From Candidatus Babeliales bacterium (GTDB lineage Bacteria > Babelota > Babeliae > Babelales > JANWKD01): a DNA stretch of 64,000 nucleotides. Shown here piece by piece: positions 1 through 64,000 of this stretch. The stretch spans positions 640,001 to 704,000 of the forward strand of contig OY969622.1 in NCBI GenBank assembly GCA_963701665.1, read 5' to 3'. A program made the translations under genes and the position numbers. Below the pieces are notes generated by a model. The model was not told the DNA's origin. It searched no databases and saw nothing but the letters and a program-made list of their open reading frames with translations. Numbering within the stretch: the first letter of the stretch is position 1; every line of letters begins with the position of its first letter.

Positions 1-146
1 TGCTGGTTTCATAGCACTAAATATTCCTTTCGTAATGGTAGTGTGCTTTGGCTTTTGTCCTTGTTATATTTTTATTTTTGTTTTATGTTGTTGTACTAAA
101 TTTATACTATTGTAGCGTACCATTATTTGGAAGAAATGGAATCATC

Positions 147-1814
147 ATGACTATTACTGAATCTATTCGTGCATTATGTTTATACATCTTATGTGTAGGT
201 GCCGTAGCAGGCATCTATATTCTTTATAGAAAACAGGAATCATTTTCACTAGCTTTAGAGGAACTGCACCGAAAAGAATATGAAGTAACGCCGATACCAC
301 CATTACCTCCATTGCCTCCCAGAGAAACGGCTATCGTAGAGAAACTTGTCTCACGCCAACAATCCTGGAGTGATTTGCAAATAATGGTGAAAGATACGGT
401 GGTACAAATTTTTGCGCAAAAAGCGGTACCAGATATTTTGCAGCCCTATAGAACACCAACGCCATGCCAATCAACGGGTAGTGGTTTTTTTATCAATGAA
501 GATGGCGAGATTGTTACCAATGCTCATGTCGTTGATCAAGCAAAATCAGTGTGGATTCAAATTCCTTCACTTGGTAAACAGCAGATCGATGTTACTATCG
601 TTGGCGTGAGTCCTGATCGTGATTTAGCATTATTAAAGGTGAAGCCAGAAGGTTTAGAAACCATAAAACAAGATATTGGAGAGATTAAATTTTTGAATTT
701 GGGGGACTCTGATTATGTACACCGCGCGGATGAAATTATGGCGCTCGGCTATCCGTTGGGGCAACAAAGTTTAAAAAGTACGACGGGTGTTGTGAGTGGC
801 CGCGAGCAACATTTAATTCAAATTAGTGCGCCAATAAATCCCGGAAATTCTGGCGGGCCATCTTTAAATATTCGTGGAGAAGTTATCGGTATTAACACTT
901 CATATGTTCCCGATGCACAGAGTGTAGGTTACATAATACCGATTAATGAACTTAAGATAGTACTTGATGATTTGCGTAAAATTAAGTTGTTAAAAAGACC
1001 ATTTTTGGGGGTGTTATTTAATAATGCCAGTGAAGCATTAACGCAATTCTTAGGAAATCCACTTCCCGGTGGTTTATATGTTGTTGATATTTATAAAGAT
1101 AGCCCATTGCACAGAGCAGGTGTGCAAAAGCGCGATATGATTTATGAAATTAATGGGCACAAAATAGATCTGTATGGAGAACTTTTGTGGCATGAAGATA
1201 AGATTTCCATTGTTGATTATGTTGCTCAAATGAAGTTGGGCCAAGAAGTCAAATTGGTAGTCTATCGTCAAGGCGTACGCAAAGAATTTATTTTTGCCTT
1301 TGATCAATCTGAATTTTTACCAATTCACAAAATATATCCCGGCTATGAAGAAATAGAGTATGAGATTGTTGCGGGCATGGTTGTGCAACCATTAACCACA
1401 AATCATTTGCCGATCTTGGTAAGTATTGCGCCTGGATTAACGCGTTATGCAGAAATGAAATCTCAAATGGAACCCGCATTGGTTATTACTCATATTTTCC
1501 CTGATTCACAAGCGCAACGTTCACGTTCATTAATGCCCGGAGGCATTTTAAGTGAGGTCAATGGGATTCGCGTAAAAACATTAGAAGATTTGCGCCAAGC
1601 TTTATTCAAAAGTTTTGATACTGGCGTGGTTACTATTGAAACAACTGAGTCGGTTTTTGTTGTTGTGCCATTCAAAAAAATTATTGAAGATGAGCAACGG
1701 CTTTCAAAAGATTATTTCTATCCTTTAACACAGGGTGTGCAAGCAATCATTGAAAAGTTTGAAAAAGACAATGGCAATCAGGAGCAAAAAGCTTCTGATG
1801 TTTCATCAAAATAG
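147..1814 (+). CDS. htrA: HtrA/DegP-family serine protease with PDZ domains
   Basis: Triad motifs TNAHVV, DLALL, PGNSGG; two PDZ-like regions; N-terminal TM. ATG at 147 preferred over TTG at 48. Confidence 0.9.
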   Translation: MTITESIRALCLYILCVGAVAGIYILYRKQESFSLALEELHRKEYEVTPIPPLPPLPPRETAIVEKLVSRQQSWSDLQIMVKDTVVQIFAQKAVPDILQPYRTPTPCQSTGSGFFINEDGEIVTNAHVVDQAKSVWIQIPSLGKQQIDVTIVGVSPDRDLALLKVKPEGLETIKQDIGEIKFLNLGDSDYVHRADEIMALGYPLGQQSLKSTTGVVSGREQHLIQISAPINPGNSGGPSLNIRGEVIGINTSYVPDAQSVGYIIPINELKIVLDDLRKIKLLKRPFLGVLFNNASEALTQFLGNPLPGGLYVVDIYKDSPLHRAGVQKRDMIYEINGHKIDLYGELLWHEDKISIVDYVAQMKLGQEVKLVVYRQGVRKEFIFAFDQSEFLPIHKIYPGYEEIEYEIVAGMVVQPLTTNHLPILVSIAPGLTRYAEMKSQMEPALVITHIFPDSQAQRSRSLMPGGILSEVNGIRVKTLEDLRQALFKSFDTGVVTIETTESVFVVVPFKKIIEDEQRLSKDYFYPLTQGVQAIIEKFEKDNGNQEQKASDVSSK

Positions 1815-1854
1815 ATACGGTGTGATTGCTGAGTATTGTAAAATTGGTAAAGGC

Positions 1855-1951
1855 GTCATCCCGAGGCGCTAGCCGTGGGGATCCAAACTTTAATAAATTC
1901 CTTTAATGAGCTAATTTTATAATTGGATTGCCACGCTTCGCTCGCAATGAC
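1855..1951. repeat. Palindromic repeat core, copy 1 (GTCATCCCGAGG...CTCGCAATGAC)
   Basis: Near-identical to the core at 26332-26429; lies between convergent genes; a TIR-like end TCAAATTTGAGTTA at ~1996-2009. Confidence 0.9.
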
Positions 1952-2012
1952 ACCTTTGTTTTCAGTGTTGTCTTGCACAGTCAAGTTTGATTGTATCAAA
2001 TTTGAGTTAAAT

Positions 2013-2369
2013 CTAGGCTTGCTCATCAATGAGCTTGCATAATGTTATTGCGGCTTCTACTATTTCGAAATTATTATTCTGCTGCGCATCATTTTGCGCA
2101 GCGAGTAATGCTGAATAATAAATGGTCTGGAAATTGCCGAGGGGAAAGGTGTAATACGCCTTTGTTCCTTGGCTTTCTTCACAATTGATAGCAAGAAACC
2201 AAAGCCCATAATCATGCCAAGCGTGCGTTGTTAAAAACTGATCTTCTTGTGCTTCTGTAGGTTTTTCTTTTTCCCAGATTTTTTTATTTTTAGTAAATTT
2301 TCCTTGTTTAATCAGTTCCTGTGCGAATGCAAATGCATCCTTGTTGAGACGAAGATTTAAAGTAGCCAT
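2013..2369 (-). CDS. Conserved hypothetical protein (118 aa)
   Basis: ATG at 2369 with AGGA RBS avoids overlap with tlyA; contains W...P...E..F and Y.FP.G.F motifs. Confidence 0.7.
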   Translation of the reverse strand: MATLNLRLNKDAFAFAQELIKQGKFTKNKKIWEKEKPTEAQEDQFLTTHAWHDYGLWFLAINCEESQGTKAYYTFPLGNFQTIYYSALLAAQNDAQQNNNFEIVEAAITLCKLIDEQA

Positions 2370-2453
2370 CGTGTTTTTTCCTTGAGGATAGTATGCTATA
2401 TTTGAAATGGTTTTTTGTTGAGCGTACCGAGTGAATAAAAGAAAAATCAAGAG

Positions 2454-3191
2454 ATGAAACAAAAAAAACGCCTTGATCAACTTGTTCAAGAACGTAATCC
2501 TTCCTTGAGTAAAACATATATACAAAGTTTAATTATGCAAGGGAATGTTTTGGTGGATGGCAAAGTGTGCACCAAATCAGGCACGCAAGTGGCCGATGAG
2601 GTGGTTATTACCCTCGTTCAAAATGAACAAAAATTTGTTTCGCGCGCGGGTTATAAATTAGAAAAAGCACTCGACTTCTTCAAGGTAAACGCTCAAGACA
2701 GCATTGTTTTAGATGCGGGGCTATCCACGGGGGGATTTGCGGATTGTTTATTGCAACATGGTGCCAAAAAAATTTACGGCATTGATGTTGGCTACGGCCA
2801 AGCGCATGAAAAAATTCGCCGCGATCCGCGCGTTGTGGTGATGGAAAAAACAAATCTGCGCCATCTTGATGAGCTTCCCGAGCTTGTTGATCTCGTTACG
2901 CTCGATCTTTCATTTATTTCCGTTCTTAAAGTTATCCCTACTATAAAAAAACTTATGAAGCCCGAAGCGCATCTTATTGTACTCATAAAGCCACAATTTG
3001 AGGCCCGCCGTGAGCAGGTGGGTAAGGGTGGTATTATTAAAGACCCCAAGGTTCATGAAGAGGTAATTCATAACATTGTTCGAGGAATTACCCAAGAAGG
3101 CTTTTCATATCTTGGTGTTACTGATTCACCCATTACCGGTACTGATGGGAATAAAGAGTTTCTAGCCTATTTTAAAAAGAATATTGTTTAG
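2454..3191 (+). CDS. tlyA: TlyA-family rRNA 2'-O-methyltransferase
   Basis: S4 domain (KKRLD), FVSRAGYKL, LDAGLSTGGF, DLSFIS, LIKPQFE, GTDGNKEF. Confidence 0.95.
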   Translation: MKQKKRLDQLVQERNPSLSKTYIQSLIMQGNVLVDGKVCTKSGTQVADEVVITLVQNEQKFVSRAGYKLEKALDFFKVNAQDSIVLDAGLSTGGFADCLLQHGAKKIYGIDVGYGQAHEKIRRDPRVVVMEKTNLRHLDELPELVDLVTLDLSFISVLKVIPTIKKLMKPEAHLIVLIKPQFEARREQVGKGGIIKDPKVHEEVIHNIVRGITQEGFSYLGVTDSPITGTDGNKEFLAYFKKNIV

Positions 3192-4417
3192 CAATTATTC
3201 TTTATGTGATTAATTCTTTGAGTTACGGTGGTTGCTATTTTTTGTAGGGTAGCATCATAATGAAAACGATCAGGATGGAATTTTAATACTTTTTGCATAC
3301 ATGCTTGCTTAATGTCATTTTTTTGAGCAAACCGTGATATTTCTAAAAATTCTTCTCGTGATGTTTGCTTGATTATTTTATTGTACAATTCGCAAAGTTC
3401 TTGTTCTATCGGATTTTGGTATTTAGAAGAATCGATGAGTTTGCCATTATATTGATCTTTGTTTGTGGCATTATAGGTAGTATTGTTACTTTTTCTGTTT
3501 GTCTGGTCATTGTTATAATTATATGAATAGGATTTACTTGAATTTGAATACTCTTTTTTCCCATGAAGTGCATTATAAAATTCTTCGCATGAAGATGTAG
3601 TGAATGTTTCTTTGAATTCTGCTGTTTTAAATCTATCAAGAGGCATAGATGAATTTCTTGTATAGGTAGCTTCCTTACAAGGACGCTTCAAGATTAAGAA
3701 AATCTTTTGATATAATTCAAGGCGTGCTTTGCTTTTTTTATCAAGGTTTTGATAATTTTGCATCATCTGATCAATGTGAGTTTTGGCTTCAACATAAAAT
3801 GTGTAAAGATGCATTGGTTCAAAATGAGGCTGTAGCATTGCGAGTGCGCCAACATTTAAAGTTCTCACTGAAAGTAACAATGCATAGCCATCAATGTGGG
3901 CTCCATATTTAATGAATAATTCAATGATTTTTTCTTGATCTTTTTCTGGGAGATTTTGTGTTATTTTTATCGCAAAGCAGAGTGCATTTAATGATGTATA
4001 TTTTGACTCATAATTGATGAAACCTGTTTTTTGCATGTCTGCAAGAAGTTCTTCAAGGGTTAAGTAACTAAAAAGAGTAGATTTGCCATTTTTTATTTTT
4101 TCTTCGATAGCACCAAGCATACTGTGATAATAATTTGATTTGTAGTAGCTGATTTTATCTTGATAGGCTTCGTAAAATTTTTTAAAGCTATCGGCAAACC
4201 AAAATTGTGATGGTGAAGATGAGAATGTTCTATTTTTTAAAGAATGATGGTTGTATAAACTTGATGTTCGCCCTTCCAACGCAAAAGTGCTGCTTATATA
4301 TTTTGATAAAGTCGATAGAGAGCGTTCTCTTAGATGATATTTAGGCAATTTTGACATGCCAAAAAGAGATGAAGAACTAAATAATATAAGAATGAAAAAA
4401 AAGCTTTTAACCTGCAT
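3188..4417 (-). CDS. Exported protein with an ankyrin-like segment and C-terminal J-domain
   Basis: Signal peptide MQVKSFFFILILFSSSSLFG; KFHPDR J-domain motif near the C-terminus; ankyrin-like ALCFAI...IIELFIKYGA. Confidence 0.75.
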   Translation of the reverse strand: MQVKSFFFILILFSSSSLFGMSKLPKYHLRERSLSTLSKYISSTFALEGRTSSLYNHHSLKNRTFSSSPSQFWFADSFKKFYEAYQDKISYYKSNYYHSMLGAIEEKIKNGKSTLFSYLTLEELLADMQKTGFINYESKYTSLNALCFAIKITQNLPEKDQEKIIELFIKYGAHIDGYALLLSVRTLNVGALAMLQPHFEPMHLYTFYVEAKTHIDQMMQNYQNLDKKSKARLELYQKIFLILKRPCKEATYTRNSSMPLDRFKTAEFKETFTTSSCEEFYNALHGKKEYSNSSKSYSYNYNNDQTNRKSNNTTYNATNKDQYNGKLIDSSKYQNPIEQELCELYNKIIKQTSREEFLEISRFAQKNDIKQACMQKVLKFHPDRFHYDATLQKIATTVTQRINHIKNNC

Positions 4418-4680
4418 TTTTAACCCCATTTTTTTTATCAATATAAACATATATAAAATTAACTTATTAAAAAAATTATCATTTGTCAAATTTATGCCCG
4501 AATTTAACTAAATTATCCTATATATTTACATACTGAAATGACCATGATGTGGTCTTATTGACAGCCTGTAACATTCGCTGTTTTAGGGGTCATGATGCTG
4601 TATTTTAAATTATTGTCATAAAAGTGCATGATACGGTATGGTAAAGACAGAAGAAAAGATCATTTTCAAAGGGAGTGTGT

Positions 4681-4998
4681 ATGAAGCTTTATATATTCTT
4701 ACTATTCTTTTGTTTGCATATAATTCATCAAAATTCTTTTTGTATGGAAGCCAAGTTAAACCATGAAGTTCCGAAATCGATGCTCAAACCGTGGAATGCA
4801 AGAGCTGCAAGACCAGGTTGTTTGGTCGCTTATAAAGATGGAGAAATATTTCGTAGTGCTCAATTACATGGGAAAGAAGGCAAGGATGATATGTATTCTA
4901 TAATTGTGGCGCTTGATAAGAAGAACAATGGAGTAATAACATCGCAAGGCAAAGCCGTTTCGGAAAGTCGTTTAAGACTCATTGATCAGAATCGATAA
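4681..4998 (+). CDS. Hypothetical exported protein
   Basis: GGGAG RBS and hydrophobic N-terminus. Confidence 0.6.
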   Translation: MKLYIFLLFFCLHIIHQNSFCMEAKLNHEVPKSMLKPWNARAARPGCLVAYKDGEIFRSAQLHGKEGKDDMYSIIVALDKKNNGVITSQGKAVSESRLRLIDQNR

Positions 4999-5068
4999 TT
5001 TTTTTCCAAAATTCAACATTCAGATTAGCTTTTTTCTTTTTTTTTGATATTTCTAGAGAATATACTAT

Positions 5069-5145
5069 GCGCCTGTAGCTCAATTGGATAGAGCAACGGA
5101 CTTCGAATCCGTAGGTTGCAGGTTCGACTCCTGCCGGGCGCACCA
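5069..5145 (+). tRNA. tRNA-Arg(TCG)
   Basis: Cloverleaf: acceptor GCGCCTG/CGGGCGC, anticodon arm ACGGA-CTTCGAA-TCCGT, T-loop GTTCGAC, encoded CCA. Confidence 0.97.
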
Positions 5146-5290
5146 ATCTACGCCTGCATGGGGAAAAACTTCGATGTTACATTTGGCTACGATCGGCTTT
5201 GCCAGCTTCTTTAAGGAAATGATGGCGTAGATTGCCCGTCGAAGCTCAATTTTGCTTCGAAGATATTCCATTGCAAGCGAAGACTGGGCA
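5146..5290 (+). repeat. Structured palindromic element directly after the tRNA CCA (copy A)
   Basis: Stems ATCTACGCC/GGCGTAGAT and TGCCC...GGGCA with CGAAG motifs; homologous to 19365-19515. Confidence 0.7.
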
Positions 5291-5312
5291 GCTGAGCTAA
5301 AATAATTTTATT

Positions 5313-5579
5313 ATGTTTTACGTATATTTTCTTAAATCATTAAAAAACACTAACCAATCATATATCGGGTATACAACTGATATACATCAACGTTTAGAAG
5401 CACATAATGCTGGCAAATCACCCTATACAGCAAAGTATAAGCCCTGGGAATTGCTTTTCTATGTTGCTTTTAAAAATATGGAAGAAGCCAAAAACTTTGA
5501 ATTATATTTAAAAGCACCTTCAGGTAAAGCATTTATTAAAAAAAGGCTCATATTTTTACGAAAAGGTAAGTGGGTATGA
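5313..5579 (+). CDS. Small GIY-YIG nuclease (YhbQ/UPF0213-like)
   Basis: FYVYFLKS...YIGYT.D...RL..HN.G and A..FE.YLK motifs. Confidence 0.9.
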   Translation: MFYVYFLKSLKNTNQSYIGYTTDIHQRLEAHNAGKSPYTAKYKPWELLFYVAFKNMEEAKNFELYLKAPSGKAFIKKRLIFLRKGKWV

Positions 5580-5825
5580 ATCAAGGTGTTTTAGAGATTC
5601 TATATCAACATCAATATCTAATGCAGGCCAATGAAGATGTTTGTTATGAAATAATTCTAAATTATATATTTGCTCTACTGTGGCCTTTAAAAACCATGGA
5701 AATTCCGAAAAAGGCATAAAGAATTCTTTTTCATTTACTAATAACCAAATCCCATGATTTGAAATAGTTTGAATTTCAGCTTTAGCTAAAATGTTTTTTC
5801 CAGGCTTTTTCAATTTCTTTGGCAT
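5556..5825 (-). CDS. DUF2442-family protein (putative antitoxin partner)
   Basis: GIWLL...F..FPWF..AT and LHWP.LD.D motifs; overlaps the upstream DUF4160 gene. Confidence 0.8.
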   Translation of the reverse strand: MPKKLKKPGKNILAKAEIQTISNHGIWLLVNEKEFFMPFSEFPWFLKATVEQIYNLELFHNKHLHWPALDIDVDIESLKHLDSYPLTFS

Positions 5826-6018
5826 GTGTTTCAACCACCTTGACAAGTTCTCTTAATTGACGATCTGAAAAACCACTAAAATCAGCAAGAGCAACAACAG
5901 GTTCTATCCAGAATTTTGCTTCTCCTTCAGGCGATAAAACATGAATATGCATTCTCGATTCTTCGCGCGAGAAGAAAAAAAATCTATAATTTTTATATCT
6001 AAATACCGTTGGGCTCAT
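5782..6018 (-). CDS. DUF4160-family protein (putative toxin)
   Basis: MSPTVFR...YRFFFFSREE.RMHIHV....EAKFW and C-terminal W..HF. Confidence 0.85.
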   Translation of the reverse strand: MSPTVFRYKNYRFFFFSREESRMHIHVLSPEGEAKFWIEPVVALADFSGFSDRQLRELVKVVETHAKEIEKAWKKHFS

Positions 6019-6200
6019 TAAATATACTTATTTTAATAATTAATGCTTAATGACTTATTTGAGTTTCTTTAATCAGCATAATTAGAATAGATAAAAAATT
6101 CTATAATTAGAATAAATTCATCATAATTATACCTGTTTGATTATATAAAATGGCTTTAAAATCGCCTTTTTTTATTTTTTAGTATACATTTTATTCGCAG

Positions 6201-6277
6201 GCGCCCGTAGCTCAGATGGATAGAGCGACAGATTCCTAATCTGTAGGTCACCGGTTCAAATCCAGTCGGGCGCACCA
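6201..6277 (+). tRNA. tRNA-Arg(CCT), integration target
   Basis: Acceptor GCGCCCG/CGGGCGC, anticodon arm ACAGA-TTCCTAA-TCTGT, T-loop GTTCAAA, CCA; one C-A mismatch in the T-stem. Confidence 0.95.
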
Positions 6278-7732
6278 GTTTCCAGTTTTTACCGTGTTCA
6301 TAATCTCATTGAACACGGGTTTCATCTCTACATCGAACTTTTCATCTTTGTATGAGCAGTTCAAAACTAAAAGGTCAATCAATCGTCGTTTTTGTTTGGT
6401 ATTTTGATTTTTAAACAGCCCAGCGGCTTTTTTGGAGAGTTCTAAGATAAGATTGGCATTTTCTAGGTAATGAGAATCAGCCCGTTGAGTAGCAAGCAAT
6501 TTTACCGTTAATTGTTCTTTTTCTTCGATCCATTCCTTGGTATGCTGCTGCCAAAATTCTTCACCAATCTTGTTATCAAGCTTGTCTAAATATGCTTGAT
6601 CAATGCGATTTTGCAGGACTTTAATATGTTTTTCCAATTGAAGCACTAAGTTATTATGATATTCTATCTTTTCTTTATGACTTTCGCGTAGCCCTTGCAA
6701 AATTTTTTCTTGAATTTCATCAGAAACTTGAATATCGTTCAAGAGGTCTTGAAAAGTATTTTCTATTAATTCTTGCCTTAGGTAATTTTGCTTGCAATTA
6801 CCCTTATACCCCGTGCAATGATAGTAAATATATTTTTCTTTCTGAATCTGTGCACTTAGAGAACAACTGCAAACTCCACATCGAATAAGATTAGAATAGG
6901 TAAAAAGGCCCTTTTTTGACTTGTTTTTATAAGGGTTTTTGAGAATTTTTTGTACTCTTTGGAACAAATCTTTACTTATTATTGGCGTATGTGAAGCACC
7001 TTCATATTTCTTACCTTTCCAGAAGAAGACACCGGTATAAAATTCATTTTTTAATATGATATCTAAAATGCTGGAATAGAAATTTTTTCCATTTCGATAG
7101 ATCATGCCATCAGCAATCATTTTTTTTCTAAGTGACTGTAATGAGTATGAACCTGTGGCATATAGCTCAAACATTGTTTTTACATATGGTGCTGTATTTG
7201 GGTCGAGTTTTATGATGCTTTTACCATTTTCTTTAACATTTATATATCCAAAGGGTGCCCATGATGGATATATACCCTGAGCAGCTTTTTCTGACATGCC
7301 TTTTTTAACTTCTTCGGAAAGATTATCTACATAGTTTTTGGCCATTAATGCTTTGATACCGAAAATAAATTTTTCATTAGAGCGTGAATCTTTACTAAGA
7401 ATTACATTTTCTTTGACAAGATGAACTTTGATATCAGAATATTCAATTACTCGATCAAGCAAAGCATAATCTGCTATATTTCTTAAGAGTCGATCAGTTT
7501 TTTCAACTAAGAAATGTTTAACATTTTTATTTTCTTCCAAGAAACTTAGCAGTTTATTGAATTGAGTTCGGCCTGCTTTTTTTGCTGTTTCGACATCAGT
7601 AAATTCTTCTACAATTCTAAAGTTATTTTTGGATGCATATTCTTTTAACAATTTGAGTTGCGCGGGGATGGAAAATCCTTCATTTTCTTGTTCTTTTGAG
7701 GAAACTCGGGCATAAATTATGGCTTTATTCAA
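6248..7732 (-). CDS. Large serine recombinase (resolvase + recombinase + Zn ribbon)
   Basis: IYARVSS catalytic motif, DRLLRN, APFGY, CGVC...YYHC Zn ribbon; 3' end antisense to the tRNA. Confidence 0.95.
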   Translation of the reverse strand: MNKAIIYARVSSKEQENEGFSIPAQLKLLKEYASKNNFRIVEEFTDVETAKKAGRTQFNKLLSFLEENKNVKHFLVEKTDRLLRNIADYALLDRVIEYSDIKVHLVKENVILSKDSRSNEKFIFGIKALMAKNYVDNLSEEVKKGMSEKAAQGIYPSWAPFGYINVKENGKSIIKLDPNTAPYVKTMFELYATGSYSLQSLRKKMIADGMIYRNGKNFYSSILDIILKNEFYTGVFFWKGKKYEGASHTPIISKDLFQRVQKILKNPYKNKSKKGLFTYSNLIRCGVCSCSLSAQIQKEKYIYYHCTGYKGNCKQNYLRQELIENTFQDLLNDIQVSDEIQEKILQGLRESHKEKIEYHNNLVLQLEKHIKVLQNRIDQAYLDKLDNKIGEEFWQQHTKEWIEEKEQLTVKLLATQRADSHYLENANLILELSKKAAGLFKNQNTKQKRRLIDLLVLNCSYKDEKFDVEMKPVFNEIMNTVKTGNWCARLDLNR

Positions 7733-8424
7733 ATGAGACCTAATATTTTAAAAATGTTGTTCCATTCATCTTTTGATGAGAAATTTTGAATATAAAAATT
7801 CTTTATGCGATCTATTTGCCAGTCTGTTTTATAATCTTCATTAGTATCAATAGCTACTAAAATAAAGTTACATTTAGGGAATTTAGCTGATAAAATGTTT
7901 CTCAATTTTATTATTTCATCCCTAGTTTGTGGGTTGAGATCTAAATTCCAAGGTCTTGTACCTGCGCTAAGTCTGAAAAAATATACCGTTTTTCCAGAAT
8001 TTAGTACGTTATAAAGTCGTTCGATTCTTCTATTATATTTTTCTGCTACATCTTCAATAAAGTCTAAATAATTTTCTTTTATGTACTCGACTCTACCTTC
8101 TGTTCGCTCTGCAGGAAAATCATGATGGAAAGCAATTGTATATTTTTTGTTAAGAATAAAAGTTTTTTCAAAGGTCAAATATTGTGGATTTAAAAAATCT
8201 GAAAAATCATCCTCAAATAAATCACATACACCATTAAAAGAACTACGAACCCAATCAAATGGAAAAGCAGTGCATCGAATATTATTGGTTCTGAGCATAT
8301 CTGCTGGCGTGCAACTAAATCCAAGACTTATAGTAATAGGATCGGGAAAGCTATCAAGGCTATTTTGTTCAAAGGCTATAGTTTTACAAACTATAAAAAA
8401 AATTAAAATTAAAGTCTTTTTCAT
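7729..8424 (-). CDS. DUF1796 putative papain-like cysteine peptidase, with signal peptide
   Basis: ISLG..C...LR....R..AFPFDW, F.HDF and KY.RRI.R motifs. Confidence 0.8.
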   Translation of the reverse strand: MKKTLILIFFIVCKTIAFEQNSLDSFPDPITISLGFSCTPADMLRTNNIRCTAFPFDWVRSSFNGVCDLFEDDFSDFLNPQYLTFEKTFILNKKYTIAFHHDFPAERTEGRVEYIKENYLDFIEDVAEKYNRRIERLYNVLNSGKTVYFFRLSAGTRPWNLDLNPQTRDEIIKLRNILSAKFPKCNFILVAIDTNEDYKTDWQIDRIKNFYIQNFSSKDEWNNIFKILGLI

Positions 8425-8449
8425 TTTTCTTCTTTATTGTTTAAAAAAT

Positions 8450-8492
8450 ATAGTCCCTTATAAGAGAGATAGAAACTCTTATAAGGGACTAT
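8450..8492. terminator. 17-bp-stem hairpin, probable terminator of the NUDIX-rSAM-MTase operon
   Basis: ATAGTCCCTTATAAGAG / CTCTTATAAGGGACTAT perfect inverted repeat just past the MTase stop. Confidence 0.7.
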
Positions 8493-8499
8493 TTTAAAT

Positions 8500-9333
8500 T
8501 TAGCTATTCTTTTCTGGAAAAATACCATTTAACGCTTGAAATATTTCTTGATTAAAAGACAACGTATTTGTTGATTGTTTGTTTCTAAAGCAAAACATTT
8601 TTGCATAAGCATCAGGAGTAAACTCTTTTTTTGATAAGACATCATCTTCTGCATTTAGACTTACAACTATATCATCAAAGTTATTTGGAGCAGCTCTAGG
8701 AGTTTCTGTTATAATTTCTCCATCCTGTCTACTTAATAAATATTTTTCGATAAATGGAATACTCGGCTCTTTTTCTGCGCGCTTATCGTTGAAGGGTGGT
8801 GTTTCGATAATAACCGTATCACCTAATTCAAAAATAACATCAGTAATTTCTTTCCAAGGACTCATATGGTGCAGGACATTTAATGCCAAGACAACATCAA
8901 AATGCTCATGTTTAGCTAATAATTGAAGATCTTCAAGAGAAAGAGCTCGTTTGAGGTAAATAAGATTTCGCACTTCTGTATTGAATTTGCAAATATTAGC
9001 TAATCTATCTGATAAATCGGCCATTACACAAGTTGCTTTAAAATCTTTTGCTAGCCTCAAGCTAAAGTAACCATTACTTGCACCAATATCAAGAATCTTT
9101 ATTGGTCTTTTATATTCAGCTAATGCCGCTTTTATTGCTTCATAACGTGAAGGACAGTCAGGACCAACTCCTTTAAAAATAACTTCATTATTTATCATAA
9201 TATCTTGATAAGGAAAATATCTTTCACATGAAAGTTTTTCTAGAATTTCTTCTTTGCTCATTACATCGCAAGCATATGAAGTACCGCTTGCTAGGATTAA
9301 AACCCCATAAATAAAAAATAATTTAGTTTTCAT
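8500..9333 (-). CDS. Class I SAM-dependent methyltransferase with signal-like N-terminus
   Basis: ILDIGASNGYFS motif I, FDVVLALNVLHH; ATG at 9333, one nt after the rSAM stop. Confidence 0.85.
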   Translation of the reverse strand: MKTKLFFIYGVLILASGTSYACDVMSKEEILEKLSCERYFPYQDIMINNEVIFKGVGPDCPSRYEAIKAALAEYKRPIKILDIGASNGYFSLRLAKDFKATCVMADLSDRLANICKFNTEVRNLIYLKRALSLEDLQLLAKHEHFDVVLALNVLHHMSPWKEITDVIFELGDTVIIETPPFNDKRAEKEPSIPFIEKYLLSRQDGEIITETPRAAPNNFDDIVVSLNAEDDVLSKKEFTPDAYAKMFCFRNKQSTNTLSFNQEIFQALNGIFPEKNS

Positions 9334-9334
9334 A

Positions 9335-10363
9335 TTAATTTTTCCCATGGTTACTATTGTGACTAAAATTGAAAGATTCATTTAACTTTTTAATTACAGA
9401 ATCAAAGTCCTTAACTACATTTCCCATTTTTACTTCTACAGGAAATCCATCCTCACCTTGCATAACTATATGGCTTTCACCATTTGGAAATACATGAAAA
9501 TATCGTCCAAAGGAATTTTGAAAAGGTTGCGATTCAATAGCAAATTCTGGATTTAGTAATTTTGTTTTTTGTACTATTTCGTTAAATTGGTTTGTAGTAA
9601 TTAACCAATCACCATTTAAAATATCATCTTTTCTTGGACCAACAGGACTAACCTGATATATTTTCCAGCGCATTTTTTTTGGCTCAATACCCGCTTCTAA
9701 CATAGTTTTACCAATATATGGTACAGAATCTATATTAGGAGCAGCGGCGACAGTTCTTACTGTAAGATTGGTTTTTTCAAAGTTTGTTTGTATAAACTTT
9801 ATTGCTTCTAACACCTTAGAAAAATGCAAAATCGTTCCAATACGCATAATCGCATTTATTTCTACGGTATGCCCATCCAAGGGTAATCCTACATCATTTA
9901 TAAATGGTAATATCGATGCACCTCTTTTAATCATGAGTAGGCCGTTGCTTGATAAGGTAGTGCGTAATCCTAATTCCGTTTTAGTATAACGTGCTAATTC
10001 AGGAAGTTCCTTTTTTAATAAAGTTTCTCCTCCCGTAAATACAACGTTTTTTGTGCCTAATCGCTTTAATTCATATGCTAAGTTTTTCCATTCATTTAAA
10101 GTTACGTCTTCTTTTGCATTATGAACAGGCCCCCAACACCATTTACAATTTAGATTACAAACACCGTTAATGTTCATATCAACTGTTTCAGGAGCACGGT
10201 AATACATTGAACTTAAAGTTGTTAACTTTTTTTGTTGCATTAAAGGGAAAATTGTAGATAAAAGTTGTGTTGATTTTTTAGTTTTTAACACATTTGAACA
10301 AACTTCTTGTCCCTTACATGCAAAACAAAATAGCAATAGTATAGAAAGTCTATGTAGATGCAT
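9335..10363 (-). CDS. Radical SAM enzyme with viperin-like features
   Basis: CNLNCKWC, VVFTGGE, LSSNG, LPLDG and RWKIYQ motifs; hydrophobic N-terminal extension. Confidence 0.85.
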   Translation of the reverse strand: MHLHRLSILLLFCFACKGQEVCSNVLKTKKSTQLLSTIFPLMQQKKLTTLSSMYYRAPETVDMNINGVCNLNCKWCWGPVHNAKEDVTLNEWKNLAYELKRLGTKNVVFTGGETLLKKELPELARYTKTELGLRTTLSSNGLLMIKRGASILPFINDVGLPLDGHTVEINAIMRIGTILHFSKVLEAIKFIQTNFEKTNLTVRTVAAAPNIDSVPYIGKTMLEAGIEPKKMRWKIYQVSPVGPRKDDILNGDWLITTNQFNEIVQKTKLLNPEFAIESQPFQNSFGRYFHVFPNGESHIVMQGEDGFPVEVKMGNVVKDFDSVIKKLNESFNFSHNSNHGKN

Positions 10364-10786
10364 TTATTGTTTTCTTTCGAGATACAAAACATTTTCAAAA
10401 TAGTTTTTGAGAATGTTCTTGTGAGGATTAAATAGTTCTTCTGGTAAATTCGTGAGAGAAAAAAACTTCCACTCATAACAAAGGTCGGGCTCCATATTTT
10501 TGATTTCACCCAAAAATTTTTCAAGCAAAAAAGATATATGAATATAATGACCACGCTCATCAATACAATCCGCTACACTAATTAATCTAAACTCCAAGCC
10601 TTCAATATCTATTTCTTCTTTTAATTCTCTTCTAACGCACTCTCTTATTGATTCGCCTTGTTCTAAATGACCACCTGGCAACCCCCACATTCCTTCGCCG
10701 TAACAATTCTTTCTTTTTCCTAATAAAATGGCATCATTTTTTATTAAAAAAATCTCACATCCAACTTTAATATTTTTGTTGCTCAT
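10364..10786 (-). CDS. NUDIX hydrolase (MutT/NUDT15-like)
   Basis: Nudix box GGHLEQGESIRECVRRELKEE; ILLGKRK and MEP..C.EW motifs. Confidence 0.9.
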   Translation of the reverse strand: MSNKNIKVGCEIFLIKNDAILLGKRKNCYGEGMWGLPGGHLEQGESIRECVRRELKEEIDIEGLEFRLISVADCIDERGHYIHISFLLEKFLGEIKNMEPDLCYEWKFFSLTNLPEELFNPHKNILKNYFENVLYLERKQ

Positions 10787-10943
10787 GACTTACCTTTATA
10801 TATATTTCTAAATTTTTTCTCTAAGAATCATACGTTAAAACGCTTAAAAGGTAAAGGCTGCTAGTCGGTTTAATGGTTTGACTTTTTCTCAGATAATGAC
10901 ACTCTTAATTTTAAAATTAACCTTTTAGGAGAAATGATTACAC

Positions 10944-11120
10944 ATGAAAAATACTGAATCTAAAAAATCAAAAACTACAATTTACATGTCTGAAGAAGAT
11001 GAGACACTTCTTGATGAAGTCTTTATAAAGCGCATTAGAGATCGCAAAAAAACAGATCGATCAACACTTCTTTGCGAAGGCATTAGACTTCTGTATAAAA
11101 AAGAAATAGACCCAAACTAA
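10944..11120 (+). CDS. Small ribbon-helix-helix (CopG-like) regulator, 58 aa, not in the ORF track
   Basis: MKNTESKKSKTTIYMSEEDETLLDE...DRSTLLCEGIRLL; AGGAG upstream; divergent from the NUDIX operon. Confidence 0.7.
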   Translation: MKNTESKKSKTTIYMSEEDETLLDEVFIKRIRDRKKTDRSTLLCEGIRLLYKKEIDPN

Positions 11121-11162
11121 AATTTCTCCATAAAAAGCTAACTCTTGTTTAAGAGATATTTA

Positions 11163-11657
11163 ATGAATTTTATATATGCGCCTGGTCGTTCATCTTATTT
11201 TAAAGATGGATCTTTAAAGACAAAAAAAAGAGAGTCTTGTCTCTTTTGCGAAAAGATTGCACAAGAAAATGACCGTGAAAATTTAATTTTAAAACGGACT
11301 AAAAATTCGGTTATTATGTTGAATTTATATCCATATAATGCGGGTCATATTTTGGTATTGCCTTATATGCATACTGCTGAATTATCAATTTTATCACAAG
11401 AAGATCGTTCTCAGTTAATGGATGATATTAATCATTCTGTTTTGAAACTAGAAGCAGTTCTTTCTTGTGAAGGCATTAATATAGGGATTAATAAAGGCAA
11501 GGTATCAGGTGGAAGTGTCGCTGATCATTTACATGTTCATGTTGTTCCTCGTTATAGTAACGATACAAATTTTATGATGGTTTGTGATGCTACTAAAGTT
11601 GTAGGAATGTCACCATTGCATATGTATGATATTTTAAAAAAACATTTCGATGAATGA
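11163..11657 (+). CDS. HIT-family hydrolase (Ap4A phosphorylase-like)
   Basis: CLFC, LNLYPYNAGHILV and HLHVHVVPR motifs. Confidence 0.92.
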   Translation: MNFIYAPGRSSYFKDGSLKTKKRESCLFCEKIAQENDRENLILKRTKNSVIMLNLYPYNAGHILVLPYMHTAELSILSQEDRSQLMDDINHSVLKLEAVLSCEGINIGINKGKVSGGSVADHLHVHVVPRYSNDTNFMMVCDATKVVGMSPLHMYDILKKHFDE

Positions 11658-11757
11658 TATTAATCATAGGTTGTAATGCTTAATTGTTTGGCTTATTTAC
11701 TTCCATGCCTAAAATTTATCTATTTTAGAAAAGATAACATTTGATTAATTCAAATAG

Positions 11758-12945
11758 TTAGTTTTTATCTGATTGAGCAAAATCACAATATTCACAAATT
11801 CGATTAGTAATTTGATCTTTTGATATTATGGGCGGCTTTGATTGATTTAAACAACTTCTCATATTTTTAATTGTATTTTGAACCCATGAATCATCTATCT
11901 CATAACTTGATATTGATACATAGCACTTTAAATTTTTATCAAATGGCATAAATGAGTATTGGTTTTCTCCTACATTTATATAAAAGAAATAAGCTTTTGT
12001 AGAAACTGCGTATCCATTTTTTTTAAATAACCATGTATAATATGCAACCTGACGTCTATAATTTTCATACCAAGCATCACTTGTTATGCATATATTTACT
12101 CCTTTTGCAGTTGTTTTATATTCAACAATTATTAGTTCATTTTGATTATTTATCCAAACATCATCAACACTACCAAACAAATCAAAATTTGTTTGGTAAT
12201 CATAAAATCTGATTCCTCCATCATAGACATCAATATTATTTTTTTTTCGTTTAGTAGTTTGCCATTTCTTTATAGAATTATACTTATCATTATATGGAAC
12301 CGCATCAATTCCATGATTAGCCATAAATTGAGGATGAGCCTTCCATTTTCGAAAAAAATTCATTTCATTTTTTACTAATTCATCAATTTTTGTAGTTATT
12401 TTAAAAGACTCAGGATCAATACCAGGTCGTTTTTTCCCTCGTTTCAATTCCCTATAAAAACATCTTTGACATTGCAAAAAAAGACTTATTTGCTTCCAAC
12501 TTATTTCTCGCAATCCATCCTGCAAAATAAGTTTCTCTCGCCATTTGAGTTTTGGTATGGCAATACCTGTCATTACAATATATGATTTCATTTTCAAATA
12601 AATAAAATGGTGGCTATTAATATCAATATTAAAACCAATCAGCTCACTAATTTCAATCCATTGATTTGAACTTCTGTGCAATAAAATTGTGCTTAAAATT
12701 TGCATTCCATTTTCATCAATACGTAAACCCTGAAAAATTGATAAGCCATTCTCCTCCAGAAAAGGTCTTGTTGCTATTATAATACATCGAAAGTCTTCAA
12801 TTATACTTTTATAATTACGTAAACCTAATTGCATTTTGATACGAGCTTTAAATAAAGCCGTAGTTAATTCATCAATATTATCAGATTGATAATAAGCGGA
12901 AAATTCGCCTTGCAGGTCTTCAATATGAGATTCAAGATAGACCAT
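11758..12945 (-). CDS. ERF-like domain fused to a PD-(D/E)XK (RecB/Cas4-like) nuclease
   Basis: N-terminal ELTTALFKA...NGLSIFQ...STILLH.S.QWI; C-terminal CQRCFY, GSVDD, IIVEYKT, QVAYY, CEYC. Confidence 0.75.
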   Translation of the reverse strand: MVYLESHIEDLQGEFSAYYQSDNIDELTTALFKARIKMQLGLRNYKSIIEDFRCIIIATRPFLEENGLSIFQGLRIDENGMQILSTILLHRSSNQWIEISELIGFNIDINSHHFIYLKMKSYIVMTGIAIPKLKWREKLILQDGLREISWKQISLFLQCQRCFYRELKRGKKRPGIDPESFKITTKIDELVKNEMNFFRKWKAHPQFMANHGIDAVPYNDKYNSIKKWQTTKRKKNNIDVYDGGIRFYDYQTNFDLFGSVDDVWINNQNELIIVEYKTTAKGVNICITSDAWYENYRRQVAYYTWLFKKNGYAVSTKAYFFYINVGENQYSFMPFDKNLKCYVSISSYEIDDSWVQNTIKNMRSCLNQSKPPIISKDQITNRICEYCDFAQSDKN

Positions 12946-12948
12946 AAT

Positions 12949-13389
12949 CTATTTAACAACTAAGCCAATAATAGAAATGTAAGATTGCATTCGTAAGAAT
13001 GTTAAATATTTTATGGGATCTTTTTCTTCCCATTCTGAATCACCAAATAATTCGTATGCCGAAACCCATTGTCCAGATTTATGCAGAAGTATTGTTCGTA
13101 GTATTTTATGTCCTACATCATCTCTTTGAATTAATTGCGTAACCGCAAGACCATTTTTGACTAATGCAAATCTAGAAGCTTTTATTACGTCCCCAAAATC
13201 CTCCAAAATATCAGGAAAACAATTTTTTAAAATAGGTGTACCTATTTCTGCTTGAGCAATTGATAATGCGCTCCCCAGTTCATTTAATTCAGCAGAACAA
13301 TGAATATCATTTGAAAAATTTTTATTAAATATTTCATTAGAAAATTCATTATGTTCAAATCCAATAGCATCAATCAATATATCATTCAT
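12949..13389 (-). CDS. ERF-superfamily ssDNA-annealing-like protein
   Basis: ELGSALSIAQ.E...L.KNGL.V.Q...LRTILLHKSGQW pattern. Confidence 0.7.
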   Translation of the reverse strand: MNDILIDAIGFEHNEFSNEIFNKNFSNDIHCSAELNELGSALSIAQAEIGTPILKNCFPDILEDFGDVIKASRFALVKNGLAVTQLIQRDDVGHKILRTILLHKSGQWVSAYELFGDSEWEEKDPIKYLTFLRMQSYISIIGLVVK

Positions 13390-13582
13390 GTATAAAACCC
13401 CTAAAAAGAAATAATAATTTTTATTATTTTACACAGATAGAAAATATATGCAAATTTATCAATTAAATTAAGGGTTTTTTTATATTTATATATATACAAC
13501 AAGATATGTAAATGCTTTTTCAGAATGATTTGTGTAATATTAAAAATATTATTATCTATATATTTCGATAAAGGAGAAAGTT

Positions 13583-14233
13583 TTGACTCATTGGGGTTGG
13601 TACTGGAGGATAAAGCAAAAACACATAGCAAGGGCTCTATGCTCTAAATTACCCACGATTGATTCATTTAAGTTGGCGCAGCATATTAAGGCTATGGTTG
13701 GATTTACCGTGCAACCTTTAGGGGTTAAAGCTATAATTCAAGACAATATTTTGAAGGTTATCTATAGAAAGCGCAAAGATTGTTCTTATATTATCCTTAT
13801 CGATAAGCAGCCCTGCAACTACGGCGGATTCCGTTACTTCTTCAGATGTCCCTTATGCCAGAGACGAATGCGGATACTCTATTTTGCAGAGCAAAGTATT
13901 TTTCTTTGCCGTAAATGCTTAAACCTAAGCTATGAAACCCAACATTTAAGGCCAACTAAGCGCTATGACTATATGAGTAAAAAAGTTAAAGATGGTATAA
14001 AAGACAAACAAGGCGATCTAGAACTTTCCAAAAAACCACCTCGAATGCATGAAGATAAATATCAAAAACTTAAAGATAAGCAATTTTATTACGAATGCAA
14101 ATCAAATCAGGCGTTTAACAACGAACTAAGAGAATGGTATGGTGCAAAAATTGAGCCTTATATCGATTGCTATTTTGATTATGTGGATGAAAGTAAGGGT
14201 TGGCAGAAAAATTACCGTGCATTGAATAAATAG
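13583..14233 (+). CDS. Zn-finger protein of a type common in genomic islands
   Basis: PCNYGG.RYFFRCP.C.RR..ILY...CRKC.NL.Y.TQ; start uncertain. Confidence 0.7.
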   Translation: MTHWGWYWRIKQKHIARALCSKLPTIDSFKLAQHIKAMVGFTVQPLGVKAIIQDNILKVIYRKRKDCSYIILIDKQPCNYGGFRYFFRCPLCQRRMRILYFAEQSIFLCRKCLNLSYETQHLRPTKRYDYMSKKVKDGIKDKQGDLELSKKPPRMHEDKYQKLKDKQFYYECKSNQAFNNELREWYGAKIEPYIDCYFDYVDESKGWQKNYRALNK

Positions 14234-14260
14234 TTTTTTTGTCATGATTGCTCTTTCATT

Positions 14261-15487
14261 TTATATCGTTATTTCAATGATCTTTCTCATCAATCTTAAG
14301 CCTTGTTGTAGTTCACCAGTTTGAGCTCGAGGTGAATTTAGGCCTACATTGATTTCTTGCTCAAGTTTATCATAAGCATATCGCGTAATTGTTCGTTCGC
14401 TAATGTAATGCAGTATCCAATTAACCAGCTCCTGATCTTCTTGATTCCATAAAAGTTTTATTAAGTTTAAGTCACGTTGCATTTGAGTTGATAACTTTTC
14501 TATAATCCAAGATCTAACATCAAAGCCTTGCTGTATAGCTTCTCCAATGTCTTTACCAATTGTAGTCGGATAACTTTGTGCATGAGAGTAAAGTGCTTTC
14601 CATTTATCGAACATAATGCTTCCAGCACTGTCGTTATCATGGCAAATCAGTAAAACAGTTTTATGTTTGGCAAGATAATCAGTTGTAGGATCTGGATTTT
14701 TTGTACAACCACCAATAGCTATAATAACGGCGAAATCACCTACTGCATGATGCAATGCATATGCGTCTAATTCAGACTCAACAACGATCATGATAGGGTT
14801 CTTCTTATTGCCAATTATATTAAGGCCTTTCATGCTTCCCGATATTGCAATATATTTAGGCCATTCATCATCTATTTTCCAATTCTTCCGTCGGATCTTT
14901 AATCTTATGACATTTTCATTTTTTTCTATGGCAGGTATAAGTATTCCTGCTGGAAACCAGATTGTTTCTTTGTCTAATCCCCAAGCAGCTCCTTCAAAAT
15001 TTTTGTCCTCTGAAAGCCAACTTATTTTATAATTTTTAATTGCCTCAATGGGCAGGCCTCGCTTATCTAGAATTTGCAAAATATCTTTTTGTAATAGCAC
15101 GCAATCATGCGCTTCTTGAACAAGTTTGTTTGCTTGTTGAATCCAAAGAATAGATGGTTTATCAAGGAGCATAACGGAATTTTTACTTTTTGTGTTTGCA
15201 AAAATAGTTGGCATTTTATCAGCAAGTTTTGCTTCAACATATTTTTCAGCTTCTTTGAAGTTGGTAAAACCAAGATAATCTAAACAAAATTGAATAGAAT
15301 CACCGCGAGCATTACATTGTCGACAAAAATAATAACCTGTACAATTTTTCATTTGTTTGTTGGGTTGTATAACAAATCTATCTGATCCGCCACACACTGG
15401 ACATGGTGAATGATATTCACCGCCCTGGGTATTAGCTGCTCGTTTGGCAATAAGCCCTTTTTCGTGAACAAGATCTAGGAGATCCAT
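14261..15487 (-). CDS. Primase (P4-alpha-type Zn ribbon + TOPRIM)
   Basis: GEYHSPCPVCGG.DRF...YFCRQC...GD; TOPRIM IVVESELDA, HDND.AG, KDIGE. Confidence 0.88.
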   Translation of the reverse strand: MDLLDLVHEKGLIAKRAANTQGGEYHSPCPVCGGSDRFVIQPNKQMKNCTGYYFCRQCNARGDSIQFCLDYLGFTNFKEAEKYVEAKLADKMPTIFANTKSKNSVMLLDKPSILWIQQANKLVQEAHDCVLLQKDILQILDKRGLPIEAIKNYKISWLSEDKNFEGAAWGLDKETIWFPAGILIPAIEKNENVIRLKIRRKNWKIDDEWPKYIAISGSMKGLNIIGNKKNPIMIVVESELDAYALHHAVGDFAVIIAIGGCTKNPDPTTDYLAKHKTVLLICHDNDSAGSIMFDKWKALYSHAQSYPTTIGKDIGEAIQQGFDVRSWIIEKLSTQMQRDLNLIKLLWNQEDQELVNWILHYISERTITRYAYDKLEQEINVGLNSPRAQTGELQQGLRLMRKIIEITI

Positions 15488-15524
15488 TTTTCATTCCTTT
15501 ATTTGATCATTGTGATAATAATCA

Positions 15525-15643
15525 CGTGGTATTGGTGGATTTCGTGGCTTTGATTTATATCTTTCATAAAAAACAACAATAAATATTCAGACAAGTTTTT
15601 AGGAACAAACAAAAACAAATCCACCATATCAACCAATACCACG
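15525..15643. promoter_or_regulatory. Putative replication origin of the element
   Basis: CGTGGTATTGGTGGATTT faces AAATCCACCA and ACCAATACCACG across an AT-rich spacer, between the helicase-like and primase genes. Confidence 0.5.
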
Positions 15644-15652
15644 GTTTTAATA

Positions 15653-17461
15653 TCAAATCTTTCTAATGCGCCACAAAGATGTCCCTTGATGTATGCCATT
15701 TTGTTCTAAGCGTAAGCCGCCCTCTATACGATTTTTGTAGAGCGCTAATTTTTTTGCCAAACTCCGTTGATTAATGGCGCCATTCTTATCGCCAGCTAGC
15801 TCAAGTAGTGATTCTTGAAAAGTTTCTTTTATTTCATCATTATCATCATCATCGATAGCATTATTAACTTGTATAGAATTCATATTCTTAAGTTCTTTTA
15901 ACTTAATAGATCGATCGCCAAAAATTTTATACCAAGTCATGAACAATGAATTTAACATGATTCTTATAGGGTCATTATTCTGTATATCTTTTCGAGTTTC
16001 ATATGGATCGGCCATGCCGAGCCAAACAATTGCAGATCGAATCCAACGGTTCCATTCTTCAAATCTTCCAAATTGCTCAATATTCTGGACTGGACTTCCG
16101 GCAACATGATAAGCACGAAGAATAATTAAACCCGCCAGAACAAGTTTATTACGATTTTCAGGAATATATTTTCGTAGGTCTATTGCAAAAGATCGTTCTT
16201 CAGGATGTTCAACTTGAGGATCAAGTTTGCATAATAATGCTCTTGTGGAAATATCGCCCATAAAAATTAGATTGTTTCCCGTTACAAGAAAAGTTGCAGT
16301 GGTGAGTACTGTTCTTGTTTCATTTCCTCCCAAGAGACGATCTTTGTATTCTTGTTGAGTTAAAATAGAACATAAAGCAGCGCTCTTGAACGGTTTTTCT
16401 ACGTTGTCATAACAAACAATAGGATCGCCCTCAATTAAAACTGCCATGATACGTTTTTTTTCTTCAGTTTCGTTTTCTGCTTGAGCAATTACACTATTGG
16501 GTTTTCCTGTAGCAATAAGTGAAACAACATCCGCCAAAAGACTTTTTCCGCTGGCCATTTTAGGCGCTGTAAAACCGAATAATGGTGCCGTTGTAATAGA
16601 TCTTCTAACAAGAGCGGTAAGAATTGCAGCAAGTGTAACTGATTTACTTGCGGCATTTTCGAAAGGAAACTCTTCTAAGATTTTCAGCAGTTCATCTTTA
16701 GCTCTTTGAGCATCTTCCAATGTAGGCTCTGTTGGAATTTTACCAAATGTATAATTACCCGGAAAAAACAAAAGGCCTGAAGCATCATCATAACCAGGTT
16801 CATCTAAAATGGAGCAATCTGCACGCAGTGTAGGAGCATTAATGATTCCTGTTAGCACGGGTATATTCCATTGTTGTTTTGCAAGCAAATATTTAGAAAT
16901 TCTTTCTGGGCAATCAATTTTTTTAAACTTTCCTGTACGAGTATCAAAATTTAAAAAATTTCCACGTTTAGTCAGATGTACTGTTAAAAACGCTTGGTCA
17001 ATTTCTTTAATAATTACGGCATCATGTGATCTTTTTATCAGTATTCTTTTATTGATTGGAGAGTGTAAAATTTTTGCGATATGAACCAATTTTCCAGATC
17101 TTTGATAGATATGATCTTCCCGCGATAGGAGCAATTTTTCTGCATCTTCTACAACTTCTGGCAACTTTGAGGGCTCAAGATATATTGTACTTTGAAATGA
17201 ATGTTTTTTTGTTTGATATGTTTTATAAGATTCTTGTAAACTAAGAACTTGTGATGCTTCGGCCTGACCTAAATCTTCAATTGATAATACGAATAAATTT
17301 TCCCATGATGTATCGCCATAACCAAACTCTGCTTTTTTTGTATTAAGATCATTCTCTTCATTTATTAATTCATCGTATTCGGAATTACGAATCTCTTGGT
17401 AAAATGATGTTACGCTGTTAGTTTTTTGCTCTTTTTTGATATTTTTGCTATCATTACTCAT
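15653..17461 (-). CDS. Primase-associated P-loop ATPase / helicase-like replication protein
   Basis: Walker A APKMASGKS, Walker B-like IVCYDNV, TGNN, R-finger-like STR. Confidence 0.75.
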   Translation of the reverse strand: MSNDSKNIKKEQKTNSVTSFYQEIRNSEYDELINEENDLNTKKAEFGYGDTSWENLFVLSIEDLGQAEASQVLSLQESYKTYQTKKHSFQSTIYLEPSKLPEVVEDAEKLLLSREDHIYQRSGKLVHIAKILHSPINKRILIKRSHDAVIIKEIDQAFLTVHLTKRGNFLNFDTRTGKFKKIDCPERISKYLLAKQQWNIPVLTGIINAPTLRADCSILDEPGYDDASGLLFFPGNYTFGKIPTEPTLEDAQRAKDELLKILEEFPFENAASKSVTLAAILTALVRRSITTAPLFGFTAPKMASGKSLLADVVSLIATGKPNSVIAQAENETEEKKRIMAVLIEGDPIVCYDNVEKPFKSAALCSILTQQEYKDRLLGGNETRTVLTTATFLVTGNNLIFMGDISTRALLCKLDPQVEHPEERSFAIDLRKYIPENRNKLVLAGLIILRAYHVAGSPVQNIEQFGRFEEWNRWIRSAIVWLGMADPYETRKDIQNNDPIRIMLNSLFMTWYKIFGDRSIKLKELKNMNSIQVNNAIDDDDNDEIKETFQESLLELAGDKNGAINQRSLAKKLALYKNRIEGGLRLEQNGIHQGTSLWRIRKI

Positions 17462-17514
17462 ATGAAATCCTTAAATTTATAAGCCATCAATCAGCATTGA
17501 TGGCTTTGCTTTTT

Positions 17515-17781
17515 TTACTGATGTGTCACTTCTTCAAGTTTTACTATGATTGCCTCTTCTATATGTTTTGCTATTGATTTATTAATGGGATGAAAGATAT
17601 TGAGATTTCCGCTTGAACTTTTGCGTGTTGGGTATGTTATTCTGTATCCTCCGGCGGGCCGAGTATAAATTCCTATGCCTCCTAGATAAAAACTGTTATC
17701 AAAAACAATACTTGCAAATCCAACAAGGCCATCTATAGGTTTAATAGGAGTTATCTGAATTTCGCTGATTTTGTTTTTCAT
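17515..17781 (-). CDS. SpoVG-like nucleic-acid-binding protein
   Basis: ISEIQI......L.GFASIVFD..F.L.GI.I......Y.I.YP....F.PI pattern. Confidence 0.75.
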   Translation of the reverse strand: MKNKISEIQITPIKPIDGLVGFASIVFDNSFYLGGIGIYTRPAGGYRITYPTRKSSSGNLNIFHPINKSIAKHIEEAIIVKLEEVTHQ

Positions 17782-17932
17782 TCGTATACCCTTTCGATAC
17801 GTTTTCATTTTGGTCCCATTCCATAAGCAATGAAAAAAAATCAACAACTGGCTTATACTCGTCGATTAGCCAAGGTTGAGTTTCTTTTTGGGATGCATAA
17901 ATGTGCGTGATAATATTTTTTTTCTTTTTCAT
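17741..17932 (-). CDS. Small hypothetical protein
   Basis: AGGGG RBS; co-oriented with the replication module. Confidence 0.45.
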   Translation of the reverse strand: MKKKKNIITHIYASQKETQPWLIDEYKPVVDFFSLLMEWDQNENVSKGYTNEKQNQRNSDNSY

Positions 17933-18048
17933 ACCCCTTACTATTGCAAAAAGTGTGGTATGAGAAGCGCTGAGCGTACGCCCGGCGTAAGTATTGAGAA
18001 GATTGTTAGCAAGAGGGGATATGCTACAGACTTTGTTCTTATAGAGGT

Positions 18049-19218
18049 TTATTTATAGAAATATTCAGAATTCCAAAGTATATATGCGACGTGCGGCTGA
18101 TGTTTTTTAGCTTTTTTATTGGTCAACAGATTTTCTATTTCGTTTATTTCTTCTTTTACTTTTTTATTTATTCTATCACGAGCCTTATAAATTTTATCTT
18201 TGTTGGATTTTGCTGTTTTTGATTTATCGATCATTGAATCAGGAATTCCGTTGATGATTTCATCGAGTGGTATAGGGTCTCGGCAGGGTTTTCCTCCTGG
18301 TGTCATTTGGAAAAGTAAGGCACCTTCAATACTCGCCGGATCAAAAATGATTTTTTGTCCATTAATTATCATTTCTCCTGTTTCGCCATCATAATCGATA
18401 TCTAATTTGTCGAAGATATTTTTTTTTGCAGTTAAAAGATTTTTTCTAATATAGCCATAGGTTTTTTGAATTGCATTTTGGTATAAAAACACATCGAAAT
18501 TATTCTCATAAAGCTTATTGTCTTTTCCTGGGGTTATAGAGTTATCTAATGCATTGGATCTAATTTCAAGAACATAAGCATTATGGGCTTGTTTTGCTTT
18601 GATGAGTTCATTTTTTTGGTTCTCATAAATTTCTGGGTTATATATGAGATTAAAGCCAAAGATAAGTTGGAAGCTACTCCAGATACGTATTGGTCCAATT
18701 CGATTGAGATACTCTAAATTTTTTATAAAGTCATTATAATGTGAAAAAAACTTTGTTTTAGTGATTTGATTTTTATTATCTAAAATTACTAATTGCGCTA
18801 CAAATGACAGGTGCTTATTGCTTGAATCATTTAGTAGTGCTGATATGAAACGTTTTATTGCACAATATTTCTGCAAAATAGATGCTGCATCAAGTCCCAT
18901 CTCATGTTGAAGCCATGTTATATCTGAGGTAAGCGCATTTTGATCAGACATGTTATTGTTTTTTATATAAGCTGATATTTTCTCGCTAGCTTCATTAATT
19001 CCATTAATGGCCATTTTGGCGAGGTTATAATATGGTTCATGATCGGCATTGCATTGATCGCGAACAGATTTTAATATTGGGTCTAGGGAAGGTTCATTTA
19101 ATACTGTTTCAGCATATTCGGCTATAATGGGCGCAAGGGAAATAATGTTATTAGCTTTTATGGCATGTTCACACAAAAGTGAAAGATCATCGAGTAACAG
19201 TTGTTCTTGAGAGTTCAT
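18049..19218 (-). CDS. Hypothetical protein, possible C-terminal winged-helix domain
   Basis: 389-aa ORF; C-terminal beta-hairpin followed by IY.ARDRINKKV resembles an OmpR-type wHTH. Confidence 0.6.
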   Translation of the reverse strand: MNSQEQLLLDDLSLLCEHAIKANNIISLAPIIAEYAETVLNEPSLDPILKSVRDQCNADHEPYYNLAKMAINGINEASEKISAYIKNNNMSDQNALTSDITWLQHEMGLDAASILQKYCAIKRFISALLNDSSNKHLSFVAQLVILDNKNQITKTKFFSHYNDFIKNLEYLNRIGPIRIWSSFQLIFGFNLIYNPEIYENQKNELIKAKQAHNAYVLEIRSNALDNSITPGKDNKLYENNFDVFLYQNAIQKTYGYIRKNLLTAKKNIFDKLDIDYDGETGEMIINGQKIIFDPASIEGALLFQMTPGGKPCRDPIPLDEIINGIPDSMIDKSKTAKSNKDKIYKARDRINKKVKEEINEIENLLTNKKAKKHQPHVAYILWNSEYFYK

Positions 19219-19364
19219 GTTTATTACCTTTTCATTACTTTTTTACATAAGTAGTTATTCCTTATTATTATACATTTGTCTTAGGCAAAAAGCAGTTGTT
19301 GTATATCCAATAACCTGATATTTTCGAACGTGAAAGTTATAAAATAATCCAATAGCGTGCACCA

Positions 19365-19515
19365 GTCTTCGCTTATCCACGCCTTCCGGCTTGGCAAGCT
19401 ACGCCTGGCTTCGCCATCTTTTTAAATGATTTTTTTTTGTAAACAAACGAAGACTGTCCGGCATAGCTTCTATAACGCAGAAGTTGATATTCTCAAAGTA
19501 AAAGCGACGACGGAC
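19365..19515 (+). repeat. Structured palindromic element (copy B), displaced tRNA-downstream sequence
   Basis: Same block order as 5146-5290 and begins right after the GCACCA of the right att site. Confidence 0.7.
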
Positions 19516-19555
19516 TGGTATGGCCGTATACTCTACTCGATTGCTTAAACGATAT

Positions 19556-20290
19556 TTAGTTAATTACTCTACTTCCTAGATCTGGATCGGTTAACATGTA
19601 GTTAACATAAAACATCATTTGTTTTATTTCACGTGGATCTTGATAACCATGTTGGTTAGCAAACGTTGCACTCTTTAATTTATCTAAAAATTCTTGTCCT
19701 GATAGATTTTTTTGGCCACCTTGAGGTGCATTACTTTTAAAATTGAAATCGGTATAAAATTTATATTCAGGTAATTCTAATAATTCATATACGAATGCAG
19801 GGTCATGCCATTGGAAGGCCTTTATAATGGGATCGTTATATTGTGTTTGAGTCCTGTCCGCATATTTAATTAAACGTGGCAATAGCTTTTTTGTATTTTT
19901 TTTATAGGTATCATAATCATTTTGAGAGTTTAATGTTGTTAACCCTACGTTATTAAATTCTCTTTCAATTTTTTGCTGGTGTTGTTTATGTTTTCGGTCT
20001 GCTGCTTGTCTTTTTAGCTCATAATATTGTTTTTGTTGTGCTTTTTCTTTTTGGAGAGCCGTTTGTAAGTATTCCATCCCTTGTGAAGATGTCATAGCTG
20101 GTTGCTCTTTTTCAATGACAGGTGCTTGTGCACCGGGTTTTATGAAACGCCTTTTCATGGGGATCTGAGTTGGTTTTTTGACAGCTGAAGGTTGAGGGGC
20201 TTCTTGTTGCATTATCTGATAAATGTCTCCACCAAAAAGGTATGTACATGAAAGGAGTGAAACACAACATACTATACTTTTTATGTTCAT
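19556..20290 (-). CDS. Hypothetical exported protein
   Basis: Signal-like N-terminus, Q/K-rich coil, AGGA RBS. Confidence 0.7.
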   Translation of the reverse strand: MNIKSIVCCVSLLSCTYLFGGDIYQIMQQEAPQPSAVKKPTQIPMKRRFIKPGAQAPVIEKEQPAMTSSQGMEYLQTALQKEKAQQKQYYELKRQAADRKHKQHQQKIEREFNNVGLTTLNSQNDYDTYKKNTKKLLPRLIKYADRTQTQYNDPIIKAFQWHDPAFVYELLELPEYKFYTDFNFKSNAPQGGQKNLSGQEFLDKLKSATFANQHGYQDPREIKQMMFYVNYMLTDPDLGSRVIN

Positions 20291-20527
20291 AAAATGATTC
20301 CTTCGTTAATAAATAAAAGACCCAAGCTATAGTATAATTTTATAATAATAATTTCCATTTATCAATAATATACATTATTGGACGAATTATATTTTCAAAG
20401 TTTGTGTTTGGGCGAAGGATTTTATCAGAGCTTTTCATGGTTCCATAAATATTTTTTTAAAAAGTTAATGTTTCTGTTTAATTTTTTTGAGGCGATCTAG
20501 GCATCTAAAAGAAGTTATGCAAAGTAT

Positions 20528-20572
20528 TTGACTTTTATGGTTACATATTTTACATTGTACATACATTGTACA
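20528..20572 (+). promoter_or_regulatory. Sigma70-like promoter with tandem operator
   Basis: TTGACT-17 nt-TACATT, overlapped by a perfect 11-bp tandem repeat TACATTGTACA x2 (20551-20572). Confidence 0.6.
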
Positions 20573-20597
20573 ACATTAATAATCGTAAGGGACCAAA

Positions 20598-21347
20598 ATG
20601 CTCAAAAAACTCGTGAAATATGGCAACAGCAATGCTCTAGTGCTTGATAAGGCATTACTTGAGTTGCTCAATATTACCGAAGGATCGGTCGTCAAAATAA
20701 AAACTGATGGGACGTCACTTATAGTTACTCCCCAAAATAACGGAGGCCAACAAGGAACTATTATGCCCACTATAACCCCTCAAGATGCATTGAATAATGC
20801 TGTTGAACAAAATATGGCACAGTATTATAAAAACCCTGAAGAGTATATGAGCGAAGTTAAAAAGCTGTATGCTCGCTATGATGAAAGTATAAAAAAATTG
20901 AATTCGCCGGAATATAAAGAGGCGGTTTTGGAAATTGATCGACAGTTTAAGGGAAACCGATTTGATCTTGAATATGTCAAAGCAATAGCGGCACTAAATA
21001 AGAAATATGCACCCGAACTTGCGCAGATGGATCAAGAAATGCAGATTCTTACTAAGAAATATGCAAAAGAAGTAGAAAAGCCCCAACAATCACCGAGCGA
21101 GTTTAGAGCTTATGTGGAAAAGTTTAAACATGTTCATGAAAAATATCGCTATGTTCAAGAACTTGTTATGAAGCTTAATGATAATCCTGATTATATTAAT
21201 GAATCAGTCATGTTGGCTGAAAAATATCAGGTGACTAAAGACTCTCCTGAATATCTCAAAGAACATGCCCAACTGATTGCAAAATATGTTCCTGATTATG
21301 CGCAATATCAGGAAGAATTAAAAACCGTTGCTGAAACTGTTAAGTAG
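20598..21347 (+). CDS. AbrB/MazE-domain protein with duplicated helical C-terminal region
   Basis: KKLVKYGNSNALVLDK..LELLNI..G..V.I motif. Confidence 0.8.
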   Translation: MLKKLVKYGNSNALVLDKALLELLNITEGSVVKIKTDGTSLIVTPQNNGGQQGTIMPTITPQDALNNAVEQNMAQYYKNPEEYMSEVKKLYARYDESIKKLNSPEYKEAVLEIDRQFKGNRFDLEYVKAIAALNKKYAPELAQMDQEMQILTKKYAKEVEKPQQSPSEFRAYVEKFKHVHEKYRYVQELVMKLNDNPDYINESVMLAEKYQVTKDSPEYLKEHAQLIAKYVPDYAQYQEELKTVAETVK

Positions 21348-21362
21348 CTCTATACGCATCGT

Positions 21363-21402
21363 AAAATACGGCCTGCAAAATTTTCTTGCAGGCCGTATTT
21401 TT
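21363..21402 (+). terminator. Intrinsic terminator
   Basis: AAAATACGGCCTGCAA / TTGCAGGCCGTATTTT followed by a T-run. Confidence 0.8.
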
Positions 21403-21485
21403 TAGCAAAAATTTTCTAATCTTTGCGTGCTACTAAAAGAGTGGTATACTCTCTCTTTTAGTTTTCTTTTAATATAAAAAACCTC

Positions 21486-22691
21486 ATGAAAAAAAAGCAC
21501 ATCATTATCGGCACGTCGGCAGCGGGGATCGGGGCTGCTCAAAAGCTACGTCAAGTTGATCAAGAATCTGATATAGTTTGTATTTCCGATGAGCCGGATT
21601 TTCCTTATAACAAATGTTTTTTTGCCGATTATTTAGCCGGACGCAAACAACAACAAGAGTTATATACAAGAAAAAGCGATTTTTTTGAAAAAAACCGCAT
21701 TCAACTTTTGCTGAACGCGCGCGTGACAAAGATTGACGTTGAACATAAAACGCTCGTTTTGCATGATAATTCGCGCGTTTCATACGACACACTTTTCCTG
21801 GGATTAGGAAGGAAATTACCTTCTTTTGTGCAAGAATTTCAGAACTTGAACGGTTTCTTTACGTTTAATTCACTCGCCTCAGTATTGAACCTAGAAAAAT
21901 ATATTCTTAAAGAGAACGTACGTTCAGTTGTCATTATTGGCGCAGGATTAACGGGTGTCGAGTGTGCCGATGCGCTCGCGCGGTTTCACGTCGATATTCA
22001 TATCATCGATGCGAGTGCACACATATTAAGCTTACTTTGTACGAGTGCGGGTGCTGATTTTATTGCAGCAGCAATGCAGCAAGCGCGCGTTACGCTTCAT
22101 CAAAAAAAAATGATGCGTACGCTTATCAGTGATCGAGGGTGCGTTCGGGGAATCATTTTGAATGATGGGACGGAAATTGAAGCGCAGATGGTTATTTCTG
22201 CTGTTTCAGGGCCTATCAATAGCGATTTGGCAGTTGATGCGGGCATTACGTGCGACGAGCGCACAAAGGCTATTATTACCAATGAATACCTGCAAACGAG
22301 TGCCCAAGGTATCTATGCGGGTGGGGATGCTATCCTGATCTATGACCAACTTTTGCAAAAGAGGGTACCGAGCTGTTTATGGGCAGATGCTATGCTCCAG
22401 GGAGCTATCGCAGCTCAGAATATGGCTGGGTTTCAAAAGTCCTATCCCGGGGCAGTCGTAGTGGCCAGTTCTTCATTTTTTGGTCTCAATTTTGCCAGTT
22501 GCGGGCCAATTATCCAGGGATCTATGGTATTTGAGCATCGGATCAAGAGAACAGAAGAATTGTTCGCTCATTATCTCATTGCCGAAAATAAGCTCAAAGG
22601 GTTTATGCTTATAGGTAAACAGTTCAATCTGTCACTTTTAAGGCGTTTGGTCCTAACACAAGAGCCTATAACGCAGGTATCCCTCTACTAA
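21486..22691 (+). CDS. FAD/NAD(P)-dependent oxidoreductase (NirB-N / rubredoxin-reductase-like)
   Basis: IIGTSAAG, VIIGAGLTGVE and TS..GIYAGGD motifs. Confidence 0.85.
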   Translation: MKKKHIIIGTSAAGIGAAQKLRQVDQESDIVCISDEPDFPYNKCFFADYLAGRKQQQELYTRKSDFFEKNRIQLLLNARVTKIDVEHKTLVLHDNSRVSYDTLFLGLGRKLPSFVQEFQNLNGFFTFNSLASVLNLEKYILKENVRSVVIIGAGLTGVECADALARFHVDIHIIDASAHILSLLCTSAGADFIAAAMQQARVTLHQKKMMRTLISDRGCVRGIILNDGTEIEAQMVISAVSGPINSDLAVDAGITCDERTKAIITNEYLQTSAQGIYAGGDAILIYDQLLQKRVPSCLWADAMLQGAIAAQNMAGFQKSYPGAVVVASSSFFGLNFASCGPIIQGSMVFEHRIKRTEELFAHYLIAENKLKGFMLIGKQFNLSLLRRLVLTQEPITQVSLY

Positions 22692-22797
22692 AAAATTACA
22701 ATAAGAAACAATATATAAAATATAAAAAACTATCATATTGCTCTTTTTTTTCTATCTGCTACACTAATATAAAATGGTATATAAAGAGGTTATATTC

Positions 22798-23901
22798 ATG
22801 AAACATTTCTCTAAAAAGATCTTTCTTTGTTTGAGTTTACTTTGTGTGGGCCAAACATTCCCTAATATTTTTAACGGTTTGAGCTTACTTTGGGTTGGCC
22901 AAGCGTTCCCTAATATTTTTAACGATGGCGCGCAATGGGCAACAAATTTGTATTGTTCCTCGCTTTCCAACGTTGAGCACAAGATGGGAGTTCCTCAGAA
23001 GTCCTTACAAGTTGGATTGCCTACGACAGCATGTTTGGGGTTGCTCGGCTATTTAGCGTGTCCCGAAGAAAATCTTCAACAAATTCGTACGTATGCAAAA
23101 TGGATCGCTTTAGGAAGTGCAACAGTATGTAGTGCCTATGGTCTGCAATGGGCAAAACGTTGGTGGGATTTTTATCGTTTAAGTAATACGTTACGTGATG
23201 CATCATTTGTTGACACAGCACACGGTGACAAATTCAGATACGCGACATGGAAGAAAGATAGATGGCCATTAGCATCGGATTTATTGAACGACAAAAAAGC
23301 CGTTAAAAAGCAATTAAAACATGATGTTATCGCATGTTCAGATCAAGCCTATGATGATGGGGGCGAAGTTATTGCTTCTAAAGACATTACTTCTAAAGAT
23401 GTTAAAGGCTGGATTAATAATGAACTTAAAAAATTAAAAGATGATTTACAAGCTCTTGGTTTATGTACTGATACTAATAAAGTTATTATTAAATATTTAA
23501 AAGAGAATGAACGAAGCATATCAAATACAGTACCTGCTTTTACGAATATCATTGAAAATATGAACTATTTAGGTGGCCTAAATCAAACAGATTTAAATGA
23601 ACTTATAACCTGTATAAAAAATCATTGCAGAAAACATTATGCTAAACAATCCCTGTTTGCAAAGATGGTGCATTTTCCTGACAACCACCAATTTTGGCGT
23701 TATCAATGGTATCCGGATCATCCACGAGTTGCACCACATTATCTACATGCAGCAGAGCTTTACTGTGAATTGTTACGCCATTGTATTCGTTTATCAGCAT
23801 TAAAAACTGTTGCTGATGAAATGAACTGGAAGCCTAAGCCAAAACCACTAGCTCATATTGATGTGACAACAAAAAAAGAAAAAACTGAAAAAGAAGACTA
23901 A
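22798..23901 (+). CDS. Hypothetical membrane/exported protein
   Basis: Long ORF, GAGG RBS, hydrophobic N-terminus with a 16-aa duplication. Confidence 0.7.
   Translation: MKHFSKKIFLCLSLLCVGQTFPNIFNGLSLLWVGQAFPNIFNDGAQWATNLYCSSLSNVEHKMGVPQKSLQVGLPTTACLGLLGYLACPEENLQQIRTYAKWIALGSATVCSAYGLQWAKRWWDFYRLSNTLRDASFVDTAHGDKFRYATWKKDRWPLASDLLNDKKAVKKQLKHDVIACSDQAYDDGGEVIASKDITSKDVKGWINNELKKLKDDLQALGLCTDTNKVIIKYLKENERSISNTVPAFTNIIENMNYLGGLNQTDLNELITCIKNHCRKHYAKQSLFAKMVHFPDNHQFWRYQWYPDHPRVAPHYLHAAELYCELLRHCIRLSALKTVADEMNWKPKPKPLAHIDVTTKKEKTEKED
22831..22926 (+). repeat. In-frame 48-bp tandem duplication
   Basis: LSLLCVGQTFPNIFNG / LSLLWVGQAFPNIFND. Confidence 0.85.
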
Positions 23902-23988
23902 CAACGGCAAATCTTTTGAGGAATGTAAGATAATGCTATACTAAGCATGTGATTACCTTACGTTTACCTAAAAAAATCAGGGGTTGTT

Positions 23989-24768
23989 ATGGCGATTACT
24001 TTAAGAACGGTGGCTCAACTGAGCTCAAAGCGGTGTAAAAAATCGCTTTTTCTTATTCCCTTCTGTTTTACCTTTGCAAATGCATTTTTTGGATTCCTCT
24101 CTGTTATCGAAGCCCTGCGTGGCGATCTTATTTTATCCGCTTTATGTATTGGATTTGCCGCGTGCGCTGATGCCCTCGATGGCAGATTAGCGCGTGCATT
24201 AGGTTCATCAAGTTATCTTGGTGCAGAACTTGATGCATTGTGCGATGCTATCTCTTTTTGTTGCGCACCCACCATTCTTATTTATAGTGTTTTTCAAGAT
24301 AGCATGTCATGGGTTGGCGTTGCTGTGCTTGGCCTTTATCTGTGTGCTGGGTTATTTAGGCTGGCTAAATTTAATGTGACGCAAAGTTCATGTTCTGCTT
24401 ATTTTTCAGGCCTTTCCACGCCGGTTTCTGCATTTTTTTTAGCAACCTTAGTTCTCTATTTTGATTGGTTTATTCAATCGCCCTTGTGGTTCTTAGTTGA
24501 TGCATGGGGTATTACTTTTGTTGCTGGCATTCTTGCACTTCTTATGATTTCAACAATTCCTTTTCCATCATTTAAAAAAACCCGTTTTTCCTTTTCTTAT
24601 GCGTATTGCAGTTTGGCAGGCATAATTACAAGTGTTTGTGTTTCCTTTTGGACGCATATTCCACTTCTTTTTTTATTGCAAGCGGCATATCTCTGTTCAG
24701 CTTTAGCCATGTATGCGATAGGAATGTTGAGAACATTATCAAATTCTAAGCGCAATAACCTAATTTAA
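23989..24768 (+). CDS. pssA: CDP-diacylglycerol-serine O-phosphatidyltransferase
   Basis: DALDGRLAR...G.ELD.LCD.ISF, RLAKFN and F.GL..P motifs. Confidence 0.88.
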   Translation: MAITLRTVAQLSSKRCKKSLFLIPFCFTFANAFFGFLSVIEALRGDLILSALCIGFAACADALDGRLARALGSSSYLGAELDALCDAISFCCAPTILIYSVFQDSMSWVGVAVLGLYLCAGLFRLAKFNVTQSSCSAYFSGLSTPVSAFFLATLVLYFDWFIQSPLWFLVDAWGITFVAGILALLMISTIPFPSFKKTRFSFSYAYCSLAGIITSVCVSFWTHIPLLFLLQAAYLCSALAMYAIGMLRTLSNSKRNNLI

Positions 24769-25019
24769 CTCAAATTTGATGAGTGACTATGCTGCAAGAA
24801 ATGCATATTAGACAGAATCGTCATTGCGAGCGAAGCGTGGCAATCCAATTATAAAATTAGTTTCTTTAAGGATTAATTAAAGTTTGGATTCTACTTCGTT
24901 AAAACTTCGTAGAACAGGTCCCCACGGTTCTGAACCCTGCGAAGCTTCAGCGAAGAAGGGCTAAAGCCTCGGGATGACATCCTTGTGTTTACGGGTGTAA
25001 GTTTCATAGAGTTTACGTT
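24766..25019. mobile_element. MITE-like palindromic element, copy 2, with two nested insertions
   Basis: Ends TAACTCAAATTTGATGA / TCATAGAGTTTACGTT; core inverted relative to copy 1; near-identical to copy 5. Confidence 0.85.
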
Positions 25020-26254
25020 CATTTAACATTCCATAAACTTCGTAGCGAAAGAATTTTACACTGAAAAATATCTTGTGCGATGGCGCCATCTTTGGCGAGT
25101 CGCTTAAGCGGTGTATTTGAACTACATTTTGAGAGCAGTTGTGCCAATGTATGAATGTTGTGAAAAATATGGTTGATGGGCGCTTCATGAATTTTGCCCC
25201 ATCCATGTTCATAAGAACGTGCTTCAATGATAAGATTTTTGTTAACATCACTGATAACCATAATGTGCCCGGGAATCCAGATAATGTCGCCATTATGAAC
25301 GGAACCTGAAGATGAGACTGGCTGCAAATGTTTAAGAATGGTAGTGCTGTTTTTAAAATAATACGGAAGACCGGCAATTTGTGCTGCGCGTGTCAGTAAA
25401 CCCGTACAATCAAAACCGGTTTTGGGAATATGAGAATAATGGGGACGTACAAACGTTAATTCAGTTGAATGCCCTGATACTTTCTTTTTTATAAAATCGC
25501 CATCATGATCAAGAGCTGTAAAACTGCTTCCGCCCCACACATAAGGAATACAGCCATGGTGTTGATGTGCCCATTGGTGCAAAATTGCAAGGAATGTCGT
25601 TATTTGTTGTTCGCGAGTACGCGCGTCGGACGTAGCAACAACGAGGTTACGCGGTAGTTGAAGAACGTTAAGTTCTGTTCCGGATGGCGAGAGTGCATAC
25701 CCTGAAAACGAGTGTTCATCATGTCCTTTGACGACAAAGCGAGTGCCCGCTGAAAGCGTACGTTTTGAATGATGATCAAAAAAAGGCATAATCAACGTTA
25801 CAACATGTTGTGCGCGCGTTTTTTTTGTTTGATTATAGGCAACCGGTTCAGGAAGCAGCGAAATATCGATGCCGTTTTTTTCTAGTTGGGAAATAGGTAT
25901 AAAATTTTTTTTGAGCGCCCAATAGGCGCTATTTTTTTTGGTGTCGTTCTGGGTTTCAAAGAAAACTGAAGGTATACTAATGTATACTTCGTCCTTTTTT
26001 TCTTCTAGGACGGTGACAATTTCATGAAAAAGTAGCTGGTGTATGCGTGAGCAGTGCGGCGCTTTTTGGATGCAAAGTGGCAATTGATGGTAACATGATG
26101 CCACATTTTTGTTCGAACTTATTTTTTGTGCAGATTCGCCAAGTAAATCTGCAACGGGTACTCGCGTAATAGCAAGATAAGGTGTTGCAACAGACCATAG
26201 GGAAAAATAGACCAAAAAGGGTAACAACAATAACAAGGTAAGCATAGATCTCAT
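25019..26254 (-). CDS. NlpC/P60 endopeptidase (dipeptidyl-peptidase VI-like)
   Basis: PYVWGG, GFDCTGL and GD.I.IPGHIM motifs; signal peptide. Confidence 0.85.
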   Translation of the reverse strand: MRSMLTLLLLLPFLVYFSLWSVATPYLAITRVPVADLLGESAQKISSNKNVASCYHQLPLCIQKAPHCSRIHQLLFHEIVTVLEEKKDEVYISIPSVFFETQNDTKKNSAYWALKKNFIPISQLEKNGIDISLLPEPVAYNQTKKTRAQHVVTLIMPFFDHHSKRTLSAGTRFVVKGHDEHSFSGYALSPSGTELNVLQLPRNLVVATSDARTREQQITTFLAILHQWAHQHHGCIPYVWGGSSFTALDHDGDFIKKKVSGHSTELTFVRPHYSHIPKTGFDCTGLLTRAAQIAGLPYYFKNSTTILKHLQPVSSSGSVHNGDIIWIPGHIMVISDVNKNLIIEARSYEHGWGKIHEAPINHIFHNIHTLAQLLSKCSSNTPLKRLAKDGAIAQDIFQCKILSLRSLWNVK

Positions 26255-26298
26255 AGGAGCGTCCCTCGTGGTTTGTTTTTTTATCTTATAACAGTACC

Positions 26299-26485
26299 TA
26301 ACGCGAACTCGATGAAACTAAGCACAGGGATGTCATCCCGAGGCGTTAGCCGTGGGGATCCAAACTTTAATTAACTCCTTAAAGGAACTAATTTTATAAT
26401 TGGATTGCCACGCTTGCGCTCGCAATGACAATTTTGTTTTCAATATGCCTTTGCTGTAGCATAGTAAATCATCGAATTTACGTTA
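26299..26485. mobile_element. MITE-like palindromic element, copy 3
   Basis: TIRs TAACGCGAACTCGATGA / TCATCGAATTTACGTTA (14/17) around the palindromic core. Confidence 0.88.
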
Positions 26486-26647
26486 CTTAGTATTGACTGT
26501 TGAGCATAAAAAACGCAAGAGATCGTGCGCATTTGAATATATTTGAGAAATTAAAAACAAATAATAAAATAAATTCATTGATTACTAGAAATAAAATGAT
26601 ATACACTTGTGATGATTATGAAATTACATTACGGTGAAAGAAAAATT

Positions 26648-27682
26648 ATGAAGAAAAAATTATTACGTGCAGTGTTGTGTGGTTCTGTCATCATACCATT
26701 GCATGCGGCTAGTCAGAAGACGAACGAATGGACGTGGTCTTTTAAGAAAGAGTTTTCAGCAACAGAAATTCTAGAAAATACAAAGCGTAAGCAGCTTGTG
26801 TTTTGCAAAAATGTGCCCCACTTTTCACAGCTTATTTTTTATTGGAATGCATTTCGGCCTGAAAAAGGGTATTTCTCATTTCATGCACAGGTGCAAGATG
26901 AAAAAAATAAATGGCATGATTGGCATCATATGTTTGAATGGGGCAAAGACGTTCAAAAATCATTTTTTAATATGAGTGCGTCGGGAACAAAATATTGCCA
27001 CGTGCGTTTAGAAATGCCACACACGCGCTTGGCAAAAAGCGTACGCATCAAAGTTATTGCACACGAGGGCGCTAATTTATCCTCATTGCGCGCGCTCGGT
27101 TTAAACGTAGCTAATTTGCACGCGTTCAATGACGAGTTTGATCAAGCAATAAACATGCTTCCTTCCGTTATGATTTCGGGAGTTCCGCAACAATCGCAAC
27201 GAGTGCTTGATCATCCTCAATCGGATGTGATGTGTTCTGCCGTGTCATGTAGTATGCTTATGGGATATTTGAAAAAAAGTGTTCTCAATCCGGTTGATTT
27301 TGCCGCGGGCGTGTATGATAACGGCTTGCAAGCATATGGCAGTTGGCCATTTAATGTTGCGCACGCGTTTGAACATGGCGAGGGTGAACTTTTTTTCAAA
27401 GTTATACGATTGCCCTCGTTTCTTGAATTGCATGGTATGTTACAAAAATCATTACCGGTCGTTGTGAGTGTTCGAGGGATGCTTGATGGAGCCCCAAAAG
27501 AATATAATAACGGACATTTATTAGTGGTGGTTGGATGGAATCAAGAAAAACAAAAAGTTATATGCCACGATCCTGCCTTTGAAACTAACGAGAAGGTATA
27601 TGCTGAATATGATATCAAATCATTTTGCTCAGCATGGGGACGTTCGCGTCATTTAGCATATGTTGCTGAGCCTAATTATTAA
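26648..27682 (+). CDS. Peptidase C39-like family protein
   Basis: Q.SQ...MCS..S.SM, YG.W.FN, GHLLVV.G and HDP motifs. Confidence 0.8.
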   Translation: MKKKLLRAVLCGSVIIPLHAASQKTNEWTWSFKKEFSATEILENTKRKQLVFCKNVPHFSQLIFYWNAFRPEKGYFSFHAQVQDEKNKWHDWHHMFEWGKDVQKSFFNMSASGTKYCHVRLEMPHTRLAKSVRIKVIAHEGANLSSLRALGLNVANLHAFNDEFDQAINMLPSVMISGVPQQSQRVLDHPQSDVMCSAVSCSMLMGYLKKSVLNPVDFAAGVYDNGLQAYGSWPFNVAHAFEHGEGELFFKVIRLPSFLELHGMLQKSLPVVVSVRGMLDGAPKEYNNGHLLVVVGWNQEKQKVICHDPAFETNEKVYAEYDIKSFCSAWGRSRHLAYVAEPNY

Positions 27683-28214
27683 CAGCCGAACCATCTTCAG
27701 CCATTAGGCTATCTTCTTCGTTCGGTTTGTCATCGCTTTGGCTTGTTTCTTGTTCATCATCAAAATCTTGTGGTGGGGCAACAGTTATAATCTGTTGTAT
27801 GATAGTGCATGATTGTATGACATCATCTTCAAAATTTTCACATCGATCAGTACACCATTCTGTTTTCTCATGAACTATATGAGTATTCATAAGGTATTGA
27901 TGACATACCCTGAATATTACCGGCCAGCCAAGAAAAGTACTGAGCAGAAAGCCGCTATTTAAAATATCGCAGGTAGGATGTTTTTTAGCCAAAAGATTAT
28001 AGGTCATGCAGATCATGGTACTCATCAAAGCCGAACATATAAAAGGATTTGAGAAACCAACGTGTGCAAGTGCAGCTGCCGATGGATTTTGCTCTTCAAA
28101 TGATACGTCAGGCATTTTTGGATTGGGATCACCATCGTGAGCAGTTGTGTAAACGGGGGCAAAAAATACCAGAGAACACATCAGTACGAGACTTTTTCTT
28201 ATGAAATTGATCAT
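27672..28214 (-). CDS. Hypothetical membrane protein
   Basis: Signal peptide, two hydrophobic segments, acidic tail. Confidence 0.65.
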   Translation of the reverse strand: MINFIRKSLVLMCSLVFFAPVYTTAHDGDPNPKMPDVSFEEQNPSAAALAHVGFSNPFICSALMSTMICMTYNLLAKKHPTCDILNSGFLLSTFLGWPVIFRVCHQYLMNTHIVHEKTEWCTDRCENFEDDVIQSCTIIQQIITVAPPQDFDDEQETSQSDDKPNEEDSLMAEDGSAVNN

Positions 28215-28431
28215 AATATGCTTCCTTATTTTGTAAACGCAGTAACAACTTCTATGTCTAGTAGTATTGTTTTCCTTCATTGTTTTGTCAAACAGATCTG
28301 ATATTTTCCTCGAATTAGCTTAAGATAAACAAAAAATAATTAAAAAATTCAATTCGTTGACTAATTGAATTAAAAGCTGTTACCTTATCTTTGAATACTT
28401 GCTTGAAAAAAATAGTTATGAGGGGGAAGAA

Positions 28432-29559
28432 ATGATCTATTTTTTAATTATTTTACTACTGCCCACAATGCTTTTTGGCACACAGCAGCAGAATGAAATG
28501 ACTAAAGTGTTTTATCACCAAAGTCCGATGAGCGATAAGTTAGTCTGTTATTTTACCCAAGATCCGGTATGTAACCGAGTGCCTTCAAAATCAAAAGAGG
28601 GTTCAGAGGTAAAGGCTACCATGCAATTTTTTATGCCCATGACGGCAGAAACAACTGAAGCAAAGACGATGATAAAAAAAATACAGGCTCAAAAAAAGCC
28701 TCATTATTCAATCACCTTTAATGAAGTGAACAAACCAATTAATGGTGTTGCTTTAACGATTCACTATAATCCGCAAAAGATTGTCTGCAATTATGAATCA
28801 TTTGATGCGATTAATACCCATAAAGGTCTTATATTTTCCTTTCACAACAAAGAGGCATTACAAACATTAAAGTTAAAAACAGACGGTTTATTGCAATACG
28901 CTTGTGTACCTTCATCAAAAAAGCACCGTATAATTCTTGATTGCGGGCATGGAGGTTTAGATACTGGTAAAGTGAGCTGTTTTGGTAATGTAAAAGAAAA
29001 AGATGTTACCTTAGCAGTTGGTCAAAAAGTAGGCAAAATTTTACGACAAAAAGGATACGAAGTTTTAGCGACACGCACTAAGGATGACTTTGTTCCTCTT
29101 GATGAACGTACTAATTTTGCTAACAAAAAAAAAGCTGATGTTTTTATTTCTATTCATGCGAATTCTGCCGTCAGGTCTGATATTCAAGGCATCGAAACCT
29201 ATTGGATGAATTATGATTTATTTAAATCATGTATGAGTTTAACGGATACATGTATTGCTGAAACATTAAAGGCATTGAAACATCACCATAGCGTTGCAAG
29301 CCAATCGCTTGCCAAATGCATTCATGAACATGCCCTGAAAGAAACACAAAAGGAGCACGCTGTTATTGATAGAAAAGTACGACAGTCAGTTGCGCAAGTC
29401 TTACTAGGCACTACAATACCCGCGGTGATTATTGAAATGGGCTATCTATCAAATCCATACGAAACAAAACTATTAACAAATCACAACTATCAGCATAAGA
29501 TCGCGCAAGGCATAGCTGCGGGTATAATTGCGTTTTTAAATGTGCGCAATCAAGCTTAA
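28432..29559 (+). CDS. N-acetylmuramoyl-L-alanine amidase (Amidase_3)
   Basis: LDCGHGG, EKD, FISIHANS and IEMGYLSN motifs. Confidence 0.92.
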   Translation: MIYFLIILLLPTMLFGTQQQNEMTKVFYHQSPMSDKLVCYFTQDPVCNRVPSKSKEGSEVKATMQFFMPMTAETTEAKTMIKKIQAQKKPHYSITFNEVNKPINGVALTIHYNPQKIVCNYESFDAINTHKGLIFSFHNKEALQTLKLKTDGLLQYACVPSSKKHRIILDCGHGGLDTGKVSCFGNVKEKDVTLAVGQKVGKILRQKGYEVLATRTKDDFVPLDERTNFANKKKADVFISIHANSAVRSDIQGIETYWMNYDLFKSCMSLTDTCIAETLKALKHHHSVASQSLAKCIHEHALKETQKEHAVIDRKVRQSVAQVLLGTTIPAVIIEMGYLSNPYETKLLTNHNYQHKIAQGIAAGIIAFLNVRNQA

Positions 29560-29687
29560 AAAAAAACAATTTTTTCAAAATTCTAGACTTCCGCTCTCAA
29601 GAGTGATCTGCTAAAGTAGTAAGAATAAAAATTAAAAAAGTCCGCTATCTTACATGCCTAAATTAAAAAAAGTGTAATACGATACCA

Positions 29688-31097
29688 GTGATAAAAACTA
29701 TTTGGGAAGAATTTTTAAAAATTGTCGCTCAAGAAGCTGGAAGCCATGTGGTACAAACCTGGCTTAATGCTGTTACGCTTACCGATTGGGATGCTCATGA
29801 GAAAATGGTATATATACGAGCGCCTAATATTTTTGTTAAAGAATGGATAAAAAGTCATTATTTATCTTTATTTCAATTGCATCTTCGCCGTTTACTCAAT
29901 GTTGATACCATTAAAATTGTTTTTCTTGATAATGATTTTGCTTTGCAACCTGTTGTTACGCATCTTGCTGAATCGGCCACGCATGGTTCAACAATTATTC
30001 CTGCAATTGCACTTCCTGAATCAGCGATTGAAAAAGGGAATAATCTTATAGTCAAGAAAAATAATGGCTCTAAGTACCGCAATTCGATAAATAAAAATTA
30101 CCAATTCAACACGTTCGTTGTTGGTCCAAGCAATCAATTAGCCTATGCTGCAGCTCACGCGGTGACTGAAAAGTTAGGAAAACTGTATAATCCTTTGTTT
30201 ATTTACGGTGACTCTGGTCTAGGCAAAACCCATTTGCTGCATGCAATTGGCAATAGCATTAAAAATAATAATAAGCGTTTAGAAACGATGTATCAGACGG
30301 CGGATCATTTTGTGAATGAATTTATAAATGCTATTCGGTTTGATAAAGTGCATCAGTTCAAAGAAAAATATAAAGAAATAGATGTACTTCTCATTGATGA
30401 TGTACAATTTATTTCAAACAAAGAACAAACCCAGGAAGCATTTTTCCATATTTTTAATATGCTCTACGAATCGCACAAGCAAATTGTGTTTTCAAGTGAC
30501 TCGGATCCGGCAGGCATTAACGGATTGGCTGAGCGGTTACGTTCACGTTTTGAATGGGGTCTCGTGACTGACATTCAAATTCCGACCACGGAAACGAAAA
30601 TGGCCATTCTAAAACGAAAAGCTGAATTGAGTAATCAAAAAATTGGTGATGATGTTATCGAGTTTGTTGCTTCACGCGTTGTTTCCAATATTCGTGAACT
30701 CGAGGGAGCTCTTATTCGTATAACCGCGTTCGCTGCATTTACTGAGCAACAGATAACGCTCGACTTGGCCAAAAAGATCCTCAACAATGGACGCGCGTCA
30801 AAACCGCACGCGCTTGATTTTACGGCGATCGTCAAGGTACTTCAAAAAGAATATGCTTACACCCTCGCGCAATTACGCTCGCAAAGTCGTGATAAAGAAC
30901 TATCCTTTGTACGCCAATTGGCAATGTATTTAATGAAGAAGCATACCGATAAATCTTTGCATGAAGTAGGGCACTTTTTGGGGCGCAAAGATCACACGAC
31001 TGTAATCCATGCTGTGCAAAAAATTGAAAAATGGTTGGAAAAAGATGTATCCTTAGCTCATAAGATGGAGGAGATTGAAAAAAATCTAGGTGGGTAA
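29688..31097 (+). CDS. dnaA: Chromosomal replication initiator DnaA
   Basis: YNPLFIYGDSGLGKTHL, LLIDDVQF, RLRSRFEWG and DHTTV motifs. Confidence 0.98.
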   Translation: MIKTIWEEFLKIVAQEAGSHVVQTWLNAVTLTDWDAHEKMVYIRAPNIFVKEWIKSHYLSLFQLHLRRLLNVDTIKIVFLDNDFALQPVVTHLAESATHGSTIIPAIALPESAIEKGNNLIVKKNNGSKYRNSINKNYQFNTFVVGPSNQLAYAAAHAVTEKLGKLYNPLFIYGDSGLGKTHLLHAIGNSIKNNNKRLETMYQTADHFVNEFINAIRFDKVHQFKEKYKEIDVLLIDDVQFISNKEQTQEAFFHIFNMLYESHKQIVFSSDSDPAGINGLAERLRSRFEWGLVTDIQIPTTETKMAILKRKAELSNQKIGDDVIEFVASRVVSNIRELEGALIRITAFAAFTEQQITLDLAKKILNNGRASKPHALDFTAIVKVLQKEYAYTLAQLRSQSRDKELSFVRQLAMYLMKKHTDKSLHEVGHFLGRKDHTTVIHAVQKIEKWLEKDVSLAHKMEEIEKNLGG

Positions 31098-31115
31098 TCG
31101 TGAAAGGGATAATTA

Positions 31116-31610
31116 ATGAAACACTATTTTTTACTAGTCACTGCGTTCTTAGCGCTTTCTTTTTGGTATCAAGCACACGCTACTACATTATCATTTTTGG
31201 CGCCTGATTATTTTATGACTATGGTGCCGCGAGAAGATCAAGAAGCTTTTAAACATTTTTACAAAAATTTTATGGGCAGTCTTAAAACAATGAAGCCAAC
31301 ACAAAAAGCAAAAGCTTTAGAAGAAGTACGTGAATTTGCGTGTAATAATTTGGCAGTTAAGCATCCATTGTGGGCCCAAGAATTAAAGCCCTTCAACTAT
31401 TTTGAGCGCAGCAATAAAAAAATGTTGAATTCAGAACAGTGTGTACAAGTTCGTTCATTTTTAACACGCTATGGCGTTTATGAAACATACCTCAAAGATA
31501 AAGCGCAACTGCACGCAAGTCTTTGGGCCAAGGTTAAATCATATACCAAAAACATTAAGAACCAACTTGCTCATATTACCAATTCCATCAAAAGAACATT
31601 CTGGGCATAA
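31116..31610 (+). CDS. Hypothetical exported protein
   Basis: Signal peptide ending AHA; directly after dnaA. Confidence 0.7.
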   Translation: MKHYFLLVTAFLALSFWYQAHATTLSFLAPDYFMTMVPREDQEAFKHFYKNFMGSLKTMKPTQKAKALEEVREFACNNLAVKHPLWAQELKPFNYFERSNKKMLNSEQCVQVRSFLTRYGVYETYLKDKAQLHASLWAKVKSYTKNIKNQLAHITNSIKRTFWA

Positions 31611-31622
31611 GACGAGCAGAAT

Positions 31623-33923
31623 TTAAGTTGTGGGCGTAAGTAACGCTAAAACTTCTTGCGCCCTCTCAAGTGAGCCTTTTTTGGCTTGCAGTGTGAGGTT
31701 ATTTTCTTCGCACGCAATAGCTTTGTGAATTTCATCGTAGACTTCTTGTGCTCTAAGTGTATCATTGTTTTCATATGAAATACCGAGATTGAGCAATGTT
31801 TTAATAGTCTGAGGGCTACTATGCTCTATAGCTGTTGATAGTAATGTTTTATTCTCTTGATTTGGTATATTGAATGAAAACCCTTTTTTGCTTAATAACT
31901 TAATAGTCTTGCAGAGTGCTTTTGTTCTAGCAAGAGCCTTTTGTTGCATCGCTCCGTAGCGTACGAGCATGTCGCCAGATGTGCACCAATTATTATTATT
32001 TAACCAAGTTTCCATTGCTACTGTTTGTTGTATGATGAGACGTTGCATAATACCAATAACTTTTTGTGGATTCAGTGTGGCACCTCTTTCTAATAAGTAT
32101 TTTGCATCTCGAATATACTGCCATTCTAGCGCAATTTGAAGTGCATTTTTTCCTTTATTATTTTCTGCATTAATATCAACACCTGGTTGTTGTAACAGGA
32201 GATCTATTTTTTCTTTACAATCTTGCGCGTCAGATGATTTTACAAGAACTAACAATGGTGTTTTCCCTGCGCTTGTTTTATCGTTCATGAGGCTTTCTAT
32301 GCTAGTTGGGCATGTGCGTTGTATAAAACTAAGAAGATATTGTAAATTTTCAAAAGACCCTAAGACTGCATAATGTAAACCAGTACGGTTATTGTTATCT
32401 TTTAAAGTTACATCGGCTCCTGAATTTAAAAGAAATTCTACGCCCTCATGAAATTCTTCTCGCAAACAAAGCATTAATGGTGTTTCGCCCAGATCATTCT
32501 GATAATTAATGTTATTCTTTCCGCTATCTTTATTGGTTGACGTGACTATTTTTTTGAAAATTGGAAAATTTTTCTCCTGCATTGCAACAGTTAACCCATC
32601 GTTACCCTCCTCATTTCGTTGGAAGATATCTAGATCATCTATTTCAAGAAGATCTAATGCGAATTCTGGAAATCGTATTATTGCTTTGATTAGGAAGCTA
32701 TTTTCATACTTATCAAGAGCGTTGATATCTAATTCTTCCTGCGATAACAAAAGCGAACAAAGTTGAAGATTTTTCTGATTGATTGCTGCGAATAATGCTT
32801 CTTCAAGATCTTTGCGATAATAGATACGATCTATCATAGGATCCATTTCTACGTCTTCATCAGTTTCACCTCTACGATAATCTAATAAAAAGCGAACTGC
32901 ACCAATATTATTGTGTTCAGCGGCTGTTTCCATAAACTCTCGGGGATTTTCATCTAAGTACTCGATCATTTCTTGGGTAAATACATCTCTGAGTAGGTTG
33001 TTAAAACCAAATTTAATACAATAATCAATAACAAGAGGTTTTCCTTTTTTATCGGCCAATTTTGTTGTAGCGCCTGCTTTAATCAAAGCCTGAGCACATT
33101 CTGGCCTATTTTCTTTGAGATGGTATAAGAGCGCAGTGTCGCCCCAAATATCTTGATGATCTATGGGATAATTTTCGCTGACTAATTGATTTATTTCATC
33201 CGGTGTTTGGGCATAAAACAATGCTGTTCTTTGGGTAAGATGCCATGGCTGTAGAGTACCTTGCACATAGGCACTCGATTGATATTTTTTGAGGATTTTT
33301 AAAAGATCTATAATTTTGTTTATGAGATTTTGATAACCATTTGTTTCTAAATTTTCCCATAGCAATAACTTTTCGCATTCTTCTTTATCAGATGCATGCA
33401 TAACTTTCGCATTACGCTCAACGATTCTCTTAATTTTTTCTCTATGCAACGGAGTGAGCGAACGTAAACAATAATAAGCAAAGTCTTTTTCTGAGGTTTG
33501 CGTCTTTGCAACACCAAGGGCAGCTAATGTATCGAGTGCAGCATCACAGTTACCTTCTTCAATAAAATATTGCATAGGGCATATCTTTAATGTATCCCAA
33601 ACACCTATTTCAGCGCCGTAACGAATAAGTGGAGCAATGGCATTAGGAATGTTACTGGTAAAATAAATAGGCCTTCTTCCACGTTTATCAATCGGTTTAT
33701 TAATGTACTCATCAATCAATTCTCTTGGTGTTGCTTCAAAGCAAGCATCAATATTTGGTTGTTGGGGTAGAAGCTTGAACGCTACTTGCGCGGCTCTATC
33801 ACGTAGTGATTTTGGCTGGTAAATTTCTTGCGCTTTTTTATCTACATGCTTTGTATCTTTCATGCCATGTAGAGTATGCAAAAAGAGAACGGTACTAAGT
33901 GATAAAAATACCTTAAATTTCAT
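31623..33923 (-). CDS. Ankyrin-repeat protein with signal peptide
   Basis: Repeated G.TPL/TAL...LL..GAD motifs. Confidence 0.9.
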   Translation of the reverse strand: MKFKVFLSLSTVLFLHTLHGMKDTKHVDKKAQEIYQPKSLRDRAAQVAFKLLPQQPNIDACFEATPRELIDEYINKPIDKRGRRPIYFTSNIPNAIAPLIRYGAEIGVWDTLKICPMQYFIEEGNCDAALDTLAALGVAKTQTSEKDFAYYCLRSLTPLHREKIKRIVERNAKVMHASDKEECEKLLLWENLETNGYQNLINKIIDLLKILKKYQSSAYVQGTLQPWHLTQRTALFYAQTPDEINQLVSENYPIDHQDIWGDTALLYHLKENRPECAQALIKAGATTKLADKKGKPLVIDYCIKFGFNNLLRDVFTQEMIEYLDENPREFMETAAEHNNIGAVRFLLDYRRGETDEDVEMDPMIDRIYYRKDLEEALFAAINQKNLQLCSLLLSQEELDINALDKYENSFLIKAIIRFPEFALDLLEIDDLDIFQRNEEGNDGLTVAMQEKNFPIFKKIVTSTNKDSGKNNINYQNDLGETPLMLCLREEFHEGVEFLLNSGADVTLKDNNNRTGLHYAVLGSFENLQYLLSFIQRTCPTSIESLMNDKTSAGKTPLLVLVKSSDAQDCKEKIDLLLQQPGVDINAENNKGKNALQIALEWQYIRDAKYLLERGATLNPQKVIGIMQRLIIQQTVAMETWLNNNNWCTSGDMLVRYGAMQQKALARTKALCKTIKLLSKKGFSFNIPNQENKTLLSTAIEHSSPQTIKTLLNLGISYENNDTLRAQEVYDEIHKAIACEENNLTLQAKKGSLERAQEVLALLTPTT

Positions 33924-34062
33924 GTCTACCTACTCCCTAAAAATTCAATTTGAAATCTATATAATATAGTATTATTTTAATATATTGGGCAAAAATGTCA
34001 AATTGAAACAATTGGGGTAGGGAGGAGTATTGAACCTGAAAACAGGTTAAGATAAGGGTAGA

Positions 34063-35214
34063 TTACCAGCCGTTATAGGCCTGGTATTGGGCTTGGCGGC
34101 GATCAAATTTATTGCGGAACATCAAGGAGGTAAATGCTTTTTGGGATAAATAGAGATACCAATCAAAATAGCCTGAAAAATAGGTTCGATCCATGCCTAC
34201 AGCAAGGGGGAAACGCTCGAAATCAATAGGCACAATGATATCTTTTTGCCCTTGTTCAAAGCCGAAATTATTGATATGGGAATCAATGTGGTGCTCAAGG
34301 AAATTGCTCAGTGCCATGACAAGGTCTCGTTGTTGAGGGCTTTGTAGCGTAAAAGCCTCTTTCCAAACTATTTCATCACAAATAAGGGCGTACGTGCCGG
34401 GTATAACTGAACGAATATGTTTTTGTGGCCCGATATTATACCCATCTAATTGGATCCAGCGAGGGTTTTTTGGGAGCCAAAACCATTTGCGAGGGAAGTC
34501 AACTTTGGTGTTCCAATAAGGATCTGCCTGAACGAGTGCTTTTATTTCATTAAGATTTTTAATGCGCGTGAATCCTAAAAGGTGTCTGCTGATGCCACCC
34601 GCCATATGAAAAAAACAACTTGGCTCTAGCCCTTTTGCTAAGGGATCAACGAAACTCTCAGGGGTTTCAATAAAAAGCTTTAAGATAAAAGGGTAATCTT
34701 TAAACCGCAATATATAAAGTCCGGTATAATCAGAATTTTCTGTGTTTTGATCTTTGATTATAACAAAATGTTTAAAATTTATTTTTTTCTGGTTTTTAGG
34801 CAAATATTGTAGTTCTATAATGAGCTCTTCTATGAGCATACTCAAGGTTTTACCGAGTACAGATTTGTTTGGTTCATAGCGAAAGCTGATTGCATCATAA
34901 GGGAGCAGATTGTCATAAAAATGTTTTTTATCAAATATCTTAAAAATTACTTCTTCTAAATGAGAATTTTTTAATGTATATAATGCTGTATCATTAACAA
35001 AACGGGCATGCAAAGTTGGCATATGTCTGTCCGCAGGTCTATGTGGACTTCTGATGGCATAGCAAGAAATAGTTAGTAAAAAGAAGAGCGAGCGAAGGAG
35101 TGCCCGCCTATATATTGTTTTTTTTTTCACAAAACTTTTTTTACTCCAATATTGAAGCTCGAAACTATATGGGGGGGACATTGGAAGCCCCTTTCTTTGC
35201 CTTAGTGTACACAA
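34063..35214 (-). CDS. Hypothetical protein, possibly kinase-like
   Basis: Long ORF with D.H.NN and IDFE motifs; start uncertain. Confidence 0.6.
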   Translation of the reverse strand: MCTLRQRKGLPMSPPYSFELQYWSKKSFVKKKTIYRRALLRSLFFLLTISCYAIRSPHRPADRHMPTLHARFVNDTALYTLKNSHLEEVIFKIFDKKHFYDNLLPYDAISFRYEPNKSVLGKTLSMLIEELIIELQYLPKNQKKINFKHFVIIKDQNTENSDYTGLYILRFKDYPFILKLFIETPESFVDPLAKGLEPSCFFHMAGGISRHLLGFTRIKNLNEIKALVQADPYWNTKVDFPRKWFWLPKNPRWIQLDGYNIGPQKHIRSVIPGTYALICDEIVWKEAFTLQSPQQRDLVMALSNFLEHHIDSHINNFGFEQGQKDIIVPIDFERFPLAVGMDRTYFSGYFDWYLYLSQKAFTSLMFRNKFDRRQAQYQAYNGW

Positions 35215-35415
35215 TTTATGCCATAAAAGTAATGAAAGGCAATGGTAATCAATATATTCTAAAGAAATGTTGATTTTATAATGATCAAAAATGTACGGTA
35301 TTTCTTAGGTAAAATTATGCTTAAAAAATTTGTGTTGATCAAGGATCGATCCCATAGTAGCTTGAAGTATGGAAGAGGATAAGTAGTATCACAACCTTAA
35401 AAAAAGGTGAGGCAT

Positions 35416-35946
35416 ATGAAGAACAAAGAGACGCAAAAACATTATGAGCTTCTTCAATTTTTATCAAACATACCGGGTAAGATTGTTGGGTTGCATGGAC
35501 TTGAAAATATAACTGAATTCGTGTTGCATGATTTATCAAGCAAGGATTGTTTTAATTTTATGAAAGTTGGGTATTTTGTTGATAATCCCGATTTTAATTG
35601 TTTCAAAGGCGTTACCGGGTATCATAGTAATCAACAATTTTCTCCCCATAATGTCATTTGGGATGATCCAGATATTTTTACTTCTCATATGCAAAAAGTT
35701 GATTTTAATAAACAAGTGAGAAATCTACAAACAAGTAGCCCGAAAAAATCATCAGTATGCGAAAAATCATTTGTCGATGAAGTAGCTGAGGAGTTAAATT
35801 TTGACAATCCCTCATATTATTGTTGGCGTATGAGGCATAATAATCACGGGTTAGTTATTTTCGAACATGTAAATGGTCATGATCATTGGGATGAACGTGA
35901 TCTGGCACAAGCCATGCATCTTTTGAGTTTGTGCCCAATTTTTTAA
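35416..35946 (+). CDS. Hypothetical protein (possible GAF-like fold)
   Basis: GAGG RBS; 176-aa ORF. Confidence 0.65.
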   Translation: MKNKETQKHYELLQFLSNIPGKIVGLHGLENITEFVLHDLSSKDCFNFMKVGYFVDNPDFNCFKGVTGYHSNQQFSPHNVIWDDPDIFTSHMQKVDFNKQVRNLQTSSPKKSSVCEKSFVDEVAEELNFDNPSYYCWRMRHNNHGLVIFEHVNGHDHWDERDLAQAMHLLSLCPIF

Positions 35947-35954
35947 CTATTTCA

Positions 35955-37130
35955 TCACCCATAAAGAGCGACTAAGCCAGGTAACGGTTCATGTGCCAAA
36001 TAAGCGAGTGTTGATCCGCCACCTGTTGAAAGAAAATTCATATCATCTTGAAGCTTGCACTGCTTTACTGCAAGTACTGAATCTCCTCCTCCAACTACCT
36101 TATATGTGCTTGATTGCGCAATAAGTCTTAGCAATTCATAAGTTTGTTGTTGTGTTTCTTTATTATCGGCAAATCCCATCGCAGCATTAAAAAAAATTGT
36201 TTTAGCATTCTTAATAAAGTGTGCAAAATGTTCAACCGTTTTTGGCCCAATAGAAACTCCCATTCCTGTTGGCGGCATATCATGTGCAGATACGGTTATT
36301 AATTTTTTTCTGTCGTTGTTGAGAAAAATTCGATAATCATCCGGAAAAACTATTTCAGTATTTTTTTCAGTAGCTTCTTTGAGAATATTTAATGATGATG
36401 CGAGTGCGTCGTTATCAACAAGCGAAGTTCCTACGGCGTACGCTTGCGCTTTGAGGAATGTAAAAACGAGTGCAGGGCATAATAATATCGTATTAACAAT
36501 GCCAAGAAGATTTTTGATCATGGGTAATTTTGTGCTTACTTTGCCGCCACCCAGCATTATTAAAAAAGGATGGTTGGGATGCAGGAGCTTTTCGAGCGCA
36601 TTCAACTCCCGCTCAACAAGAAGGCCAATCGTGCGATGCTCGGCATTAAAAAATTGAGGCACTAACGTGAGTGAGCTATCAGCACGGTGTAAGGTGCCAA
36701 ACGCGTCGTTAACATAAAATTGCGCAAGAGATGCTAACGTTGCTGCGAATTTTTTATCATGCGTTTGTTCGCCGGGAAAAAAACGCAAATTTTCAAGCAA
36801 AATAAGTGGTGCATCTGATCGTGCTGCATCATCTAGAGTTGTGCAAAAAGTAACTGCATACCCTTTTTTTTCAAACCACGGCATTAAAATTTTTGTTGAT
36901 AATGATGCGTCAACGATGCCTTGCGGTCGGCCAAGATGTGTTGCAATGATGACTTTCGCGCCCTTTTGTATAAGAAGATTTAATGTAGGCTGTACCGCTG
37001 TCAAACGGAAATCATCCAAAATTGTGCCGTTTGACAGTGGTACATTCAAATCTGCGCGCAAGAATACTGTTTTTTGCTTAAGATTCCAATTTGGCAATAA
37101 TGAGGTATATTTTTTTTTCATGCTTTGCAT
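35955..37130 (-). CDS. pgk: Phosphoglycerate kinase
   Basis: RADLNVP, HLGRP, LLENLRF, NDAFG, GGGDS and STGGG motifs. Confidence 0.97.
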   Translation of the reverse strand: MQSMKKKYTSLLPNWNLKQKTVFLRADLNVPLSNGTILDDFRLTAVQPTLNLLIQKGAKVIIATHLGRPQGIVDASLSTKILMPWFEKKGYAVTFCTTLDDAARSDAPLILLENLRFFPGEQTHDKKFAATLASLAQFYVNDAFGTLHRADSSLTLVPQFFNAEHRTIGLLVERELNALEKLLHPNHPFLIMLGGGKVSTKLPMIKNLLGIVNTILLCPALVFTFLKAQAYAVGTSLVDNDALASSLNILKEATEKNTEIVFPDDYRIFLNNDRKKLITVSAHDMPPTGMGVSIGPKTVEHFAHFIKNAKTIFFNAAMGFADNKETQQQTYELLRLIAQSSTYKVVGGGDSVLAVKQCKLQDDMNFLSTGGGSTLAYLAHEPLPGLVALYG

Positions 37131-37429
37131 GTATGCCGTCTCCGAGCGTCATTTTTTATTTATCTTAGTGTTATCTACTACCATACCATGTTTTTATAGA
37201 AATGCTGAATATGTAATAATTTATGAAAATAATTTGAAAAAAAATAAAGAATCTATATCATGACAACCAGTTATTGACATCTTTTGTTTGGATCTATAAT
37301 GAAAGGATTATAATAGTATATACTTTTGGAAATAAATAATTTTCGAAAGCAAAAACTATGGATTTTTTTTTGATAATGTGACTACAGTAAACGTGTATAT
37401 ACACACTTTTAAACAAAGAGGAAGACATT

Positions 37430-37963
37430 ATGATATTACACAATAAATCCTTATATGCATTCTTAGGAATGATGGTTATGAGTCTATCATTGCAAGCCGC
37501 AGGACCTGATGCTGTTAAACCTGATGTACTCAAAGAACTTTTAAAAAGACCTGCAGGTACTAAGCTTACATTTGATAAAAATGGTAATGTGCAAGCTGTT
37601 GACCGAACAAAAATGGACAAAGCTAAAGCTGTTACAAAAACAGGGTTTTATGCAGTTGCAGTAGGCTTGCTAGCTCATGCGGCAGCACACAATGTTGCGC
37701 CACAAGGGTATGAAGAAATGGCATCTATACTTACTGGATTGGTAACAAATCTATACTTAAATCGTGATGTAGTTGATACCGTATTAAAAGATCGTTCTAA
37801 GTTGAAAGATCCTGAAACGTTGGCAACTTTAGCAGCACTTGTTGGCGGTAGTGTTGAAGGCAATTATGTTGGTGACCATATGTATCGTGGTACACAATGG
37901 GTTAAGGCAAAAATGAAACCCAGTAAAGGAAATGGCGGTTCAAGCACAGGCGGTACCATTTAA
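37430..37963 (+). CDS. Hypothetical exported/membrane protein
   Basis: GAGG RBS and signal peptide. Confidence 0.7.
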   Translation: MILHNKSLYAFLGMMVMSLSLQAAGPDAVKPDVLKELLKRPAGTKLTFDKNGNVQAVDRTKMDKAKAVTKTGFYAVAVGLLAHAAAHNVAPQGYEEMASILTGLVTNLYLNRDVVDTVLKDRSKLKDPETLATLAALVGGSVEGNYVGDHMYRGTQWVKAKMKPSKGNGGSSTGGTI

Positions 37964-37990
37964 TCATCTTTAAGTATCTTGAAATAAATA

Positions 37991-38025
37991 AAAGCGCGTG
38001 CATTTTCTAAAAGTGCACGCGCTTT
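37991..38025. terminator. Bidirectional terminator
   Basis: AAAGCGCGTGCA / TGCACGCGCTTT between convergent genes. Confidence 0.75.
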
Positions 38026-39241
38026 ATGTTTTTAAACTTGCTGCAATAGTCATCTCATTAAGTTTGCGCAACGAAAGTAGAGTTGCGCCACAACTTAATA
38101 GCATAACGACACAAAATACCATCAAAAAATAAAAGCCTTCTAAGGTAACGGGAAGGTGAGAAGCAAAATAAGCATCGGGTAGCTGGATTGAAATAAAATT
38201 TTTCAATATAAAACCAACACAGAAAGCAATCAAAAGTCCACAGATGCATGCACAGCACGATAAGCCTGCGCCTATAATAAAAAAGATTTTTTTTATCTCG
38301 CGGAATGGCGCGCCTAATGTTTGTAAGATGGCGATGTCATGTTTCTTTTGCATAATCTGCATGAATAACAATGAAATAATACTCATGCTTGCAACTAACA
38401 TAAGTAACGTGAGGACCAAAAAACTTGCATATTTTTCTAATGCCATTGCAGCAAGAAGTGCAGGGTAAAGCTCTTGCCATGCATAACAATCAAGATTAAA
38501 ACGATGCCGCAACTGCTGAGCATATTTTTTTTCATCGATATTTTTTGCTAATTTTAGTTGAATAGCAGTTGGTTCAGCATTACCAAAAAGTTCTTCCATG
38601 AGTTCAAATGAGCCGACAATGAGTGATGCATCAAACTCTTCGATGCCCGTCTTAAAAATACCACCGACCATTAAGTTTGTTGTGTCAAGATGAATGGTGG
38701 GCGACCATTCTTCAGAGTCATGAGCAAAATGTATCTGAAATTGATTTCCCTCACTCACCTGCAATCTGTGGGCTAATTTGTAGCCAACTGCAACAGAGTT
38801 GTTGCTTATAATTTCTTCTAATGATTTTTTTGTGATCAGTTTAGTGGCAAGCGAGGTTGTTTCCTTTTCAGCGTGCGGATCGATGCCTTTGAGCGTTACT
38901 AAATCACGTAAATTGCCACGATCATCTTGAATGAGTGCATAATTATGATACGAGGGACTTATGCCAACGACGTCAGGAAATTCCTTATGCAAAACGTGCG
39001 AGATAGCCTCAACATCTAAGGGCTGTTGCGTATATGATTGCATGATGACGTGCGCGTGTATACCTTGCAAATGATCGTGCGTTGCTTGTTCAAAACCGCG
39101 CATGATGGCAAGTACGAGTGCTAAGCTGAACGTGCCGAGCGCAATACCAATAAAACATATTTTTATCATGGTATCGATCGAGCGTTCTTGTTTTGTTTTC
39201 ATGATATAACGCCAGGCAAGCAGGAATGGAAGCGAGTTCAT
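38024..39241 (-). CDS. LolC/E (FtsX-like) ABC transporter permease
   Basis: LAWRY...GIALG...LAIMRGF and IAIL.TLGA motifs; multiple TM segments. Confidence 0.88.
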   Translation of the reverse strand: MNSLPFLLAWRYIMKTKQERSIDTMIKICFIGIALGTFSLALVLAIMRGFEQATHDHLQGIHAHVIMQSYTQQPLDVEAISHVLHKEFPDVVGISPSYHNYALIQDDRGNLRDLVTLKGIDPHAEKETTSLATKLITKKSLEEIISNNSVAVGYKLAHRLQVSEGNQFQIHFAHDSEEWSPTIHLDTTNLMVGGIFKTGIEEFDASLIVGSFELMEELFGNAEPTAIQLKLAKNIDEKKYAQQLRHRFNLDCYAWQELYPALLAAMALEKYASFLVLTLLMLVASMSIISLLFMQIMQKKHDIAILQTLGAPFREIKKIFFIIGAGLSCCACICGLLIAFCVGFILKNFISIQLPDAYFASHLPVTLEGFYFLMVFCVVMLLSCGATLLSLRKLNEMTIAASLKT

Positions 39242-39326
39242 GGAAGGCCTTATTAAGCTTGTCAATTTTTTTTGTTTTAATTAGGATACTAGTAACATGT
39301 TTTGATTGCAAAATAAAAGGTCATGT

Positions 39327-40031
39327 ATGAAGCATATTTTCAGAGCAGCGTTGCTTATCCTTGCGATACTCTCGTTCTCTAGTTGCTCGCGCTACATTTC
39401 GTGGGGAAAGGAAGTATTTAATCAAGGGAAAAAAGTTGAAACATATGCTGACATTGTGCAACCTTATATTCGTTCTGATCGCGTGTACGACCAATTTACA
39501 ACGCTCGGCAGCTTTGATGCGATGTGGCTTGCTGATCCTGTAAGACGCGCGTATGCCCGTTCGCACGCGCGCAAGCATGGATTCTCGGGCGAGCAATATA
39601 GCAAGTTTTTGGAGAATCAACTTGAGCAAAATGATGCAACAATCTCGTTTTACTTGTTAGCAGTTGTTGGCGGCCCGGGTGTCGTCGATTTAACTGATAA
39701 AAATGCAGTATGGACGGTGCAGCTCAAAATTGGTGATGATTATTTTAATCCTGTCAAAATTCAAACGATTGAACAATTGCCGCCAGAATATCAATACTTT
39801 TTTGGCAAAAAATGGACAGTTTTCAAAGCGATGTACTTAATTTCATTCAATGCGGTTGATGAAAATGATGATCGCTTGTTAGAATCATCACTTACCTCAA
39901 TTTCTTTAGTCTTTCGTCGTGTTGGTCATCGTTCGGAATTAGTATGGCCACTCGATGGTAATACGCACATTATACCGCGTTGCGGATTGAACCAAGATGT
40001 GCTTGCCTATGATCTTTATGATAATATTTAG
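39327..40031 (+). CDS. Hypothetical lipoprotein
   Basis: Lipobox-like FSSC after a hydrophobic stretch. Confidence 0.7.
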   Translation: MKHIFRAALLILAILSFSSCSRYISWGKEVFNQGKKVETYADIVQPYIRSDRVYDQFTTLGSFDAMWLADPVRRAYARSHARKHGFSGEQYSKFLENQLEQNDATISFYLLAVVGGPGVVDLTDKNAVWTVQLKIGDDYFNPVKIQTIEQLPPEYQYFFGKKWTVFKAMYLISFNAVDENDDRLLESSLTSISLVFRRVGHRSELVWPLDGNTHIIPRCGLNQDVLAYDLYDNI

Positions 40032-40040
40032 CGGTGTCTT

Positions 40041-40496
40041 ATGGTAGCTCAAAAAAAAATATCTGTAGTCATCGGTGCCGATCATCGAGGGTTTGAACTC
40101 AAAAACTTTTTAATCAAAACCTCGTTCAAAGATATTGATATCGCGTGGATTGATGTCGGCGCATTTAATGCAGAACGCTCGGATTATCCAGAATTTTCCA
40201 TTACTGCAGCTCAGGTAATGCTAGCAAAAAAAGCTGATCAGGGCATTTTGATCTGTGCATCGGGCGTCGGCATGGCGATTGCTGCTAATCGCTTTCACGG
40301 CATTTATGCGGGCGTCGCGTGGAATGAAAAAATCGCCACAGAATCAAAAGAAGACGATGGATGCAATGTCCTCGTTCTGCCTTCAGATTTTGTGAATCAA
40401 GAACAAGCATTGCGCATCGTTGAAGCATGGTTACATGCTGAATTCAAAGAAGGGCGCTATCAAAAGCGTCTTGATATGATTGATGCAATAAAGTGA
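40041..40496 (+). CDS. rpiB: Ribose-5-phosphate isomerase B
   Basis: GADHRG, DYP and ILICASGVGMAIAANR motifs. Confidence 0.93.
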   Translation: MVAQKKISVVIGADHRGFELKNFLIKTSFKDIDIAWIDVGAFNAERSDYPEFSITAAQVMLAKKADQGILICASGVGMAIAANRFHGIYAGVAWNEKIATESKEDDGCNVLVLPSDFVNQEQALRIVEAWLHAEFKEGRYQKRLDMIDAIK

Positions 40497-40517
40497 TACA
40501 TAATCATTTAATATAAG

Positions 40518-40654
40518 TAATGCGAATTCCGCGGAATATATGCCAGAAATGTCTTCCCGAGGAGCGAAGCGACGTGGGGATCCAGAACTTTAATTAGTTC
40601 CTTAAAAATGAACTATTTTATAAGCTGGGTTGCCACGCTTACGCTCGCAATGAC
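40518..40654. repeat. Palindromic repeat, copy 4 (GTCTTCCCGAGGAGC subtype)
   Basis: Core 40551-40654; degenerate TIR at 40518; closest to copy 7. Confidence 0.85.
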
Positions 40655-40761
40655 ATTTTTGTTTTTTAATGTTATTTTTGCATAGCAGAATGTGATTTAA
40701 AGTATGAGAGACGATCAAGAAATAATTCTTGATCGCCTCTTTTTACTTGGTAGCTAGTATG

Positions 40762-43524
40762 TTATGCAATTGCTGGCGCAGGAACTTCTTCTTTCGTTGT
40801 TTGATCAACGGATGATGTAGGTTCTACGGCATCATTCTGTGCTTCTTTATTTTTTTCTGTTTCAATAAAGTGCATGATTTGCATAATTTGCTCGGCAGTT
40901 AACAGCTCTTCTTTTACAAGAAGGAGTGCTACAAATGCAAGTTCTTCTTTGTATTTTTCAAGCAGCGCGTAAGCAAGTTCTTTATGTTTTTCAATTAACG
41001 CATGTGCTTCTGCTAATTTGCGTTGACGCACTTCTTTAGGCATATCTTTTTCACGAATACCTTCAAGGACAATACGTTTTGCAAGAGTCATTGCTTGATC
41101 ATTATCTTCAGTGTGGTAGGTATAACTTGTATTACCATATAACAACTTCTCGGCTGCGTGACCCGCAAGGCAAATGGTTAACTCATCAAGAAGATCTTCA
41201 TACGAATCAAATTTGAAGCGATGCGGTTTGTGCATGGTAAATGTGTTACCATATATAACCGTGGTACGCGCTCGTTTTTGTTCCTCATCTTTTTCTTCTT
41301 TATCTTTCCAACCATTGAACAAGAGATCCTCTTCAGCAATCTTCACGCCAGTAGGACGCGTTGTTACTTTGGTTAACTGTAAGCTTGCATCAAGTAAAAT
41401 GCGGGCAAGGGCGTGGCCACTTTGGTGCACGGCAACAAGTTCTTGTTCGCCTTTTGGTAATGGATTTTTATCTGCAAGAATCAGATTGATATCCTCAGCA
41501 AATGCATTTTGGAAATCTTGCGCTGTTGGTAACTTACCTTGGATTTTGCCATCCATTAATGCCGTACGCAACATCTCACTGAGTGCATCAAAAGGAGCGC
41601 CTTCACTTTCACGTGCAAGTTGATCAATAGTTTCTTCTTCAAGGAAGATCGCGCGTTTTTCAAGCTCTTTCTTCAAGAAGAGTTTGCGCTCGTCAAGGGT
41701 CGGATAGACAAAGTGTAAATGTTTACCAAAGCGTCCGGAAGCACGCAATGAATCATCAAGTTGTTCAGGTTTATTTGTTGCAGCCATGATGATAACTTTA
41801 TTCTTGTTCTTTCTATTGAGCATACTCATTGCGGTGAGCATTTCGCCAAAGCGTTTACTATCGCGAAGACGATGAAGGTTCATGGTATCCAATTCATCAA
41901 TGAAGATAATAATAGGCGCGTGTTTCTGTGCTTCTTCAAAGAAGACTGATATACCAATTTCAATAAGTTCTGCGGCTTTAATTTCAACATAATGTAAGAT
42001 ATCATGTTTGCCCATTTGCTTATCAATTTGTTGAATAGTACCAGCAGTTGCTTCAGCAAGGAAACTCTTACCAGTTCGCGTCGGACCTTCAAGTAAAATA
42101 CCGGTTGGTGGCACAATACCAGGACGATCGAAATATTCATTATTAGTTACATAGGCAACAACTCTGAGCATTTCTTGTTTTGCATGTTCGTTACCAATAA
42201 CATCATCAAGCGTAATATTTACTTCTTTTTCAAAATCACTAATGATGCCTACTTTTTTCACAGGTCCGCCCGCTAAGTAATCATCTGCTTGGCGTAAATT
42301 GCCTCGTGATAAGTTAGCAAAGTATTTTGCAAATTCTTTAAGTTGTGGCGCAATGTAATCAGTAAAGATCGGAATACCTGGCGTAGCAAAGCTTATAAGC
42401 CCAACGCCGGCAGTGCCCAAAATCGCTTCAGCAAGAGTGAACCAACCTCGTGTAGCAACTGGCATGCCATTATAACGATCTGATAATATACTTTTTGACA
42501 TAGTAGACTCGGGGATAGGAAAACCAACCCATGTTTTTGCAGCTATGGTCATTCGTTGTAGCCAGGTAGCATTGTTTGAATATTCATTAATTGAAAAGAA
42601 ATTGGAATATTTTTTTAGTGCTGTTTCAAGTATAGAGGAATTCTTTGGTAAAGAGAAATTGGGGTCTGCTTGTATTTTTTCTAGTAATGCTTTTTCCAGA
42701 TTTTCATTATTACTATCAAGATACGTTCCTAATGGAAATCTAAAAAGTACCCATGCAGCCAACACGCCTATTCCTGCAGCAGTAGCAGTTCTACTCATAA
42801 TTTTATAATCATGATTTAGTTTGCGTAATTTTCTATACACAATATTAAAGGTGGATAACCCGACGTTGGGCGCTTTTTGTCCAAGGGTAACAAGACGAGT
42901 GTTATGTGCTTGTAATTGTTGTGCAAGCTGCTCAACATCGAGTGGATCAGTTGATTGAGCGCGCGTTGTTAGATCAAATTCCGTATGGGGAAATTTTTTC
43001 AAACCAGTTTTGATGGCACTTGCGAGGTTATCGTGAACGGTGCCAATAAGTTTAATCAGTGCTGGAAAATTTTCTTTTTGTGCAAGTAGGAATGCGCTAT
43101 AACGCATTTTACCAATCATGGTCCCCAAGCTTGCAAGTTCAGTACGAGCAGTTGATTTTTCCATCTGAGTTAAGCGAACCTGATTGTTATTTAATATTTG
43201 AGCAACATCACTCGTGATTTCAGCAAGGACATCTAATTGTCTTGAGATTTCTTGTGAAATCATTTCAACGTGTTGCGTTGATGCAGCTTGAGCTATCACG
43301 TCATTAATGTTTTGTAGCGGATGTGCATCTGAGGATGCATCAGATGGCTCTGAACTTGGTTCAGGATCTAAAAGGTCAAGTTGAGGCAATTCAAATGGAG
43401 TTGATGCCGAGTGAGCTTGTATATCAGGCGTTGAAGTAGCAAGCGGGTCATGTGCCTGTATCGTAGTGTTGATCCCAAGACTGAGTAACACTACTAATAC
43501 GTGTTTAAAATAGTTAAAATTCAT
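40762..43524 (-). CDS. FtsH-like AAA+ ATPase with degenerate M41 protease motif
   Basis: Walker A GPTRTGKS, Walker B IFIDELD, SRH AATNKPEQLD..L..SGRF; HQSGH replaces HExxH. Confidence 0.88.
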   Translation of the reverse strand: MNFNYFKHVLVVLLSLGINTTIQAHDPLATSTPDIQAHSASTPFELPQLDLLDPEPSSEPSDASSDAHPLQNINDVIAQAASTQHVEMISQEISRQLDVLAEITSDVAQILNNNQVRLTQMEKSTARTELASLGTMIGKMRYSAFLLAQKENFPALIKLIGTVHDNLASAIKTGLKKFPHTEFDLTTRAQSTDPLDVEQLAQQLQAHNTRLVTLGQKAPNVGLSTFNIVYRKLRKLNHDYKIMSRTATAAGIGVLAAWVLFRFPLGTYLDSNNENLEKALLEKIQADPNFSLPKNSSILETALKKYSNFFSINEYSNNATWLQRMTIAAKTWVGFPIPESTMSKSILSDRYNGMPVATRGWFTLAEAILGTAGVGLISFATPGIPIFTDYIAPQLKEFAKYFANLSRGNLRQADDYLAGGPVKKVGIISDFEKEVNITLDDVIGNEHAKQEMLRVVAYVTNNEYFDRPGIVPPTGILLEGPTRTGKSFLAEATAGTIQQIDKQMGKHDILHYVEIKAAELIEIGISVFFEEAQKHAPIIIFIDELDTMNLHRLRDSKRFGEMLTAMSMLNRKNKNKVIIMAATNKPEQLDDSLRASGRFGKHLHFVYPTLDERKLFLKKELEKRAIFLEEETIDQLARESEGAPFDALSEMLRTALMDGKIQGKLPTAQDFQNAFAEDINLILADKNPLPKGEQELVAVHQSGHALARILLDASLQLTKVTTRPTGVKIAEEDLLFNGWKDKEEKDEEQKRARTTVIYGNTFTMHKPHRFKFDSYEDLLDELTICLAGHAAEKLLYGNTSYTYHTEDNDQAMTLAKRIVLEGIREKDMPKEVRQRKLAEAHALIEKHKELAYALLEKYKEELAFVALLLVKEELLTAEQIMQIMHFIETEKNKEAQNDAVEPTSSVDQTTKEEVPAPAIA

Positions 43525-43640
43525 GTATCTATTCCTCCAATAAATTATGAGCGGTATTTTTTGTTTTCATACTATATTCGGTAAAAGTTAATTCATGTCA
43601 AAAATTCAGTTTAGCATTATTTTTTTTAGAGAAAAAAATT

Positions 43641-43675
43641 AGAAAAAACCCGGCGCAAATGACCGGGTTTTTTCT
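43641..43675 (-). terminator. Intrinsic terminator
   Basis: AGAAAAAACCCGG / CCGGGTTTTTTCT. Confidence 0.7.
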
Positions 43676-43701
43676 AACTATGATTTTTCTATAGTTGTAC
43701 A

Positions 43702-44367
43702 CTAAGCAACTACCTCAGCATTAGTTTTTTGTTCATAACCAAGATAGCTAAGCATTTTGTAGGTAAATTTGTTTACGCCTTGGTCAAATTTATCACGGTA
43801 GTATTCATAAAATGGTTTGGTATGATCTTTAAATGGTTCAGTGATAATCCATGTCAATGCACTTAATTTGAGACCTTCGCTTATTGCGTCGCTCAAGCCT
43901 TTATCTGCTTTTAAAGCGGCTTCTTTAAAATTACCAAATTGGTAGCACCACAAAATAAATAATGGGAAGCGAATGCCGAGTGAAACGAGCACAGCAGGAG
44001 TAATTTCCGGTAATTTTTTAGAAGTTTTTTTATCTTTTGCTTCATTGATTAACGATTGTAATGTAGCAATAAGCTGTTCACGTTCTTTGGATGATAAAGT
44101 GACCGCTTGTGCACGTGAGTCTTCGTCTTCCGTTTTCAGGGGTATACCTTCTACTTCAGCTTCGGGTAATAAGTCACGCGGATGCGTACGTGGTTTATCT
44201 AGTTGTACGCTATCAAGGCCAAAATCTGGCATTGATAATGCGGATAAATCTTCTTGTGCAAAAGAAATTATTTCAGGATCTTGTGCCAAAAGAGGCGATA
44301 TCGTAATACTTATTAAAAGCAATAATGCTGAAAGTTGTGTTGTAGGTATGCATCGTGAAGCGGCCAT
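43702..44367 (-). CDS. Hypothetical membrane protein
   Basis: Signal peptide plus hydrophobic segments. Confidence 0.7.
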   Translation of the reverse strand: MAASRCIPTTQLSALLLLISITISPLLAQDPEIISFAQEDLSALSMPDFGLDSVQLDKPRTHPRDLLPEAEVEGIPLKTEDEDSRAQAVTLSSKEREQLIATLQSLINEAKDKKTSKKLPEITPAVLVSLGIRFPLFILWCYQFGNFKEAALKADKGLSDAISEGLKLSALTWIITEPFKDHTKPFYEYYRDKFDQGVNKFTYKMLSYLGYEQKTNAEVVA

Positions 44368-44525
44368 GAATTTTTACCTTTTTGTGGTTGAGGTTATACT
44401 AAAAACACGAATATCTTGCTTACAGTATTATTTTTTTAAAACTTTTTGTCAATTAGGAACCTAGAGAATGAAGCTTCTGATCAATTCTATTGTTGTATTT
44501 TTTAGACTAAAGGATAAAACGCTAT

Positions 44526-45986
44526 ATGCAAATATATAATAAATGGCTAGTGCTGCTGGCACTTGGTCTTGTCATACTAGGGGCTGCTGTTTTTTCGCTT
44601 ATGAAATATTCGCATCTTGAAAACTATATTCCCCTCAAAGGTCCCATAAAAATCGATATGGCGAGGGCTCTCGAAAAAGATAATTGTATACCTTTATTAG
44701 TTATCGGCTCAGGATGTGCTGGCTATAGTGCTGCTATTTACGGCGCTCGTGGCAAGGTAAAAACGGTTCTTTTTGTCGGTAATAAGCCGGGAGGTCAACT
44801 AAGTGGTACCTCAACGGTTGAGAATTGGCCGGGCCTATTCCAGGAACTTGGGCCTGACATTATGCAAAAATTAAAAAAACAAGCTGAAAATTTTGGGGTT
44901 CAGGTAGTTAACGATACAATAAGTACTCTTGATACGTCCGTTTGGCCATTTGCCGTTACAACGGAAGATGGTAAAAAACTACACGCGTTAACCATAATAA
45001 TAGCGACGGGGGCTACGCCGGTCATGCTCAATGTTCCTGGTGAGCAAGAATATTTTGGTAAAGGGGTGACAACGTGTGCCGTGTGCGATGCCCCATTCCA
45101 TAAAGATAAAGATGTTATTATTGTGGGTGGGGGTGATTCTGCTGCCGAAGAGGCATTACAGTTATCAGCGTACGCCAAATCCGTAACGCTCGCCGTACGC
45201 CGCAATGAAATGCGCGCGTCACCTTCTATGCAAGAGCGCGTTGCGAACGTCGACAAAATACATATTGCCTATAACACTGAAGTAAAATCGATCGTTGGGG
45301 ATGAACATGCCGTAACCGGCGTTCAACTCTATAATAATGGTACCCAACAAACAGAGTATAAAGTTGTCACTGGGGTATTTTTGGCAATAGGGCATACCCC
45401 AAACAGTGCGTTGGTAAAAAATCAACTTGAAACTGATAAAGATGGCTACATTATTGTACAAGGCCGCTCGCAACAAACTTCGGTGCCAGGTATTTTTGCT
45501 GCAGGGGATGTTGAAGATAAGGTCTATCGCCAGGCGGGTGTGGCATCAGGCAGTGGTATCCGTGCGGCATTAGATGCATTGAATTTCTTACAAAATAATG
45601 GCTTTAATGCCGCAATTGCTAAGAAAATGAAGCCACATTATTATAAACCGGAAGCTCAACGTGCTTCATCAGTTATTAAATTAACAACGATGGCTGAATT
45701 TGATGAAATACGCAAAACAAAGAGAATCTTTGTTCTCGATTTCTATACCAATTTCTGTCCTAGCTGCATGCAAATGATGCCAGCGCTGGAAGCAGTTGCT
45801 TATAAGCTTGTTGATCGCGTGGCATTCTGTAAGGTTGATGCAAGTCAATTGCTTGAATTGGCGCAGACCTATCATGTTGTTGCAGTACCAGCCATTTTAG
45901 TCTTTAAAGATGGTTCATTAGTTGGACGGTATAATCAAGCTATGAACAAAAAACAGTTATACGAATTTGTGGAGAGATTTCTTTAA
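44526..45986 (+). CDS. trxB: Thioredoxin reductase-thioredoxin fusion 1, N-terminal TM
   Basis: GSGCAG, CAVCD, GGGDSA.EEA, FAAGD; Trx domain CPSC. Confidence 0.9.
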   Translation: MQIYNKWLVLLALGLVILGAAVFSLMKYSHLENYIPLKGPIKIDMARALEKDNCIPLLVIGSGCAGYSAAIYGARGKVKTVLFVGNKPGGQLSGTSTVENWPGLFQELGPDIMQKLKKQAENFGVQVVNDTISTLDTSVWPFAVTTEDGKKLHALTIIIATGATPVMLNVPGEQEYFGKGVTTCAVCDAPFHKDKDVIIVGGGDSAAEEALQLSAYAKSVTLAVRRNEMRASPSMQERVANVDKIHIAYNTEVKSIVGDEHAVTGVQLYNNGTQQTEYKVVTGVFLAIGHTPNSALVKNQLETDKDGYIIVQGRSQQTSVPGIFAAGDVEDKVYRQAGVASGSGIRAALDALNFLQNNGFNAAIAKKMKPHYYKPEAQRASSVIKLTTMAEFDEIRKTKRIFVLDFYTNFCPSCMQMMPALEAVAYKLVDRVAFCKVDASQLLELAQTYHVVAVPAILVFKDGSLVGRYNQAMNKKQLYEFVERFL

Positions 45987-46143
45987 GAAAATGAGTTAAA
46001 TAGAGCGCCCATAGAGAAGGCAACATTAATTTTTTAAAAAGTTACAAATATTGCTTTCTCTGTGGGCGCTTTGCTACACTTAGGCTAAGAACTGGATTGC
46101 CCTATTTTACAGGGGAAATACAGGGAAAAAAGAGGGACACAAA

Positions 46144-46272
46144 ATGAGAAAAACAATTTCTTTGATGGCCTTAATTTTAACCGGTTTTATGTTTTCAGGT
46201 ACTACGGTGAAACATCATATAGAAACTACAAAAAAACCATTAAACAGCGTTATTGCTAATAAAAAGGGATAA
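46144..46272 (+). CDS. Small 42-aa signal-peptide-like ORF, not in the ORF track
   Basis: GAGGG RBS; MRKTISLMALILTGFMFSG...NKKG*. Confidence 0.5.
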   Translation: MRKTISLMALILTGFMFSGTTVKHHIETTKKPLNSVIANKKG

Positions 46273-46310
46273 TTTTCTATTTTTGTTTCCTTGAAATAAG
46301 GAGCACTACC

Positions 46311-47747
46311 ATGAAATTTAATAAACGTTACGGATATCTGTTATTAGGATCTCTTGCGCTTATTAGTATCATTGCTCTGTCATGCATGCTTTTTAAAAAA
46401 AGCTCCCAAAAAATTTCTATTGAAACGTTACGCACTAAAAAGAATATTGCACCCGTTGTAGTTATTGGTTCCGGACCTGCTGGGTTGAGTGCCGCTCTTT
46501 TTACAGCGCGTGCTAATTTTCCAACGTTCGTCATTACTGGTCAACAAGAAGGTGGTCAGCTTATGGAAGCTGCCTATGTTGAGAACTGGCCGACAAAACA
46601 AAAAGCATCAGGAAGCCAAATGATGCAAGATTTAAAAGAACAAGCGCAACATTTTGGTGTTCGTATTGTGCCAACCTATGTGGAGTATGTCGATGTTTCA
46701 CAACATCCTTTCATCGTTCATCTTAATAATGGTGATGAACTATTTGCACTTTCCCTTATTGTTGCAACGGGCGGATCACAAAGAACCTTGCCGGTGCCCG
46801 GTGTAAAAGAATATTGGGCAAAGGGTATTGGTATTTGTACTATTTGCGATGCTCCATTTGATAAAGATAAAGAGGTGGCCGTTATTGGCGGTGGCGATGC
46901 TGCCTGCGATAAAGCATTGCAGCTTGCAGCTTTTGCAAAGCATGTCACCATCCTTGTTCGCGATAAAGAAATGCGCGCTGCGGCTGTCGTACAGAATTAT
47001 GTAAAAGATACACCAAATATTTCTATTCGTTATAACTGTGCTATTGAAAAAATTGATGGCGATGGCAATCGAGCGTCAGCTGTTGAAGTAAAGGATTCAA
47101 AAACGAGCGTTCAAGAAACTCTCCCGATTTATACGGTATATTTTGCACTCGGATTCACGCCAAATTCACAATTATTTAAAGGGAAACTCGAGCTTGATAA
47201 AGATGGGTATATTGTACGCAAGCCTGGAACGCAAAAAACCTCAGTTGAGGGGGTATTTGCTGCGGGGAACATAGAAGATGCCGTCTATCAAAAAGCAAGT
47301 ATTGCCTCGGGAGCCGGTGCACGCGCTGGGATAGATGCGATTCAATTCTTACAAGACAAGGGCTTTACGCCAGTGGCAGTACAAGAATTAGCATCAGTAC
47401 TGTATCAGCCGCAAGAAGGGAAACAATCCATAACACAGCTTTCAAATGATGAAGGATTAGAAAAAGCAATTACTAATAATAAGATTATCATCATCGAGTT
47501 TTATGCAAAAACATGCCCTATTTGCAAAATGGTAGGTCCCTATTTTGGTCAAGCATCCGCAAAATTCAATGGTGAGGTTGTTTTTGCTAATGCCGATGTG
47601 CAGGCAGTGGAAAAAAGTGCTCAATACTATTCTCTGGATACAACGCCGCTCTTTATTCTTTTTAGTAATGGTAAAGAACAAGCTCGTTCAAATAGTCTCA
47701 GAACGCAACAGGACATTGTTGATTTTATCAATAAAAACAAAAAATAA
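46311..47747 (+). CDS. trxB: Thioredoxin reductase-thioredoxin fusion 2, N-terminal TM
   Basis: GSGPAG, CTICD, GGGDAA; Trx domain CPIC. Confidence 0.88.
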   Translation: MKFNKRYGYLLLGSLALISIIALSCMLFKKSSQKISIETLRTKKNIAPVVVIGSGPAGLSAALFTARANFPTFVITGQQEGGQLMEAAYVENWPTKQKASGSQMMQDLKEQAQHFGVRIVPTYVEYVDVSQHPFIVHLNNGDELFALSLIVATGGSQRTLPVPGVKEYWAKGIGICTICDAPFDKDKEVAVIGGGDAACDKALQLAAFAKHVTILVRDKEMRAAAVVQNYVKDTPNISIRYNCAIEKIDGDGNRASAVEVKDSKTSVQETLPIYTVYFALGFTPNSQLFKGKLELDKDGYIVRKPGTQKTSVEGVFAAGNIEDAVYQKASIASGAGARAGIDAIQFLQDKGFTPVAVQELASVLYQPQEGKQSITQLSNDEGLEKAITNNKIIIIEFYAKTCPICKMVGPYFGQASAKFNGEVVFANADVQAVEKSAQYYSLDTTPLFILFSNGKEQARSNSLRTQQDIVDFINKNKK

Positions 47748-47809
47748 AATTAAAAATATTGCAATCTGAAAGCAAAAATTGCTACACTCATGACAGATTA
47801 ATGGTTAAA

Positions 47810-48060
47810 AACGCAAATTCGATGAGTGACTATGTTGCAGGAAATGCATATTGGAAACAAAAGTCGTCATTGCGAGCGAAGCGTGGCAATCCAATTATAA
47901 AACCAGTTCCTTTAAGGAATTAATTAAAGTTTGGATTCTACTTCGTTAAAACTTCGTAGAACAGGTCCCCACGGTTTTGAACCCTGCGAAGCTTCAGCGA
48001 AGAAGGGCTAAAGCCTCGGGATGACATCCTTGTTTTATTATGTTTCATCGAGTTCGCGTT
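47810..48060. mobile_element. MITE-like palindromic element, copy 5, with two nested insertions
   Basis: TIRs AACGCAAATTCGATGA / TCATCGAGTTCGCGTT; near-identical to copy 2. Confidence 0.88.
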
Positions 48061-48092
48061 AAAAGAGATAAGAATGCTTGAGAGGAACTGTT

Positions 48093-49208
48093 GTGAGTAA
48101 TAGATATGCATTGCTATTTACTCTCATTTTCGTAACGGGTGTGGTTTGCTTTTTTTACAACTATCATCACCATGATTCTGGTGCAGATACGTATATCGCT
48201 TCAGCTAAGAAAAAGGACTTCATTAACCGAGAAGTGGTATATTCATATTATAAAAAAACTGCACAAGATGATCACAAATACTTAGTAAAAAGCCACTTAG
48301 AACCAGTTTCATTCACGTCTCATTCCCCTTGTTATGATGAACATGGACTTGTTACTATTATGCGCAAAGGCTTTTTGCTCAAAAAACCCCAGGCGCGCGC
48401 TACAGTGTTAGTGTGCCATGGATTTATGTGCGATAAGTTTGATGCGGCATTCCTCCGTATGATTTTCCCCATGTGTTGTAATGTTATGACCTTCGATTTT
48501 CGAGCGCATGGAGAAAATGTTACCCAGCAACAATATTGTACCTTTGGCCGTGATGAGGCGCACGATGTTATAGCCGCGGTTAATTATCTAAAATCTCGTT
48601 CTGATATTGGGCATCTTCCTATTATCGCCTACGGTTTTTCAATGGGCGCTGTTGCATCTATTCAAGCGCAAGCAGCATATCCAAATCTTTTTACGGCCAT
48701 GATTCTTGATTGTCCGTATGATCACAGCAAGAATGTTATCAAACAAGGTTTAGAAAACTTAAAATTTTCTTTTTTTGGCTATCAATTTTCATTGCCAGGC
48801 AAAGAGTTATTAGAAAAATATGCTTTTCACCCCTATGTGCAATCATTATTAAAAGCAGTCCTCAAAACGGTTGCCAATATGGATGCTACTGCGACCAATA
48901 CTTACATTTACCCAGTTAGTCCAATGGATTCAATAAAAAATGTCACGGTGCCATGTTTCTTTATTCATTGCAAATATGATGAAAAAGTATTGGTAAGCGC
49001 TGCGATGAATATCTATGAAGGTGCGCGAGGTTATAAACGACTATGGCTTACTGATGGTCGCCGACATTTTGATTCTTTTTTTTATAATCCAGAGAAATAT
49101 GTATACAAAATAAATCGTTTTATCCAACAAGTTCTTGAAAATGCACTTGAAGGTAAATCGCTTGCAAAAATTAAAGAAGATAAAACAGTTCCCTTACAAC
49201 CGATATAA
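48093..49208 (+). CDS. Alpha/beta hydrolase
   Basis: CHGF, FDFRAHG, GFSMG nucleophile elbow, late H. Confidence 0.88.
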   Translation: MSNRYALLFTLIFVTGVVCFFYNYHHHDSGADTYIASAKKKDFINREVVYSYYKKTAQDDHKYLVKSHLEPVSFTSHSPCYDEHGLVTIMRKGFLLKKPQARATVLVCHGFMCDKFDAAFLRMIFPMCCNVMTFDFRAHGENVTQQQYCTFGRDEAHDVIAAVNYLKSRSDIGHLPIIAYGFSMGAVASIQAQAAYPNLFTAMILDCPYDHSKNVIKQGLENLKFSFFGYQFSLPGKELLEKYAFHPYVQSLLKAVLKTVANMDATATNTYIYPVSPMDSIKNVTVPCFFIHCKYDEKVLVSAAMNIYEGARGYKRLWLTDGRRHFDSFFYNPEKYVYKINRFIQQVLENALEGKSLAKIKEDKTVPLQPI

Positions 49209-49351
49209 AGATTCTGTGCGCATACAAAGATAAGCATTAACATATTTATTGAACTCTGATTTTGTTTTTATATACGCTAAAACTATTATAACGAGAATTT
49301 TATGAACAATGGGAGATTTCTATAAGCAAAATTAGTAATTTAATCCCCCAT

Positions 49352-49447
49352 GTCATCATGAGGAGCGAAGCGACGTAGTGATCCAGTCTTTAAAATGAAA
49401 ATCATAATTAGCCTGGATTCCTACGGCACAAGGTGTCTCAGAATGAC
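49352..49447. repeat. Palindromic repeat, copy 6 (divergent)
   Basis: GTCATCATGAGGAGCGAAGCGACG...CTCAGAATGAC. Confidence 0.75.
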
Positions 49448-49555
49448 AAGCGGCGGATTTATTGTTACTTCAAGCATATTTTTTATAGAATTCACATTAT
49501 TATAAAAATTTCAGCGCTGGAAAAAATGAAGTTACTGTTCTAAGGGAGTAGTTGT

Positions 49556-52500
49556 ATGAAACTGTTTTCAAGATCGTTGAGTGCCATACTATTTATGTCA
49601 TTACTATGGGTAGTACCATATATTTTCATACAACATAGTTACGCAATGGAAGCTGTAATAATAGAAGAAGGCATTAGTAGGTTGGGACTAGGACTTGAAG
49701 AAACTGCAGCAAGGGGGATGGCTGAAGCTGCAGAAGAAGCATTTGGAAGAGTTACTGGTGCCGAGTTAGAATCTGCAGGTGCAGGTATTAGAGGAGCGTT
49801 GGATACAAGTCTTGAAAAAGGACTAGCTAATCTTAAAGAAGAGATTGGGGCACTGAAAGCTGCTGGTAAAGAATTGACGCCGGAAAACTTGAAAAGTGCA
49901 GCGGCTAAAGCATTCGGCGATCAAAAATCCGTTTTTAGCAAAGATGTTGAGGGTATTTTCAAAGAACAAGGTGGATTTAGTCCTGCTGACAAAGCAGCGC
50001 TTAAAAGTGTTTTGCCTGAAAGTGCTTTTAGAGGCGAACCTATTCCTAATGTTTTAGCTCAAGGAAAAGTGCTTTCTGTCGACATAAAAACATTACCAGC
50101 AGTAGATCAGGCTACAAGCAAAAGTCTAGTTGCTTTTGATGAGGTTGAAGCTTCCGGTAAAAACTTGGAAGCTTTAAAAGAAGGTGGCGGAACAGAAGCG
50201 GAAATAAAGGGTGCCGAGGGTGAACTAAAAACTGCAAAAAGTGATTTAGCAACAGATCAACAAGCCAGAGCTACTCAAAGTGATACAGAAGTTAGTGCAG
50301 CCCAAAAAAAAGTTAACGCAGCGCAAGAAAAATTTGATAAAGCTACAACGATAGAAGGAAAAAGGGCGGCAGGTGAAGAATTATCGCAAGCGAAGAATGA
50401 GTTAAATGAAGCGGGCAAAGTAAAAGCTGCCGATAATAATGTAACCTACAAGCAGAAATGGCAAGAAGCAAGAAATGAGCGCATGGATAAACTTAGTGCA
50501 AATAAGCAGGCAGAGAAAGAATTAGGGGATGCTAAAACTGCTCGAAAAGCCCTTGATAACGATCCTAATGCGACGGCTGAACAAAAAGCTGCTGCGGATA
50601 AAACTGTTACTGAAAAGCAAGGTGCGGCTGAAAAAGCCGGAAAAGAATTAAAAGCCGCTGATGAGGCAGTCGTTAAACAAGAAAATGAGTTGATGGAAAA
50701 CTCTAGTATGTGGGGCGATCCCCGTAAAGGGCCCTTAGTTAACCGGGAGCACATAGAAATCACAGGTTCACGTATGGGGCGAAGTTCATGGGATGCATTA
50801 ACGGGTACTCCAAAATGGATTGGTTCAAAATTATGGGGCGGTATTACTGGCGCCATTGATCAAATGCTTATTGCCCTGTGGTTCACCGTGCCAAATATGG
50901 TAATCGAGGCATATAACACGGCTCAGGCAAAGAAAAAATTATTAGAGACGCAAAAAAAATATCAACAATGGGGTGGCATGTGGCTGAAAATTCCTGATTT
51001 CTTTATCAATGAAAATGAGCCTGCGAATTCTCTCCATATTTATGTCGGTGTCCCTAATGACGGCTTTCCAATCACTGAAGAGTTTTTAAAAACTGCAAAT
51101 TATTTTGTCGTGAAATCGGATTATGCGCCATGGGGCAGTTCATCTATCTTTGATAGTGTTTCTGCTATGGTGCATTTAAATACGGGTTATGTTTTTGTCA
51201 GTGATGGGCAACCTGCTGATCCAGATGAACCTACTATGCCTTTTGGAGAAATGGCAAAAGATCAAGCAGGCTTAATTGGACATCTAGATGATTTATCAGG
51301 AAAGGCAGGTACAGGGTTAAAAACTGAAGGTGTTCAATACTATGTTGATAGTTATGAAGCAGGATATAAAGGCAGTCATCTTGTTGCTACATTATTCAAA
51401 TCGAAGGGGGAGCCAGGGTCTGAACAAGAGCTAACACTTGAAATGATGCCACCGATTCTTGTGCCAACCTTTAATGCCTTAAAAGGTGGTACCAATTTTG
51501 GTACTGATAATGCAGGAAAGCCGCTGTATTTAGTCGAAGCTTTTAAAGGGTTCAATAAATCCGATCAAGATAACGGTAAGCAACTTATGGAAGCGCTTAC
51601 CGGAGCGCCACTTGATGATCCTTCTAATGAAGCTGCAGATGATGATAATTATGTTTTGCAAGGTGTGTATATTTATCAGACAAAAGATACACCCATTGTT
51701 GATCTGGTCAAAAAACAAATTTCAGCCAATGATCCGCAAGGGCAAATGCTCCGTGACGCTGTTACTGATTATGTGGTAATGCTTAATAGAGATAATAAGG
51801 TTGTGCCGCTTATGACGCCGCAGCCGATGGTGTTGCCTCCCGGTTCAAAAGATTCTGCTTTTGTACATTATGCGCTTAATCCAAGAGCCGATAAAATGAA
51901 AAGTTTAATTGATGGCGGTAGTAAAGCATATGATGCACATGGTAGCACTGAAGATGCGTCTATTCCAGATAAGCTTTCTGCTCCTGAAAGAATTGCTACT
52001 CAAATTAAAGCAATGCAAACATTCTTTGATACAAAAATTAAATATGGGCCGTTTACCTTTGGTGGTACAACGCTTACTATTGATAAACCTCTCGCTGACG
52101 CAAATGTTTTTGTATATAAAGCTGCTGGATTCTTGGAAGGTGGTTTTGATGATTATTTGATTGCTGTTGAAGCAGTAAAAGATGAAAAAACCGGAAAAAC
52201 AGTATTGGCAGTTACTTCTTTACCATCTAATGGGATTGCATGGTTTGTTAGTTTAGTTACTTCACGGTTCTACGATAAAAATTTACAACCATTTGCGCCA
52301 CCAATTGCACCAGAAAAAGATTATTACATTACGAAAGATAACACAGTTGCTACGGGCAAACCATCTGATGGTTCATTACCACAAGCACAAGCACCACTTT
52401 ATACTTTATTTGTGCAAGGTGAATATAATCCAAGTCCTAAACCAGCAGGCTATATTAATAAAGCTAATAAAAGTTGTAGTACATGTTTACCTATTGGTGC

Positions 52501-55500
52501 ATATTGGGCACTTGATGACACATCGCTTTTCTCATTACAAGGAATTTCGCCAATCAAGGATGCTCTTGCACAGTTAAAACAAGCAAGTTTAGATGGGACT
52601 ATTAGAAAAAATCACGAGAGTTGGACTGCTGTGCTTGATGTAAATGATCCCGGTGCGCTATCTAAAAAAATGGGGCCATTTGATTTTGTTACTGCCGGTG
52701 TTGAGCCAATTCGTTTACGTGCCTATAAACCTTCGGCAATTCAATTAGGCTATTATGTATATACGTCAAGCAGGTATCCTGATGAATTCTTAGTGCTTTC
52801 AAAAAATGCTGATGGCACAGATCGCTTTGAAGAATTTAGTGGCCAACAATATGCTATTAGCTTATCAAATGGCAATGTCTATGATGCGCAAGCAAATGGT
52901 AATGCCATTAAGCCAATTAATAATCCTGTTGTGCTTACGCAAAAACTTGGCTTAACGAATACTGGCGTTGACGCGCAGATAGCAAATGAGCAGAAAATTT
53001 TAGATGCTGCAAAAAAATCAGCAAAAGGTGATAGTAAAAAAATTGCTTCGCTTGATGCACAAATTGCTGCATTACCAAGTGTAAAAAATGCGGTTTACCA
53101 AGTTGTTGCTGATATTGGGCAATCGCAAACTGCGTTCAATAATGCTTTAAAAAATAAATTATATAGTGATGATCTCATATTTGCAGGACGTCAATTATAT
53201 CTGTCGAAAGACTCGTATCTTGCAGGACAATATATTTATGCGGATGTTACCGGCCTTGGTGATCCTCTTGATGGTAAAGGAAATGAAGTACCGAGTGTTG
53301 TTAATCAGATTAAAGATTATTACGTTACTTATGAAAAAGAAATAGACGCAAAAACGGGAGAAACATTCGATACCTTTGCCAATCCGATCAGTAAGAACAC
53401 TTTGCAAATTGTGAGTCTTGTTTCCGGAGCAGCCCTTGATCGAGGCGGTTCGTATGCAACCTCATATCAAGCTATAAAAATAGACAAAGCGAGTTATGAT
53501 GATCTGAATAATTTTGTTAACGCTATTTATGCTATTATTTCAACTCGCATGAGCTCAGAAGGGCGTTCTACAACAATTGTATTACAACCTAAAATTCAAC
53601 CACTTCTTGACGCTGCCTATGAAGCAATTAAAAGAGAATTAAAAGCCATTGCGGATGCTAAAAAAGGTTCACTCGCTGAATATTCCGAAAAAGGAAGTCT
53701 CGCAACAGATCTTTTTGCAGAATCAGCTGCATACGTTGCTCAAAGTCCGGCATTATTACCTCGTTACTTAAAACAACCTGTCCAAGGTGGTAAATATTTC
53801 CTCGTTACACCTGCTGCACCAATTGAATTAGGATCAGAAGAAGCAGCGACATATGATGCACAAAGAACCTTCATTGATTATGATATTAATGATCAAGATC
53901 ACGTAGGGGCTAACGCAAAAGGCATGGTCTATGATCGCAATGGTAAACCACTACAGTTGGTAACCGGCTGGCAATTGTTAGCGATGCGTGCGTATGCAGG
54001 AATTTTAGTTGATGCATCAGGTAAACAAACATTAGGTATTGGTGTTGATCATCCTGCATTGCCCTTAACCGTTACCTTCAAAGATAAGACAACACAAAAA
54101 GATATAACACAGAATGTAATGATTGATACGCAGTTCGATATTCCAAAAGATGGCCCGGCAAGTTTCAAATTCTTCTATAACACACAAATTGATAGTTATC
54201 TCGTGCAAATTACGACACAACAATCTAATTACTTTATAGATTTAGTATCAGGCTATGGCTACAACGTAGATGGTACACCACGCTACAGTGAATCTCCCGT
54301 ATTTACCGATGATAAAGGTGAAGTACTACTAGTTGGTACTGATAGTTATGGCCTTAAAAAAGTTGCCTTTAAAAAACAAGGTGCAACTAAATATCTTATT
54401 TATAATCAAATGGTAAGTTTCGGTGATTTTGGAACCTATTCCACCGTTAATGAGAATGGCCAGACGGTTACCAGAAAATTACAGGCATCGGGAAGTGTGA
54501 CTTTCTCCGAATATGGCGATGCACAAGGATCGTATTTTACTTTACTGAGCGATACTTTTGGAGATCCATTAAGTGCGCCTTCATTGTTAGAAGGTGAAAC
54601 GCCTTCGCTGCAGGAATTGCGTCTTGCGTATGCATTCCTTGATAAATATGGCAATCTTTTACCTGCACCATTCTATGTGGTATGGGAGCAGATACAAAGT
54701 CCGAACCCAAGCTTTAATAAAGATGCAGCAGAAGGGCCAGATAATCCAAAATATCTCATGAAAAATACGCTGGTAGGTAAATTTACTCCTGAGCCGGCAT
54801 TGAAGTTCTCATTATTAAACTATGTGCAAACTCGTCAATCAGCATCATCACTTTCTGGAACCTACCAAGCTGATGATTTATATAATTATCCTCGTGGAGC
54901 ATGTGCCCCTAACGATACATCATGTATCAAAACGCCAAAAGTTGTTGGCTTGATTTATTCTGTTGCAGGTAACAAACAAACTATGAAAGAAATTTTCTAT
55001 CAAAATCAGCGTTGTAAATTGACTGCACCAGGAAAAGATATTTATAAAGCAAGCTACAAAGATGAAAAAGGTTCAACAAAAACTGTTAATATTAAATTTG
55101 AAAGCTCACAATCTAAAGATTCCCCATTAACAGCACATTGGGTGAGCGTAACTGATGATACGAAAAAGATTCTAGATTTTGTACAGGAATCATTAGTGTG
55201 GGATACGCTACCATTAGCTACAGGCATCATTGATATAACAAATCTTAATTATAGAAAACGTAACACATGGAAATTGAACGTTACTAATTTTGTTACGAAT
55301 GCTGGATTGACAAAGGATTTCCCAGGAACTCATCTTAATGCCTTGGCAACAAATTTAAATGCCAATAAATCAGTCCAAGTGGGAGATCTTAAACAATGTA
55401 CTGGCATTGCTGCAAGTATCAAAGATCAAATCAGTCTAGGTCTTGGGTCAATTAAATTAGATGATGCCGGACAGCTTTATTTACCACATGCACCAAGCAA

Positions 55501-55837
55501 ACAAGATAAAGGAGCGCCGGTTATTAAACGCTTTATATACAAATTTGGCACAAATGCCCTTGAAGCATCGCAGCTTTCGTTCTATGATCCTGCTCTTAAA
55601 GATTGGTCGGTCGATCTAAATAACGGTATTCTCTACGAACCAAAATCTACATTTGGGGCGTATCCTATCGGCATGGCACTACAGCCATCTGCGCTTGCTG
55701 AACTTCTTGGCAAATTCTTACAACTTTATGTTGATCGTGATGAACAAGGAAATCCAAAAGGGTTGGGCATTATTCAATGTACGTTGCCTGAGCAAAAGGC
55801 AACTCCCGCACCGATGAAAGCTACTTCAAAGCGTTAG
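49556..55837 (+). CDS. Giant (2093 aa) exported/membrane protein with internal repeats
   Basis: Signal peptide, Ala/Lys/Glu coiled coil, hydrophobic segment near aa 430-450, repeated beta-rich motifs. Confidence 0.85.
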   Translation: MKLFSRSLSAILFMSLLWVVPYIFIQHSYAMEAVIIEEGISRLGLGLEETAARGMAEAAEEAFGRVTGAELESAGAGIRGALDTSLEKGLANLKEEIGALKAAGKELTPENLKSAAAKAFGDQKSVFSKDVEGIFKEQGGFSPADKAALKSVLPESAFRGEPIPNVLAQGKVLSVDIKTLPAVDQATSKSLVAFDEVEASGKNLEALKEGGGTEAEIKGAEGELKTAKSDLATDQQARATQSDTEVSAAQKKVNAAQEKFDKATTIEGKRAAGEELSQAKNELNEAGKVKAADNNVTYKQKWQEARNERMDKLSANKQAEKELGDAKTARKALDNDPNATAEQKAAADKTVTEKQGAAEKAGKELKAADEAVVKQENELMENSSMWGDPRKGPLVNREHIEITGSRMGRSSWDALTGTPKWIGSKLWGGITGAIDQMLIALWFTVPNMVIEAYNTAQAKKKLLETQKKYQQWGGMWLKIPDFFINENEPANSLHIYVGVPNDGFPITEEFLKTANYFVVKSDYAPWGSSSIFDSVSAMVHLNTGYVFVSDGQPADPDEPTMPFGEMAKDQAGLIGHLDDLSGKAGTGLKTEGVQYYVDSYEAGYKGSHLVATLFKSKGEPGSEQELTLEMMPPILVPTFNALKGGTNFGTDNAGKPLYLVEAFKGFNKSDQDNGKQLMEALTGAPLDDPSNEAADDDNYVLQGVYIYQTKDTPIVDLVKKQISANDPQGQMLRDAVTDYVVMLNRDNKVVPLMTPQPMVLPPGSKDSAFVHYALNPRADKMKSLIDGGSKAYDAHGSTEDASIPDKLSAPERIATQIKAMQTFFDTKIKYGPFTFGGTTLTIDKPLADANVFVYKAAGFLEGGFDDYLIAVEAVKDEKTGKTVLAVTSLPSNGIAWFVSLVTSRFYDKNLQPFAPPIAPEKDYYITKDNTVATGKPSDGSLPQAQAPLYTLFVQGEYNPSPKPAGYINKANKSCSTCLPIGAYWALDDTSLFSLQGISPIKDALAQLKQASLDGTIRKNHESWTAVLDVNDPGALSKKMGPFDFVTAGVEPIRLRAYKPSAIQLGYYVYTSSRYPDEFLVLSKNADGTDRFEEFSGQQYAISLSNGNVYDAQANGNAIKPINNPVVLTQKLGLTNTGVDAQIANEQKILDAAKKSAKGDSKKIASLDAQIAALPSVKNAVYQVVADIGQSQTAFNNALKNKLYSDDLIFAGRQLYLSKDSYLAGQYIYADVTGLGDPLDGKGNEVPSVVNQIKDYYVTYEKEIDAKTGETFDTFANPISKNTLQIVSLVSGAALDRGGSYATSYQAIKIDKASYDDLNNFVNAIYAIISTRMSSEGRSTTIVLQPKIQPLLDAAYEAIKRELKAIADAKKGSLAEYSEKGSLATDLFAESAAYVAQSPALLPRYLKQPVQGGKYFLVTPAAPIELGSEEAATYDAQRTFIDYDINDQDHVGANAKGMVYDRNGKPLQLVTGWQLLAMRAYAGILVDASGKQTLGIGVDHPALPLTVTFKDKTTQKDITQNVMIDTQFDIPKDGPASFKFFYNTQIDSYLVQITTQQSNYFIDLVSGYGYNVDGTPRYSESPVFTDDKGEVLLVGTDSYGLKKVAFKKQGATKYLIYNQMVSFGDFGTYSTVNENGQTVTRKLQASGSVTFSEYGDAQGSYFTLLSDTFGDPLSAPSLLEGETPSLQELRLAYAFLDKYGNLLPAPFYVVWEQIQSPNPSFNKDAAEGPDNPKYLMKNTLVGKFTPEPALKFSLLNYVQTRQSASSLSGTYQADDLYNYPRGACAPNDTSCIKTPKVVGLIYSVAGNKQTMKEIFYQNQRCKLTAPGKDIYKASYKDEKGSTKTVNIKFESSQSKDSPLTAHWVSVTDDTKKILDFVQESLVWDTLPLATGIIDITNLNYRKRNTWKLNVTNFVTNAGLTKDFPGTHLNALATNLNANKSVQVGDLKQCTGIAASIKDQISLGLGSIKLDDAGQLYLPHAPSKQDKGAPVIKRFIYKFGTNALEASQLSFYDPALKDWSVDLNNGILYEPKSTFGAYPIGMALQPSALAELLGKFLQLYVDRDEQGNPKGLGIIQCTLPEQKATPAPMKATSKR

Positions 55838-55843
55838 AACAGA

Positions 55844-55876
55844 GTGGGGAACGTGAATTTTATTCATGTTCCCCAC
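55844..55876 (+). terminator. Terminator-like hairpin
   Basis: GTGGGGAAC / GTTCCCCAC just after the giant ORF. Confidence 0.65.
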
Positions 55877-55977
55877 AAATTCTCAGTTTTTTTTGCATGT
55901 GGTTTGCGCTATACTCATAGTATTACATATAATCTGTGTGTAATTAGTTAAGCAGAAATAACATTGAATACATGAAT

Positions 55978-56086
55978 GTCATTGCGAGCCAACATAGTTG
56001 GCGTGGCAACCCAGCTTATAAAATTAGTTCCTTAAAGGATATATTAAAATTCTGGATCCCCACGTCGCTACGCTCCTCGGGAAGAC
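55978..56086. repeat. Palindromic repeat, copy 7
   Basis: GTCATTGCGAGCC...CTCCTCGGGAAGAC; inverted relative of copy 4. Confidence 0.85.
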
Positions 56087-56127
56087 ATTCGGTCGAATAA
56101 TTTCCTGTAAATGAGAAAAGGATATTC

Positions 56128-57636
56128 ATGGTAACCATACAACCTTCTGGTTCATCTTTGCTAACAACAAAGATGCCAGCAACAATTCTTTTTGTGCAAA
56201 AAGATTTTTCTCCCCAAGCATTAGAAAAAATAGCACAGCAGTATTTTCCTGCGTTAACAGCCTACTTAAAGGAAGTAGATTTTTCTGGCGCTGCAAAAGA
56301 TATCATCGCTATTCCATGCGGACAAAAAAACACAATTCACACGCTCATTATTGCGGGATTAGGTTCACCAACTGATCATCATTATGATATTGAAATGTAC
56401 CGCCGCTCATTAGGGCGCGCGATAAAGTTGATGCAAAGTAAACATATTGATAAAGCAGTGGTTGCGCTGCCTGAAGCAAAATTGTTTAAGGTTTCTGATG
56501 AATATCTTGCGCGTGAGACAGCAATCATTGCAAATATGGCAGCATATCGTTTTGATGAATATATTACCGATGAACATCGGCGCGTGAATCAAAACTTAAC
56601 GCTCGACTTAGTTGGTGAAGCTCATGATGCGCGTGCGCTTGAAAAAGGATTTAAAACCGGCATGATTGTTGCGCGTGCGGTGAATCGCGCGCGTCATTGG
56701 GTAGATTTGCCGCCTGTTGCGCTGCCGCCAATGGCGCTCGCTGATAAAGCGAATGCGATCGCTAAAGAGCATGGATTAAAAATTACCATTTTTAATGAAC
56801 CGGAAATTATAAAAATGGGCATGGGCGGTTTGGCAGCGGTGTCAGCCGGTTCAGAACAAGATTGTAAATTAGTGATCATGGAATATAAAGCATCGAAAAA
56901 AGATGCGCCAACAATTGCATTTGTTGGAAAAGGTATCACCTTCGATTCAGGTGGCTTAAGTTTAAAACCGGCTGCTTCCATGGAAACCATGAAAGAAGAT
57001 ATGTCCGGTGCAGCGGCGGTAATTGCAGCGATGGAAGCATTAGCGCAACTTAAACCTGAGGTGAATATCATTGCATTAACGCCGTTATCTGAAAACTTAC
57101 CGAGCGGCAAAGCAACAAAACCGGGTGACATTATTCGTTTTTATAATGGAAAAACTGCAGAAGTGCGCAACACCGATGCTGAAGGGCGTTTGATTTTGGC
57201 TGATGCACTTTCTTATGCGGTGAAACATTATAAACCTGATGCTATGATCGATCTTGCGACTTTAACTGGCGCGTGTGCCTATGCGCTCGGGCCATTTTAT
57301 AGTGGCTTGATGTCGCAACATGAAGATTTTTCAGATGCTGTAAAAAGCGCTGCGGATAGTTCTGGCGATCGCGTGTGGGCATTGCCATTCACTAATGATT
57401 ATAAGGCGGCGATTATTTCTGATGTTGCTGATATTTGCAATATTGGCAGTTCAAAATATAAAGCGGGTGCCATTACGGCAGGATTCTTTTTGCAAAATTT
57501 TGTCGATAAAACTCCATGGGTGCATTTAGATATTGCTGGAACCGCGTTTGATGTTCCTGACATTTCTTATTATTCAAAAGGTGCTACCGGGGTAGGCGTT
57601 CGTTTATTGGTGGATCTAGCGCTAAACTGGAAATAA
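56128..57636 (+). CDS. pepA: Leucyl aminopeptidase (M17)
   Basis: VGKGITFDSGG, MKEDMSGAA, NTDAEGRL and DLATLTGA motifs. Confidence 0.96.
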   Translation: MVTIQPSGSSLLTTKMPATILFVQKDFSPQALEKIAQQYFPALTAYLKEVDFSGAAKDIIAIPCGQKNTIHTLIIAGLGSPTDHHYDIEMYRRSLGRAIKLMQSKHIDKAVVALPEAKLFKVSDEYLARETAIIANMAAYRFDEYITDEHRRVNQNLTLDLVGEAHDARALEKGFKTGMIVARAVNRARHWVDLPPVALPPMALADKANAIAKEHGLKITIFNEPEIIKMGMGGLAAVSAGSEQDCKLVIMEYKASKKDAPTIAFVGKGITFDSGGLSLKPAASMETMKEDMSGAAAVIAAMEALAQLKPEVNIIALTPLSENLPSGKATKPGDIIRFYNGKTAEVRNTDAEGRLILADALSYAVKHYKPDAMIDLATLTGACAYALGPFYSGLMSQHEDFSDAVKSAADSSGDRVWALPFTNDYKAAIISDVADICNIGSSKYKAGAITAGFFLQNFVDKTPWVHLDIAGTAFDVPDISYYSKGATGVGVRLLVDLALNWK

Positions 57637-57656
57637 ATACTAATAATTTGATTCAA

Positions 57657-57700
57657 AAAAAGAGGGGACATTCAACATACATAGGATGTCCCCTCTTTTT
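57657..57700. terminator. Bidirectional terminator
   Basis: AAAGAGGGGACAT / ATGTCCCCTCTTT between convergent genes. Confidence 0.75.
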
Positions 57701-57712
57701 ATTGTTACAATC

Positions 57713-59752
57713 TTATTGCAAAATTTGTTTAACAGCTGGTGAATATACTTTTGGCGCCATAGGATTGTCGAGAGTGAATTGATCTTCTGAACGTTGCTCT
57801 TTGATCATATTCAGATAACACATTGCTAACGCATCTTGTGCCAGTGCTTTTGGATACTGTTTTTTCTCATGCATTAGCGTATGGCTAAATAGAGTACCGC
57901 TATCGGAGAGAACAGAATAATCACCCGCAACATGCAATTTTTTTCCATCTTGAGAATAACAACATGCTGCGACGCGCAATGAATTCAAATAACTTAAATC
58001 AAATAAATCTCTTCTTTCAAGTGCGATTTCTTGATCATTTAAATAATAAATTTGTGCATTGCCATTTTTAAATCTTGTAAAAAATTGTTGTCCTTCTGGA
58101 GAAATACGGCTTTCTAGAGGAGTACGATATTTTAGAAAAGAATATAAATTATACTCATAAATAGGCTTTTTATTTTTATCATCAATAAAGACTATTGCTT
58201 CATTGGTTGTAACAAGATGCGCATAATTAGAAGGGGTATGAGAAACTGTGTTCGTTGGAGCATCGTAAATAGTTTCATCTATCATAACATGTGTTCGTGT
58301 ATCATAGTGCTGTACCTTTTTACCAGTACAAAGACGAAATGCGTGATGATCGGGGGAGCATTCAACATCAGTTATCGGTTCTGGTAGACTAATTTTTTGC
58401 TTTGACGTGTGTGTAGTAAGATCCCATAGGTAAACTGAATTATCTTTAGCTGAAAAGAAACTAGAGTCTCCGCTTGCTGATAAGAGCGTATTATCATCAA
58501 GAAAAGAAACAGCATTAACATGGCTATTATGGCCAGATAAAGGAATTGGTTTAGGCTTTGCAGAACCGATATCGAAAATTCTAAGATATGGAGCTTGCGT
58601 TGATCCTGCGGCAATTGTATTGCCTAGAGCACGAAGTATAGTTATTTTTCCTGCGGGCGTGATATTATCATTATATATACATCCATGTGGCATTAATGCT
58701 GTTACCGTTTTACTTATATGACGAATAGCGCCATCAGAATACCCAAGCACTATTTTATTATTATTTGATAAAGCAGCCATCGCAGTGATGAATCCTCGGT
58801 CCTCATACCTCCAAATAGTTTCCGATATATTTTGCGGCTTTTCAGTAAGATTTTTTCTAAATATAATTTTCGCAACTTTTTCTGAAAATTCGGGGGATAA
58901 ATTGAGTGATTCTAACCATTCGTATGCTTGTGCACATTTAGCAGCTAAATATGGGCCAACAAAATCAGTCTTTTCCTTATTAAAAATATCGTGTAGCTTG
59001 TAATATGGATATTCCGTCGAAACTCGATCTAATTCAGCCTTTGACAATGCTTTATTTGCGACAAAACGAGCACATGCTTTGACAAAAAATTTTACTAATT
59101 TTTTGTCATATTTTTTATCATAAGTTCCATCGTGTAAATGCATAGCCTCAGTTGCATATTTATTCATGTAATGGCAGGCGATGCCCTCGACTTCGTAATT
59201 TTTATATACGTCCGGTAAGGCAAGATAACGAGAGATATTATTAGAAATATCATCGTATATAAAATTTTTCATTGCAGGATGGGCATTGATGTGATGTTGC
59301 TCAAGATGTTTTGCTATACTATTAAACAGCTTATACAATCCGTAGCTCGTGGTATTTTTTTCTTGACCCTTATCCTCTTCTTCTTTTTCTTTATCTTTAG
59401 TTTGCTTATTATGGGCGACATTATTGTTGTTATTTAGATGAGCTAATGTTTCTTTCAGTAAGCTACCAATGTTTCGTGTTTTCTCTAAGCCAGTATTTTC
59501 TAATGTACATGCTATTTCATATATGGTATCAAGTGACACTTTTTGTCGAGATATATATTCAAGGACAGCTTGTTGATGATTCTCGCCTTGATTATCGTTA
59601 AGGAGTCTTTCGATGTCCTGTACAATTTTAAAAGTTCTACTCGCAACTTCAAGCTGAGAGGGAATGTCTCTTTCTTTTTCTTTCTCTTTTTCCATGCTTA
59701 ATAGTTCGATGCTAAAAAACAAACTAGCTAGAAGGAAAAAATATTTTTGCAT
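57713..59752 (-). CDS. WD40-repeat exported protein
   Basis: LSGHNSHVNAVSF...LLSASGD...VYLWD repeats; signal peptide. Confidence 0.85.
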   Translation of the reverse strand: MQKYFFLLASLFFSIELLSMEKEKEKERDIPSQLEVASRTFKIVQDIERLLNDNQGENHQQAVLEYISRQKVSLDTIYEIACTLENTGLEKTRNIGSLLKETLAHLNNNNNVAHNKQTKDKEKEEEDKGQEKNTTSYGLYKLFNSIAKHLEQHHINAHPAMKNFIYDDISNNISRYLALPDVYKNYEVEGIACHYMNKYATEAMHLHDGTYDKKYDKKLVKFFVKACARFVANKALSKAELDRVSTEYPYYKLHDIFNKEKTDFVGPYLAAKCAQAYEWLESLNLSPEFSEKVAKIIFRKNLTEKPQNISETIWRYEDRGFITAMAALSNNNKIVLGYSDGAIRHISKTVTALMPHGCIYNDNITPAGKITILRALGNTIAAGSTQAPYLRIFDIGSAKPKPIPLSGHNSHVNAVSFLDDNTLLSASGDSSFFSAKDNSVYLWDLTTHTSKQKISLPEPITDVECSPDHHAFRLCTGKKVQHYDTRTHVMIDETIYDAPTNTVSHTPSNYAHLVTTNEAIVFIDDKNKKPIYEYNLYSFLKYRTPLESRISPEGQQFFTRFKNGNAQIYYLNDQEIALERRDLFDLSYLNSLRVAACCYSQDGKKLHVAGDYSVLSDSGTLFSHTLMHEKKQYPKALAQDALAMCYLNMIKEQRSEDQFTLDNPMAPKVYSPAVKQILQ

Positions 59753-59998
59753 GATGTTCCTTTAAGAATTAGTTAAAAATCTAGTCAATAAAATAACTTT
59801 TCTACATTTTTTGTCAAACACAATGTGAAATTTTTTGTTTTTTAAAGTACTTAAATTAATTGATTATTATTTTCAATTGTTAACAAGAAACACTAAATGG
59901 ATTGGCAACAGTTTTTATTGACGTATAAAAAATTTTTGCAATAATATTAAGAAAAATAAATATTTAAAAAAATAACTTTTTTATACAAAAGGTATAAG

Positions 59999-60865
59999 AT
60001 GTATTCTAAGTCGTTAACAACAAAAACAAAATTATTATTAGTGTTGTTCGCATTTTCTTTTAAAGTTCAGGCAATGGATCAACTCAAAGAGAATCATTTT
60101 ACCAAGGTTCCGAGAGAAGTTAAGACAGCGGTATTTTTTGATCTTATTTGTTCATCAGAAACCATTCAAGAAGCTAGTAAAAATTGGCATGTACTTGAAT
60201 CGGTTGATCGGGAGTTTAATTGTGTACTGAATGATCCTATAGTGATTAAAGATATAGTAAAAACTTTGCATAAAAAATTTAAACACCGAAAACTATTTGT
60301 ACGCTATGCCCTTCACACTAAAGAAACTCAACAGAAATTAAAAGAAAGAATGAAGATCATCGGTCAATATGCCTTTTTACATCACAATGAAATAGTTTAT
60401 GAACAACAGAAAGATGGAGAGTCAACATCATCTCTATTAGAACGAACTTGCAATATCTTACACGCAAAAAGAAAAGATAACGCAGCGTTTTGGAAAAATA
60501 CTCAAAATATAACAGATGATTACAAGAAAATGACGCTACCGAGCCGTATTAGAGTGAATGTAGGCGCCTATAAATATATATTTGATGGCGAGTTGATCGC
60601 GCGATCTCTTTTCTATTTAGTAGAAAATATTTCCGGCAATAGGACTTTTTCTATTGGTCCCCGTTATTCAAACGAAGTTCCTGAAATTTTTGAAAATCCA
60701 AAACTGAAGGAAATGCTCGATGAAAGTCACAAATTTAGAGGGGAAAAAACCCTATTTAAAATGGTATGTTCTGAAATTTTTAATGATTTTTATCCAGGAG
60801 TATATGTAAACAGTGTTATGCATGATAGGATAAAAGAACGCATCGAGTGGTACGTTGGAGAATAA
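59999..60865 (+). CDS. Exported protein with F-box-like N-terminal segment
   Basis: Signal peptide, then FTKVPREVK..VF....V.REFN resembling an F-box. Confidence 0.55.
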   Translation: MYSKSLTTKTKLLLVLFAFSFKVQAMDQLKENHFTKVPREVKTAVFFDLICSSETIQEASKNWHVLESVDREFNCVLNDPIVIKDIVKTLHKKFKHRKLFVRYALHTKETQQKLKERMKIIGQYAFLHHNEIVYEQQKDGESTSSLLERTCNILHAKRKDNAAFWKNTQNITDDYKKMTLPSRIRVNVGAYKYIFDGELIARSLFYLVENISGNRTFSIGPRYSNEVPEIFENPKLKEMLDESHKFRGEKTLFKMVCSEIFNDFYPGVYVNSVMHDRIKERIEWYVGE

Positions 60866-60903
60866 TCCTGTACTATCACAAATATACCTGGCATAAAATT
60901 ATA

Positions 60904-60932
60904 AGGCATGGTGAAAATACCATGCCTTTTTT
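60904..60932 (+). terminator. Intrinsic terminator
   Basis: AAGGCATGGT / ACCATGCCTT followed by a T-run. Confidence 0.75.
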
Positions 60933-60986
60933 TATAGTGTTGATTTTTTATGGGCCGACTTTTTATAGTTACTTCTGGGTGAAGTA

Positions 60987-61640
60987 ATGGATAAAAAATC
61001 TTGTGTTGTAATAAGTATCATTCTTATTGCGAGTCTTATTGGGGTTATCAGTATGGCGCCGAAAAAAAGTAAATTATCTACCTATAAAAAAAAGCGTGAT
61101 TTTAGTGTCACGCCTGAGCCATCTGGCGGTCGTAAGAAAAAAACAAAAAAACCCATTTTTGTGGTACAAAAACACGCTGCTTCGCATTTGCATTATGATT
61201 TTCGATTAGAAATTGACGGCGTGCTTGTTTCCTGGGCAATTCCTAAAGGACCATCAACCGATCCTAATGTAAAACATTTAGCGGTTATGACAGAAGATCA
61301 TCCAATGGAGTATGCAAAGTTTGAAGGCATTATTCCCAAAGGACAATATGGTGGCGGGACGGTGATGGTATGGGATATTGGTACGTATGAAAATCTTAAA
61401 ACCCCGTACGATGTTTCAATGAAACAGGCGCTCAAAGATGGCAAAATTGAAATTGAACTTCATGGTAAAAAGCTGCAAGGTTCATTTGCACTGATTCGTA
61501 CCAAATTACACAATGATGAACGCAATTGGTTATTTTTTAAAATCAAAGATGGTAAAAAGAAGGTCGCAATAAAAAATAAAGAACGTTCAGCGCTTACTAA
61601 TCGCACTATGAAGCAGATTGAACAGGATGAAAAAGAGTAA
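60987..61640 (+). CDS. LigD 3'-phosphoesterase module (stand-alone)
   Basis: KRDF..TPEP, FVVQKH.A..LHYDFRLE, SWAIPKGPS and EDHP..Y..FEG motifs; start may be 61053. Confidence 0.92.
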   Translation: MDKKSCVVISIILIASLIGVISMAPKKSKLSTYKKKRDFSVTPEPSGGRKKKTKKPIFVVQKHAASHLHYDFRLEIDGVLVSWAIPKGPSTDPNVKHLAVMTEDHPMEYAKFEGIIPKGQYGGGTVMVWDIGTYENLKTPYDVSMKQALKDGKIEIELHGKKLQGSFALIRTKLHNDERNWLFFKIKDGKKKVAIKNKERSALTNRTMKQIEQDEKE

Positions 61641-62557
61641 TGGAAAAAACGTTATCCCAAAAAATAAAAGTTGGATCGTATACCATTTCAATTAGTAATC
61701 AAGATAAAGTGCTCTTTCCTGATGATGGCATTACCAAAGCTGATCTCATCAATTATTACTATTCCATTGCGCCGCTTATGTTGTTATACGTAAAAAACCG
61801 GCCTATTACGATGCATCGTTATCCTATGGGTATTAATCATGAAGGCTTTTATCAAAAAAACGCGGAAGATTATTTTCCTTCTTGGGTGAAACGTATACCC
61901 ATTAAAACTGAAGAGCATAAAACAGTAAATTATGTTGTTATTGATAAGGTTGCGACATTCGTCTATTTAGCAAATCTGGGATGCATCACGCCGCATATTT
62001 GGTTGAGCACATTGCGCGCGCTTGATAATCCCGATCGTTTAATTTTTGATCTGGATCCTTCAGGAAAAAATTTCGATTTTTCATTGATTAAAAAAACCGC
62101 ATTGAGTTTCAAAAAACTATTAGAAGATTTGGATTTAGTGCCGTTCGTTATGACGACGGGTTCACGCGGACTGCATGTTGTGGTGCCTTTAAAGGGTACT
62201 ATGAGTTATGATGTTGTGCGTCCCTTTGCTCGTTCGCTCGCACAACAATTAGTGCAACAAGATCCTGAGCATTTGACCGTTGATGTGAGCAAAAAAAAGC
62301 GCGGCAAAAAAATTTTTATAGATTATTTACGCAACTCGTTTAGTGCAACGGGCGTTGCTCCATACGCTGTGCGTGCAAGAAACCACGCGCCCATAGCAAC
62401 ACCGCTCGCCTGGGATGAACTTTCTGATCTGCGCTCGTCTGATATGTATACCATGAAAACAATTTTTAAACGTTTAGAAAAACATGGTGATCCTTGGCAT
62501 GATATTGATAAGCATGCAAGAACGTTAACGTACGCATTGAAAATGATGAAATCTTAA
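61640..62557 (+). CDS. LigD polymerase (AEP primase-polymerase) module (stand-alone)
   Basis: SN.DKVLFP, FYQKN, FDLDP, TTGSRGLHV, DYLRN and APYA.RAR motifs. Confidence 0.92.
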   Translation: MEKTLSQKIKVGSYTISISNQDKVLFPDDGITKADLINYYYSIAPLMLLYVKNRPITMHRYPMGINHEGFYQKNAEDYFPSWVKRIPIKTEEHKTVNYVVIDKVATFVYLANLGCITPHIWLSTLRALDNPDRLIFDLDPSGKNFDFSLIKKTALSFKKLLEDLDLVPFVMTTGSRGLHVVVPLKGTMSYDVVRPFARSLAQQLVQQDPEHLTVDVSKKKRGKKIFIDYLRNSFSATGVAPYAVRARNHAPIATPLAWDELSDLRSSDMYTMKTIFKRLEKHGDPWHDIDKHARTLTYALKMMKS

Positions 62558-62634
62558 TAAATACCGATTGACCCACTCCGCTTTAAGAGCTAATAAATAT
62601 TTTTTTTGTCCCGGAAAAGCTTTTAAATTTTTAC

Positions 62635-62669
62635 TTGACCACATTCCCACATTTGTGGTATGCTATAAT
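62635..62669 (+). promoter_or_regulatory. TA promoter with operator palindrome
   Basis: TTGACC...TATGCT/TATAAT enclosing CCACATTTGTGG. Confidence 0.55.
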
Positions 62670-62705
62670 AAGCTAAAATTGATAAAAATACCTAAGGAGT
62701 GAAAT

Positions 62706-62954
62706 ATGGCAAAGGAAAATATGTCTCGTATTTCTATTGATGTCACAAAGGAACAGCATAAGATGCTTAAAGCCCGGGCTGCTTTGAGCGGTAAAACATT
62801 ACAACAACTTATTTTAGATTCTGTTGGAGAAATTCCGGAACAAGAACTTTGGTTATATGATCCTGCAAACAAAGACCTAGTAGAGCGCCTTAAAAATAGC
62901 TTTAAAAAAGAGGCAACGATAGATTGGAATTCTATAAAACATAAGTTCGAATAA
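62706..62954 (+). CDS. RHH-type antitoxin
   Basis: SRISIDVT.EQH..LKA.AAL.G; overlaps the toxin start. Confidence 0.8.
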   Translation: MAKENMSRISIDVTKEQHKMLKARAALSGKTLQQLILDSVGEIPEQELWLYDPANKDLVERLKNSFKKEATIDWNSIKHKFE

Positions 62955-63247
62955 TGACAAAGCTTAAGTTAAATGACGATGCTCTTAAAGACCTTGAAAT
63001 TTTAAAAAAAGATAAATCAAAATCTAGAATATTAAAAGATGTCGTTAAAGCATTAACCCTTATGCAAGAAAATTTACGCCATCCATCATTAAATACTCAT
63101 GAATATAAAGGAATAAAAGGCCCAAATGGAGAAAAGATTTTTGAAGCCTATGCCCAACAGAAAACATCAGGAGCTTATAGAATTTTTTGGCATTATGGAC
63201 CTGGGCAGACTACCATAACTGTAATTGCCATAGTGCCTCATCCTTAA
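62954..63247 (+). CDS. RelE/ParE-superfamily toxin
   Basis: HPSL.THE, FEAY and YRIFW.YG motifs. Confidence 0.8.
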   Translation: MTKLKLNDDALKDLEILKKDKSKSRILKDVVKALTLMQENLRHPSLNTHEYKGIKGPNGEKIFEAYAQQKTSGAYRIFWHYGPGQTTITVIAIVPHP

Positions 63248-63304
63248 AGTAAGAAATATAAATTCTTTTTTTTATAACTATCTAATTCCTAGAGAACCTC
63301 TGAC

Positions 63305-64000
63305 ATGAAAATTATATCCACACGGTACAATAAATTATTAGTTTTAATTGTGATTCTCTTTGGTTTTGCAAACTATCTCAATGCAATAGAGTGTCCTTTT
63401 AGTGAACAAGATGCTCAAGTTCAAGCTTATGATTTATTCAAAAAGTTTGGTTTAATGAATACCCCTTTTATTATAGAAAAGAATCTTTTAAATATAGTAG
63501 CTCAGTACATATTTGAAATAAATGAGAAAGGTGTACAAAACTCCGTTATTGTTAACCGCAAAGCTTGGAAAATGCTTAATGAAACTGAGCGTGAATTTGT
63601 ATTATGTCATGAAATTAGTCATATTAAGAGGAAACATTATATTGTAGCGTCGCTTTCTTACTTATTAAGAAATATAGCAATCACTTTAGCTCCTCTTCTG
63701 ACAATGCATCATCTGGATAAGCACAATTATAAAGTAGCGTCTGGTTTGATGACCAAAATATCTATATCTATTTTAAGTACAGCGATAATAAAATTTTGCT
63801 CTTTAGCTTTAGAAGCTAAAATAGCTCGTGAAACAGAATATCAAGCAGATAAAGATGCATTATGTATGACCAAAAATTTACAAGCTGCAATAGATGCCCT
63901 TAAAAAAAGGAATCTTATCATAAAAAGTGATGAAACAGACTTTTGGGGATCTCTTTTTGCAGATCACCCTAGCACTGATGAGAGAATTAAAAAACTTGAT
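63305..64000 (+). CDS. M48 (HtpX-like) zinc metalloprotease, truncated by the window edge
   Basis: Open frame from ATG 63305 with HEISH, EYQAD and DHPSTDERI. Confidence 0.85.
   Translation, partial: MKIISTRYNKLLVLIVILFGFANYLNAIECPFSEQDAQVQAYDLFKKFGLMNTPFIIEKNLLNIVAQYIFEINEKGVQNSVIVNRKAWKMLNETEREFVLCHEISHIKRKHYIVASLSYLLRNIAITLAPLLTMHHLDKHNYKVASGLMTKISISILSTAIIKFCSLALEAKIARETEYQADKDALCMTKNLQAAIDALKKRNLIIKSDETDFWGSLFADHPSTDERIKKLD

Follow-up and report, generated by a model that had tools for sequence, protein, structure and literature searches.

The locus and its source genome

The window (the whole stretch of DNA analyzed, 64,000 nucleotides) carries on its minus strand a gene for a protein, P0001, that consists, in order, of a predicted signal peptide, a presequence-like stretch, an ankyrin-like core, a linker, and a J-domain. 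Its features, with the evidence for each in parentheses, are as follows:

3188..4417, minus strand: gene for the 409-amino-acid P0001 (open reading frame with its ATG at 4417; full-length relatives at 31 to 42% identity)
4358..4417, minus strand: predicted Sec-type signal peptide, residues 1 to 20, ending before Met21 (sequence, homologs)
4226..4357, minus strand: presequence-like stretch, residues 21 to 64, up to a predicted MPP cut after Thr64 (composition, disorder)
4214..4231, minus strand: R-10 motif, R63-T-F-S-S-S68 (sequence; motif as defined in PMC3578813 and PMC7996597)
4202..4225, minus strand: predicted MIP/Oct1 octapeptide, residues 65 to 72 (motif and predicted structure)
3557..4201, minus strand: folded core, residues 73 to 287 (AlphaFold2, structural matches)
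3446..3556, minus strand: disordered linker rich in Asn, Ser, and Tyr, residues 288 to 324 (pLDDT < 50, sequence)
3191..3445, minus strand: C-terminal J-domain region, residues 325 to 409, ending after the helix behind HPD (profile, fold)
3269..3277, minus strand: HPD motif, residues 381 to 383 (sequence)

Further in-frame starts lie upstream of the ATG at 4429, 4450, and 4489. The structure of P0001 was modeled with AlphaFold2 from a 16-sequence alignment (mean pLDDT, 76.5); residues 15 to 71 and 288 to 324 are disordered in the model (pLDDT < 50) and the remainder folds, with the first helix after the leader beginning at residue 73.

The leader has a basic n-region, a hydrophobic h-region, and a small residue at position -1, as predicted for Sec export and cleavage by signal peptidase I. 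Its cleavage-site score is 15.9 against a median of 8.6, on a matrix of our own that was trained on the source genome and is thus partly circular. Alignment of the homologs shows that both the leader and the methionine are kept. A methionine directly behind the predicted cut occurs in 140 of 628 secreted proteins from three relatives when the site is called without bias, as opposed to 7 to 32 at other offsets. This methionine is therefore a trait of the lineage and not a peculiarity of P0001, and Met21 is best read as a new N terminus created by cleavage. Cleavage itself is uncertain, since proline stands at position -1 in 16 of 280 predicted signal-peptide sites.

The source genome (1.34 Mb, 37% G+C, 93.6% complete) belongs with the Babeliales (phylum Babelota, also called Dependentiae or TM6), a group that parasitizes protists, by its relatives, its two secretin genes, its ATP/ADP translocases (four TLC genes), and its large secretome; the best three of five DnaA relatives (69 to 84% identity) carry the label Candidatus Babeliales. 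Two secretins have also been reported for TM6 genomes (PMC4776705). Type II/pilus ATPases and signal peptidase I are each encoded by two genes, and the marker families searched for type IV (PF03135, VirB4-type) and type III secretion (PF00771, FlhA/SctV), one for each system, were not found in this 93.6%-complete genome. By our own rule, 482 of its 1,147 genes (~40%) start with a signal-peptide-like leader, so a leader by itself does not mark an effector. No link was seen between P0001 and its gene neighbors (a TlyA-like methyltransferase, a tRNA-Arg, and a recombinase island), and the neighborhood of the homolog in genome G108 is unlike that of P0001.

Composition of the mature N terminus

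The initial annotation described the 48 residues behind the signal peptide as basic, serine rich, and nearly free of acidic residues, and its counts are exact: from Met21 (base 4357) onward there are 4 lysines, 4 arginines, 12 serines (25%), and 2 glutamates, and the segment ends in R-T-F-S-S-S. Taken alone, this composition is only moderately unusual. Among the 280 proteins of the source genome that have a signal peptide followed by methionine, 22 reach a net charge of at least +6, 8 of which also have no more than two acidic residues, and 2 have at least 12 serines. The wider background comprised 985 secreted proteins, from the whole of G000 and parts of G108, G109, and G241, with four genomes contributing the ~3.7 Mb that was scanned whole. 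The first 40 mature residues of P0001 have a net charge of +4 and two acidic residues, which places P0001 in the top 9.8% of this background by charge (background mean, -0.7; SD, 3.45; 5.1 acidic residues); 56 of the 985 proteins have a net charge of at least +4 and no more than two acidic residues. Combined with the motif, the composition is rare: none of the 985 also has R-x-F-x-x-S at mature positions 31 to 75.

There is no clear genome-wide excess of presequence-like composition, which occurs in 12 of 430 mature N termini versus 50 of 2,284 internal windows and, in a second count, in 23 of 989 versus 64 of 6,179 internal windows and 43 of 1,554 nonsecreted N termini. Amphipathicity is weak both in P0001 (hydrophobic moment of 0.66, in the top 6% of the background; z = 1.47 against shuffles) and in its family (mean z, 0.69).

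The P0001 family

The family was assembled from 261 genomes of the phylum and from a search of 1.84 billion representatives, which gave 13 matches; the alignment has 16 rows. Four proteins whose similarity lay mainly in the J-domain (L021, P0010, P0011, and P0014) were dropped, and one member, L020, ends at a contig edge and lacks its N terminus, leaving 15 rows for N-terminal counts, with mature starts placed by eye. The weakest members are L026 and L039. A profile of the core (A2) gave 18 further weak matches, among which L039 fits the family; the other 17 were rejected as generic ankyrin proteins, mostly without a presequence-like stretch, as judged by eye. Word-based protein searches returned P0001 itself and one known homolog, and scanning contigs from metagenomes and genomes for patterns gave 582 and 51 matches, none confirmed as a relative. 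Foldseek found nothing at an E value of ≤0.001 with either model, and the clusters with ankyrin plus DnaJ that came up in the ESM Atlas were no more than leads (under 0.9), with no usable match for residues 21 to 95. One open reading frame with a presequence-like start (G000:C1:970228-971556) was considered as a paralog and set aside (probability, 1.8%).

All 15 members with an N terminus share the basic, hydroxyl-rich, acid-poor character, the exposure of which rests on predicted cleavage: their first 40 mature residues carry a net charge of +4 to +9 and zero to two acidic residues, P0001 being among the two weakest by charge, and 14 of 15 have basic residues among mature positions 1 to 6. 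The segments contain 2.1% D+E, 9.1% R, and 16.9% S, versus 12.8%, 2.5%, and 6.5% in the core. They are nearly unalignable, with 14% identity as opposed to 27% in the core and with only 5 of 105 segment pairs aligning above z = 3. Apart from one motif, it is the general character of the stretch that is conserved.

The R-10 motif at the core boundary

R-10 sites, which are recognized by MPP and then by MIP, follow the pattern R-x-(F/L/I)-x-x-(T/S/G)-x-x-x-x (PMC3578813, PMC7996597). The strict form R-x-[FLI]-x-x-[STG] occurs in 10 of 15 family members, compared with 3.4 expected from shuffles (0 of 2,000), and in 13 sites compared with 3.8 (0 of 2,000); 5 of the 15 lack it. Homologs share ancestry, so these counts overstate the case and are to be read as conservation under selection rather than as independent trials. 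In the same shuffle test, no enrichment in the P0001 family is seen for the reversed motif, a lysine version, or three shifted spacings. Enrichment equal to that of R-10 is seen for a fourth variant, R-x-[FLI]-x-[STG], because the stretches in this family are serine rich.

The alignment consensus is R-x-F-S-x-S. Counted from the motif arginine, the first conserved tryptophan lies 12 residues downstream in seven members and 10 residues downstream in P0001, suggesting that the predicted removal of the octapeptide stops where the folded core starts. In P0001 this boundary falls at residues 71 to 73, where disorder stops (71) and the first helix begins (73), and loss of residues 65 to 72 would leave Trp73 at the very start of that helix. 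The initial annotation had proposed an R-x-F-S processing motif; the motif is present, but it is better read as an R-10 site for MPP followed by MIP than as R-x-F-S alone.

Together with its recurrence in an unrelated family (below), the composition of all 15 homologs and the R-10 site at the core boundary in 10 of them support reading the stretch as a presequence, and by these sequence measures the feature is stronger than initially reported. We consider it likely that P0001 would be imported into host mitochondria.

Core and J-domain

The core is predicted to consist of ankyrin-repeat-like helices (residues ~93 to 244) and a beta-hairpin (residues 246 to 276). The best clean structural match is V-1/myotrophin (Z, 9.1; root mean square deviation [rmsd], 2.7; 105 residues aligned), followed by glutaminase ankyrins (Z, 9.0; rmsd, 2.6; 88 aligned), and the top 50 matches are mostly ankyrin domains with Z scores of 7 to 9.6, a middling range for helical repeats. 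P0001 has no Pfam ankyrin match; the homolog L019 scores above the cutoff for Ank_2, and P0008, P0012, and P0013 score below it.

The C-terminal J-domain named in the initial annotation is borne out by profile and predicted fold, although P0001 scores 20.6 bits against Pfam DnaJ (PF00226), below the gathering score of 27.8. Three homologs pass that score (P0007, 32.5; P0009, 41.8; and L026, 35.6) and four fail it (P0003, P0004, P0006, and L018). The family profile matches J-domain structures with E values down to 3.6e-11, the predicted fold matches that of xRbj (Z, 8.2; rmsd, 2.6; 71 aligned), and HPD lies between helices II and III. Helix II of P0001 is degenerate: it reads A-C-M-Q-K-V, compared with A-Y-R-K-L-A in the DnaJ of the source genome, keeping two lysines with Cys-Met-Gln in place of Tyr-Arg-Lys. 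The tyrosine is kept in six of nine rows. Ten of the 16 family rows carry a J-domain, counting P0018, a full-length cluster mate of P0005. The six rows without one still keep the presequence-like stretch, so the J-domain is probably an accessory module and the ankyrin-like core the main cargo.

J-domains and Hsp70 are a textbook pair, and the initial annotation proposed that P0001 engages mitochondrial Hsp70. The J-domain and its HPD stand behind this proposal, of which engagement is the weaker part in view of the degenerate helix II and the rows that lack the domain. Should P0001 be imported, its J-domain is nonetheless likely to be active in the matrix. It is unlikely that P0001 is imported with the core as its effector and with a J-domain that has decayed or that acts on cytosolic Hsp70 only before import. 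Such an arrangement would fit the six J-less rows, the cysteine and uncharged residue that P0001 and P0003 have at the canonical helix II Tyr-Arg, and the behavior of the J-domain effector HopI1, which relocalizes largely cytosolic Hsp70 (PMC8150971). It is at odds with an HPD that is intact in all nine J-bearing rows of alignment A6, with the three homologs that score above the Pfam DnaJ cutoff, and with the recurrence of a presequence-like stretch plus a C-terminal J-domain outside the family, in L021, L277, and L280 (5' open), although not in L279.

The middles of these other Babeliales J-domain proteins are unrelated or multi-ankyrin. J-like matches occur in 12 open reading frames of the source genome, one of which is the canonical DnaJ; by eye, no basic, acid-free stretch was seen in the 10 other J-like frames that bear a leader.

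A second family and alternative readings of the stretch

A second family was seeded with L145 of G108, which was picked for its presequence-like look; it matches no Pfam family above the cutoff, and its relatives occur in 64 of 261 genomes. The sample consisted of 30 cut loci and 3 others, with 24 rows callable (7 rows 5' open, 8 without a leader call), 13 of which are presequence-like and 11 not. Strict R-10 sites occur in 8 of the 13, versus 2.5 expected (0 of 2,000), and number 11, versus 2.9 in shuffles (0 of 2,000). With one member per supported subclade, R-10 is found in 5 of 8 (6 of 2,000), with 7 sites versus 1.6 (1 of 2,000). When mapped onto a tree of the domain that the members share, the presequence label needs five changes, with strong branches forcing at least two of them, and thus more than a single recent origin.

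The motif is less clear elsewhere. Among 19 other unrelated class members, the R-10 excess is not significant (6 versus 3.1; 134 of 2,000), and before the second family was taken out of this class, motif enrichment was borderline (9 versus 4.5; P = 0.038, with no correction for the nine motifs tried). A third candidate family, seen in 25 of 261 genomes, has four readable members, two presequence-like and two not. A methyltransferase candidate was rejected: 2 of its homolog rows gave no leader call and were set aside, and only 3 of the 17 callable homologs are presequence-like.

Several second-family members have a glycine-rich hydrophobic segment directly behind the presequence-like stretch, an arrangement shared with inner-membrane precursors.

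The two families together bear on whether the stretch might instead be a disordered regulatory tail in the host cytosol (a basophilic kinase or 14-3-3 site, or a basic arm that binds membranes or nucleic acids), with the J-domain serving cytosolic Hsp70. In its favor, 5 of 15 members of the P0001 family, P0001 included, fit the 14-3-3 mode II pattern R-x-[FY]-x-[ST]-x-P, compared with 0.1 expected; there are 31 R-x-x-[ST] sites versus 19.5 (7 of 2,000); and R-x-[FLI]-x-[STG] matches R-10 in its enrichment there. Yet the would-be phosphosite is Gly, Ala, or Ile in three members, whereas the R-10 position stays Ser or Gly, and none of the 13 second-family members has the 14-3-3 motif, with R-x-x-[ST] there at chance (11 versus 12.7), as opposed to an enriched R-10. 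Nor would such sites need the depletion of acidic residues across 50 to 70 positions at the extreme mature N terminus. We regard a regulatory tail as improbable.

Retention of P0001 in the bacterial envelope, as a periplasmic or surface co-chaperone-like protein whose stretch is a linker or propeptide resembling a presequence by chance, is very unlikely. The abundance of signal-peptide-like starts in this genome, the occasional proline at position -1, and the lack of a clear excess in composition by itself are all compatible with it. The exact-spacing enrichment of R-10 in two unrelated families argues against it, as does the periplasm itself, which offers a J-domain neither ATP nor Hsp70. Two other signals were discarded: a prepilin-type site would read G-F-x-x-x-E, whereas here the position ahead of Phe is variable and there is no Glu behind it, and the PEXEL-like R-x-L-x-[EQD] is at chance level.

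Plastid transit peptides are likewise serine rich and acid poor. A transit peptide for a photosynthetic host, which the serine content and low acidity of the P0001 stretch and the chloroplast association of HopI1 (PMC8150971) would allow, is scarcely credible given that the early basic residues and the MPP/MIP motif suit mitochondria and that the described isolates infect amoebae or a heterotrophic flagellate (PMC4378268, PMC6561590).

Proposed route to the host matrix

On the preferred reading of the stretch as a mitochondrial presequence, Sec export and a signal-peptidase cut before Met21 would expose a eukaryote-style N terminus, and a type II secretion system or outer-membrane vesicles would release the protein into the host cytosol. 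Import through TOM/TIM23 would be directed by residues 21 to 64. MPP would cut after Thr64 and MIP/Oct1 would then remove residues 65 to 72, cutting after Phe72 and leaving the core intact from Trp73. The ankyrin-like core may bind a target in the matrix or inner membrane, to which the J-domain, on its flexible linker, would bring mitochondrial Hsp70, as J-domains generally do with Hsp70. It counts against this chain that import requires a protein to unfold, whereas the substrates of type II systems are exported in the folded state. The evidence consists of sequence statistics and predicted structure, and for the whole chain (export, import into the host mitochondrial matrix, and recruitment of mitochondrial Hsp70) we put the chances at somewhat better than even.

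Access of a Babeliales protein to mitochondria is plausible, because Chromulinavorax, of the same phylum, is described as lying in the cytoplasm of its host, where an intact and expanding mitochondrion envelops it (PMC6561590). In the genome account of Babela, type II secretion is the only system found (PMC4378268).

A broader reading, which we hold to be a toss-up taken as a whole, is that the Babeliales use a masked address system. Removal of the signal peptide would give a eukaryote-style N terminus beginning with methionine, and the residues that follow would route each secreted protein within the host; a swappable MPP/MIP presequence, sometimes with a glycine-rich membrane anchor, would send unrelated families to mitochondria, and P0001 would be a bacterial co-chaperone that takes over mitochondrial Hsp70 inside the matrix.

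Relation to known systems

Effectors that enter mitochondria and effectors with J-domains are each known already, from type III or type IV systems. As proposed here for P0001, Ats-1 of Anaplasma phagocytophilum passes from a bacterium into its host and then into mitochondria, by means of an N-terminal sequence, and is cleaved inside them; unlike P0001, it is a type IV substrate with its targeting sequence at the true N terminus (PMC2824752). In P0001, a predicted Sec signal precedes and masks the presequence-like stretch, and the cargo is ankyrin-like plus a J-domain. HopI1 of Pseudomonas syringae, likened here by description only, also has a C-terminal J-domain and stimulates the host Hsp70 that it binds at an organelle, but it is type III secreted and acts at chloroplasts on largely cytosolic Hsp70 (PMC8150971). 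The marker families of type III and type IV systems, one for each, were not found in the source genome, so P0001 belongs with neither.

The closest eukaryotic counterparts are R-10 matrix precursors, with 10 to 80 basic, hydroxyl-rich, acid-poor residues that end in R-10 (PMC3578813, PMC7996597); P0001 differs in being a bacterial product that is exposed only once its leader is removed, in its weak amphipathicity, and in that its processing is predicted. The mitochondrial effector MceC of Coxiella burnetii also has a predicted signal peptide, and its glycine-rich membrane segments resemble those behind the second-family stretch, but according to its authors it lacks a classical mitochondrial targeting sequence (bioRxiv 10.1101/2020.05.28.121236).

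Babela massiliensis and Chromulinavorax destructans likewise encode many ankyrin proteins with signal peptides and extra DnaJ-domain proteins (PMC4378268, PMC6561590). Mitochondrial remodeling is described for the latter, the sole mitochondrial candidate named in the available text being a mitofilin-like protein (PMC6561590). The available portions of both accounts make no mention of a presequence behind a signal peptide (PMC4378268, PMC6561590), nor does that of PMC12172432. A literature check by titles and the starts of abstracts, with few subscription journals covered, likewise found no presequences behind signal peptides in this phylum; the Babela and Chromulinavorax supplements, where targeting predictions may be, lay outside that check.

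If the reading is correct, a Sec-masked presequence with the full two-step motif, reused across unrelated families, would constitute a new route, and this class would account for the missing effectors of mitochondrial remodeling in this phylum. The open question of remodeling by Chromulinavorax, for which the mitofilin-like gene is the only candidate in the published description (PMC6561590), would become testable. Such effectors would likely escape predictors applied to the full-length protein, and a simple rule for finding them would be to remove the signal peptide and score the new N terminus.

Presequence-like starts on other secreted proteins

The combination of a leader (a predicted signal peptide) and a basic, acid-poor, presequence-like stretch recurs on several proteins of the source genome (G000, contig C1) and its relatives:

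L018:1-1482: gene adjoining the homolog of P0001, the 409-aa J-domain protein of the window, in the related genome G108
G000:C1:1330623-1331885, minus strand (L207:23-1285): methyltransferase-like protein
G000:C1:970228-971556, minus strand (L208:28-1356): presequence-like start after the leader
G000:C1:478045-480087, minus strand (L209): presequence-like start after the leader
L145:4523-6841, L114:17385-19790, L115:1953-3995, L233, L235, L249 and L253: the L145 family, with the combination in some members

The product of L018:1-1482 has a leader whose start is near-identical to that of the adjoining homolog, a presequence-like stretch of its own and a cargo unrelated to that of its neighbor, suggesting that the leader-plus-presequence module has been copied from gene to gene. 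In the L207 protein, the leader precedes an Arg-rich, acid-free stretch and a glycine-rich hydrophobic segment, and only 3 of the 17 callable members of this methyltransferase-like family are presequence-like. A Pfam scan placed no family above the cut-off in the L208 and L209 proteins. The large L145 family, three members of which were scanned against Pfam without a match, is mixed: some members have a glycine-rich hydrophobic segment together with the leader and the presequence-like stretch, others have none of the three.

Mature N-termini

Met is the first residue in 338 of 989 predicted mature secreted proteins (all of G000 and parts of the relatives G108, G109 and G241), a count obtained with a cleavage-site call that gave Met a bonus, and Glu follows in 161 of these 338. 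Because proteins that start with Met-Glu, Met-Asp, Met-Asn or Met-Gln are typically acetylated at the N-terminus in eukaryotes, leader cleavage in these secreted proteins may mimic a host-type N-terminus. Pro, unusual at that position for signal peptidase I, precedes Met in 16 of 280 predicted leaders of G000.

G000:C1:911724-913352: tandem pair of signal peptidase I genes

Several secreted proteins open with Lys/Arg clusters resembling nuclear localisation signals; one of them is a leader-bearing LigD 3'-phosphoesterase whose start is rich in Lys:

G000:C1:446148-447608, 447635-449122 and 605995-607326; window 60987-61640

Other J-like genes and window features

G000:C1:245656-256742: five tandem leader-bearing genes with N-terminal J-like domains
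Window 5069-5145 and 6201-6277: tRNA-Arg genes
Window 49556-55837: 2093-aa open reading frame

The HPD signature is kept in two of the five J-like genes and lost in three. The 2093-aa frame had no Pfam match at E <= 0.01. A large serine recombinase gene overlaps the second tRNA-Arg gene and begins a lower-GC stretch (about 30-35%; window 6248-18000) with a primase-like gene and other mobile-looking genes, which is probably an integrated element.
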